In this document: one piece after another, positions 1 through 64,000 of the stretch
How the letters are laid out: every line of letters starts with the position of its first letter
Position numbering within the stretch: position 1 is the first letter of the stretch
Source: Malacoraja senta
Taxonomy: Eukaryota
Assembly (NCBI GenBank): GCA_038087875.1
Contig: CM075992.1
Location: forward strand, 7,814,001 to 7,878,000
Direction of reading: 5' to 3'
DNA: 64,000 bases
The notes under the pieces: model-generated
Seen by the model: the letters and a program-made list of their open reading frames with translations, nothing else
Told to the model about the DNA's origin: nothing
Database searches by the model: none
Translations under genes and position numbers: made by a program

Positions 1-1459
1 GAACAGCAATGGCTTTGTTTTGCTCTTCAAACATCTTCTGCCTTCTTTCAGAGCTTCATGCACATTATTGTGCATACAGAATGTGGTTGTGGTCTCCATT
101 ACAATTCTGCCTGCCTTTTCACGTGCAATTCTTCACACTGTCAATCTACGCTCTCTGCCAAATACCTGAATTAGCATTTTAATTGATGTTGCTCTCCAGT
201 GAATCTCCCAAAATGCGAATCTGAAACTGAATATGAAACTTATAATCGATGCCTTTATCAATCCGCTGCAGCAGTCTTCAAAGAGGAAGCATTTAAATGG
301 AAATAAGGTAAAATATGCGTAATGTTTATTCCAATCCACAGCAAAAATGTATGATGGATCAGGTTTTCAAATTCTATCCATAGATCAGAAATAGTCCATC
401 TACACCACCCTGATAAATTACACTAGCACCTCAATTGTTTCTATACATGCAATATCAACCATATACAAGGCTTTACTGTAAAACTATAAGAAATAAAATT
501 AACTCCATTTTGAACACTTACTAATGACTCTTAATGAATACGCAATATTAATATCAGTAAGATTCATTGACCCAGTTAACTAAATATTTCTAAAATTATA
601 TTCTAATTTAAGCAGTAGCTCACTGGTCACTGAAAAACATCAAATGTGTCATTTTTGTGAAATATTCTATTTATTCTTTAATAATGAGAAGCTACAGACA
701 GAAAGGCACATGGCACCAGAAAACATTCAATGCATATAAAGGATGAAGACAAAGTACATGCTATTGTTTTTTTCGTGCAATGAGCAAGTTTAATCAAGTT
801 GCAGAACTACAATAATTGACCAGGTATTGTCATATAAATCTTGCAAAATCCCATTCTAAAAAACATTTTTGCCATGAAGCAATATTTCAGATTTCTGAGA
901 AGATGCGAGATGTTCAAATGTGAGTGTGATACCGAGTGACAATGACTCAGTTTGTGACTTGATAGCGATTTGGGTTGGGGGAGGGGGAGAAACTATCACA
1001 GGAATATTTTTCACATACCTTAACAAATTGGTGATTTATATTAATATTAATTTATATTTAAGCTGAATATATTTTAAAATATTTTGCATTTTCAATGAAT
1101 TATGACCATAGATGCACACTTTAAAAACAATTTTATTTATGCACACTATTGGTATATTGGGATGGATCTTGCTTGCTGATTGGCAGATACATGCTTAGCC
1201 ATTTAAGTCAGCCTCAGATATCCACGTTTGTTGGGTTAAACACTAAAGTCAGAGACTTACAGATGCCATCTGTCACCACTCTTTGTTACTGGAGTTCACC
1301 AGAGCCTTCTCTTGTTGAGATTTCCCCAGCACTTGCCACTGTGATCCCACAAATAGCAAGGCTTTGAAAGCGGTATCCTGCTGAAATCCCCAAACTCCAC
1401 AGTTAAGAGCTGCCGTCACAAATCTGCAGTCCCATTGACTGTATCTGGGAAAATATGAC

Positions 1460-1720
1460 ATAAGCAAGTTCAAGAAACCCAATGAGCAAGTTCAAGAAAC
1501 CCAATGTGGTATGTACCACATACCATATTAGAATCCCTGCTGACTGCCACAATCATCATCATCATCAGGATATTGCTCAACCATCTTCTTCCAGTAGCCA
1601 AGCAGCTGGTTCTTGAATCCCAGTGCACACTCAGTCCAGAACTGCGCAAAAACGCAAAGAATGTGAATGTACCAGCCATTATACATGGCCTCACCAAAAC
1701 TTATGACTCCAGCAATTGAG
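1460..1720 (+). mobile_element. Decayed RTE-clade LINE reverse transcriptase fragment
   Basis: Translation contains RILLNHLLPVAKQLVLESQC...LTKTYDS, resembling the RTE RT motifs ARILLNRL...ESQCGF...DLTKAFDS. Frameshifted; includes a 22-bp tandem duplication at 1463-1506. Confidence 0.55.
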
Positions 1721-1812
1721 AAGATCCCTCTTTAAATGCATCTAGTCAGGAAGACCTTTAACACCGTGAAGATAGATTGATTAGCAAACGGATATTATAT
1801 TTTGTTCAAAGG

Positions 1813-2017
1813 CCACAAGACGGCTGTGGAGGCCAAGTCAGTGGATATATTTAAGGCAGAGATCGATAGATTCTTGATTAGTATAGGTGTCAGAGGTTAT
1901 GGGGAGAAGGCAGGAGAATGGGGTTAGGAGGGAGAGATAGATCAGTCACGATTGAATGGCAGAGTAGATTTGATGGGCCGAATGGCCTAATTCTGCTCCC
2001 ATCACATGATCTTATGA
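1813..2017 (+). mobile_element. CR1 (HER1-like) LINE 3' end
   Basis: GCTGTGGAGGCCAAGTCA...GGGGAGAAGGCAGGAGAATGG...GGGCCGAATGGCCTAATTCTGCTCC plus short repeat tail; same end recurs at 31977, 44140, 45470 and 49780. Confidence 0.85.
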
Positions 2018-2187
2018 TTTTTTTTTAAATCAAACTATATAGCTGCTGATAAAAATGTATTCCAATCACACCTAATTTCCTCTATCCTATACAGTAGATC
2101 AAAAGACTAACATTTTAGTTTGACTTGCATACATTGCACCTGTTGTATTTTTGTGCCATTTTTCTCTTCTGATAGATTGTGTCTGTT

Positions 2188-2939
2188 CCACCAGGGGCGC
2201 CTGGGCGACGGCTGCCCTGCCAGCAGTCTGTTCGTTTTTCCATTCTTTTTGTTATTTTTTAGTGTGTTAAAAGTTTGTTTGAATGTTCTTCGGTTTGTTT
2301 TATGTAGGGGAGGGGGTGGGGATCAGGGGAAACTTTTTTTTCAAGTTCCTACCTTGCCGGAGATGTGATTATTTTTCGGATCACATTCTCCGGAGAGCTC
2401 TGCGGCCTTCCATCGATGGAGCTGGAAACCTCCTCCGACTGTCGTGAGCCCCACCGCGGGGCACGGACTTAACATCGGTGCTGATCCCTTGCCTGGGATC
2501 GCTCCCACCGCGGACTTTACCATCAAGAGCTCGCAGTCGGGAGAGGCTAGTCGGGAGCTCCAACGTCGCAGAAGTTTCGACCAGCCACGACGCGAGGTTT
2601 GATCGCCCGGCGCGGGGGAGCTGACATCCCCCCCGATGCGGGAGCTGATCGCCTCGACGCAGAGGGCCCGAACGCCGCCGGCTACGGGAGTCAAGACCGT
2701 CCCGTCAACGGTGGGCTCGATGCCCCTGACCAAGGAAGAACTAATGGAAAGGACTTGAACTTTATTTCGCCTTCCATCACAGTGAGGAATGTGTAGGAGT
2801 CACTGTGGTGGATGTTCATGTTAAAATGTGTTTTTGAGTGATCTGTTGCTTTTAATTGTATGACTGACCTGGCCAATGAAATTCCTCGAATGTTGCAAAA
2901 CATACTTGGCGAATAAAGTGTGATTCTGATTCTGATTCT
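2188..2939 (+). mobile_element. GC-rich non-autonomous retroposon, copy A, (ATTCTG)n tail
   Basis: Colinear with 20326-22048 and related to 4367-5240 and 57765-58550; AATAAA plus microsatellite tail; no conserved ORF. Confidence 0.75.
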
Positions 2940-3467
2940 CCATGATTTTCACTGGTCATGCTGTTGCTGTGCAACAAGTTGCTATTCTACTCAGATTAAT
3001 TCCTTTACAGATTTCAAGCTTGGAAAGATCACAGAAAAATGAAGTCAGCGTTTTACTGTTGATACAGACAGCAAGTCTCAAGGCAAATGCCTATTCTAAA
3101 CAGCCATTCTATTTCAACTACAAAAAATAATTACTAATCATTTTTACTGAAAAAGTCCATCTAAATAAATTGACATCTAATGAAACAAAAACTCAAGACC
3201 AAATTATATATTATATATTGTTACCGTTGTTGGTTGGGTCAAGGCTATAAAGCCCAGGGGCATCTGTTGCCATGAACAACAATGCTGAGATCAACCATTT
3301 GAATCACCTAAACTGAAGAATCTATTGAACATTACCTACATTAAAAAAGTGTTTTTTTTAAAACAAGGTAACACAAAATCTAATGTGGAAAAACACTGAA
3401 CTAATCAATCATGGCGTTAGGTATCTGAAAGTACTTTATAACCAAAACAATTTGAAGCCCAATCATT

Positions 3468-3780
3468 GTTGCAGTTTAGGAAACACAAAGCTGATTTGTG
3501 TACAGAGAGGACACACGAACAGCAAAACAATAATTGCCAGTGAAGCTCATTAAGTAGTAGACGTTGTGTAGGAAATCAGCCTGAACTACTCAAAATAGTG
3601 CCCCCGGATCTCTTTTTTTAAACGTAAAAGGACACAAAGGAGTTAAACTTAAAGATCCATCCGGAAGACTGCATCTCTGAAGGAATGACACTTTTTCAGA
3701 ACAGCACTGCCAGCCTGGGATTATCTGCAGACACGGCAGTGGCACTACAGTGAGCCAGTGCATCCACTGAGCCAGAACTG
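3468..3780 (-). mobile_element. DeuSINE (SacSINE1/AmnSINE1-like) remnant
   Basis: Plus strand reads GTTGCAGTTTAGGAAACAC...AAATAGTGCC..GGATCT...CATCCGGAAGACTGCATCTCTGA, matching the reverse complement of the Deu domain as I recall it; degenerate. Confidence 0.55.
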
Positions 3781-4366
3781 GACTTTTGTTAAGCTTTTAA
3801 GAATGACTGCACTAACATTAGAAATTCACCATTATTTCAAAACTGTCTTCCCCTTAATAAAGATATGTAGCTTAAACATTAAAACTAAAAGCATGCATTG
3901 TTCTGAAACATGCCGCAATAACTCACTCCACAGGCTGTTATTCATTCTCTGTAATTTTATGACTCTTGAATCAAAAGACTTAAAAAAGGGTAATGGCTTG
4001 TGGTTTACCAACTTCAGATTACATACTAAATCTTAATGTTTTTACTTTGAAGGTGTTCTCATATGAAGGCTGGTTGCATTGATTTGGACACACACACTTT
4101 CTCTGCCAATGACCTTTCTACATAACACTGGATTTTCTTCCCTATCCTAACTTTATACAGCAAAGGTCTTTTGGAGCTGTAAAGCTTCTTCATTGCCGAC
4201 TAAATTATCAATCTGTTCCTCTCTACTATTTGTCAGCTGAAGCTCAACTTACTTGCCAAACTTCCTTCTACTTTCCTCTTTCCTTGAAAATACTTGGATC
4301 ATTCTTCCTTGCCCAAACTCTTCATCATCAATGTTGTCTCCTTCATCATGCCTGTCGTCTCACCAC

Positions 4367-5240
4367 CAATACAATACAATATGGTTTTATTCGTCACATT
4401 GCACATAAAGTGCAAGTGAAATGAATTTGCCAGCAGCAGTACAATGATAAAGAACACACAATACACAATAAAAATTTAACACAAACATCCACCACAGCAT
4501 TCATCACTGTGGTGGAAGGCACACAATTTGGTCAGTCCTCCTCCATTTTCCCCGTTGTCGGGACCTCAACCCTCCGCAGCCGTCGCTGCGGGCGTCCAGA
4601 TGTTTAGACATGGTAAGTCCAGATAAGTCCTGAATGGGTGCCTCCCCACCGGAGACCGCGGCTTCAAGATGGTGTAGGCCGCAGGCCGGCGGTCGAAGAT
4701 TTAAATTTCCCGCCGCGCCGCAGCCAGAAACACCGCAGACTGCAGGGCCTGCGGTCGAAGCTCCCCTCCAGGGGTGATGGTAAGTCCACGCCGGGCCCGC
4801 GGTAGAAGTAGGCCGCGGGCCGGCAGTGGTGGCTTCTACTTCTCCCGGGTCCCCCACGTGGGATCCCAGGCTGCGGACCCCGCGCCGGCTGGAGCTCCGC
4901 AGACCGCGACTTCAGGCTGCCGCGGGCCAGCGAAACGGAGCGCTCCCCTCCGGCGAGCCCCAGCGAGGGCTCGACCGCTCCACGCCGAGAGTCCACACTG
5001 CGCCCGCCGCTGAAACCCCGGGCGCATCTCCGGGAAAGGCCGCCCAATCCTCGCTGTTAGGCCACGGGGGGAGGCAACCTGGAAAAAGTCGCCTCTCCGT
5101 GGAGGAGGTGACCGAAATGGTTCCCCCCTCACCCCCCCACACAAGACACACAAAGAAACATGAAAAACATACATAAAAACATACAAACATTTTTTTTTAA
5201 AGTTGAAAAAAACTGACAGGGCGCCGGCTTGCAGCGCCCC
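4367..5240 (-). mobile_element. GC-rich non-autonomous retroposon, copy B, (ATTGT)n tail
   Basis: Reverse complement has the same 5' architecture, internal hairpin and GAATAAA plus microsatellite end as copies A, C and D. Confidence 0.7.
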
Positions 5241-5289
5241 CACCGACCCCGCTGTGTTTCTGCCATACTGTATTCCTGCCACAGTGCAA

Positions 5290-5550
5290 TAAAGACAGGG
5301 CTGAAGATGTCCTGGTTGGGTTGCTACTAGGCCTGGCCAAGCCGGCCATTCGCGAGTCACAGCGCCAGGCGGAAGAGGGCTTTGCCCGAGCCAGATGCTT
5401 GCCCCATAACAGGGGTTGTTATAGTAGTTATTAGAATATTTGTAAAATAGTTGTTTGATGATTTTGTAACATGGTGGTGGGTATGTCACCAGGGTTTTGG
5501 TTTTTGTATCGTGTTGGAATTTAAATACATTTTTTTTAAGACAAAAAAAA
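5290..5550 (+). mobile_element. Tx1/L1-clade LINE 3' end remnant
   Basis: EDVLVGLLLGLAKPAIRES... resembles the Tx1 ORF2 C-terminus; followed by a T-rich UTR and A-tail. Confidence 0.5.
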
Positions 5551-6811
5551 GTGCAATAAAATGCAAACCACCATCACAGAGGACAAAATTCACCACTTGC
5601 TCTCCTGGCTCCATTCAGCAGTTGTTTTTTGCTCCAGACTGCAGTATTTGCAACCCCTTGTGTGTCCATCATAGAGGACATATTTTTCCAGCATATAGCG
5701 ACAATGAATCCTTACTGCAGTATGCAAAAAGTTTTCTGTTGACAATTTAAGCATATTACTGTAATACAGTTTAATCTGACATGCTAAGCTAGTTGCTGGG
5801 ACCAGATAAGCAGATTTCCCAAACTATTTGATGTTATTTTATTTATACTTCACACTTTTAATTTACTTTCCTTTTGGTATTATGGAGTAATAAATGTTTG
5901 AGTGAATTTAGTAAGTTCCAACGGATCAGGGCAAACAGATTTAGTTGAATTTAATGGGAATGTGAGAAGTTGGCCCGTATGAGTGAAATGGAAGGCGGGA
6001 ACCAACGGGCCAGTGAAGGAAAGGAACACAAGAATTGGGGCCGCAGTGAGAGAAAGGAGGATGGGAACCTGAGCCCCATGAGTGGAAAGAAGTGCAGGAG
6101 CTGAGCACATCACAAGGGAAAGGAGCATGGCAGCCATGGCTTGCAAGTGGAAGGGAGCACGTAAACTGCACCGAGTGAACCAGATGCTGAAACAATGGAA
6201 TTTCTGGATGGCAAATTATTGGAGTTTTTTGTATAATGTAATTCAGCATAATTGTCAAAGATGACTCATGACTTGAAAATACAAGGGACATCCTGTCTCC
6301 TTTTTCAGCCAGCCTTTCACAAGCAGAGTGGTGTGATGTAGTAGTATTGCTGATATGGAACGTGGCAACTGACAGGTAAGTGGGCACAAATCAATTTAAT
6401 GTATTGCTCATGGTTATCCACCATTTGCATAATAATTAATTCAAAGCTCAAGAGATTCATAAAACTGTAGTGTTATATAAAAGAGCCCATGATGTACCAT
6501 AGGTGGAGTTAACTATTGTGTCCCCGAAGTTTGAGTATTGACTGTAATCAGGGCAAACTCCACAACTATCACTGTAGCTTCCAAATATTCTTGGGCAAAG
6601 TGATGATGTTATTCCCAAATGCCATCCATCTTCCATGCCTGGACCTGAAGTGTTTTATTTCTTGGGCTCAAGTACACAAAACTTAAAAGTTTATATAATC
6701 TCTGATTTTGCCTCATAGCTAATAGAAAATGTACATAATATACTCTCAAATCTTGCATGTCAGAACACCTGTCTCTCAAACTACTTGTCAAGACAACTAA
6801 AATATTGAGCA

Positions 6812-6980
6812 GGAGAAACTCAGCGGGTGCAGCAGCATCTATGGAGCGAAGGAAATAGGCAACGTTTCGGCCCGAAACGTTGCCAATTTCCTTCGCTCCA
6901 TAGATGCTGCTGCACCCGTTGAGTTTCTCCAGCATTTTTGTCTACCTTCGATTTTCCAGCATCTGCAGTTCCTTCTTAAA
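6812..6980 (+). mobile_element. Penelope-like element end fragment, fold-back insertion
   Basis: Near-perfect palindrome 6812-6930 plus tail; 14-bp TSD TAAAATATTGAGCA at 6798-6811 and 6981-6994. Confidence 0.85.
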
Positions 6981-8998
6981 TAAAATATTGAGCATGTAGG
7001 CTCTGGAAGAATTTCAAATTCAAGCTGCAAGCTGAAATAATTACAGGTTTTACAAATACATTTAGTGACTATCAGAATTATGTAATCTTTATCTGTTATT
7101 TCAAGTAATAATCAAAGACAATAGCTAGAAATTACTTGGAGTCATTTGATTAATTCACATCTGCTTAAAAACACGCTTGCTCCAGATTACTCATGGTTGA
7201 TTTGAATTTCTCTCCTGGTGGTTTGGATTATTGTATGTGGGTAGCTGCACTCATAGACTGTTCAACAAAGATTTTTTGAAGTTATTTAAACCAATTAAGT
7301 CCAATGCTCTAGTTGCCAATCCATTGTAAAACATGGAGAGGCTTTTATGCATTTGATAAAATTGTGTTGTGCCTTTGGTAAAAGATATGCTTGATAAACT
7401 TGTTGTGCCACCATACCAACTGAGCTGTGATTTGCTGGTGGTCTGCCACAGAGATATAAAGACTGCTTAAAAGGTACTCTGAAACTCTGCCAAATAAATG
7501 TCCACAATGAAAACAACTCACTTAAGAAAGCACAGTGAAAAATCACCCAAGAAGGAACTTTTTATAACAGGGGCCTTTACATAGCTGGACTGAAAACAAA
7601 GGTGGTCCAAAATCCAGTGTTCCGTACTTTAATTGCTCACTTGCAGCAAAAATAAGGCTCATCAGTCAAAGAACTAACTGCGGGAAGTGTAATAACATTC
7701 TGACAGTCTTCTTCGATAACAAAGAACGTACAATATTATATTTTACAGTGCTTTACTCTACACACCACCTCAACAACACGGAGAGCAAAATTCACATTTA
7801 AAAGGTGATGTTAATTGACCACTCAGCATATGTGGCGGATGTAATGGTCTTGTAAAAATGAAACATTACATATAAGTATGGAAGCTAGTCGGTGGACATT
7901 CTATAACATCATTCTACAAAGGGACAGGTAAATGTATGGCGATAGATGAAGTTCACAATGAAACCCTTCAGCTTTTTAAAATATTATTAGTGTTTGTCAT
8001 CTTCAATTTACCTGAGAGTGAAGATATGGACATCATTCTTGCCCAGCACTGAATCATCTTTTCTTACCCATGTGAAGCAGATGGCAAGTCACCTTCTTAA
8101 ACTAGTCCAGTCTTTCTGATGAAAATACTCCCAGGATGTAATTATTCCCATGAAAATACTCCCAGGTTAGCTGGGAAGTTCCAAGAATTTTTTTAGATCC
8201 AGTTCAATACAGTAACAGTAATATATTTCCAAATGTACACAGGTGTATAAAACCAGGAAAGGAATAGATAGGGTGAACGCAGTATTTTTATATTACCTAT
8301 TGGAACCTAGTGGTCAACAAAATGGATCCGAGTCTCCAAATTGTAAAAATCTGTTTTATCTATCTTTGACAGCCAAATGTTCAATCCTATAGCTTTGAAG
8401 ATCCAATAAAATTAAGGTTATTTTCCTGGAACCTGAAAATAATAATTAAAATCAACATAAATTAAGTTTCGTAGTAAATCAACTGGAATATAAAGCTAGT
8501 ATCAAGAATGGTGAGCATGAAACTGCCACGTAGTCATTAAAATCTACTTGTTTCACTAAAGTACTTTAGGAAATCAAATCTTACCTAGATCTAGGGAAGT
8601 GTATCGGATACCAAGCATTACCAGAAATGCCTTACAAGTCTTTCTATTCAATAGGAATTGGGGATGGACAATAAACGCTGCCCCTTGTTGACTTCCAAAT
8701 ATTGTGAATAAATAAAATATCAAGCACCCTGTCATCTTGTTTTAGGCTGCAAATAAAAAATAATCTTATAAATTTAAATCTGCAATCTTAACTGAAAGAT
8801 AGCTCTTCAATGGTTTGATATATAAGCAGATATGGGTTTTCAGACCCTCTTTCTTTTGCATTCATCACCATCTTGCAATGACCAATAATTATCGTCTTTT
8901 CACATTGGAAGATGGTCAGAATGATGAAATTCCCTCCCCGCAAAGTGGTCCCTCACCCAGTTGCCGAGCCGGTGTGAAGTGGTTTCAGTGCATTTGGT

Positions 8999-10168
8999 TT
9001 GTTGTTTTTCTGCTGCTGTCTCTGGTTGTTGTCGTTCGCCGGACTGAGGTCAGTTGTTAGGGGTCACCACGGGTAGGTCGACAACATGACCGGATCATCA
9101 CCGGCTGCCTACGCCTTACTCCGACAGATCTTCTGCCGATGCTCGCAGGTATTGCACCCGCCAAGCTTCGCAGAGAGTACTTCACCCACAGGCTGGTGTG
9201 CAAGGCCCCATCGGATGCCAAACATCCTTTGCATCGCCTCGCCCAGGACTCACAGCAACTGGGACCTCAACGCCTGTCATCTCGTCGCCCTTCTCCCGTC
9301 ACACAGCGACCCTCTGGCTCAGGTTTCAACACACTAGGTTCATGGAGAACCAGCTGGGAACAGACTTCATGACCTCCGCAATTCACTGTTGCACCTAACA
9401 CCACAGCCCCACCCGGCTCGGAACTGCCCCCGCAAAGTGGGTCACCCTGAACTGCTCCATACAGGGGTCTGCCGCAGTGCTTCCACACCTCAAAAAAATA
9501 TTTCCCGAAATAGAATTCCAAATTACCTGGAATTTGATGATATTTCCCGGCCCAGTAAGCCTTCCCCAACTGCGCATGTGCGACTGCCGCCCCAACTGCG
9601 CACGCGGAGACCGGGCCCACTGCGCATGTGCGGGCAGTCGGCGTCCCTACCGTGTCACCGGCACATTTTCAACTGTGACGCAGCTGACGGGCCTCCCCCA
9701 ACTGCACCGGCGCGGATGGTCGTAAATATACAGGTACATTTTTTTTTTCCGCAAATCATCCCGCGGGCCTGATTGGACCCTTTGGCATCTCCCCGCGCTG
9801 GCCCGGTATCCGCACATGCGCAGTTGGGGAAGGCTTACCGGGCCAGGAAATTTCTCGAAATTATTTAATTTCCCTAAAATTACCCGAAGACAACCTGAAT
9901 TTCCCAAATTTCAGGTAATTTCCTTCAAAGAGGAAACACTGGTCGGCCGGTTCAACGCGAACATGCATCGCTGGGGGCTGCGTCCATAAGCAGCCTGCGT
10001 GTTTGGAGCAGACCAGCAAACAGCGCAGCTCGTCATTTTCGACTGCGCTGTCCTCCGCCCCCCTGGTGGAGGGATAGACCTCACGGCCTGCGACAACAGC
10101 ACATAGAACTGGCTACAGTGCCTGGAGGGCGTTACATAACCTCTGCTGCCTCAAACGCAAGAAGAAGA
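8999..10168 (+). mobile_element. Vingi/Ingi-like non-LTR retrotransposon, internally deleted, interrupted by a MITE
   Basis: Decayed ORF RIITGCLRLTPTDLLPMLAGIAPAKLRRE...TGV(G)RFNANMHRWGL...QQTAQLVIFDC; (GAA)n tail; 12-bp TSD AGTGCATTTGGT at 8987-8998 and 10169-10180. Confidence 0.7.
9475..9941. mobile_element. hAT-like MITE
   Basis: Termini CAGTGCTTCC/GGAAACACTG; 8-bp TSD GTCTGCCG/GTCGGCCG (7/8 match); subterminal inverted repeats. Confidence 0.8.
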
Positions 10169-10269
10169 AGTGCATTTGGTCTCCTAATAGTGGAAGGCCT
10201 TTTGTTGGGGAAAAGGGGTTGGGTGGCAACCAAGGATTCTCTAATAACACTGTGCTACAACATCAGTAA

Positions 10270-11036
10270 AAGGCAATAACTTGGCTCTCAACACCAGCAA
10301 AACCAAGGAACTGATTGTGGACTTTGGAAGGGGTAGGATAGGGACAAACAATCCTGTTTATATCAACGGGATGATGGTGGAAAGGGTCAAGAACTTCAAA
10401 TTCCTGGGCGTGCACATTTCCGAAGATCTTTCCTGGTCCCAGCACACTGATGCAATTATAAAGCAAGCACATCAGCTCCTCTACTTCCTGAGAAGATTAC
10501 GGAGAGTCGGTATGTCAAAGAGGACTCTCTTGAACTTCTAGAGGTGCACAGTAGAGAGCATGCTGACTGGTTGCATCATGGCTTGGTTCGGCAACTTGTG
10601 CGCCCAGGTGCGGAAAAGAATGCAGAAAGTTGTGACCACTGCCCAGTCCATCATCGGCTCTGGCCTCCCCACCATCGAAGGGATCTATCGCAGTCGCTGC
10701 CTCAAAAAGGCTCCCAACATCATCAAGGACCCACACCATCCTTGCCACGTACTCATCTCTCCGCTACCATCAGGTAGAAGGTACAACAGCCTGAAAACTG
10801 GTACATCCAGGTTCAGGGATAGCCACTTCCCCACAGCCATCAGGCTATTAAACTCGCCAACAAACAGACTCTGAACTGTAACAGCCTATTGCACTTTATC
10901 TGTTTATTTATGTGTATATTGAATTGAACTGAACTGTTCTGTATTTATGCTTACAATATTCTGCTGTGCTGCAGCAAGCAAGAATTTTATTGTCCCATCT
11001 GGGATACATGATAATAAACTCTCTTGACTTGACTTG
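10270..11036 (+). mobile_element. Rex1/Babar-type LINE, 5'-truncated (RT C-terminus plus 3' UTR)
   Basis: LNTSKTKELIVDF...FKFLGVHISEDLSW...LYFLRRLRR...ESMLTGCIMAWFGN...IIKDPHHP...LPSGRRY; in-frame stop; (CTTGA)n tail. Confidence 0.9.
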
Positions 11037-11599
11037 GATCACAAATGTGGGAGGAAAATGTCTAGCAGTACCAGTATAAGGCAACTAAGGGTGGGCAATA
11101 AATGCAATTGATCAAGTAGAAAATATTTTGCTGTCTACACAATGACTGCTGGCCTAGAAATGTCTCCACTGTGTTTTTTTTATATGTTAAAAACAGCAGG
11201 GTGGGTCTCCCTAATATTGTTCAAGGAAGCAACTGGGAGAGTGAGATCTTCTAATACAAAAGTCATGGAACAACATTGTTGGGTCTTGTTATGTAATAGC
11301 ATGTTGAAATTGACGTGTCTATTTTGGCATAACCTTCCCGACTACATTATTGCCAGCCCTTGAGGCAAATCATCACAGCACCCGTGTCCTTTGCAGTGAA
11401 CTCTTAAAACAACAGTTCCAGTTAGCAGATTGCGGGTAATGAATGGATCGAAGGATGATAAGGCCGGAGGGGGTAGGAGTGTGCTTCAAGCAGGGCAGAG
11501 GAATCCGCATAGTTTGACGATTGATATTGGCTGCAGAATGCATGCTCTGTGGAAGGGAGACTCCAGGGCCGTGGTAAAACACACCTGGCAGAAGAGCTT

Positions 11600-11803
11600 A
11601 AGAAAGAACTGCTGATGCTGGAAAATCGAAGTTAGACACAAAATGCTGGAGTAACTCAGCGGGTGAGGCAGCATCTATGGAGAGAAGGAATTGGCGACGT
11701 TTCGGGTCGGAGTCTGAAGAAGGGCCTTGACCCGAAACGTCGCCAATTCCTTCTCTCCATAGATGCTGCCTCACCCGCTGAGTTACTCCAGCATTTTGTG
11801 TCT
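11600..11803. mobile_element. Penelope-like fold-back insertion containing a hammerhead ribozyme core
   Basis: Minus copy 11600-11710 plus plus-strand copy 11711-11803; 17-bp TSD ACCTGGCAGAAGAGCTT at 11583-11599 and 11804-11820. Confidence 0.85.
11711..11745 (+). ncRNA. Minimal type I hammerhead ribozyme motif (Penelope-associated)
   Basis: CTGAAGA-A-GGG(ccttga)CCC-GAAA-CGTC: intact CUGANGA and GAAA boxes, short stem II, palindromic ACGT stem III, GUC cleavage triplet. Confidence 0.7.
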
Positions 11804-12284
11804 ACCTGGCAGAAGAGCTTGCCAGGCAGATATATTTAAGATCATGAAGATAACTGCACTTTGGGGAAAGTCTGCGATTCTGACAAATTCCTTGTCCATT
11901 CTGTCTTCTCCAGTAAAGTAAAAGTAGACAAAGTCTCCACCCTGTGAAATGGTTTTGGTATTTCCTACGCAGCAGTGAACAGCAAATGGTGACATGTGGC
12001 AAAGTCAGCACCTACAGTCGGGGTGGAAGTCCAGAGTGCCTGAGACCTGAATTCTACTGGAGATAGTACGAGGTCACAGATCTAAGTGATAACAATGAAG
12101 AATGGATTTTGTTGCTACATATACCAGAGTTTAGGAAGAAAAGAGTTAATAAAACGTGCTGATCAGTGAGTAAATAGGAACTGTTGTTTCTTAGACTGTT
12201 GATGTAGTAAAATCATATTGCAGATGTATCTTCCTTGTGGCACCATGATAGACATTAGAAGTTTGCACCACATAAAAGAGTTAA

Positions 12285-12610
12285 AGGGCATGTTCCACTT
12301 ACGTGATTTTTTCAGCGACTTGCCAGCACCTGTCATAGTCGCAGCAGATCGCCGAAAATTTTCGAAATGTTGAAAATCCACCAGCGACCAGAAAAAGGTT
12401 TGACTCTTTGGGCGACTACTCACCACCAAACAGGCGTCACCCATGTCGACACGTGACGCCTGTTTGGTCGTGAGTAGTCGCCTAAAGAGTCGTACCTTTT
12501 TCTGGTCACCGCTGGATTTTCAACATTCAGAACATTTTCGGCAACCTGCTGCGACCATGACGGGTGCCGGCAAATCGCCGAAAACCCCCCACGAAAGTGG
12601 GGCAGGCCCT
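12285..12610. mobile_element. Palindromic MITE, PIF/Harbinger-like
   Basis: Whole element is an imperfect inverted repeat; AGGGC...GCCCT termini; TAA/TTA flanks; same family as 30427-30963. Confidence 0.85.
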
Positions 12611-12704
12611 TTAAGGAGAAGGAAATTACTGGCAAAATTGAGATCAACAGAAATGTACATGTCATTGTTTTACCCTGGGTTAATCCAATTTTCAATTAAA
12701 CAGT

Positions 12705-12900
12705 GGAGACACAAGAAACTAGCATCTAGATTTTTAAAAAGGCTGCTAGAGGAACTGAGCGGGTCAGGTAGCATCTGTAGTGGGAGATGGACAGTCCTCG
12801 TTTCAGGTCAAGACTCTTCATCTGCTTGTCCGGTTGAAGGATCTCAACACAAAATATTAACTACACAGATGCTGCCTGACCTGCTGTGTTCCCACAATAT
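12705..12900. mobile_element. Old Penelope-like fold-back remnant
   Basis: Degenerate GGAACTGAGCGGGTCAGGTAGCATCTGT...ACAGATGCTGCCTGACCTGCTG inverted pair. Confidence 0.6.
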
Positions 12901-13044
12901 CAACTGAATCGACATTTCAAAGACATTGGCCGAACTCAGGAACTTTGGGATGTTCAGGCATGTGATGAGACTATATTTACACACAGTGCTTTACTTTTTG
13001 TACTTAAAAATAGACATCATATTAAAAATAGACATCATATTGTC

Positions 13045-13365
13045 GTAGAGACAAACAACATGAAACAGGTCATTCAGCCCACCAAGTCCACGCTAATCAT
13101 CAATCACCCATTTACACTAATCCTACATTAATCATATTTTTTTATTCATCCCACATTTGCATGAATTCCCCAAAGATTCTATCTCTCACCTACACTAGGG
13201 GCAATTAATAGTGGCTAATTAAATTACCACTGCAAATCTTTAGGATCTGGGAGTAAACCAGAGCTCTCAGAGTAAACCCATGCAATCTCAGAGAGAATGT
13301 GACACACGTGTGCCCTCACATACAGAACCTGAGGTCAAGATTGACTCTACCCTATGCCACTGTGT
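13045..13365 (-). mobile_element. Degenerate HE1-like V-SINE
   Basis: Diverged match to the younger copies at 16262 and 34097. Confidence 0.6.
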
Positions 13366-13547
13366 TTTATTATCACTAAGTGATAATATTTGTTCCTTAC
13401 AAAATGCCTTTGAAAAAGAATAGTGTAATATAAACGAAGTCTGTAATTATAGAAAATATCACATTTTTTACCTAACGAATGACATTATGCTTCAGAATAT
13501 GATCGAAGGTAAAATAAGTGCAGTGGAAGTTACCAGTTTAGTGGAGA

Positions 13548-13640
13548 TGGACAAAAATGCTGAAGAAACTCAGTGGGTGAGGCAGCATCTATGGAGCGAA
13601 GGAATAGGTGACGTTTTGGGTCGAGACCCTTCTTCAGACT
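13548..13640 (-). mobile_element. Short Penelope-derived insert, hammerhead core mutated (GAAA to AAAA)
   Basis: 14-bp TSD CAGTTTAGTGGAGA at 13534-13547 and 13641-13654. Confidence 0.85.
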
Positions 13641-16261
13641 CAGTTTAGTGGAGAGGTATTTCCCACTGCTTTATAAAATGTTGCGATTCGAAAGCAATTA
13701 AACTACAGTAAAGATGAATCAAAAGACCAGAAGATTTGTACTAGTCTTGAATCAACTTTTTTTTTAAATAAAGCAGCAACGTTATCAAGTCTTTTTTATA
13801 TTTGCTGTATATTTATCTTCTGTATATTTACATGCATAATATTCATTCTTTAGTCAAGATTATGCAGAACACTACTATTAATTAACAGTTATTTTCAAGT
13901 AGATCTGAAAATCCTTATGAAAAATTCCTATCCATATGATAGGTCATTAATTTGCATACTTATGCAAATAAGATAGCAATTAAGAACTTGCACTTCTTAG
14001 CATCTTCCATTTAAATTTTAAAATCAGTGGCAGAGTTTAACCCTGATAGTTTAAAGGCATTTTATTTTTTTATTTTAAAATAGAGTTAGGCATAACAGAG
14101 ACAGTATTTGGCACAAAGAACATAGAGATCTAGCTCTCTGTCGATCTTCATCTCCATTTGCGAGCACATTTACAGCAGATATTTAAATACTGATGCCTAA
14201 TAAAACAATTCATTTGGGCATCTCAGAGACAGTATAAAATCACAGTCAGCGTCACAGCAAGCTGTAGAGGAGTTCATTTTGTTCCAATTCATTTCAAAAA
14301 CAGTAGCAATTTTCAAGTCGACATCCCATGGGACAGTGGTACCACACAGAGATGTACTTAAATAGGCTTCCTTCTTAGAATTCTTTGCATTACAGACAAA
14401 TTTCCCAATCTACAAAGCTATCAGGGAGTCTGGTGGGAGTTGGCATGTACGTGATCAGACAGGCAAAGAGGATAGGTAGCATTCTCAAACCAATTTTTCT
14501 TTAGGTGAATCTATCTTTCTATTTATTTATTAAATTAGTTTAGTCAGCTAAAATGCAAAGTACAACGTTTTCCCAGTGCATTTGTGAGTCTGGTGCATCT
14601 TGTGCACTGTAATCTTCTTACGCTGGCTTGTAGCCACACCATAACAACTTATTTCATCGGTGTATTACGTTACATCTTTTAGACCAGCAAGCAGCTCAGA
14701 TTTTAAATAAATAGAAACTTATTTCTAAACCAATGTAAACGTTTCACAGAATATAACACACAGCAAAACAAAATTACAAAATAATTTAGCCCTCTGCTGC
14801 ATTATAGAAGGACGATTTCTTGCCACCGGCTGAAAGTCCCTAGTTTTGGTTAATTTAAATATCCGTATTTTGACTAACCATGGTATTTCCTTCAAGTTAT
14901 TAAAAATTGTAATGTTCACTGTCGCTGGAAATAATACACCTATTCTAAATGGAAATGAAGGTACAGATGCCTGAAACACCGCAGTAGAAATAGAAATTAA
15001 ACTTCAGCAACTACAGGTCCCCGATCTTGCGCAATTTAAAGTACAAATGATGTCAATTTATAGTATTTCAGATGCTGAATTGCACAGTTCTGTGTTTGTT
15101 GCATGCATAAATGGGAAGTACACAGTGATGATTTATAAGGAGGGGGAGGGGGGGGGGGGGGGGAATAGCAGAGGAATTAAATACTTTCACGGAAGAAAGC
15201 ACAAAAAATGTCCTAGAAATGCTGGGGCACCAGGAATCCAGTGCAAATGAGGAGAAAAAACTCAGTACATCCTTTCCTGCATTTACGAAAGGGACATATC
15301 TTGTAAAACGTTTTGCTAAGCAAAATTTCTTGAACCTAAAAGACTGGATGAAATGTACGATGGGAATTTTGGTACAATTTGTATGCATTCAGAGAAGAAC
15401 ACTATTTATTTTAGCCCCAAATAGCTTAAAGACATGTATCTCAGAATCAATGGCATTTGAAGATTATCTGTATCCATATGTAAAACTATAGTTGAAGTTA
15501 ATGAACCTGAAAACCAGTAAATCCCAAGGATCTGATGATCTACGTACTAGTGTTGGGAAAACTTGCCTTTAGGGATAATATATGCTCTCGTTCATTAGCA
15601 AAAGGAAAACCAAGTTGGACGAAGCGTTTATGAGGATGTACCGTGTGGAGTAGGTAGGAAAACCATTTTGTGTGATGTATTTGGCTACCACCAGCTCATA
15701 TCCTTTATTAAACTCCATGTAGACAACATCCATTGCCCCACCCTTACCAATCCTTGCATCCATTGCCCCACCCTTGCATTCTTAAAAAACGAAATCAAAT
15801 TTGCGAGAAAGAGACTAAAAATTACTAGTAAACTGCTGGAAGACAAATTGTCAGGTTGCAGTGACACCCGGCAAACCCAACACACAGTAATTCACAAAAG
15901 CCTAAGGCTGCATGATTATCACCAGCAGCTTGACATCACCCATCAGACATTACATCATTATAAAAACATTTTTCTCTTTCTTTCAGACAAATTTCAACTG
16001 ATCTTGAATTCAAATACTTCTCTCGCTTCACTTTCCTTTGACCCCCATCTTTTCCCCCAGTATCATCCTACCCACCCCTTTGGTCTAATCTCACGACCTC
16101 TTCTGACCTCCCATTCTCTAATTCAGCAGAGATCCCAGCTTCATCGGCCTATGACTGTGTCTGTGTCTGAATAAATTCCTAGCCTGAATCTGGATCTGGA
16201 TGTGGTACGCTGAAAAGCTCTAAGTAGAGCATCACGCAGCACTGAACAATTTTTTTTTTAC

Positions 16262-16465
16262 ATTTTATCAAGCCAATTAACCTACAAACCTGCACGTCTT
16301 TGGAATGTGGGAGAAAACCAAAGATCTCGGAGAAAACCCACGCAGATCACGGTGAGAACGTACAAACTCCATACAGACAGCGCCCGTAGTCGGGATCGAA
16401 CCCGGGTCTCTGGCGCTGCATTTTGCTGTAAGGCAGCAACTCTACCGCTGCGCCACCGTGACTGC
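16262..16465 (-). mobile_element. HE1-like tRNA-derived V-SINE (5' part)
   Basis: Reverse complement CACGGTGGCGCAGCGGTAGAG (A box)...GGTTCGATCCC (B box) followed by V domain TGCGTGGGTTTTCTCCG. Confidence 0.85.
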
Positions 16466-16679
16466 AGTAGAGTTGGTGCATTCTAGTACAGTACCACCTT
16501 AGGATTCATTCCTTTCATCCTCCACAAATGTTTACCCCTTTCTCCAAAATCCTCAGTCCATCTGGATTTCTCCTAGTCTGTTACGCACTGTGGATATACT
16601 TACCTCCCACTGCCACGGTGACATTGACTAACTAACTCACTCAAATCTAGTCCCTTCCCTACTTCAGCCCTCAAGGCGT

Positions 16680-17050
16680 TTCCACTGTCTACAAGGTACA
16701 ATTCAGGGATTTTATAGAATACGCTCTACTTGCCTGGACGTGTGCAACAACATCAACCCATAAGAAGCTCAACACCAGCCAGGGTAAAGCAGTGTGTTTA
16801 ACACCCCAAGATTCATTCCTTTCACTAATGGCGCACAGTAGGACAGAAAATGCACTACAGTGACTGGACAATGTTACTGTCAGTGCATCTCACAAATGTA
16901 CAACGTTGACAACCAAGAAGGACAATGGCAATAGGTACATAGAAATGTCACCACCAACAGGATCTCTTCAAACTCGCACACCATCCTGATTGGAAATATA
17001 CCACTTGTCCCTTCATCGTTGCCAATTCCAAACCATGAAACTTCCTACCC
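16680..17050 (+). mobile_element. Old CR1/L2-group LINE C-terminal remnant
   Basis: Decayed YK.Q.R..EY..LAW.....T.KKLNT.Q.KA pattern. Confidence 0.5.
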
Positions 17051-17699
17051 ACGTCACTTCGACAGTTCCGGATCCTTGGTCCCAAATGGCTGATCTTCAC
17101 TATGACCATCCAATCCCTCCGCATCCCTAACCCATGATAGGATGGTCGAATGAAGAGTCAACTAGTCCTTCTCCTCCGCCACCATCTTCTTTCACCTCTC
17201 CGATCTCATTTTGCATTTTCTTCAACTCTTCGCTTATTCCAAATCAAACAATATGTGTGAGAACTCACTTGGGCTTGTTATGCCTATTCCTGCACTGCAT
17301 GTATGGAATAATTATAATTTCAGTCATATTCATGCTTGTCCCATCAACTCTTTTTCCATCACATTGAAGATTGTATTGATGTGCTTCTTGCATTCACACA
17401 GAACTTGAAGCTAATACTCATTCCACCTTGTCCTCACTTTCACATGCTTCAAAACAGACGCTGCCCTTCTTTTTCTTCACATCTCCATCTCAAGGGATAA
17501 GTCCGCAACCAATATCCATTATAAGCCCACTACTTTCCATAACTATCTTGAATCTCGTTCTTCCCTTGATTTTTCCAATTCCCCAGTTTCACTGCCTTTG
17601 TCTAACGTACTCTGATAACAACAATCCAAACGTGTACCCTTTTGCTTAACTTTGCATTTCCCTCTACAAAGTTAACAAGGCTCTCAATAATATTTTGGA

Positions 17700-18150
17700 G
17701 GCACAAGAGACAGCAGATGCTAGAATCTTGAACAGAAAACAAATTGCTGGAGGAACTCATCTGTGGAGGGAAACAGACAGTTGTGGCGGCACCTGGTGGT
17801 AGGCCACGGGCAGAGCGAACCCTCGGCTCTGGAGGGAGGAGTTTGGTGTCTCGGTGTGGGAGGCGCAGGTCACGGGGGTTGACCCATAGGGGTATTTAAG
17901 GTCGGGCAACGCCCGTGCCCATTTGAGGAGTAGGGAGCTGTATCTTACCGATTAAACCACGTCTCAAGCACACAACTTGTGTCCGCTTCGTTTTTGGCTG
18001 GACTCCTACGAGTCCCTGCTATACAGGCAATATTTTGGGCTGGGACCCTTCTCCAGGCTGATGGAAGAAGCTGGGAGATGGAGGTAAGTGGGGCAAGAAC
18101 TGGCAAGATTTCAGGTAAAGAAGGATGATTGGCAGGTGGATGGAAATGGT
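17700..18150 (-). mobile_element. Old Penelope-like fragment split by an LTR-like insert
   Basis: Penelope end sequence resumes on both sides of 17782-18023. Confidence 0.6.
17782..18023 (+). mobile_element. Probable solo LTR (Gypsy-like)
   Basis: TGTGGC...GCTATA ends, CAGT/CAGG flanks, internal TATTTAA and ATTAAA; cleanly interrupts an older repeat. Confidence 0.55.
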
Positions 18151-18795
18151 GACAATATTTGAAGCCAAAATGGAGTCAAAATAGGTGCAGATGTACAATT
18201 TGATAAGGCAGGAAGATGGGGAATAAAATGTAAAATCAGATGGATTGTAAATGGAAGGGAACGGGGGAGGGAGAAGAGGTTGAAAATGGGGGACAGAGAA
18301 GGGAAGGGAGGGAGAGGAGGGGATGGAAAAAGCAAAACAAACAGGGTGACGGGGTGGAGGGGGTAATGGTAAAAAAGATTTGCACGCGTGGGGAACGCAT
18401 AACAATTTCAGGTAATTACCATTTATTTTCTCTTCACACATCTTTCTGTTTCAATTTGATTCTTTTTATTCTCTTGGCTCTACCTGTCAGTTTTAAATAA
18501 TTGTTACCATGACAACTTTTGGCCCGTACCCTATCACAAACATTCCCTCTATTTTATCCACCTCACCCCTCTCTACAATTTACAATATTCTTGTTTTCTC
18601 ATTTTTTCCATTTCTGATGAAAAGTCTTCCATGGATTCTGCTTAACCTGCCGAGTGCTCCCAGCATTTCTATTTTTATTTCGAATTTATAGCATCTGGAG
18701 TTTTTTGCTCCAGACATTACATCATGTTGGGTCAATGTGTGTGAATGGAATTGGCCACCACTTCCACACAGGAAAGGATGGGCCCCAAGCTCTTT

Positions 18796-18862
18796 GCCAA
18801 GCTGGCACTGAACACAGGCTATGGGCCAAGCTGGCACCGTACACAGGCTATGGGCCAAGCTG
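18796..18862. repeat. 29-bp tandem repeat, about 2.3 copies
   Basis: GCCAAGCTGGCACTGAACACAGGCTATGG repeated with no spacers. Confidence 0.9.
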
Positions 18863-19839
18863 CGCTCTGCAGCAAACATTTCATTGTGTACACCCATTAT
18901 CCCTCTTCTGAAATAGTCATTGCCTGAGCCCCACCGCAGCAGACTTTCAAATGACCTTGCACATGGGCACTTGCAGATTACCTGTATCCATTTCTTATCA
19001 CATGCTGATCCTACAATTGTGCTAACATCTCAATTGTGTGTGTCTTCTTCAGAGCTAGTGGCTTTATGTGTAAACATCTTTCTGCAACAACCACACCAAA
19101 CTTTTTATGATTTTAAAGATCTTGATCATGTCCTCCTTCACTCATCTTTTCCAAGAAAACAGAACTCCTGCCTGTGAAATCATTTCCATTAGGTATCATC
19201 TCTCAATTTTGGTTACAATCAAATACAGTACCCTTTTTTTGCATGTTTCATCTCTAGTGTTCATCTTATAAATATATAGACCAAAATGTGACCCAGTAAT
19301 CTGTTTACTTTCACCAATTCATAATACAACTTCAATAATTTTTATTGCTTCATGGCTCAGAATCTGAAAGCTTTCTTTTCAATTTCCTTTTTTTTTAAAC
19401 CAAGGTGAACATTTTGCTACTTTTAGTGATCTGTATATCATTACTCCCAGATTTCTCAGTTTTTCTATTTTGTTGCAGTGAGCAAAGAAGCACAGGCCTG
19501 CAGTTTACAAGGGGTACAATACATAATCTCTGAAAATATACTTGCATTTATGCCACCCATGCTCACCTATACAAGATGAGCCAAACTGATTTTAAGAGTG
19601 CTCATGAAGGCAGTAGAAAACAAATTAAATCAAATTTTCTGTCAGACCATTCTTGAATTATAGGCATTGCTGGCATTAATCTGTCCTGCATAAGCGATGG
19701 TGAACCTTCTTCCTGATCTGCTTGGTATTGATTTTAATGAACAGATTATTTAATGAAGTGTATAACAGAATGCTGTTTAGAAAAAACACAGTTGTGCAGC
19801 AATTGGTGTAACATACAAACAAATTCTGAAGAAAGATCA

Positions 19840-20246
19840 GCCCCGATGACCAGGAAACGGAGTGGAGGGAGCCGGCGACGACGGACACAAGGGTCCTACC
19901 TTCACGCGCCATGAAGGGCGGCTACGGGAGGTGCCCCTGGGGCACAAAGGTGAACGGGCGAGGAGAGGGATGTTGCTTCGCTGGACAATCCGGACATAGA
20001 CGATGGCTGCTTGGAGCTTGCCTGGATCAGGCTCCGCTCCACAACATCTAGACAAGACTGGACTTAGGAATGGTGCCACACCTGCCACCTCTTGCATGCA
20101 GTCTCAGTGGACTATTTCTGTACAGATTGCTAATCGGGGATTGTATTCAGGTATGGCAATACTTTACTGAACTGTACGCAAAAAATAATAATTTCACTGT
20201 GTGTTTGCATGTGACAATAAAGCACCATTGACCAACAACCATTGAA
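19840..20246 (+). mobile_element. Short GC-rich retroposon with Rex1-type 3' end
   Basis: Ends ATTTCACTGTG...GTGACAATAAA plus CCATTGA repeats. Confidence 0.5.
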
Positions 20247-20325
20247 ACTATTTTTACTGTTGCCTTCAAAGTTATTTTTACCGCTTTAAATTTCCATCTT
20301 TCTTATAATTGAACTCAATCAAGGG

Positions 20326-22048
20326 ACCACCAGCGGCGCCGGGGAGATGGCAGCCCTGCCGGCAGTCTGTTCGTTTTTTCATCTTTTTTGTTATTTTTAG
20401 CGTTTGTTAAAAGTTTGATTTAATGTACTTTGCTTTGTTTTATGTGGGGGGAGGGGGGGGGGAGATCGGGGGAAACTTTTTATCAGGTTCTTACCTTCCC
20501 GGAGATGTGATAAATTTTTCGGATCACATTCTCCGGGCTCTGTGGCCTAACATCGCTGGAGCCGGAGGCCTCCTCGGACTTAACAATGGAGCGGATCCCT
20601 TGCCTCGGATCGCTCCCACCGCGGACTGCGGACTTACCGTCAAGGGCTCGCAGTCTCGGGAGAGGCTAGTCGGGAGCTCCAACGCCGCAGAAGGTTCGAC
20701 CAGCCCCGATGCAAAGTTCGATCGCCCGGCGCGGGGGAGCTGACAACCCCCCGATGCAGGAGCTGAACGCCTTGACGCGGAGGGCCCAAACGCCGCTGGC
20801 TACGGGTGTCAAGACCGTCCCGTCAACGGAGGGCTCGAGGCCCCCGACCGAGGAAGAAAAAGGAAGGACTTTAACTTTATTTTGCCTTCCATCACAGTGA
20901 GGAATGTGTAGGAGTCACTGTGGTGGATGTTCATGTTAAAATGTGTTTTTGAGTCTGTTGTAGGTATGTTACAAAACTTACCTTCAGTCGCGCTGTAATT
21001 CTGCCACTGGCAGTGTGCGCGATTTTGGCGCCTTTAAGGGGGGGCGGGGTTAAAACCCGGGTTTCTCCTCCCTTGTCCTGGTTAATATTTTGTTGGAGTA
21101 CAAGCCTTGGCTGACAAATCGTTCCTAGCGGCGTTTTGTGAATTTTTTATTTTTATTAAATCGTCAATGTCAGCGCTAGAGTAATTTTAAAAGCAGCTCC
21201 TGAAGCGTCAACGCCGATAATGGGGACGGATTTCACACACGGGACAGGTAAACGAAAGTGGTTTCTTTAAATGTATAAAAGTGCTTCTTAAGAAGCCTTT
21301 AATTCACATTTTTCCATGCGACACGGTGATTTTATTCACCGCAAATGAACGTTCCAAAAGATCGCGTTCCAGAAAATCCTCACACAAGATGATTTAAATG
21401 CCCATTAATTTACAGGTATTAAACATTCAATTCCTTCCATTTGGCCTGTAAATTCATGAAAATTAGATTTAAAAATTATGTTATATTGTGAATTATTGTG
21501 TGAATGTTATTTGGACACTTAGGCTATTTAAAAATGTTAATTTATTCTTAAGAAATTGATAGATGTTTAGATCTAGTAATTGAATTTTGTAATTAGCTAC
21601 AATTAGGTAACTAACTAATTATATGCTTTACTTTCATGTCTTCGAAGTAAGATTGTTTCATATTTGTTTCAGAATGCTTCAATCTATAATAACTGAAAAT
21701 TTCTTTCAGTTATCATAATTTTTAAGAAAGTTATGGGCTTTTAACTGTCCTCGATCACAGCTTTTGTGTTAAGTCAATGGAAAAGCAATAGCGAACTAGA
21801 TGCTAATTTCTGAGTATGATAATGGCCATAACTTTTTTAATACTGAAGATATGAAAGTGAATTAAGTGTCAAATTAAACTTCTTTTTATGCTTTATCTGA
21901 TGGGATAAATTGCAGACTTTATTTTTAAAATCTCAAAATTTTGTAACATTGCTATCTGTTGCTTTTAATTGTATGACTGGCATGGCCAGTGAAATTCCTC
22001 GTATGCTGCAAAACATACTTGGCGAATAAAATCTGATTCTGATTCTGA
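20326..22048 (+). mobile_element. GC-rich non-autonomous retroposon, copy C, interrupted by a DNA transposon
   Basis: Colinear with 2188-2939; (ATTCTG)n tail. Confidence 0.75.
20961..21954. mobile_element. Non-autonomous DNA transposon with TAG...CTA termini
   Basis: TIR TAGGTATGTTACAAAA / TTTTGTAACATTGCTA; TCTGTTG duplicated at 20954-20960 and 21955-21961. Confidence 0.8.
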
Positions 22049-23199
22049 ATCAGCACAGATGAATTGAATGGAAGAAATTAATATTAGGTTAATAACTTCT
22101 CCAAAGAAAGTAAGAAAGATATCATTGGTTATACTACCGGACTAATTCAGACGCCTGGCCTAATGAGACAAAGTCATGAGTTTGAAACCTACTGCAGCAC
22201 CTCGGAAATTCAGCTAATTATGTCATCTGGGGAACGGGTAAAGTATTTACTATTAGTAACTACGATTTTGAAATTACCAGTCTCTTGCTTAAAAACCTAA
22301 TTCTGATGAAAGATCATTAACTCTGTTTCATTCTTCACATGTGCTGCTTGGCCTGCCGAGAACCACTAACATTCTCTGTTTTCTATTTCACATTTACAGC
22401 ATCTAAAGTTTTTGTTTTGCTCTTCAGTTAAATACACAACTTGATCACTAATCCTTTAGGGAAGGAAATCTGACATCCTGAAGTGGTTTGGTCCATAAAG
22501 GACTCCAAATCCACAATAAGGTGGTTAAATTTAACTGCCCTCTATAATGTAGTAGCAGGCTACATAGTTGTAACCAAACTGTCACAATAAAACAAAGAAA
22601 GAATAAAATCAGACAGATCACCTGGCTTTGACCAATTTACTAAATGGGACAAAGGCATAACCCAGCCCAGTTGATTCTTTAGACAGACAGCCACATAAAC
22701 ACCAGAGCCCATATTTTCCATTGACCGATGAGCTAGTTGAATACTCCTGCCTAGTTTGCTGTGTCTTCCAAAGCAGTACATAGCGCAACCTTACTCCAGG
22801 AAGCTAGATCTAAGATGATTGTCTGAGGTTACAACAAGATGTAGTTCAGTATATTACTCCAGCATTTTGTATCTATCTTCAGTTGAATTCAATGTTGGTT
22901 TGCTAATAGGAAACACAGGACAATAGTGGAGGGTTCTTTTTGAAGGTTGGAAGCTCATGGCCATTGGTGTACACAGGGGCTGGTCTAGTATTTGTCAAAA
23001 GTTTGCAGATGACAAAAAAATTGAGGCTGTTGATAGTGAGGATAGTCATAGGTTACAGAATGATTTTGTTAGTTGGTAAGTTTTGCACAGTAATAGCAGA
23101 TGGAATTCAAGCTAATAATGGGGTGATATATTTCAGTTGGACATACACAATGAATTGGAATGAACTAGGGAGTATAGAGGAACCAAGGATCCTCGGTAT

Positions 23200-24098
23200 A
23201 GGGGGGTTGCACGTAAGGTCACCGGGTCATAGGGCTTGACGCACGGAGCCGCTCAATCCATCTGGAGGACATCCGTCACTTCCGGTATATGTTATTAATA
23301 CAAGAAACGCGTACTTTCCTACCTGTTAAAAACTGCCAAAATGTTGGATTTTTTCGCTGTAAAAAATTATGGAAGTCGGGGTAAGTGTGAGAGACATGTA
23401 CTCAACTTCAGAATTCCAAAAGTGAAGCGAAATGAAGGTAAAGAGAAGCGAGTGCTGGAGGGACAACAGCAGCTAAACTGCTTGGCGAACATTGGCCGTG
23501 CAGATATCGGAATTGGAAATATTGGGAATTATCGCGTTTGCTCACTGCATTTCATCAACAGTAAGGCATTATTTGTGTTTTTTCTTGATTCCTTTGGTTT
23601 CTAAGAAGTCTCAGAAGTGATAAATCTGGCTGTAAATTTTGCTTCAGAGGCGTTTTCTTTTTGTATGTAAAAACCCACGAGAACCATGGGCGATTTTAAC
23701 ATTTTACAGCCAGATTTATCACTTCTGAAACTTTTTAGATGCCAAAGGAATCAAGAAAAAAACACAAATAATGCCTTTCTGTTGATGAAATGCAGTAAGC
23801 AAACGGTCAAGGTACGCCAAGCACTTTGGCTGTTGTTGTCCCTTCAGCTCTCGCTTCTATCTACCGTCATTTCTACTCACTTTTGGAATTCTGAAGTAGG
23901 CTAAATGTCTCACGCTTATCCCGATTTCCATAATTATTTACAGCGCAAAAATTAACAATTTCGGCGGGTTTTAACGGGCCCGCTACACTGGAAACAATGG
24001 TAAGTGCTTGCCTTCAGTTCATCGCGTGTACTCCACTTGGCGTAGCGTAGCAACAGCACGGGTCATGGGTCGTGACCCGACTGCCGTGAAACCTCCCT
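23200..24098. mobile_element. Non-autonomous DNA transposon with inverted THAP-domain remnants (ISL2EU/Harbinger group, inferred)
   Basis: AT|AGGGGGGTTGCACG...CGTGAAACCTCCCT|AT ends; internal inverted arms about 23322-23638 and 23702-23978. Confidence 0.75.
23341..23560 (+). pseudogene. Decayed THAP zinc-finger first exon of a transposase
   Basis: MLDFFAVKNY...FRIPKV...LANIGRAD...YRVCSLHF then GTAAG donor; first two Cys and the Trp are lost. Confidence 0.7.
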
Positions 24099-24360
24099 AT
24101 ACAAGTCTACAGTAAACAAGTCTATAAATCCCTAAAGGTGCAGCAGAGGTAGATAGCATACACGAAGCTGCCCTTTAATAGCCATGCGATGAAAGGATAG
24201 AGAGGTCATGGTACAACCTTATAAACGGTAATTAAACTACAGCAGGAGTTTTGTGCACAATTTGAGTTATCACACTATAGGAAAGACATAAATGCACTTG
24301 AAACACCATTCTTTAAATAGTCACATACAAAAAGTGGTGGAAAATGGGCTTAGTGTATAG

Positions 24361-24794
24361 GTCTTCTCCGTGGATTGTCACCTTGTCGTGGTGGAGAAGC
24401 TTGTGTGGTCCTGAGATCCTGAGAGCGATGGTGCCAGGAGCTACGCTCCTGGTAGGGCCACCCATGGCGGTACGGTCGAGGGGGAGGTTTCTGACAAAGA
24501 GCAATCCAACCAAGACCTCAACAGTGGAACAAGCGGAGGACGATGGCTGACCTTAGTGGAGCATTACGACGGGTGGGAAGGCGGATGAAGGCTGCAGCAG
24601 AAAAGGGTCTCCAGTCGTCTTGGACTCCATTCCACTGGATCCTGACCCAGATCTGTCAAGGACCGTGGGGTGGCTGTCTGTGCACCAGTCACCCCGTGTT
24701 AAACAAAGTCACGCACAGGTGTCCTCCATGTAGGGAATAGCACCCTGGAGACACCCGTGGTCAGCCATGACCGAAGGGGGCTGAAGAAGATAAG
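24361..24794 (+). mobile_element. RTE (Rex3/BovB-like) 5'UTR-derived non-autonomous element
   Basis: CCTTGTCGTGGTGGAG...CCTGGTAGGGCCACCC...TTCTGACAAAGAG resembles RTE 5' UTRs; GAAGAAGA tail; no ORF. Confidence 0.6.
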
Positions 24795-24879
24795 TAGTTG
24801 ACAGTCAGTATGGACATGCTGGCTGAAAGGTCTGTCTGTGCTGTACAACGTTTTGACCCATTTCTCTGTAATTTATTCT

Positions 24880-25095
24880 CTCACATAATCATCATTCTCC
24901 TGCCACCGATGTACGCTAGGAATAATTTACAGCTCCCAATTAACCCATCACATCTTTGGAAGATGGGAGGACACTGGAGCCCCCGAGAGAAATGGAGAAC
25001 ACGTTGATTTCATGTGGATAGCATCCTAGGTCAGGATCAAATCTGAGTGTCTGAAGTTATTAGGCAACAGTACTAACTGTCGCACATTGTGCGCC
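24880..25095 (-). mobile_element. Degenerate HE1-like SINE
   Basis: Diverged match to the 16262 copy. Confidence 0.5.
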
Positions 25096-25639
25096 TATAA
25101 GAATATTAGCACCATAAAAGAGCGAACAACAATAAACATAATAACTGAATGACTGACTGGGGTTCACTGGCAATTTATAAAACAATGTATAATAAAAGTG
25201 ACCGTCAAGAAAATCAATGAATTGGGCAAGCGAAAAAAAAAGTTTTACAAAGAAACCAAGATCAAAATTGTTCAAAACATTAAAGCCAGGGTCTGCAAAC
25301 AAATAAATGTGATATTTTTGTAATTGAGCTAAAAAGGGTATTGTTTACTACTCAGACATCTACAAATAGAAGGTACATACAACATCTCAGCTTTAATGTT
25401 TCAGGTAAATGGTCATTAAATATAAAATAACTTAATCGCAAGACAGAGTAACTTGTCTGGCACACTGTACTGTAATTTCTGACCACAGTTCATCATGCTC
25501 TGTAGGTAAAACTGCAACTGTTACATTTCAGCAAGGCAGTAGATGCCCAGAGTCTAACTCACTCCATAACCCAGAGGTCACCATCCATCACCAAACTACA
25601 CACCAACTGATTTATCCACACAACTACCTTTCACGTTGT

Positions 25640-25815
25640 ATGCAAAATGCTGGAGTAACTCAACTGATTACGCAACATCTCTGGAGGACATGTATATGCA
25701 ATATTTTGTGTCGGGACCCTCCTTCAGACCAAAGGAGGGGGGGAGAAGGCTGGAAAAGAGATGCGAGGGTGGGACAAAGCCTGGCAAGTGATAGGTGGAT
25801 ACAGGTGAGGGGGCT
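25640..25815 (-). mobile_element. Penelope-like 3' region with decayed hammerhead motif
   Basis: AAAATGCTGGAGTAACTCA...GGGACCCTCCTTCAGAC followed by a purine-rich tract. Confidence 0.65.
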
Positions 25816-26783
25816 AGCAGAAATACCTATGTTCTGTTTTGGCAATGTAACTCTTACTACCAAACCTTCCAACGTTCCTCATCATTTGGTAGTGGTAATA
25901 CATGACATATTTACATCAGGTTTGGAGAGGTGATGACATTCTGCTTGCTTAAAGTTTGTCCCCAAAGAGGACAATGGTCCTGTTGTTGCTTTGTCCTATG
26001 TAGCAATTCTATCCCACAATGAGATGTCATTGCATAATTGTGTAAGCTTTATCACACCTTAAAAAAATGATTGTTTGTAATACTGATCCATAATTATCAC
26101 AGTAACCTAATTACTGTGGTTTTTCAACCGATTTGATGAACTGTGTAGAGGCCATAATCATGCGACATTTTATTGATCTATGATAGCAACTTGTGCTTGT
26201 ATCTCATTACGATCATTATAGCGATGTATTAATTGCTTCATTCTATGTTTCAGATATCAACTGGAAGGCGTCAAATTGATGTGATGCTGAATTAGTTCAT
26301 TTGAAAAAGGCCTTCACAGTTTATATTCATTCATTGATAATAAATATCTCCCACTGTTTCTGTCTTTGGCAGATGATACACCCCCTTCTACTTTTCAACT
26401 GGGTATAAGCAGTGATAATTTCCACAACATAATATACATAACAAAGGAATAACAGTGGAAACTCACTTTGTCCATAAACATGTTTCACGTTCCCAGGGTT
26501 ATGAGGGGTTAATACGTTTTCTGTAACATTAGGTGCTTATCATAAGAACATGCCACTGGCTGAACTCCAGAAATATTAATTTGCTCATTTTATCAGGATG
26601 GAGATCTGCAAAAGTATCATGTTAAAACCCAATACAAACACAACCAATTTGAACCGACCCAACCCGTGTATGAGGCTGTTAATTTTTTTGATACTTGATC
26701 AGAATCCAACACTCACAGTCAAGTATTCAGACTCAGGTCAGAAGACCAAGCTCTACTCAGGAATATCTCAGTACTACAGTTAA

Positions 26784-27435
26784 AGCTCTGTCTCACGGTG
26801 TTGCGGTCATCGGCGGTGAAGCGCGGCTTCGCCTGTAGAGGGGACCGCACAGCAACGGCGAGAGCGCCGAGCCTATGCCACGGGAGCGCCGCACGGGTGC
26901 CGAGTGATTTAAATACGGCTGGTCCCACGAGCTTGCGGTAAGTAAAAAAAAAGGGCGGGCCGACTGCGATGACGTCATTTTGGATCTGCGGGGCTGTGGC
27001 GGCGGCCGTGCTGATCGCGGCGCTGTAGCGGTGGCTGTGGCGGCGGCCATGCCGCACACGTGACTCACACGTGACTCACTAGCGGCGGCTGTGGCGGCGG
27101 CTGTGCTGAACGCGGCGCTGTAGCGGTGGCTGTGGCGGCGGCCATGCCGCACACGTGCCTCACTGGCGGAGGCTGTGGCGGTGCAAGTTCGACACACGGC
27201 GCTCGTGCCACACTGGCGGCGGCTGTGCCGCACTCATGCCTCACTGGCGGAGGCTGTGCGGTAGGGACATATTTTTGAACAGTGTTGGTTTTATTTTAGC
27301 ACCGTGCGGTGTTGGGAACAACACCGCACGGCCCCGGAATTGTGCGTTTGACCGAGTGCGTGGTCTATGGCGGCCCAGGAGCGGTAGATTCTTCCTGTTT
27401 CGCCGCCAATGACCACAGACTCGTGAGACAGGCCT
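26784..27435. mobile_element. PIF/Harbinger-like non-autonomous element with internal GC-rich tandem repeats
   Basis: AGCTCTGTCTCACG / CGTGAGACAGGCCT termini; repeated GGCTGTGGCGGCGGCC units. Confidence 0.7.
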
Positions 27436-28791
27436 TTTACTTTCATTGCTGTGGTTGTTTAAATCAAAAATAGAATTAGTATCATTTTGCATATATTGCA
27501 ACCGTAAGGGGAACTGACACAATAAATAGAAGTTAAAGCTATTCTGACTTTTTGACCAATAAATAAGATCAGTACCATTTCCCTGATGATCCCCATGTCT
27601 TGTATTCTCTTACAAATACATTGAATTTTCCTATATATAAACAGCTGAGCCCCTACAGCTTTCCTGCGCAGAAAATTCCAAAGACCCTCTGGACGAAATA
27701 ATTTCTTCTCAACTGAGGTCTGAATGGTCGATCGTTTATTTTAAGATTTATGAGCCCTTGGTTCAAAACACCTCAGGAAAAACATCATCCTTGCATCTGC
27801 TCTGTCAAGCCCCATAAGAAGCTTATGTTTAAATACCCAATTACTTTATAATTATGCCTCAGATCATATAATAGATGAACAGAATTACATTAGTGATACA
27901 GCAAACCAGACATTTATAAACACACAGTGTACCCATATAATATAACAAGCATTATCTGTTGGCACAAAAATTGAAAACAAGATGATTGGGGCACTAGGTC
28001 AAAGTGTAAACATTCAAATAATTCTCCGCTCAGTTTCGGAAGCAGTACTCTGTTTGCTTGTATGTTCCAAGTGTCAATCAGCAGACCATCTTCCATTTTG
28101 ATGCTCCCTCCCCCATTTCTACCACGATCCAATCGATACGGTGCAGTGTCACCATAGTGACAGCACAACAAAATACTACATCAAATCTCGGAGGTGTCAC
28201 CCCACCAGGAAAAAAAACCTCGTCAGTCAGAGCCTCGCTACAGCAAAAAGCAGGTTTATAAAGTGTATACAAGTCCCAGCAGCAAGTGGATGTCCTTGGC
28301 CAGTTCTACAGTGGCGGTAGCTTCCAACACATCACTGTGAATTTGCAGAGGTCTTGCTTCTGGTTTTAACCGAGATAAAAACAATTTAACAGCAAAACTG
28401 GAAAGGCAATATAATACAAGCAAATCTTTGAACATTTCTGTCTTAGTTGATATACACCCAGACAACTCATCCTGACCAGAGATTGAGGATTTAATTCTTT
28501 TTTTTCGCACCTGATCCCAAGACACGCATGATTGTGTATCAGGATTAGATCAGGTTAGTTCGCCAGGTTCAAGATATGCAGATACTCCATTCTGTGTTCT
28601 AAAGCTGAAAGAGATAGGCTGTTTGAACACCCAGAAAAAAGTTTGATGAAGTCATTACAAGAAAGTATCTATAGCTACTATTAGATTCCAATCTGGAACA
28701 GAAATAAATAAAGCTGCAAGTACTTATATGATACTGATATTTAAATATTTAGTCTTCTGAAATTATCACACCTTATAGAATGATATTGTAA

Positions 28792-29514
28792 TGGGCTTGT
28801 CCCATTTATGCGATTTTACAGTCGCCTGAAAAACTGGCAACTGGAACGGTGACTGTCAGAGTGGAACACACACAAACACATCGCTTCCTTCACCAGCCCG
28901 GGGGACAGGGCATGCGGGGAAGCACTGTCTGAGTGAAATTCCCACGGTGCAAAGCCAAGGTGATACAGACACACAGCAGAACAGGAAGGTTGGCGCTGTA
29001 ATTAAGACGGCTAGGTAAGTCCTTTAAAAGAAGGGGTGAGGGGGGGGAGGAGAAGGAGGGTGAAGGACGGAGAAGGAGTGGAGACAACTTTTAAGAAGTC
29101 AGAGAAACACGGCTGTGAAGCTCGTCGGATTTAACATTACCGGTCGGTTATCCTTGGGTCTGAAAACTACTGCTTACGTTTTTTTCCCCCAATGAGCCAA
29201 TGAAATTCACCGGTCAGCACCGGTTACAACCTACGAGAACCTTCAAGAACTTTCGACCTCCTGGCGACCCACCTACGGCACGAGAATTCTCGGTACTCTC
29301 CATGGCGGCTTCATTCTAGTCGCCGCTAGTTTTTCAACATGTTGAAAAATTTGCGGTGACCATAATGAGGCCGCGACTAGTTCCCAGAATGCGGGAATTC
29401 CTCGCGACCATGAAGGCGACTACCCGGCAACTACCCACGAACATGTGGCGACCATGTGGCGACTGCATAGTTTCCTGCAGTCGCCTAAAAAGTCACCTAA
29501 GTGGGACAGGCCCA
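28792..29514. mobile_element. PIF/Harbinger-like non-autonomous element
   Basis: TGGGCTTGTCCCA / TGGGACAGGCCCA termini; TAA/TTA flanks. Confidence 0.8.
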
Positions 29515-30426
29515 TTACTAAACATTTCCACAGTCTTCAAATGCACAAAAAATAAATTCATCCAGCTTTGCCACTTTTCTCTTAGTAACCTTTATATGCT
29601 CCGGGCTCATTCCTAGTCAACAGGCAGGCAAGGCAGACAACCATGCGCTTACTGTTCTGCCAAGACAACAAAAAGTTATTTTAAATGTGTACTCCTGTTC
29701 AGTCATCAGCAAGTCTTTCTGCAATTAACACATGATCCATATTTTTTTTAAATGAAGCACTATAAATGTTTAACTACTTCAACTAACACATATTTATTGA
29801 GGTTATATTCATGTTAGGTCTGTGCAGCCTTATTTTTATGACAGCTTTCAAATTGGCACGCACAGCTGTGAGGTCAGCATCCAGAGAATATGTTTAATTA
29901 CACATTTGCATTGGAGTTATTAGAGGCAACAGTTCAACAAAGTTAATAGCAAATTAGAAACATAAACAAAATAGGGTTTTGCACCACCAGAGTAACCAAT
30001 CTTTTTTCATCCATAATTCTAACAGCTGCAAAAGTGCAGAAGCAGTTCTGTTTTTGATCAGTCCTGGCAGCTGAATGTCTGAAAAATTCATGGGGCATTC
30101 AAAGCTATTCTCCGTTGACCTTGACAGCCATCACGCCCCATACTTTTAAAATGGCTATTCTATTCTAAACACTGCTGTTATACAAGTATCCTGACATGAA
30201 TCAATATTACTGCATAATAAACATTTTACTTTGGAAAACTATAAACACAATAAATCATCCTGCTGTCAACTAAAGAGACGAAAACTCTTCCGAATTCTTT
30301 CATGAGAAAAGAATGAACTTGTATTTATCAGCACCATAGCATACGTGCAATACATCGACAACACTTTGCCATCAAAAAAATTATGTTGTTTATCCACTGT
30401 TATAACAACTAATTTGTGCACAGTAA

Positions 30427-30963
30427 TGGGCCTGTCCCACTTACGCGATTTTTCTCGGCGACTGCCGGCACCCGTCATAGGTCGTGTGCAGGTCGGCGAA
30501 AATGTTCAACATGTTGAAAATCCAGCGGCGACCAGAAAGACGCTACGACTCTTTGGGCGACTGAGGAGACGACTCACGACCATACAGGGCGACTCCCTGG
30601 CAATATATTTTATATTTACATTATCCTTGAATAAATAACAGGTTTAATAGTGTAGACTATAATAGGAGCTACTTTCTCCTCTGAAAGATTAGTTCAGTTC
30701 AACACGATTCTTGATTAGAAGGTTCTGAGTTCATGAACTAATCTTAGACATTGGTTCACTGCAGTAATGATGATATGTTGTATTGATGTTAAACCTGGCG
30801 GGTGAAGCCTGTATGGTCGTGAGCAGTCGCCCAAAGAGTCGTACCTTGTTCTGGTCGCCGCTGGATTTTCAACATGTTGAAAATTTTTCGGCGACCTGCA
30901 ACGACCTATGGACGGGGGGCCGGCAGTCACCGAAAAAATTTGCGTAAAAGTGGGACAGGCCCA
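30427..30963. mobile_element. Palindromic PIF/Harbinger-like MITE carrying a captured host segment
   Basis: TGGGCCTGTCCCACTT TIRs, TAA TSD; apex contains insert 30602-30795. Confidence 0.9.
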
Positions 30964-31552
30964 TAAAGCTCTCCAAACCAAACATAAATGCAAAAACTGC
31001 AGATATTAGAAATCCGAAATCAAAACAAAAAATGCTGAATGTACAAGAGACTTACAGTTGCTGGAATCTGGAACCAAAAATAAATTGCTGGAGGAACTCA
31101 AATATCAGACAGCATCTTTGCAGAGAGAAATAATGTTCTGTTGGAAGGTCATTAACTTACATTAACTTTGTTTTTCTCTCCAGAGTTCTGCCTGACCTGC
31201 TGAGCATCTCCACGTGCCTTTGATTCTTATTTCATATTAGAATAATACCTTGCTTTTGATGCTGCTGATTGAGGAAGTATTGTTGGCTGGCCTAAAGGCC
31301 AGGAAGGAGAGTGGACGGAAAGTTCTACCTGATCTTAAGAACAGGTAGACTGGCCTTGGTTTAACATCAATACAACATATCATCATTACTGCAGTGAACC
31401 AATGTCTAAGATTAGTTCATGAACTCAGAACCTTCTAAATCAAGAATCGTGTTGAACTGAACTAATCTTTCAGAGGAGAAAGTAGCTCCTATTATAGTCT
31501 ACACTATTAAACCTGTTATTTATTCAAGGATAATGTAAATATAAAATATATT
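30602..31552. repeat. Inverted duplication: 30602-30795 equals reverse complement of 31358-31552
   Basis: Direct comparison shows only one 1-nt indel. Confidence 0.95.
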
Positions 31553-31933
31553 TTTTACCAAGAACGTGATAATGAATAAATATGATATTGCTATGATAGT
31601 ATAACCAAAAAAATCTGACAGTGCAACAAAAAAAATCTAGGAAGATGAATAAAACCTTGAATTTAAAGTACTTGACTTTGAACTCTTTTGTGTACCAAAA
31701 TATAAAAACCATTGATTTGTCTATTTAGTGATAGTAGTGATGTAGTGTAGTGATACTGTGATAGGTTCTGCATTCAATGGAAATTTGTTTTTAACTGACA
31801 TTTAAACTTTTCATGAAAATAATGAAATGTATAATTCTGCTGTGGAAATGTGTCTTGAGGAAAAGAAAAGTTAACATCAAAAGACAGAACAATACATTTT
31901 GTAGCACAAAGGGAAAATTGGACTGATTTAAGA

Positions 31934-32280
31934 TTGAAGAAGAGTCTTAACCCAAAACATCACCTATTCTTTTTCTCTGCCTCAGAGGGCGATGGAGGCC
32001 GGTTCTCTGGATACTTTCAAGAGAGAGCTAGATAGCGTTCTTAAAGATAGGGGATATGGGGAGAAGGCAGGAACGGGGTACTGATTGGGGATGATCACCA
32101 TGATCAGCCATGATCACATTGAATGGCAGTGCTGGCTTGAAGGGCCGAATGGTCTACTCCTGCACCTATTGTCTATTGTCTCTATTGTCTATTGTCAGAG
32201 ACGCTGCCTGATCCGCTGAGTTACTCCAGCATTTTGTATCTATCTTCAGTGTAAACCAGCATCAGCAGTTCCCTTCCCAC
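31934..32280 (+). mobile_element. Penelope-like end split by a CR1 3' end (about 31977-32195)
   Basis: Penelope sequence resumes after the (CTATTGT)n CR1 tail. Confidence 0.75.
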
Positions 32281-32294
32281 ACAATCCCACACAA

Positions 32295-32928
32295 TCTCCC
32301 CGTCTGTCTGCTCCTGGGCCCGGTCCAGGCAGCAGGCAGTCGACGGCCGCACCGGGATCGACCGCCCGCCGCTCCTCCGGGCCCACACCCACGCATCCCC
32401 GGAAAGGGAACACGCGGTGTCACGGGGACCCGGAGGCCCTCCGTGAACGCTGGTCGCCGCAAGTCGAGCGGGCTGTTGATAAAGCTGGCGATACATCAAC
32501 TCGATGATCGCCTGCCTGCAAACTGTCAACATAGGCAGTCCCTGATTGTGTCAATACTCGCACTCGGCCGGCCGGCCGCAGTGCAGCGCAGTGCCCCGCC
32601 CCCCCCCCCAGATTCCCCCCTCCCCACCCCTCTCCCCCTCCATCTCCCTCCCTTCCTCTCCCCCCTTCACCCCATCTCTCCCCCTTCACCCTGTCTCTCC
32701 CCCCTCCTCTCCCTCCCCCTCTCCCCCTCCACCCCACCACTCTCCCTCCCTCCCACTCCCCCCTCTCTCCCCCCTCTGCCCCCCTCCACCCCTCTCCTCT
32801 CCCCCCACTACCCCCCTCCCTCCCCCCTGTGTGTGGGGGGTGGTTAGTGTGTGTGTGATGCCGCAGCCCACCCCCCCTGGCAACCGCGCATTGAGGGGAC
32901 AGGACACAACGGGTCCCCCTTGATCTAG
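32295..32928 (+). mobile_element. Probable non-autonomous Helitron with C/T low-complexity tract
   Basis: A|TC start; subterminal GGGGAC...GTCCCC hairpin; CTAG|T end; no TSD. Confidence 0.5.
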
Positions 32929-34096
32929 TTACATATAAATAAGAGAAAAGAAAAATCAGCCAGGCATGATTCCTTTTCATGACAAACTAGGTCAAGAACT
33001 AGCCAGTATTTGTCATTCAGGAATAACGGAAGTAAAGCTACATGGAAGTTCTTTTGAACTGTAAGTAAATTCAAACAGATTCCACCAGTGTGAGAATCAC
33101 AGCTTCCAGGAAAGGTTAGCAAAAGCAAAATTTAGAATGAAGATAGGCTGAGAATGGATGGAGGAGAAAGGTCCATCAGCTACCAGAAAAAGTGCCAGCA
33201 TTGTTCTCGGAAACAAATGCCACTGGGAAAAAGAACACTATATGAAGATTTCAAGTCAGCCTGCCTTCGTAAATATATTCACGCATGTCAGATTAGTACC
33301 CTCACGATGCAACAGAAAAATAGAATTTCTGATTAATAACCTTAAAACCTACGTTGTACTTTCACAATTTTATGCAAATTCTTGTTTTTTATTTTTAGAT
33401 GTTGATGAGTGGATGGCAACTATTAACAGTGCATTTTAGAGGTCAATAAAATTCAGTAGCAGATGGGCCAATTGAAAATAGCATGAATTAATTTTTTACT
33501 GTTTAATTCCTGTGTTTCATGACATCTCTTTAACCTTTCCTATCAATACAGGCCAAAACAATTACTTGAGCATAAAAAGCAAAGTAATTTAGCAAAGCAA
33601 TTGCATTTTACCAACTAAAGCAGCTGGAAAATTCCCATTCCACCCTCTAGAATTTTTTTTATATGTAAGAACGTTTAGTTTAGCAAGAAATCAATGTGCT
33701 AATAGGAAAATACATAGGTTTAAAATGATTTTTTAATAGATTCATTTGTTTATTGGACGTAAATATTCACAGAATGAAGAAATGTGAACAAATTGTCCGA
33801 GTTGTAGTTAAACAATTCACAATTATGTTGCATTTTCCTTTGCAGACTGCTTTTAATACAGCTTAGTGAACAAAGCAATCGGTCAGGTGTGTGCCATAAG
33901 GGAGATACCAGTAGATTAGAAATAGGCTGGAATTATAATTAATGTTCTTATTCAGTTGATGAGCTATTAAAGACCAATTAGTTTTACTTCATAATAGTAT
34001 AAAATAATCGAATTCATTATTAAGAGCAAACAACAATGCTGCAAAATCCATCTTATAGAAACACAAACCTAAGCAACTGTGCAACATTAAAATTTC

Positions 34097-34407
34097 GGGG
34101 CGGCACAGTGGTGAAGCTACTGTGTTGTTGCCTTTCAACGCCAGAGACCAGGGTTCGATACTGACTTGGGTGCTATCTGTACGGAGTTTGTATGTTCTCC
34201 CTGTGATCTGCGTGGGTTTTCTCTGAGATCTTCGGTTTCCTCTCACACTCCAAAGAAATACAGGTTTGTAGGTTATTTGACTTGGTATAAACATAAATTG
34301 TCCCAAGTGCGTGTGGGATAGTGCGAGTGTGCGGGAAACCCTGGTCGGTGCAGACTTGCTGGGCCGTAGGGCCTGTTTTGCGCTGTATCTCTAAACTAAA
34401 CTAAAAA
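34097..34407 (+). mobile_element. Full-length HE1-like V-SINE
   Basis: tRNA-like head with GGTTCGATACT B box, V domain, CR1-derived tail, (CTAAA)n. Confidence 0.9.
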
Positions 34408-34677
34408 GGTACAGCATGGAAATAGGCCCTGCAGTCCATGCCATCCATCAAGCTTTTCATACTAGGCCTACCTTTACTCAGCAGTAACAACTCAACCTAA
34501 TTGTGGCAGTTGAACATTATTCATTAAAACTTACAAAAAATACTCCACAGAAAATATTATTAATTAGACTCGGCAGCACAAAACTTTGGTTTACATTTTT
34601 TTTTAATGACTAATGGGTGTAGAAGGACAGGTTAGAAACGTAATATCACGGTGCAGTGATAATACTGGACTCTACTG

Positions 34678-34925
34678 GGAGTGAGTGCGGTCCTGACCTC
34701 CCATCTACCTCATTGGAGACCTTTAAACTATCCTTAATAGGACTTTATCAGGCTGCATTGTTATATCTTGAACTAAACGTTGTATCCTTTATCTGTGCAC
34801 TGTGGGTGGCTTGATTGTATTCATGTATAGTCTTTTCTTTGACTGGATTGCACGCAAACAAAAGCTTTTCACTGTACCTCGGTACACATGACAATAATGA
34901 ACCAAACTAAACTAAAACTAAACTA
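34678..34925 (+). mobile_element. Rex1/Babar-type 3' UTR fragment
   Basis: Matches the 3' UTR at 39580-39818; (CTAAA)n tail. Confidence 0.7.
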
Positions 34926-36149
34926 CTGCTGTTTCTGAACTGCTGGTCCACTGAACTGGACTCTGATACAATACAATACAATTTGATCACATTTCTAGAT
35001 GCCAAATGATATGTCACTGAAGAGCCATCCAGACATTACAACAAACAAATGAATGTCATGCAACTGCGCAATAAAGCATGTTACAAGGAAAAATGGACAA
35101 CACACTTATTCCATGATTGGCTATAAAACAATACAAGGGATTAATCTTAAAGCAATCAAAGAATTTGGAAGATTTTCCTGTTAGTGTGTTCCTCCAATGC
35201 AAAGTAACTATCAATAGGAATTTGGGCAAGATAATCAAAATAGAAATGTCAAAGAAAATCATGATTAAGGTCATAAGTGATAGGAGAAGAATTAGGCCAT
35301 TCGCCCCATCTAGTCTACTCTGCTGTTAACTGAACAATGCTTTGATCAGACTGCATTATTCCAGTTGTTAAGAAACAAAATATTCTTGCACTAAAGGGAA
35401 TTCTTTGCTTTAGAGTTCAAAATTATGAGAAAAATCTTTAAGGAGTTTCCCTCGTCAACCTGAAAAAAGATGATTGTTTCTTTTTCCACAAATGCTACCT
35501 AACTTGCTGAGTGTTTCCAGTGTTTCTGTTTGTAATTGATATTTACAACATCTTCCGTTTTGGTTGTATTCCAGGAGACATGCAGACAAAAAGCACCATG
35601 AATTGGAATTTTGGGCATATTGACTCCCATGTTCCCAAAATATTCTGTGAAAAAAAAATTCCACAACACCCTACCTTACCAACAAATTTAAACTGATAAC
35701 CAAAAAAACAAGTGTTGGGGGAATTCAGTGGGTCAGGCAGCATCTGTGGAATGAAATGGATTGAGATGACGCTGCCAGTTGGGACCTTTCTTCAGACAGA
35801 TCAAATTGATAACATTTTATCATTAATTCCAAACCAGAAGTATATAATTTATCCCATTTCTTTATATAGGTAGATTTTCAAAAAACAATATCGTCCCTTA
35901 AGCTTTACTGGTGTCACAGTCCAGCACTTCAAGTCTTTCTTCATAATATGGTTTCAAACTCATGGCTTCATCTCAATACATCTCACTATAGCTTTAAGTA
36001 CCATGTACATTATTATATCCATGTACTCACTATAGCTTTATGCTATTTTTAGATTTGTGCAATTCAGTTGCACGCTACATTGTATCTGTGGCTTAATCAC
36101 TTAATTTAATTTCTACTACAGTCTTCTTTACATGATGTATAGATTCATG

Positions 36150-36637
36150 CTTCTTCTGCAGTTGTATAGGGCTCTGGTGAGACCACATCTGGAGTATTGT
36201 GTACAGTTTTGGTCTCCTAATTTGAGGAAGGACATCCTTGTGATTGAGGCAGTGCAGCGTAGGTTCACGAGATGGATCCCTTGGATGGCGGGACTGTCAT
36301 ATGAGGAAAGATTTGAAAAGACTAGGCTTGTATTGACTGGAGTTTAGAAGGATGAGGGGGGGTCTTATAGAAACATATAAAATTATAAAAGGACTGGACA
36401 AGCTAGATGCAGGAAAAATGTTCCCAATGTTGGGCGAGTCCAGAACCAGGGGCCAGAAGTCTTAGAATAAAGGGGAGGCCATTTAAGACTGAGGTGAGAA
36501 AAAACTTTTTCACACAGAGAGTTGTGAATTTGTGGAATTCCCTGCTACAGAGGGCAGTGGAGGCCAAATCACTGGATGGATTTAAGAGTGAGTTAGATAG
36601 AGCTCTAGGGGCTAGTGGAGTCAAGGGATATGGGGAT
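36150..36637 (+). mobile_element. CR1 (HER1-like) ORF2 C-terminal fragment
   Basis: LYRALVRPHLEYCVQFWSP...RRFTR...RKNFFTQRVVNLWNSL, frameshifted. Confidence 0.9.
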
Positions 36638-36638
36638 A

Positions 36639-36826
36639 TTAAATCAAAGGTAGACACAAAATGCTGGAGTAACTCAGCGGGACAGGCAGCATCTCTGGAG
36701 AGAAGGAATGGGTGACATATCGGGTCACCCATTCCTTCAATGCAGAGATGCTGCCTGTCCCGCTGAGTTACTCCAGCATTTTGTGTCTACCTTTGATTTA
36801 AACCAGCATCTGTAGTTCTTTCCTAC
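36639..36826 (+). mobile_element. Penelope-like fold-back insertion
   Basis: Palindrome 36639-36801 plus tail. Confidence 0.85.
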
Positions 36827-36829
36827 TCA

Positions 36830-37820
36830 AGACACACCAACACCTCTACTTCCTGAGAGAACTGAGGAAATTGGCATGTCGCCAGAGGCTCTTACAATCT
36901 TATACAAATGCACCATAAAAAGCATACTGTCGGGATACTTCACAGCTTGGTTTGAGAATACCCCTGCCCAACAGCGCAAGAATTTGCAAAGAGTTGTGGA
37001 TGTAGCCGAGTCCAGCACACAGACCTGACTGCCTCACATTGACTCTATCTATATTTCACGCTGCCTCAAAAAAAGCAGCAAATGTAATCAAAGACTTGTC
37101 CCAACAGCTATTTCTTCTTCTTCCGGCTCTCATCTAGCAGAAGATCGGGTAGATGCACAGAGTCTCTTGCCCAGAGTAGGGAATTGAGGACCAGAGGACA
37201 TAGGTTTAAGGTGAAGGGGAATAAATTCAATAGGAATCCAAGGAGTAACCTTTTCACACAAAGGGTGGTGGATGTATGGAACAAACTGCCAGAGGAGGTA
37301 GTTGAGGTTGGTTGAGATAGTTGAGGTTTAAGAAACAGTTAGACAGGTACATGGATAGGACAGGTTTGGAGTGATATGGACCAAGCGCAGGCAAGTGGGA
37401 CTAGTGTAGCTGGGACATTGTTGGCCGGTGTGGGCAAGTTGGGCCGAAGGACCTGCTTCCACACTGTATCACTCTATGACTATGACTAAGGCACAGAAGC
37501 TTGAAAGTGCACACATCAGACTATGGAACAGTTTCTTCCCCTCCGTTATCAGGCTTCGGAATGATCCTTCCATTTGCTAAAGAATTACTGTCCAATTCAC
37601 CTCTTCCCCATTGAGAACATTGGATTTTGTCTAAGGAAATAATGCACTACAATGCTGAGAACTATTTTCTGCACTCTGTATCTTCCCTTTTGTTCTATCT
37701 ATTGTACTTGAGTTTGGCCTGATTGTATGTGTAGTATATCTGAACTGTCTGGATAGTACGCAAAACAAAGCTTGTCACTGCATCCGGTACATGTGACAAT
37801 AATAAAACTAAACCTCAACC
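36830..37820 (+). mobile_element. Rex1/Babar-type fragment with nested CR1 3' end (about 37146-37488)
   Basis: LYFLRELRK.GMS...LQRVV motif; CR1 end with (ATGACT)n tail interrupts it. Confidence 0.8.
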
Positions 37821-37849
37821 TATCCACCTCTGCTAGAGTTGAGAGGTGA

Positions 37850-38190
37850 CAGCAGAGATTTACGAGGCACACAGATAAGGCGAATGATCACAGTCTTTTT
37901 CCCAGGGTAGGGGAATCTAAAACTAGAGGGCAGAGGTTTAAAGATATGAAAGATTTTAAGGAGACCCGAGGGGGTACTTTTTTTCCTCCCCACACAGTGA
38001 TGGGTACATGGAATGAGTTGTCAGAGGAAGTGGTAGAGGCGGGAACAAATAAAAACATTTGGACAGGGATAGGAAAGGTTTTTGCAGGATTTGGGGTAAA
38101 AATTTGTTTAGCTCAGATGGGCAATTTGGACAACATGGACATCCTAGAGGGATGGGCTGTTTCTGGTCTGTATAACCCCACAACTCTCAT
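37850..38190 (+). mobile_element. Degenerate CR1 3' fragment
   Basis: WNELSEEVVEAG motif and CR1-type 3' UTR. Confidence 0.7.
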
Positions 38191-38899
38191 GTGTCAAGAC
38201 CAGCCAATAAACCAAATACATTATTAAAAGATTCTGGATTAACACGCAGATAAAATCTCAATGGGCTGACTCTTCAACAGCTGCCACTGAAAGATAAGCT
38301 CTACCACTTGCCTGAAAATACACAAGATAACTTCTGTTTTATACCCCCACTCTATAATCCATCCACAGCAAATATTTAACAATGTATTAGACACCAATCT
38401 TGCCTTCAGCAGAGATTTCCTCCACCAATTGTTTTTGCAACAAACATGAAAACCCAACCAATAAACACCCATTCACAATAATCCTCCCACAAAAAGTGTT
38501 AGTGGAGAAGCTTGCGGCGATCATTATCAAAGCCATTGACAGGTGATAAAAAGGAGAGCAAATAGATAAGAAAATGTGATCAGTGAAAATGCAACTGAAC
38601 CATTTTGATCTCTTAACCATTGAAACACAACCTAAATGTGCTCTAGTTTAATTGTTTATTGGTATCTAATTGAGAGATATAAATATTTTATGTATCCACC
38701 TACAGCCCTTTTTGTTAACAAAAGAATATTGTACCGTTTGATGTAGAAATGACTCAATTTCAACTCCTTTAACACTCTCAGTTTTTATTATACAGCCACA
38801 GGGAGCGATTGAAAGTAGACCATCACACATCACGGAACAAATATAATTTATGTTAAAGTTCTGAAGGGATAAAATAAACTTTAACTTTCTCAGTGTGAA

Positions 38900-39818
38900 C
38901 CACCTTGTAAAATACGACACCACCGTAGTGGGCCAGATATCAAATAATGACGAGAAGGAGATTGAGACCCTCGTAACCTGGTGTCAAGACAACAACCTCT
39001 CCTTCAATGTCAACAAGACAAAGGAGAATGTAATCAATTTCAGGAAGCAAAGCAGTACCCACACCCCAGTATACATGGATGGTGCGGAAGTAGAGATGCT
39101 TGAAAGCCTCAAGTTCTTCGGAATAAATATCACCAGCCATTTGTTCTGGACCAGCCACATTTGAGCAATGGTCAAGAAAGCACACAAACACCTCTACTTC
39201 CTTCGAAGGTTTAGCCAGTTTGGCATGTCCCCTACAACTCCACTATTTGTACAGATGAGCTGTAGAAAGCATTTTATTGGGATGCATCACTACATGGTTT
39301 GGGAACAGCGACATCCAAGACTGCAAGAAGTTGCAGAGTTGTGGACATAGACCAGACTATCATGCAAACCTATCTCCCTTCCGTTGACACCATCTACACT
39401 TCACGCTGCCTCGGGAAAACTACCAGCATATTCAAGAACCAGTCCCACCGTGGTCACTCTCTCTTCTCCCCTCGCCCATCAGGCAACAGGTACAGAAGTT
39501 TGTAAACACATATCTCCAGATTCAGGGACAGTTTTTACCCAGCTGTTATCAGGCAACTGAACCATCCTCTCACCAACTCGAGTGTAGTCCTGACCTATCT
39601 ACCTCATTGGAGACCTTTGAACTATCTTTAATTGGAATTTATTGGACTTTATCTTGCATTAAACATTATAGCCTTTATCCTGTATCTGTACACTGTGGAC
39701 AGCTTGATTGTAATCATGTATAGATTTTTCACTAACTGGATCAGCGCAGACGTTAGTGCCACTGGTCGGTAGTCATTGAGCCACGTCACCTTACTCGTGA
39801 CAATACTAAACTAAACTA
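38900..39818 (+). mobile_element. Rex1/Babar-type LINE fragment
   Basis: DTTVVGQI...WCQDNNLSFNVNKTKE...KFFGINIT...LYFLRR...PSGNRYRSL; 3' UTR and tail. Confidence 0.85.
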
Positions 39819-40029
39819 TTTTCATTGTTTCTTCACCCTCATCTGCACTCTCAGAAACCCAACTGTTGTGGAGAACGAGACCAATCTGTTTAATTACTTT
39901 TGATGTTTCTACATCACCTATATTTACTCTTACCAAGCCCCCCCCCCCATCCCCCATTTACTGTGACTGTGGCTTTGAATCCAAGTTACTCTTTAGTTTC
40001 CCTTCCATCTCCCCCAATATCCTCTCTTA

Positions 40030-40172
40030 ACATCTAGACAGGTACATGAATAGGATAGATTTAGAGGGATATGGGCCAAACACAGGCAGGTGGGACTAGC
40101 TTAGAAGGAGCATATTGGTCAGTGTGGACAAGTTGGGCCGCAGGGCTTGTTTTTACGCTGTATGACTCCGAC
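40030..40172 (+). mobile_element. CR1 3' end
   Basis: GACAGGTACATG...GGGCCGCAGGGCTTGTTT...CTGTATGACTC. Confidence 0.75.
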
Positions 40173-40756
40173 TCATCTAGTCCATGAGACTCATCTTCTC
40201 CTTGAATGCTATTCAGCATTATAGATTATTCTTTCTGCTAACAGAAACATTTTTAAATATGTTCAAAAATATTTTCATTCCCGTGTCCACCCTTGCCACT
40301 GCAGCAAACCAAATCAAAACAGTAAAGACATTATCTTACTTTCTTTCACTGTTACACTATTCCCCCTTTAGTAGCAAATATTTTCACACACTGAAGTTAT
40401 TCAATCCATGACTGTACCAGCTGAAAAAATGAAACCCAGACTTATACCACTTTCAACAGTGTGCTATGTGGACTACCTTCCATAGTCCACATAGCCCAGC
40501 AGGTCACTGCTGCTCAAGAGCACAAGTACTTTTAAAATGCAATTTCAGCTTTTTGTCTCTACTTCCCATTCAGTGGGTTCTAACTTCCACCATCCAATGT
40601 AAAAAGATGTTTCTTCCTCTCCCTGCACTCTTCAATTGATTACTTTAAATCTATTGCTACTAGATTCTGTCCCTATTGCCAAGGGGGGGAGATCCCAACT
40701 ATTTACTCTATTTGGAACAGTTTTATACACCCCAATGCTGAAATCAGATAAATCGA

Positions 40757-41060
40757 TCATCATCATCATCGTTGAAAACAACAATGGGCACGGTGCCTTA
40801 CAATGCTATGTACGACAGTGATCGCAACTTCTACTGAAGTGTGGATGGCCGTTGGCTCGCTAGAAGCTCATCCGCCCTTTGCCAGGTCTTGTTTTTGGGG
40901 TTCACAGCCCCCTCCTCACCTGGCAAACCAGGTGGGGGAGACGGTTTAGTCGCCGACTATCCGACCATGGAGCAGGTAGCACGGGATAACATTGTACCCG
41001 TGACGGGGGGAACTCCCCCCGACCTGACCTGTGAAACGAAGTCACGAACAATTAAGTCAT
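40757..41060 (-). mobile_element. Short non-autonomous retroposon, probably RTE-derived, (GAT)n tail
   Basis: GC-rich structured body sharing GGCGGATGA with the 24361 element; microsatellite tail. Confidence 0.45.
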
Positions 41061-41155
41061 ATATATATATCAGGGGTTGGTGTCAAAACTGAGAGAGCTT
41101 TTCACAGACTTGTCAAACAACATTCAGACTTGCCAGAAGCGTTCCGATCTGAAAG

Positions 41156-41232
41156 TGCCTGACCCACTGAGTTACTCCAGCATTTTGTGTCTATCTTTGG
41201 TATAAACCACCATCTGCAGTTCCTTGTTATTA
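41156..41232 (+). mobile_element. Short Penelope-like end insert
   Basis: TGCCTGACCCACTGAGTTACTCCAGCATTTTGTGTCTA...; flanking CA(T/C)TCAGACTTG repeats. Confidence 0.7.
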
Positions 41233-42134
41233 CACTCAGACTTGTCATACTCACAAAATCATGTCACACAGTAAACATCCTGGCCTTCTCCATCAGAATT
41301 CCAAGTCCTCCTCCTATTGCTAACATTGACTCCACAATTTCATGACAAGGTCAAAACTACTGTTGATTCCTAATTACTGGTCTTTTTCAGATGATGAATC
41401 AGTACTCTTCCACGTTGAACAGGAACACAAAATGTATTCTAGTTGGAATGTTAACAAATCACTAAGAATGGTTTGGTAACATCATCAAGTTCTGAAATAC
41501 ATAGTTACCAAAATAATTATGTATTCTGCTGACTGGATAGCATGCCACAAAAGCTTTTCACTGCACCTCAGTACATGTGACAATAAACTAAACAAACAAA
41601 TCTGCTGTATGCGGTTAATGAATCAATACTTCATCTTTACTAATTTACTTGCTGTCCATACTAGCATTAGTAGATGTTGAGGGGAACATTCAGATGGTGG
41701 TTTTTGTCCAAGGTAATCTCTTAGGATCAAGGATCAAGGTTGATTTGCTTCTACTGCTCTTTTTTGGGTTATGCGGTGGCTAATGATGATAAATCCTGTC
41801 TTTGTACTGAGCATTGCACTGTATCAGCAGGTTCAGCAGCAGAAATTGTACAGCCATGAGCTGCTGTGGGCCATTAGCAGAAGAACTATATTCTGCCAAA
41901 ATTCATTCCCTCATGACATATCCCGTACTCTATCATTATAATCATACTATGGCCAACTGTGTTTCATAAGATGGCAAATGCCATTTGAGACTAGCAAATA
42001 CATAAAAATGCTACACACGAGCAACAAACCTGATGGTGCTGCTGCAACACAAGTCTATATGTATGTTAAACAGCAAAGCCAGCATGACATGGACAAAACT
42101 ACTAAATACCACAACACACCATTTAGATGAGAAC

Positions 42135-42860
42135 ACAGTCATACAGCACAAGAAAGTTCCTTCAGCCCAACTTGTCTATGTTGACCATGATGCCACATCT
42201 AAGTGAGTCCCATTGCCTGTGTTTGGCCAATTTCCCTCAAAACCTTTCCTATCCATGTATCAGTCCAAGTGTCTCTTAAATGGTGATATTGAACTTACCT
42301 CAACGACCTCCTCTGGCAGCTCATTCCATGTACCCACCACCCTCTGTGAAAAAATTGCCCCTCAGGTTCTTTCCCCTCTCACCTTAAACCAATGTGTCTT
42401 AGGTTCTTGATTCCCCTACACTGGATTTAAAAAAAACACTGTGCTCACTCACCTTATCAATTCCCCCCATAATTTTATACGCCACTATAAGATCACCCCT
42501 CAGCATCCTGCACTCCAAGAGATAAAGCCCTAGCCTTCCCAACCTTTCCCTATAGCTCAGGCCCTCAAGTCCCGGCAATACCCTCATTAATCTCCTTAGT
42601 ACTCGTTCCAGCTTAATGAAGAAGGGTTTCGGCCCGAAACGTTGCCCATTTCCTTCGCTCCATAGATGCTGCTGCACCCGCTGAGTTTCTCCAGCACTTT
42701 TGTCTACCTCCCAGCTTAATGACACCCTTTCTATAGAAGGTTGACCAAAACTGAACCCAATACTCCAAATGCGACCTCACCAACGTCTTGTACTGTAATG
42801 TAATATTCCACCTTCTTTACTCAATATCCCGACTGACGAAGGGCAATAAAACAAAAGCCT
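42135..42860 (-). mobile_element. CR1 fragment
   Basis: LERVLRRLMRVLPGLEGLSYRERL...LRGDLI..YKIM.GID. Confidence 0.85.
42617..42710 (+). mobile_element. Short Penelope-derived insert starting inside the hammerhead core
   Basis: TGAAGAAGGGTTTCGGCCCGAAACGTTG...TGTCTACC; 12-bp TSD CCAGCTTAATGA at 42608-42619 and 42711-42722. Confidence 0.85.
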
Positions 42861-44139
42861 CCCTACAGATCATTCACTGAATGATACCAAGAATTAGTGA
42901 AGAGCAGATTATGGCATAAAGGCTCTGATTGGTAGAATTGAGGATATACCCTTCATAACCGGCTGTGCTGTTAGCTACATTGTTCCAATATAGTTTCAAC
43001 ATTGACATCACTCTGACAATGTTGAAGGTTGTCCAGTTATGTCCTGCCCACAAATAAATAACAAATCCAATCTGGCCAATAAATGCCTAATTAGTCATTC
43101 AGTAAAATAATGAACTGCCTGGTGAACTGTTCCATCAAAGGGCACTTAGCAATGCTTAGTTCTAGTTTTGCTGGAACTTGGATCATTGTTACCTTGGTCC
43201 AAACCATCACCATTGTGGCTCAATGTATGCCATTTACTAGCGTAGTGCAGTTACTCATCCAGGGAGCTTTACCACCAACATGTCCACCTCCAAGTCACGC
43301 ACAATGCCAAAAGAACTATCAATTAACATTATTTCATTGTTCTGTGGTGTGTTCTGGAAATAACCCCTCCCACCTTCCCAAACAGCATTGTGGGAATACT
43401 TTCACAGAACGCCAGTAGTAGTTCAAGAAGGCTGTTCAACACCGACTTCTAAAGGACAATTAATGCAGGGTTTAACAGAATATTTTACTTCTGGGCCCAA
43501 TTCTGAAACATCTTTCATTCCTTGTTCGGATGAGAATATTGGAGCCCGTTTTCTTTTTTACAGATGCTGCCTGATCTGCTGAGTGTTTCCAGCATATTCT
43601 GCTTTTATTTTAAATTTGGTTATGATTTGCGTCCAAAATAATAACGGCATTTTATTTGAATGAATCAATTAAGGTAACAGATTGTATCAACTATAGTTAT
43701 GGCATGATATTTGGACAAACAAGAACTGATCCAATATAGTATTGCAGTTTTATCTACAACTATACTGTGGATAATGACTTAAATCATTATTTTAGGTTCA
43801 TATCATACAAAGGCATAATACGTTGTTCATATACAGTTATACCAACAGTATTCTGGCTAATCCCAGTGCCCAAATTTATATTTTATATTTCTATCAAATT
43901 TAAGGATTTTGCTTGAAAAGGCACAATTTAGCAAGCAATGTTGCTGAAGCCAGCAGTTTTCTTCTAAAAATCATTTCCATCAATCGTTACAATAGTCTTC
44001 TGCTGGCACAGGAATAGTTTGATGGCCTTCGGGTATTTTTCTCATGAATTTATAGAGATGTTTGGATATCTATTCTGTAGCAGGTCACCATATTCGTCAC
44101 CTCAAAATGTTTCTTTTGCTTCACCACATCATCAAATGA

Positions 44140-44367
44140 AATAGACAATAGACAATAGGTGCTGGAGTAGGCCATTCGGCCCTTCGAGCCAGTACCGCCA
44201 TTCAATATGATCATGGCTGATCATCCCCAATCAGTACCCCGTTCCTGCCTTCTCCCCATATCCCCTGACTCCGCTATTTTTAAGAGCCCTATCTAGCTCT
44301 CTCTTGAAAGTATCCAGAGAACCTGCCTCCACCACCCTCTGAGGCAGAGAATTCCACAGACTCACCA
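44140..44367 (-). mobile_element. CR1 3' end
   Basis: (ATAGACA)n tail and conserved CR1 3' UTR. Confidence 0.85.
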
Positions 44368-44994
44368 AATCATTGTACATACTATTCTTCTTCCTTATAC
44401 CACATTACTAATGAAATTAAGAAAGTGAATTATCTCCTTATTTTACCTCCCTTTGAGGAACTCAGAAATGGGAGATTGTTAACCATCTCTTCCACATCCA
44501 CCCACCTGCTTTCTTTGCTTGTACTTAAAATCTTCGCAGACTTATATCCATCATACACAAGAAACAGCAGATGCTGGAATCCCAGGCAAAAAAAAAGTGC
44601 TGAAGGAACTCAGCAAATCAGGCAGCATCTGTGGAGGGAATGGATAGACTGCATTTTCCAGCCTTTAATCATTAGCCCACTGTTGTAACTTAAAAAAATA
44701 AATTAGAAATCTAACTGAGCTCCCATATCAACATCCAGCTGGAAGGAAACTCAGAGACTCAATGGTCATATTGATTTTTGATTCACATCCTGACTCTTCA
44801 CAAACTCTCCATCTACAAGGCTCATCAGGAAGGTAATAGAATACTATTACTAAATATTTTCCTTGCAGTAACTAGCCAAACTAACCTCAACCAAAACTCC
44901 CCAAACCAGAACATTTACCACCATGAAAGACACAAAAGGAATCGGCATGGTAAAACATTATCTGTACAACATTCTCATACTATACCAATGAATT

Positions 44995-45775
44995 GGTGGT
45001 AAGGAAGGCAAATGCAATGTTAGCATTTATTTCGAGAGGACTAGAGTACAAAAACAGGGATGTAGTTCTGAGGCTTTATAAGGCACTGGTCAGGCTGCAT
45101 TTGGGGTATTGTCAGTAGTTTTGGGCCCGATATCTGAGGAAGGATGTGCTGGCGTTGGAGATGGTCCAGAGGAGGATTACGAGAATGATCCTGGGGATGA
45201 TTGGGTTAACGTATCATGAGCATTTGACAGCACAAGGGCCTATTCTCGCTGGAGTTTAGAAGGATGAGGAGGTACCTCATTGAAACTTACCGAATAGTGA
45301 AAGGCCTGGCTGGAGTAGATTAGGAGAGGATGTTTCCACTATTAGGAGAGTCTAGAACCAGAGGGCATACCCTCTGAATAATAGGACGCACCTTTAGAAA
45401 GAAAATGAGGAGGAATTTCTTTAGTCAGAGAGTGGTGATTCTGTGGAATTCATTGCTCCAGATGGCTGTGGAGGCCATCACTCACCATTTTAAGGCGGAG
45501 ATTGACAGATTCTTGATTAGTAAGGTTGTCAGGGTTATGTGGAGAAGGCAGGAGAATGGGGTTGAGAGGAAAAGATAGATCAGCCATGATTGAATGGTGA
45601 TGGGCCAAATGGCCTACTTAGAGTCAATAGAGCGATACAGTGTGGAAGCAGCCCTTCACCCAAACTTGCCAACATGTCCCAGCTACACTAGTCCCACCTG
45701 CCTGCATTTGGTCCATATCCCTCCAAACCTGTCCTATCCAGGTACCTGTCTAATGCAGCTCCCATGACTTATGAA
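44995..45775 (+). mobile_element. CR1 fragment with a nested antisense CR1 end (about 45620-45753)
   Basis: KANAMLAFISRGLEYK...LYKALVRLHL...RRNFFSQRVV motifs. Confidence 0.85.
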
Positions 45776-46519
45776 CATCCTGACTATCACATACATTCCT
45801 GATCCTCCCTGGTTGCAAGGTAGGTACAAGCTCTAAACTTACATTCACCTCATCATTTGGCCTGCAAAGACCATGCCGGCACTTACTCTGTGTATTTAGT
45901 TTTGGGAAATAACAGCATTATGCGAATAATGACTACATCTAAAATCCAAATATTGAAAATCTATTATTCTATAGAGTGACAGGTTTAATTAATATTGGAC
46001 AAAACTGTGAGAGTGGAATCTAAAACCTTTTGTGCTCTTCCTCACAATAGAGTCTCAGTTGAGTTACTTGCTACTGCTGATTGTAGTGCCTCTATAGAAA
46101 GATACAATGTCACAAAACGAAACTTAATTTATTTTTCATCTATTTTGATTTCTTGCTTCTCTGAAAATAGCAACAGATTAATTTCATCTGTGCAAAACAC
46201 TGTTTCAATTTAAACTAATAACATTTGAAATAATTCCTTCATTGCTTTATAGACTTCTCATGAAAAAGATGTGTCTATGGTGCATAAAGTTCTATGGGTC
46301 TATTCTTTCATTAACTTGTCCTAGTGTTTACTTTCTCTGTGAGCCATTGATTGCGTGTTGAATCACGAGGAGGATCAGAGCCCTTCGTGATTCTGACCTC
46401 AATTGACTTTCTTACCTTAAACATGATCAAGAGATCTGAATAAGGGCACTGTGGCCAGTTAATGTAATTCAGAATTTATATTCTAAATATTTGTTGCTGG
46501 TAATGTAAGAACTTTGCTA

Positions 46520-46603
46520 GGTAGACAAAAGTGCTGGAGAAACTCAGCGTCTATGGAGCGAAGGAGATAGGCAACGTTTCGGGCCGAAACCCTTCTTCAG
46601 ACT
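46520..46603 (-). mobile_element. Short Penelope-derived insert with intact hammerhead core
   Basis: Reverse complement AGT-CTGAAGA-A-GGG(tttcgg)CCC-GAAA-CGTT; 14-bp TSD TAAGAACTTTGCTA at 46506-46519 and 46623-46636. Confidence 0.85.
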
Positions 46604-49379
46604 TTGCTAAACTTTGACAAACTAAGAACTTTGCTAAATTGTTCTCTCAATACCTACAAATAATTATAGCTAAATGGAAGTCTCATTTAAAAAAAATTGT
46701 GTGGGAAGAAATTCTAGAAATTAAATCAAACCTGATATCATTTTTTAAAAAGCATGACAAAAAGAGCTCTGAGACAATAAAAATGGGTCCTTGGGCTTCA
46801 TCGGAAATTTGAAGCAAGCTTATTATAAATTCATTGTGCATGATGGACACGGGTGAGGTGTTGGTGAAGACAGGTATTTTTGCAACAAAAAAAAACTTTG
46901 GTGGATAGCGAAGCAAAAATTTCCAAAAGGGATCCTTAACATAAATTAAATTCCTAATTTGCATTCAAGTGCTTCGGGCATGTCTTAAGCATCCAATGGC
47001 AATGCCCAAAAAAAGAGACCCACAACTGAGCTGGATGCAGGCCACAATTACATTTATTTAGACTAATTTAAGATTGAAAAGACGGCACAATGCTTAATAT
47101 TTATTTTTAAAACACTTGCAATTATGAGAACTATTGAAAAATTACAATTGCAAACACATTGGATAAAGAAAGTGAGCTGCTGTAAACTTTAAAAATGTTT
47201 GCACTCAGATTTGGGGAGACATCAGCCAAATAATGTACTACCAATCTTTTGTAAATTATTGATTATTTTAGACAGTAATATGACAAATATCTTTGTAATG
47301 AGATAAGAAGCCAAATCTGACTGTTTGTAGTATATGAAAAACTGATAGACTTTAGTAGTCCCAGACTAGCAGATTTGTCAAAATATTGGGATGTTATAAC
47401 TATTAATATCTGAACACACTTTTATTTCACTTTTCTTTCACGTGTTACATGGTAGTATAATGAACTCTCCAGTGAACTCAGCAAGTTTAAAGAGACAAGG
47501 AAGCCTACAAGCTCTTAGGAGCCTGGCTCCCACCGCAAACCTACTAATTTTCCGAATGTCCAGTGTTCCAGATCCTAACCTCAGCTCTGCCTGCAATCTG
47601 GACCCCTGCTCATCTTCCAGAACAAGGAATGAGCCAGATGCCTAACCATAAGGGCTTCTGAAAAATCCAATGCCAAGTTATCAGAGTTTATAGTCCCTTG
47701 TTAACTTGCTCTGCAATAAACCACAGTTTTTAATGCAGTACCTATTATGAAGAATCATTTTGTATCACAACATAAATAATTACAGCAGAGTAGTTTCATC
47801 TATAAAGAGGGCACAGCAATCAAATGATGTGCATTTTCTTTCCCATGCTCCTGGTGGAGTTTCCAGATAAATCCAGCCTTCATCAACGAGGCTAGGATCC
47901 ATTGTCATTTAGTCATGAATATTTTGTGTTCTTCAGTAACATCACGCAGTTTCACCTCCACCATGATGCTTGTACTTATTGGCCGTCTTTAATATAGGAT
48001 GTTTGAGAAAATGCCATTTCACTCAGTGCCTTATGTTGCAATAGTAAGGTGGCGCAGATGGGAGTTGATGGTTACGTGCAAGAAAATAAATTGCATGGCT
48101 ACAGGCTTTTCTATATTGGAATAAGTTAGAAACAAAATGCATGAGGTTTTTCTGAAGCCAATATTCTCTAATTTAAAAGGGGTCATTGTAAAGGCTCACG
48201 CAGAGTGGCACAGCAAATCACACAGGACTCCATTCTATACATGAGTGGGGAGGCACAACATGGTAACTGTGCTCATCAATAACCATGAGTTCTGCTGCAT
48301 TATTCACGCTTTAAATCCTGCACTCAAATTAAAAGGAAAAAAGCAGAGCATTAAGGATCCCACACAATCCGACAAATAAAAATAAATAAGCATTTTGTTA
48401 CATGAGAACAGGAAAGTCCTTTTTTCTACAATACAGGGAAAGTGTGTCCCATTAATGGTTACACTTGGTGTTCCAGCTGTGTCAACTCCTTGTTTAAACT
48501 CGCAGAGTGCAGAATACATTAATGTTCTGTATGATACCAATCAGTCCTGTAGTTTTGTCACTTACAGATTTCAAACAAATCCCCTTGGATTTTTCTGACA
48601 CCAGCTGCAAGTTTATTGATGATAATATGGAAAAGTATCTGATCTGAGAATCAACGGCTGTGATAAATCTGTCATTTGAATTGGAAACAATTCCATTATC
48701 ATCACAAAATGAACACTAGTACAGTACTTCAGGATGCATATTAAAATCACAATCATCACCAATTTTTAAACTCAATTGTATTTAGGTCCAATTAATTTTT
48801 CGACAACTGATTAAATCTTGCAATAAACTGTTCAACTAAAATATCCATCTTTTCAGTTATGTTTATCATTTCAGAATTGTGCATTGAGCAGAAAGAACAT
48901 TCTGAAACACATAACTTAAGGATGTGCTCATTTTTGACAAACACGACTGAAATAAATTTCAACTCCAATGTCAAAAGCCTGATAGGATGTTCTTTTTATA
49001 AAAATGAACTTAGTAACGAATTTTAAGACAACAGAAGAAAATGCTGGAAATAACAGGTCAGGCCACAGCTGTGGGAGGAGAAACAGAATCAACATTTCAG
49101 TCAGTGATCCTTTGTCAGTCAAAAGACAAGAGTCATGACTATTTAATTGTCATATACTCTGGGAATGGAATAATGAAATTCTTACTTGCTGCAGTTTTAG
49201 AGGTCCATTAATGCAATAACACAATAAATAAATACACAATAATCAATAATACAATAAATTATCAATAATACTAGGTAACCAGACCATAATAGTGCAAACT
49301 GAAGCGCACAGTCCAAGCAAAACAAAGTCCACAGTAGATCTGCGACACAAAGAACTATATATGCTGTAATCTTCAGCAA

Positions 49380-49545
49380 AACAGAAAGTGATGGAGTAAC
49401 TCAGTGGATCTGGCAGCATCTGTGGAGGGAAGGGATGGGTGACTTTTCGTGTTAGGACCCTTTTTCAGACGGATTGTAGGATGGGGAGAAAGCTAGATAA
49501 AAAGAGGAGAGGGCAAGACAAAGCCTGGCAAGTGATAAGTGGCAA
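49380..49545 (-). mobile_element. Degenerate Penelope-like 3' region
   Basis: Similar to 25640-25815. Confidence 0.6.
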
Positions 49546-49689
49546 GTCTGGCTCAGAACATGGTTGAAGAGCAGGCTAGCAGCAGGAATCACAGAGGGGG
49601 AGCAGTGAGAGAGTGATAGGATCTATCCCAGGTAAATATGATAGATAGTGGTAGGGATGTTATTGGAGAGGATTCCCCAGGATATGATT

Positions 49690-51160
49690 TACTCGCATTA
49701 GAAGAGAATGGGCTAATTAGTGAGAGCTAGCATGGCTTTGTGCACAATGAAGAAGTCGGTCAAAGTATATAGCACGATATAGAAACATAGAAACATAGAA
49801 AATAGGTGCAGGAGTAGGCTATTCGGCCCTTCGAGCCTGCACCGCCATTCAATATGATCATGGCTGATCATCCAACTCAGTATCCTGTACCTGCCTTCTC
49901 TCCATACCCCCTGATCCCTTTAGCCACAAGGGCCACATCTAACTCCCTCTTAAATATAGCCAATGAACTGGCCTCAACTATCTTCTGTGGCAGAGAGTTC
50001 CAGAGACTCACCACTCTCTGTGTGACATTTTTTGTTCTCATCTCGGTCCTAAAGGATTTCCCCTTTATCCTTAGATCAGCTACAAAAATAGTGGAGAAAT
50101 GGCAGGTGGAGTTTATTCTGAGCAAGTGCGAGGTGGTGTAACTTGGGAGGTTGATCGTAAGAGAAAAATATACAGGCAATGGCAAGATGCTTAAATACAT
50201 TGTTTTAACAAAGGGATCTTGGGGCCAAGTTCATAGCTCTCTGAAAGTGGTAACACAAGCAGATAGAGTGTAAAGAAGGCAAACAGTATGCTACCTTTCA
50301 TCAGTCAGAGCATTGAGTAGTAGAGTCAAGGAATCATGTTGCAACTTTGTTAAAGGCTGCATTTGGTTCTGGTCACCCTATTATAGGAAGGATGTGGAGG
50401 TTTTGGAGAGGATGCTAACAAGATTTACCAGAACGCTGCCTGGATTAGCGATAACGCAAGGTTGGACAAATTTGATTTGTTTTCTCTGGAGCATCAGTGG
50501 TTGAGGAGAGACCAGGTGGAAGTATATAAAATTATGAGAGGCATAGATAGGATAGACAGTTGTAACCCATTTACCAGAATGAAAATGTCAGAGATGGCAC
50601 AGTTTTTAAGGTGAACAGGAAAAAGCTTAAAGGAGATGTGTGGGGCAAGTTTCTTTACACAGACAGTGGTGGATGCCTTAAGCGTACCAACAGGGATGGT
50701 GGTGGAGACAGATACGAAAGGGGCATTTAAGAGGCCATTAGATAGGAACGTGGAAATGCAGGGTATGTGCGTTATGGATCATGTGTAGGCAGATGTGATT
50801 AGTTTATCTTGGCATCGTGTTTGGCAGGAGCATCGTGGGCTGAAGAGCTTGTTCCTGTGCTGTACTATTCTATATTCTGACGGGCATAGGTTTACGGCAA
50901 GAGTGTAAATAATTAATGGCAACCCGAGGAGCAACTTTTCAACACAAAGGGTGGTGGATATATGGAACAAGCTGCCAGAGGAAGTAATTTAGGCAGGTAC
51001 AATAGCAACATTTAAAAGACATTTGGACAGGAGCATGTATAGGAAAGATTTGGAGGGATATGGGCCAAACAATGGGCAAATGGGACTTGCTTAGGTCGGC
51101 CATCTTGGTCAGCATAGACAAGGTGGGCCAAAAGACCAGTTTCTGGCTTGATGACTCCAT
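49690..51160 (+). mobile_element. Stack of CR1 fragments including a younger antisense CR1 end (about 49780-50074)
   Basis: KWQVEF..KCEV, FWSPYYRKDVEVLER motifs; (ATAGAAAC)n tail of the nested copy. Confidence 0.8.
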
Positions 51161-51600
51161 AAGTCTAAATAGCTTGCAGCCAACATTCAGAGAAACCCTG
51201 AGGTGGCATTACTCCAAGGTTGCAAGGACTGCTGAGATAATGCCTCCAGGGGAGTGGTAATACGTCTGGAAGCATGTACAAGCGGCGCTCACTCATTGAT
51301 ATCACAATGGCACAAATGGCATTCTGCCAAAAGCATTCCTTTAACCTATCAGCCAATTAGCTGAAACTGCTTCCACTGGCATGGTTTGAATTCGGAACCT
51401 GGGCTTTCTTTGCCCAAAGTTGCTTAAAGCTGTACTCCAATACAAGTCACTACCCAGCCAGTCATGCGACACAAACAGGAGCACTGTCTTTTATTAGTAA
51501 AAGTAGAGCAAGTGGATAGGTGCTAAAGAAATACACAAGCACGATTAGTTAACGTTTAAATGCTTTGCTGTTATTGATTGAATTGCTTTGCGATTGAACA

Positions 51601-51665
51601 GCCTATTTCCTTCGCTCCATAGATGCTGCTGCACCCGCTGAGTTTCTCCAGCATTTTTGTCTACC
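51601..51665 (+). mobile_element. Short Penelope-derived insert truncated 3' of the hammerhead
   Basis: 11-bp TSD ATTGATTGAAT at 51573-51583 and 51666-51676; ends TGTCTACC. Confidence 0.8.
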
Positions 51666-52080
51666 ATTGATTGAATAAATATGTTTGGAATGTTGAGGGA
51701 GCTGGCTTTTACTTTTATCATAGTGTCAAGCGTTCAATTGTCATATGTACTGAAACGGAACAATGAATTCTTACAAGCAAACATTGTGATGAACAGCAAC
51801 AGGAGGGAGACAATAACTGCAATGGCCAGTGTCACTGAAAGCCAGGTTCTATCATTGGCCTTTGACTGCTTGTACAGAAACAGCTCAAAATATTTTTTTT
51901 TTCCTTTCTTTCTCCTCTTCTTCCTATTTCGCAGCTGTTAGTTAAAGACCAATGCTGCATACTTGTCAGGGTGCACAGCATACAAAATCCCACACTAAAT
52001 TTGGAAGTTTGCTTTCTGTAAACTTACGTGTTGGTGCAGGGATTTCACGCAACAGATTGCAGCCCAACAATAGACCTTAC

Positions 52081-52112
52081 CGCTGAGTAGAAACATAGCG
52101 TGAACATTGTGA
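52081..52112 (-). other. Candidate micro-exon, coding status unknown
   Basis: Minus strand TTATTTCCTCCTTTCAG|32 nt|GTAAGG; alternative GTAAGT donor after 52028. Splice signals only. Confidence 0.25.
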
Positions 52113-52589
52113 CTGAAAGGAGGAAATAATAAACTGGTACAAAATAAAAAATATTGTGACTGCTATCAAGATACCAGGTAGTGACAATCAAGGTGTGTCG
52201 TGTGCAGTCACAGAAGAGCTGTATTTTTCAAGGAATTGCATTTTGGGGTTGCAAGATGCCTCAGTATTCAAATATACAATACAGGTCATCTCTGGATAAT
52301 CTCCATGTTCTTTCTGCCTACTGCTCACTGCCAAAGAGAATGAATTATGTTCTATGCTCTGGGAGTGTTGATATGACTTTCCTAATAGAATGTTAAGGTG
52401 CAAAATATAAATATGATTATGTCAGACCTTGAACTTGCTGCGGAAGTCCTGGCATTTCTAGCTGCAGTTATGGCTACTGCACAACTCGTATCCCAGATCT
52501 ACAGATCCTCCTTGATAAAACTGAGCATCCAAAGACATCACTCCTTGGTGTTAAATGACCCAATCCATCACACAGACCAGCTTTCCTAC

Positions 52590-52992
52590 CATCGACACTT
52601 CACGCCACCTTGGGAAATAAGGCAACATCAAGGACCTTTTTCGCCCAGTCTCTCTCATTGGGCACAAGTTTACAAAAGCTTAAACGCTGATACCACCAAA
52701 TTTATGAGCAGCTTCTAACCCGCTGTTATCAGCTACTGAACGATTCACCCATAAGCTTGGGTGTAGATCTGATCTTCCACCTCATTGCTGACTTTGGACA
52801 TTTTTTTCTGGAAATATACTGCTACAATGCTGTAACATTAAATTCTGCTCTCTGGTATTTTTCTCTTTGTATGAACTGTTGGTAAGCTTGATTAGACTCA
52901 TGATTTGATTTGATTTGATTGGACAGCACATACATAAGCTTTTCATTATATCTCGGTGCACGTGACAATAATAAATCAATTCCTATACCAAT
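52590..52992 (+). mobile_element. Degenerate Rex1/Babar-type 3' fragment
   Basis: 3' UTR ...CTCGGTGCACGTGACAATAATAAA. Confidence 0.65.
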
Positions 52993-55900
52993 AACTGAGA
53001 AGTGCTATGCTAGAAAGAGGATCTATTTTGGGGTTGCATCACCCTCATCTCTTTCTTCCTCTTCTGACTGGTTTCCCCTGCTCTGTCACTATCCCTTTTT
53101 TCTCCATACCACGCTATATTCTGTGAAAGTAACCTCAATGTATCCCACCTGGGAGCAAAAGCAATCTGATGAAGCTTGAAGTTAATGCACAGTATCATTT
53201 TTTTAGCAACAGCAGTCAATACAGACTACTAAAATTGACGTGAGATTTAGAAAAGGACAGAACTTAATTTCCCACCAAGCAGCGTCTCATAATTTAATCA
53301 ACAATACACCTCCAAGAAATTGTTAACCTGTTTAACTAATTCGTCTGGCAGTTTCTTCCTCCTGCCATGGAATAAGACGATGACTGATGTGATCTCTGGC
53401 CAACTCCATTTTCATGCTCGATCCCCATAGTCACTTAGCCTTCAATATATTTAATATCAGCATCCACATTTTCTGAGAGAGAATTCCTCTCTCGAATCAC
53501 AATCTTCATTAAAAAATCCGCATCAGTCTTAATTAGCAAACACCCTCAACCACCCATTCTATGGCTGCAAAACCTCACGCCCATTTTTTCTACATCAGCA
53601 TTAAATTACCAGCTCTTTTAAAAATATATAATTTTGAGCGATGTGGGCATTCCCAAATGCCATTTCCAGTGAACTCAGCCATGTCTTTATACCAGATGGG
53701 GTGAATTACAAAGGATAAAAATATTAAAAATAGGCTAAAGGCTTCATTTTGCCGATATTTTTGGTTATTATGCATCTCGGAGAAAGTGGGGAGTAGCCAG
53801 TGAATGAAACAAGAGAAAACCAACACTGGATCGCAGGGCAGCAGTTTTAGCTTCCCAGCACATGCTAATTCACATTCTTTAATATATGGCAATTTGTTTC
53901 TGCATTTGGAAGCAGCATTGGACAGCAATCTAGCTTCAATGTTCTTACTGCCTATGGGATGCCGATTCATAATATGCCGATTCATAAACAAGTGGAAAAC
54001 AAAGAATGCCCAATAAACCTACTTTCATTTTGTGTTTTAATGAAAAAAAAAACAATTACTCACTGCTATTTCCAAAATTGTATCTCAAATATACATTTCC
54101 CATCTGATAGTGTTCCCACTCACAAAGAGGCCTAGAATATCAGATTAGAATGATGCTCCATCTCCCAAGCAAATTTTACTGAAAAGAACATCAAGATGTG
54201 GAGATCTAGGAGTCAAAGTCACAAATATTAATTCTCTGATCTCAGCTGTTATCTGCCGAGCAGCTCAAGACAAAACCATAGGCTAATAGTATCCCATTAA
54301 TGTAATTGCTGCATGGCTATCATACATCGGCCAAAAACGATTACAAAATTTCAAGCATGACTAAGAAGACAACAGATAACCCAATCAACTTCTAATGCTG
54401 TGCTTCCTCCATTCTTCATTTTTAATTACACTTTTACAAATATTGCGCAAGGGCAGGCACATTGTAAAACCAGAGCTGCAGTAAAACAGAGGGTTATATG
54501 TTTGCACTACCTTCTTCACTTGATGTTCATCAAAATTTAAAATAATTCTGCAAGGCCAAATGAAATTCCCATCATTTTTAATTAAACCTTAATTAGAATA
54601 TATTACATCCTAAAGCGTTCAAATCTCTCTCGATATGCAAATCCAATCCATTTGAGGATATTTACATATCATTAATTAAAGATCTGCAGTCTTTTAATGA
54701 GCTGTGTGCGCCCAGTGATGCCAAAATGAGAATGATATGCAATTTGTTCAAACTCGTTTTCTCTCTAGTTTGTCCAGAACACATCAGATTTTTTGAAGAG
54801 ACATTCTGAAAGCTGGCAAGTAAACAAAGCAACAACACTGCACATGGAAACTATCTGTTCAAGAGCTAGACAGAATCTTAAAGCCTGTGTGGAATGCACT
54901 GGGCTGAAACTGAAGAAACAACCATCCTACACCATTCTCTACATACTTGCAACTCTGCTGCTCAATCTGCATTCATGTATTCTCAGTCAGGCAGTATATT
55001 AATTTATAGTACAAAATTAATACATCACACAGATTTCAGTGGCTAAAGAGAGACATTTATAGAACAATGCCGTTGGTATAAACAAGCGGCACTAATTTTG
55101 CAGGAACAATATTAAAACCCATATTCTATTAAAAAAAATCACCACAATCAGCACATAATTTAGGGTGGAAGTTTTATTTTATGTCAATAAAGTAAACAGA
55201 TAAAAGAAATCAATCTCAAGCTCAATGATTTTCTTTTAAATTGCTCTTATTTCGAAGTTTGAGGCTAGACATTTGCATGAAACTTAATTTTGATAGCTGT
55301 GCAAATTTATGACAACGCCTAGTACGTCTATAAAGAGCACATTATATCCTGGACATTCTAGTTAGTAGGATTAGAAACATAAACATTTTAAATAATAGAC
55401 TATTCATCTCCCACCTAATAATCTATAATCTTCTGAAGAACTACTTATAATTTTAAATTGGCAATAACTTTGTTATGAAAAATTGCATAATGGTTTCTAT
55501 ATTTCTGCTGATGTCACAATGGAATATTTTGACAGGATGAAGTAAATTAACTATTCTGTTGGTTATTGATTAGCCTGTGCATCAAATATCAGTAATCCAT
55601 ATGATTCCATGCGGCTATAATAACATTAAATAAATATATAGTGTAAAAATTCACTGCCTTAAGTGGAAAGCTCGTAGGCATCTTCTCCAACATATGTTCA
55701 GGCGCCAACTGAAAACTGGTACTACTTACTGGAGTTAAAGATACCTAATCCAGACACATTGAGAAAACATAATCCACTTCATATGCCATTCTTTAAATGC
55801 CTCCATGTGCCACTGTAAATACAAGCTTCATTCATGCATATTAGCATGACTACTGCAGCCAGGATTAGCCATGGTGTTCACTGGCTACACACCCCAACAA

Positions 55901-56043
55901 TAGGCACAAAATCATGAGTGACTAGTATCAGATTAATCAAGTCTGCACGATATAATCCCAATTTGTATTTACTTCTCTGAGGGGGAGTGCATTATGATCG
56001 TAGCAAGAGTGTGAACGGTTCTACAGCAGAAAGTGACATGCCC

Positions 56044-56143
56044 TCATCAGTCTGAAGAAGGGTCTCGACACAAAACATCACCCATTCCTTCGCTCCATAG
56101 ATGCTGCCTCACCCGCTGTGTTTCTCCAGCATTTTTGTCTACC
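56044..56143 (+). mobile_element. Short Penelope-derived insert, hammerhead core mutated
   Basis: CATCAGTCTGAAGAAGGGTCTCGACACAAAAC...TGTCTACC. Confidence 0.8.
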
Positions 56144-56816
56144 GGCAATTGAATGGTATTATGGAGACACAGGAGACTGCACATGTTGGATTCTTGAGTA
56201 AAATACAAAGTGCCAGATACGCCATTCCTATCTTTTTACCCCCCCCCCCTTAACACCCCTATCTCTCTTTGCCAACTTTCTCTCCACTATTCCATCAGTC
56301 TGAAAAATGATACTCTCCTAAAGCATCCTTTCTTCAAATCCTGCCTAATCCATTGAGTTCCTCCAGCACGTTGTTTTTTGATAATCAATGGTATTAAATG
56401 GACACAGTATGGACAGCTTTCATGCACAACACAGGACTCCATGATGATGGAAAGTTTGAAAGGTGTAAGTAGGAACAGAAGTCCTACCAGAGAACACTAT
56501 GTAGGTAGTGCAAAGACAGCTGAGGGAGTCAATGCTAGATATGCTGGAGGCAATGTGGCAAAAAGGTTCAATGACATCACATCTCTTCAACAGTAATGAT
56601 TTCATCTTCCCATCAACTGCGCCACTGGACTCAGCCACTGTTCAATGCACCACAAACCCATCTCATAATTAACAACAAGCTCAATCAATCAGAATTATGT
56701 CTAAAGTTCACATTTCATCACACCCACATTACCAAATACACTGTGACTATAACACACAGACAGCATTACACCAAGGGGATATTTCCAGCACTACCAGTAT
56801 GAGGGTAGTTCAGTAA

Positions 56817-57258
56817 AGGGCCTGTCCCACGAGCATGCGACTGCATGCGGCAAGTGTGACCTAACGTGGTCGCCTGAGCCGTACGGAGTTGTGCGGAGTT
56901 GGTCCCGACATCGCGCGGGGCTCCGAAAAACTGACACTGTTCAAATATTCCGCGCGGCAACGACCTGCCGGCCCGCAGCCGCATTGAGGCCGTACGCACC
57001 GCCTCAATGGGCATGCGCAGCGTCTCGACGCCGTACGCAGTGTCCTGACGCCGTACATCACGCGCAACTTCACGTCAACTCGTACGGGATCACTCGACCT
57101 CCGCGCGGCCCCCACTTCCGGTTTGGTCGCGCTCGCCGCATGCAGTCGCATGCTCGTGGGACAGGCCCTGTACGGGGATCACTCAACCTCCGCGTGACCC
57201 CCGCTTCCGGTTTGGTCGCGCTTGCCGCATGCAGTCGAATGCTCGTGGGACAGGCCCT
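56817..57258. mobile_element. PIF/Harbinger-like MITE with duplicated right end
   Basis: AGGGCCTGTCCCACGAGCAT TIR, TAA TSD; right TIR ends at both 57169 and 57258. Confidence 0.85.
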
Positions 57259-57764
57259 TAAGGCAAAAGCCAGAGAAGACAATGGCATCCTTATGCTTCA
57301 AATTTTCATCTCAAATTCAATCATCCAAAATCGTTTTTGTTTGCAAACTGCAGATTCTTCAAGCATCCACCTTATACTCTCCCTACACCTGCCATTGTAA
57401 TTCCCCTTTTCATATTTTCTTTTTCTTTCTGAGAGCCAAGAATTGTAATGTGGCTGGGCAGTGACAAAAAAGGTGCAAAGACAAATACCATTCATTTCTA
57501 CACCAGCTCTAAGAAGGTTAGACCAGAGGCAGGATATGTATATGGCGGTACACCAGGCATAAGTGGCCTACAGCGAAGACAGGACAACACAGGTACCAGC
57601 TCCATAAAGGGTACACAAACACATTCTGCTGCAGAGCTTTATAAATAGACTTTGATGACAACAGCCTACAAATGCAAATGATAACTGTTCGGTGAAATGC
57701 TTCCTGCATAACGACCATGGGATAATCCAGGACCAACTTTGCACATTGACTTTGCAAAATTGCG

Positions 57765-58550
57765 AAGTGGCGGCGCCTAACGGCAGTGGCTCGACTGCAA
57801 TCTGTCTTTTTTTAATTTTTGTCTCATTGTTTGTATGTTTTTGGTTCTATTTTTTATTATTTTTTAGCTGTGTATATGTGGGGGGGATGTGGGGGAAACC
57901 GTTTAATCTCTTCCCTGTACGGGGACCCGACTTTTTCCCTGTCGGGTCTCCGGTGTCCTTGGGCCTAACATCGTGGAGCCAGCGGCGGCCTCCAACCAAC
58001 CTGAGGGCTCCAGTCGCGGAGCCTGCGGACTCGCCATCGTGGAGCTGGCCGACCGGAGCGGGGAGAGCTGTGGTGGCGCGTGGCTGCAACCCGACTTCGG
58101 AGGCTCCGGCCACAGGCTCGGTGGACAGAAACATCGGGAGCTCGCAGGTCCCTGGTGGGAGACCGCTTTTCGGAGCTCCCGCAACGGCAACTTCTCCCGC
58201 CAGAATCGCGGGGTTTAATTGACTCGGAGCGGGGCCTGACATCGCCCGGCGCGGATTAAACGTCCGCGGGACCTACAACCGCCCGCCGGGGGCTTTATCA
58301 TCATGAGCCCCAGTCGCCTCGACGCTGCAGTTGGACTGCTGGACCGCGGGAGAAGAACAAAGGGAAGAGATAAGACTTTTGCCTTCCATCACAGGAGGTG
58401 TTGGAGATTCACTGTGATGGATGTTTGTGTAAATTGTGTTAAGTGTGTGTCTTGTTTTTTTTTGTAATGTCATGACTGTAGGAATGAAAGTTCGTTCAAA
58501 CCTTGTCTGTTTGAATGACAATAAAAGGCATTCTATTCTATTCTATTCTA
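57765..58550 (+). mobile_element. GC-rich non-autonomous retroposon, copy D, (ATTCT)n tail
   Basis: Same architecture and internal hairpin as copies A-C. Confidence 0.7.
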
Positions 58551-58845
58551 AAATCATCGGCTTCAGAAAGAAGAGTGAAGTGCACACCACTGTCTGCTTC
58601 GATGGTGCTGAAGTGGAGATAGGCCAGAGCTTCAAGTTCCATGGGGTAAATATCACCAAATCTGCCCTAGTCCAAGCACATTGACACTACAGCCAAAATA
58701 TCACACCAATAATCTCTGCATCCTCAGAATACTGAGGAAATTTGGCATGTCTCCAAATACTCTTACCAATTTCTACAGAAATATTCTGTCCGAATGCATG
58801 GCAACTTGGTTTGGCAACTGTTCTGCCCATGACCGCAAGGACGTG
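58551..58845 (+). mobile_element. Degenerate Rex1/Babar-type fragment
   Basis: FKFHGVNIT...LRKFGMSPNTLTNFYR...WFGNC. Confidence 0.75.
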
Positions 58846-59084
58846 CTGTCCAGTCCTTCACGTAAATCAGCTTCCTCATCATCTCCCACCACACCCTCCG
58901 CATTATTTTCATCGGCACCTCTGCATCTCTGGAGAGCCAACATAATCGTGAACCATCCCCAGACATTCCCCCTCCTCTTCTCTCAGAATTCAGTACTATA
59001 TTCAGAGTAGTACATGATTTACAGTGGTCAGCACAAATATTTCCTTCCCTTTTTTATATGGCCTCTATGTAGCTTCACTCACAC

Positions 59085-59750
59085 ATAGAACAGCATCGTA
59101 CAGGAAACATCCCTTTGGTCCACATTGTCTGGGCTGAACATGATGGCCTAAAAAGAAATTTTGTCTGCCTACACGCGATCCATATCTTTCCCTTCCCTTC
59201 GTTTGACGAGCATATCTAAAAAATGATTAAAAGCTTCCACCACCACCCAGACTTCCACCACCACCCAGGCACCCACTACTCTGTGTAATAAAAAACCTAT
59301 CCCGCGAATCTCCTTTAAGCTTTCCCTCTCTGACCTTAAAGCTATGCTCTCTAGTCTTTAACATTTCCACTGTGGGAGAAGGGTTCTAACTATCTACCCT
59401 ATCTATGCCTCTTATAACGTCATATATTTCTGTTAAATCTCCCCTCAAACGCCAATGCTCCAGAGAAAATAATCAAACTTTGCCCAACCTTTCCTTAGTG
59501 CTAATATTTTATAATACAGGCAGCATTCTGATGAAGCTCTTTCGCATCATCTGCATCTTCTCACACCCACCCAGGTGATATATGTTGCCATATATCACCT
59601 GTCAGCAGAATAATGAGAATAACTTGGATGTTTTTTCTCTAGAATGTTGGTTGAGGAGAGATCCAGTATGTTTATAAAATGATGAGAGGTGTAGATAGGG
59701 TAGACAGTCAGAATCTTTTTCCCAAGGTACAAATGTCAAAGACTAGTGGG
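59085..59750. mobile_element. Two degenerate CR1 fragments in opposite orientation
   Basis: Minus copy about 59085-59545, plus copy about 59610-59750. Confidence 0.65.
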
Positions 59751-62001
59751 AATACCCTTAACAGCATTATTTGCCACTTCATATCTTCTTACTTCTACAA
59801 CAAACTACAAGTCCTGTGATAAACTGAAACCCCTGCCATTCTTACAGACATTGACTAATTGTGTGCTAGCTCATTTTCATCAATCACCATTGCAGACATG
59901 TGAATCATTACTATAAATTCCTAGACATGAGAATAACAAGGCAAACCCATCCTAATTGATTAATTAATTGAACAAAGCGGTTTCTTTAGCTGCAATTTAA
60001 AGTCCCAGATTGGCTTGATATTTCTCGAGTGTGAACGTGCTTCTATTTTTGTATTGCACAGAATGTGTTAACAGATTAGTCAACTAATTCAAATTTTTCT
60101 AACACATTTTTTTGACACCAAAATATGTCTTAAGATATAACATTCGGAATGTTTTTTTGGGTTATGGCTCACTCAGGAGACTGAATCAAGAACAGTTTGC
60201 GTATCCATAACACTGAAGATGGCAGTTCTAATGCTGAGTAAATAAATGCATTTTGCTTTTGATTATTTCTTTTCATCCATCTCAGGAATATGTCAGAATT
60301 GACCATAATCTTACCAATAGTGTAAGCAACATGAACTAGTTTTTAAATCATAGTCAGAGAGTCATACAGCATGGAAGCAGGCCCTTCAGCCCAACTCGTC
60401 TATGCTGATCAAGATCCCCCATCTAAGCTCATCCCATTTGCCTGCCGCTTGGCCCATAATGTCAACATACTGAGTAGGAAATTGTAAATGATTTAATTTC
60501 TTCTTAAATAGCTCAAAACTCTCCTGAGAAAAGTTCAGAATGTCAAAATTATATACGGTTTTTTTTCTCATTCATTCACAGAATGTGGACATCACTAGCA
60601 AGATTTAGTTAATGGGTTTTCTTTAATCTCCCTGATTTTAGTGGCTTTCTATTTCAGACGGTACACATTGTTGAGTCTCTGGTCACATATATCCCAGACC
60701 ATTTAAGAAAAGCAAATTTTGTACGATTAATGAAATAAATAGATTTGTAATTTCAGGTCAACATTACTTACGCTCGTTCTTAAATTCCTGATTTATTCAA
60801 TTACTTATATTGAAATTCCCCACCTAACACGAGTAGGTTCAAATCTATACCTTCTGTTCAGGCTACTGGATACCTTAACTAGTATTGCCACTTTGACACC
60901 ATACCCTTTATTGTTACAGCCGAAGTGGATTAGTGTGAAAATTTCAACCATTTACCGTCATAACTTAATGAAATGACACTGCAGAACTAAAGCATGTAAT
61001 TTAGGTTAGACACCTTTTTGTTACATTGAAAAATGTATGCACAGTGATGTGATGCTGTACACAGCAGGATGGAAAATGAAATGGCTGTTTTAGATAACAT
61101 TGTTAAACTGATACTATTACGTTATACGGGTTATTGACTCGCCAAGTGTTACTGTAAGTGGATTGAGCACAGGTCCCACAGACTGCAAACTTTCCAAAAC
61201 CCATCGGATAACCACTTCACACATCACAAACTTCCCCAATAAACCCCTCACATGAAGCTGGAATTCTAACCGCAGCTGCTATACCCACTGCAGACATTAA
61301 AACAGATTTGTCTTGAAAATGTGGTCATTAAACATGAAGCTTATTCGCTATATAATATCTGACACTGATTGATGTGATGTTCTTCAGCCAGATAAGAAAT
61401 CAACAGCGCCATGCGCAACTAGGATCCAAATCCAACCGAATCCATTTAAAGAACTCTCGGACAAATACTAATTCTTGTCCTTTCTCTAATTTTCTTTTAA
61501 CAACTTTCTCAAATTTTCCTCTTAAAAGAAATTATGAATTCTGCTTCATACATTATTACTTCTTCAGCAAAAAGACCCCTAATCATTTCATTGTCTCCTC
61601 ACAATTGAAACAATTGAAGTCTCAAATCAACAATCATTTCAGTATTAATCTATAGGACATCTAATCCTTCCTGATGTTAGGCATTTTGATAAAATATTCA
61701 AACTGAGACCTAATAATTTGTACCAACATTGTATTTTCCCTGTACGCTAATTACCTGACTTTCTTCACTGTTATCAGCATCTAAGGTCTAATGATTTACT
61801 AATATGAAATCCTAACATCTACCTCCTCTTCTAGCTCTTTTAGATTTAAAGGCCTGTTTCCTTGCTGTGCAGCTATAACTTCATCAGCAATTTCATCAAG
61901 ATAACCTTCATCAGATTAATTTATACGTCTCAAAATAATTCAGAAGCAATCCTTAAACAGCAGGTCATTTCCTTGCAGGTCCCTTTCTTTTTTCTCTCTA
62001 G

Positions 62002-62170
62002 CTCCTAAAGAATTGTGCTTATCCGATGAAGCAAGCCACTGTTTGATGAAGGATGTAGCACCTCTACGGTCAATGGATCACTTGCCGCTCCCAGCTTTTG
62101 ATGTCTCTTCATATTCTTCAGATTCCATTTTTAAAAGTCCATATGACACTTCTTCTGACCATGACAGATT
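62002..62170 (+). CDS. Candidate internal exon, product unknown
   Basis: CCCTTTCTTTTTTCTCTCTAG acceptor, 169 nt open in one frame (PKELCLSDEASHCLMKDVAPLRSMDHLPLPAFDVSSYSSDSIFKSPYDTSSDHDR), GTGAGT donor. No recognised homology. Confidence 0.3.
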
Positions 62171-64000
62171 GTGAGTGAGCAGGAAGTAGAGGGCTTGTTT
62201 AAGGAGGATAAATTTGTATGAAAAACAATATCCAGTCCAACGAGGTTCATGAGAATTATTGCTTCAAAGCCAATAATATTGGTATCTGGGAGAATGCTGG
62301 CATTTGTATGGTGATCTTTGCACTAGATGCATATTATCTTCCAGAGACACCATTGGAGGCATTTCCCCAGAAATGAGGTGATGCCACTGGTTCTCCTACG
62401 GTTCACATCCATAGATTGTCACAGTGGTGACTGATTGATTAAATGGGACCTTGGTGGTCTTCTGTAGTTCACAATCAAGAAGTGCACAACGCAGAAGAGT
62501 TTCTCAAAGGAGTGTTTCCAGTTTTTATTTCATATTCACCTAACCATCCAATCCTTTCTCACAAGTTAACCTTTTTAACTTTGCCATAATATATCCAAGT
62601 AATTGGTCTCAACCATTCTCAAGATAGCAAATTCCACATTTTAATCTCCCTCTGGGTGAAGAAACTATGTGGCTAAAGTCTAAGTGCTTTTCTACTCCAT
62701 TTGATTTACAGCACAGAAACAACCATATTTATTAACCAGAGTTTAAAAGTCTCACAAAAGTGTAAAACTTACATAACACCTCTATGAGATTCTTCCTCGA
62801 TTATAGAAGTACACAGCATGGAAACAGTACCTTCAGCCTCACTCATTCATGTCGCTGAGTTAGTCCCATTTGCCTGCATTTGGCCCACAACCCTCCTGTT
62901 CATTTATTTTCTAAATGACTTTTAAACATTGTAATTGTCTTGCAGATTATTAAAGATTGTGGACTTTCGTTGTTTTCCTAAAATAAACCCACACATTTTT
63001 ACTAAAATTAATTTGCCATTTACAAGACTATCAATACCTGTTTATTACATCTCCGATATTTTGTCGCAGGCTTCCTCAGTCGCAACTATCTCCTATATTC
63101 AAAATCAGATTAGGGTCATATTCGTCCTTCTCCCAAAATTCAATCCACTGTCAATCCCACAGTAAAATTAATTAGCTATCCATTGAAGAAACCAAGAATC
63201 TCTTTAGTCAGTTCTACACATTCACATTTTTCATACTTTTTATATATTGTCTCTTGTTCATTTAAGACTACAATTAACCCTTTCAAAAATGTTACTGGTT
63301 TTCATGGACCTATGTTCAAAAGGCAAATGTTCAAATACATTCCCTATTCTTCATTGTCAGAAAAAAGCCTTCATAACAAATTACATTAAATAGAATCCTT
63401 TATTGTGTCAAAGTCTTATTAAGTGAATATTCATTAATCAGGGGACACTTATATGGTAAAAGTCTGTTATCAGAAACGTTGCTTTGTAAACTTTGTAAAC
63501 GTAAACTTTGTTATCAGAAATGATATATTGCCGATGATGTAAGAGCTAATCTTGAGCTCACTCAGTACTGCTCCCTTAGTGCTGCTTTTGCTCCTTCACC
63601 ATTGCCCTCCACTAGCCTGGCTGCTCCCTCAGTGTTACTCCACCATCGGCCAAGTCGCCCTGTCCAAAATGCTAGCTGCTTGAGTATGCAAAACACCAGC
63701 CAACAAAGCTTTTACTTCATTTACTAAGTTTGATAATTGTTTCAATCTGTCCATTTTGGATTTATGGGTCCAAGTACACAGCACTTAAAAACGATTGAAT
63801 TACAGAAATACTATTGGAATGATGGTCTGCCTCAAACAAATGAACACTAAAATCAAGCATCACTGAACGAGAATGCTTGACAAGAGTATTGAAAAAAAAC
63901 CAACTGTATTTTGAAAGGAACAGTGCTAATGTTAGGCCTGTTGCCGCACAGCTCTGGAGACTGAGTTTCATGTGTTTCCAGTTCCTTATCTTAACCAATC

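Follow-up and report, generated by a model that had tools for sequence, protein, structure and literature searches.

Penelope-like elements (PLEs) of the EN+ type (Penelope/Poseidon and Neptune) carry minimal hammerhead ribozymes, which Cervera and de la Peña characterised by an extra base after A9, a G10.1-C11.1 pair and a palindromic helix III (PMC4209133). These motifs are mostly single, probably derive from truncated PLEs and sometimes form pairs on opposite strands (PMC4209133). An optional tail of 30-40 nt and an adjacent inverted copy are standard features of the elements (PMC8557442). Transcription of PLEs starts in the pseudo-LTR (pLTR) from an Inr-containing internal promoter (PMC2377424; PMC8557442). 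In Penelope of D. virilis, a 46-nt first exon is followed by a 75-nt intron whose end adjoins the hammerhead, which puts the start about 120 nt upstream of that end (PMC4209133, PMC2377424). The insertion reaction has been described by Frangieh et al. for Poseidon of Anolis carolinensis (PAc). The reverse transcriptase (RT) has two neighbouring internal start sites on the RNA, one at either end of the tail, and requires about 55-60 nt of RNA downstream of its start; both strands of the DNA are nicked and extended, and the targets are AT-rich. Hammerhead mutants of PAc insert normally, no RNA reads begin at the cut, and uncleaved RNA is the dominant template (PMC11167929).

Non-LTR retrozymes are tandem repeats of at least two hammerhead-bearing units with a cut-to-cut circular RNA, for which an origin from pLTRs has been proposed (PMC7229834; 10.64898/2026.07.22.740005). 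The metazoan members resemble the unit described here in being non-coding, pLTR-related and flanked by long target-site duplications (TSDs), and in carrying a type I hammerhead (PMC7229834). In L1 and SVA, an untemplated G at a fixed 5' end is an accepted sign of a copied cap (PMC4859970).

The window, by which we mean the whole stretch of 64,000 nucleotides analysed, has a G+C content of 41% and is rich in repeats. One repeat family, whose inverted arms are about 165 nt long and 78-85% alike, is found at 12277-12613, 30424-30588 and 30800-30972 and is possibly a MITE or another fold-back element. A dispersed repeat of about 670 nt (2188-2848 and 20327-20960, 83% alike) has no Pfam match. Two tandem repeats, GC-rich and of two copies each (95 and 89 nt), are located at 26988-27163 and 57082-57258, the latter with a short inverted copy at about 56813-56865. 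Among the 196 stop-to-stop frames of at least 72 aa, the one gene-like Pfam match is a short ALKBH8_N hit (PF09004, 10248-10538, + strand, E 1.1e-6), a model that often matches LINE ORF2 remnants.

The locus at 11711 had been read as a ~95-nt insert. It is part of one fold-back insertion of 207 nt (11600-11806), consisting of a tailed arm and a tail-less inverted arm. The 17-bp TSD (11583-11599 and 11804-11820) encloses the entire fold-back and not the ~95-nt arm alone.

11583..11599, + strand: left TSD of 17 bp, of which the first 3 nt could, in the right copy, equally belong to the element end
11600..11709, - strand: tailed arm, with its 5' end in stem II and a 31-nt tail (11600-11630)
11710, + strand: extra G at the inversion junction, directly preceding AGTCTG; a candidate cap-derived G
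11711..11806, + strand: inverted arm without a tail (the ~95-nt unit), whose first base is the A of AGTCTG
11714..11741, + strand: minimal type I hammerhead core (CUGAAGA, extra A, stem II, GAAA, palindromic ACGU, C17), with the cut predicted after 11741
11804..11820, + strand: right TSD

All six short inserts of the preliminary description are present in the window sequence as it had placed them, the other five being the following.

13548..13640, - strand: tail-less unit starting at AGTCTG, with an adjoining 14-bp TSD (13534-13547, 13641-13654) and a mutated GAAA
42617..42710, + strand: tail-less unit starting inside the core with TGA microhomology; 12-bp TSD (42608-42619, 42711-42722)
46520..46603, - strand: tail-less unit with an intact core (46600) and a 12-nt internal deletion; 14-bp TSD (46506-46519, 46623-46636)
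51601..51665, + strand: tail-less unit starting at the predicted cut; 11-bp TSD (51573-51583, 51666-51676)
56044..56143, + strand: tail-less unit in which 5 nt precede AGTCTG; initiator-like TCAGTCT at 56047-56053

The inserts are 88-92% identical to the 11711 copy over the shared 3' columns. A common 3' end, ...GTCTACC, is seen in five of the six; the 13548-13640 copy finishes ...TTTGTCCA, and the 42617-42710 copy carries 2 extra nt. The 5' ends are less uniform than had been thought: four of the six, and not five, start at or upstream of AGTCTGAAGA. AGTCTG is the start of the 11711, 13640(-) and 46603(-) copies, and the 56044 copy begins 5 nt upstream of it. The 42617 copy begins 4-7 nt downstream of AGTCTG, within the core and lacking C3, and its TSD overlaps the element by TGA. 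The 5' end of the 51601 copy is exactly the first base 3' of the predicted hammerhead cut. TSDs of 11-17 bp flank five of the six inserts, as first described, and none of 300 random positions yields a duplication of at least 11 bp. No TSD was found in the flanks of the 56044-56143 copy; both of its flank junctions are also present in a second organism (organism B), which dates the insertion to before the two organisms diverged. In two copies, target-like filler separates the TSD from the 5' end of the element (19 nt at 46604-46622, with AGT microhomology at the 5' end; 17 nt at 51584-51600). These fillers of 17-19 nt are rearranged target-site sequence, which suggests repeated annealing of the cDNA to the target.

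A profile search of the window located 29 arms (none in the reversed control), among which there are five head-to-head pairs with gaps below 50 nt. Like the 11600-11709 arm, other arms carry the 31-nt tail, which is missing from all six short units. The copies outside the six are as follows.

6812..6980: fold-back insertion with a tailed + arm and a shorter - arm, joined via the self-complementary stem II region; 14-bp TSD
36649..36825: fold-back pair; the 5' end of its + arm is no more than 3 nt from the predicted cut, with GTC microhomology; a TSD was sought and none was found
12737..12895: older fold-back pair
31077..31212: older fold-back pair within a 195-nt inverted repeat
17702..18400, - strand: older tailed copy split by a ~250-nt insertion
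49345..49545, - strand: older tailed copy reaching at least ~70 nt upstream of the hammerhead
25643..25800, - strand: older copy that likewise reaches at least ~70 nt past the hammerhead on the upstream side; over 158 nt it is 73% alike to the copy at 49345

The inverted repeat around the 31077-31212 pair (30602-30795 and 31358-31552) has 99.5% identity between its arms, which lie about 560 nt apart. The insertion at 17780-18025 splits the old PLE end just past the hammerhead cut region. A further tailed PLE end (31935-31977 and 32196-32284) is split by a repeat of about 218 nt; it starts near TGAAGAAG, near the AGTCTG boundary, and the inserted repeat looks SINE-like, with relatives at 1818-2002, 44141-44367 and 49779-50013. 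The older copies continue upstream into pyrimidine-rich sequence, which makes the unit the end of something longer. In the 17702..18400 copy, this sequence extends for about 350 nt upstream of the hammerhead, a limit that is approximate, and is probably of element origin.

The RT and GIY-YIG domains have no Pfam match in any of the 196 frames, and the copies are too short to reach the ORF. The window contains no long copy, the kind in which a partial-tandem pLTR would stand upstream of a full-length element. As the RT/GIY-YIG ORF is not linkable to the unit in the window, membership of the PLEs rests on hallmarks, and these are present: the minimal type I hammerhead, an optional 3' tail within the 30-40 nt range (31 nt) and the adjacent inverted, 5'-truncated copy. 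The six inserts are genuine retrotransposed ends, and on these features the element from which they come looks Penelope-like. The repeat is of a kind typical of cartilaginous fishes. With EN+ PLEs the unit shares the mostly solo minimal hammerheads, the opposite-strand pairs, the tail and the TSDs (PMC8557442, PMC4209133); the combination of a tail on one arm only with opposite-strand pairs is like that of EN+ PLE inverted insertions (PMC8557442). Degenerate patterns made from the unit gave no match in viral contigs and none in metagenome contigs.

The hammerhead fits the published PLE anatomy, as had been proposed: CUGANGA, an extra base after A9 and before stem II, the G10.1-C11.1 pair and a palindromic 15.2-16.2 step in helix III are all found. 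Intact cores had been described at 11714(+) and 46600(-), and both are confirmed, with the qualification that stem II of the 11714 copy has 3 bp plus a C.A mismatch and that stem I is 2 bp long in both. Helix I has 4-5 bp in EN+ PLEs (PMC4209133) and in active minimal hammerheads, which are expected to cleave as dimers (2 bp in a D. virilis variant). Of 12 copies tested, 2 retain an intact core, and a hammerhead descriptor run over the whole window returned these two and one unrelated match at 15532. Stem II is 81% paired across the copies. The 2-bp stem I is paired in all seven copies that cover it, with one-sided changes only; no pair has changed on both sides, and no covariation measure exceeds shuffled controls. 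Rfam gave no family at gathering score across the window and no hammerhead model at E<=10 in 11550-13700. Some microRNA families matched below threshold at 11651-11787; these matches correspond to the fold-back hairpin and were rejected. Minimum-energy folds and homodimer cofolds gave no hammerhead shape and were not counted as evidence.

The 3' ends of the unit are explained by what is known of PAc. By analogy, the ends at ...GTCTACC and 31 nt further on fit directly the two internal RT starts that bound the tail, about 100-150 nt downstream of the hammerhead in both elements (PMC11167929). The common tail-less 3' end is therefore not new, since Frangieh et al. map it to an internal RT start (PMC11167929). 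AT-rich targets and, as proposed for the unit, priming on both strands and an uncleaved template are further points of likeness (PMC11167929). A CCAGCAT-like word is located upstream of both 3' ends in all five tailed arms examined and may set the two RT start sites. The tail, the inverted arm, the minimal hammerhead and the shared 3' end are thus published PLE features. The fixed 5' end just before the hammerhead is the one real regularity that is apparently unreported. In the text available for EN+ PLEs, 5' truncation is frequent and no sharp 5' end at this place is reported (PMC8557442, PMC4209133); the main text on PAc reports neither a transcription start nor a pile-up of 5' ends (PMC11167929). 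No such fixed end was found in the literature searched, most subscription papers and Repbase/Dfam lying outside its scope.

The 5' end was examined with contigs of four public runs aligned to the 56044 copy. Two runs (X1 and X2) come from the organism of the window, the third (X3) from a relative and the fourth (X23) from another relative; the last is tentatively taken to be RNA, and starts are not readable from its contigs. In each of X1-X3, 33,396-50,638 contigs aligned. The figures given are for six positions per run at which alignments break and a loose end follows; there are 784 further positions. At 56049 (A of AGTCTG) and 56050 (G), 316 and 314 of 5524 partly aligned contigs break in X1, 269 and 246 of 3839 in X2, and 471 and 442 of 7806 in X3, where 309 more break at 56051; in X23, 57 of 1005 break at 56049. 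Thus about 12-14% of the partly aligned contigs in X1-X3 break at the A or G of AGTCTG. Some of these may be contigs of other subfamilies clipped at 56049-56050, because the reference 56044 copy itself loses homology at about 56045-56047, 2-5 nt from the peak. The loose parts have the properties expected of unique flank, being long (median 203-255 nt), AT-rich and without a consensus (agreement 0.31-0.34). By contrast, the loose ends at 56047 (350, 296, 539 and 75 contigs in X1, X2, X3 and X23) have a pyrimidine-rich, element-like consensus, from which it follows that many copies continue upstream of the boundary. Contigs collapse shared sequence, so that these two classes give no ratio, and contig depth was used neither as copy number nor as a histogram of ends. 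Breaks at 56082 and 56085 were set aside as effects of subfamily or of reference mutations, their loose letters being element sequence (agreement 0.59-0.72).

The remaining positions average about 18, 12, 25 and 3 contigs (X1, X2, X3 and X23, the 784 positions being assumed to be evenly split). The cut position, 56080, is absent from the top six in every run; if these six are the best supported, no other position, 56080 included, exceeds 212, 102, 309 and 45 contigs, respectively. The main start is located about 30 nt upstream of the cut and is commoner than starts at the cut; cleavage by the ribozyme does not make the boundary. The same boundary recurs in at least two sequence subtypes. Many arms end elsewhere, and a clustering test confined to the window (P 0.001-0.03) has little weight, being post hoc and based on five arms. 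That the ends are not random, as first suggested, holds at the 5' side across the genome in the contig runs.

The fixed 5' end probably marks where the RNA of the element begins, that is, a candidate capped start at the 5' edge of the hammerhead. The ~95-nt units would then arise by run-off in the normal PLE retrotransposition cycle, with signals in the pLTR fixing both of their ends, a reading to which we give a probability of roughly 55%. Pol II would begin transcription within the pLTR, either at the A of TCAGTCT or at the G that follows it. With C3 3 nt downstream of that A, the ribozyme would lie at the very 5' end of the capped RNA. The GIY-YIG/RT protein would nick AT-rich DNA and start cDNA inside the RNA, as has been shown for another PLE. 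The start site that yields the tail-less end would lie about 95 nt from +1, and the one that yields the tailed end about 126 nt from it. An RT that starts in the 5' pLTR of an uncleaved transcript would reach the cap after about 95 nt, where often one base would be added before integration with a TSD of 11-17 bp. Priming from both nicks could produce the fold-backs, in which a single arm is tailed and the two arms meet at microhomology close to stem II, and a start in the 3' pLTR would lead to the longer copies that run on upstream. Hammerhead cleavage would be unnecessary in this cycle, and a minority of copies may derive from cleaved RNA. The 51601 copy, exactly at the cut, and the + arm of 36649..36825, within 3 nt of it, hint at occasional cleavage; one exact match among about 10 arms has, by our estimate, a chance of about one in ten.

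The letter that precedes the start is consistent with a copied cap. G is the commonest letter in five of seven cases (56049 in X1 and X2; 56050 in X1, X2 and X3), and A is the commonest at 56049 in X3 and X23. Given the base composition of the window, the chance of G being the leading letter is P 0.0006-0.01 for each of these five, X1 and X2 not being independent and the consensus letter alone being scored. At the 11711 arm a single extra G stands at the junction; in the 13640 copy the base before +1 is also G and is part of the TSD, which abuts AGTCTG directly. TCAGTCT fits the initiator consensus (YYANWYY matches at 1.2% of window positions), and no DPE-like word was seen at +28 to +32. Full-length L1 and SVA insertions have in common with the unit an extra G at a fixed 5' end and inversions with small indels at the junction; L1 primes at its 3' poly(A) end, whereas priming here would be internal and the "complete" product only about 95 nt long (PMC4859970). 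The start of D. virilis Penelope lies about 120 nt upstream and across an intron, and the geometry proposed here thus differs from that of the one mapped case. The start site of NbRZ1 is a loose analogy only.

The same capped start would serve a discrete, SINE-like non-autonomous unit, in which solo pLTR ends, probably tailed, are transcribed from +1 and mobilised in trans by the PLE protein; the source RNA alone distinguishes this from the run-off model. Because the start site and the RT start are both internal, such a unit would regenerate both of its ends in each cycle. The sharp ends on both sides in the contigs and the abundance of short copies with TSDs agree with it, as does the description of putatively non-autonomous PLE derivatives in Chlamydomonas (PMC8557442). 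We nevertheless regard it as doubtful: the same sequence continues upstream in the many contigs of the 56047 class, the boundary recurs across subtypes, and the tail-less copies lack the stretch of RNA that the anole PLE needs downstream of its RT start (PMC11167929).

A stop at the level of the DNA or of reverse transcription on a longer RNA, with no transcription start at the boundary, is an unlikely source of the 5' end. The stop could be due to protein-bound or folded RNA, to a template switch or to endonuclease resolution at CAGT. Microhomology and filler at several 5' junctions speak for it, and it has been proposed that PLE tails form through resolution by the endonuclease (PMC8557442). 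A stall would be expected on entering a structure, at its 3' side, and not after leaving it, and a stop leaves the excess of G unexplained.

The preliminary description had suggested a retrozyme-like unit or strong processing sites. In a retrozyme, tandem copies self-cleave as dimers, circularise and are reverse-transcribed. We consider a non-LTR retrozyme highly improbable. The window was searched for arrays in which two or more units with complete hammerheads stand in tandem, and none was found; nor is there any cut-to-cut or circularly permuted copy, the main 5' ends lying about 30 nt upstream of the cut and the 3' ends at the tail boundary. Retrozymes consist of tandem units (PMC7229834), whereas the copies here are scattered, singly or as fold-backs, and begin upstream of the cut. 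Together with the absence of 56080 from the leading break positions, the 2-bp stem I without two-sided covariation also argues against it. In its favour are the palindromic minimal hammerhead, the copies at or within 3 nt of the cut, and the derivation of retrozymes from pLTRs together with their occurrence in a chondrichthyan (10.64898/2026.07.22.740005). Head-to-tail joints (56143 back to 56047-56053) are seen in all four runs and are rare, those from 56143 to 56052/56053 being present in 10, 6, 13 and 2 contigs (X1, X2, X3 and X23). The joints could be ordinary partial tandems or seeds of retrozymes, and tandem dimers elsewhere in these genomes are possible. Other loci may qualify as retrozymes; these six copies do not. 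A splice acceptor (pyrimidine tract, CAG/TCTG) with copies made from spliced RNA, which the pyrimidine-rich upstream sequence ending in CAG and the D. virilis intron that ends at helix I (PMC4209133) would suit, is largely refuted by the lack of a shared first exon, by loose ends without a consensus and by the TSD that abuts AGTCTG in the 13640 copy.

The 5' boundary bears on the PLE transposition cycle and on the role of the hammerhead in it. Should the pile-up reflect a capped start, the transcription start of a vertebrate PLE would be placed to within 1-2 bases by thousands of genomic junctions. Most templates would then be uncleaved in vivo, a point so far made in vitro for one element, and solo minimal hammerheads would be short run-off products and not random truncations or retrozymes. 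A broader and rather speculative reading is that, in vertebrate PLEs, the hammerhead falls within the first 31 bases of the capped transcript, where cleavage would act as a decapping switch. On that same tentative reading, the ~125-nt pLTR end, with its start site and RT start both internal, would be a self-regenerating minimal Pol II non-autonomous element, and its tail-less ~95-nt daughters would account for the many solo minimal hammerheads of animal genomes.
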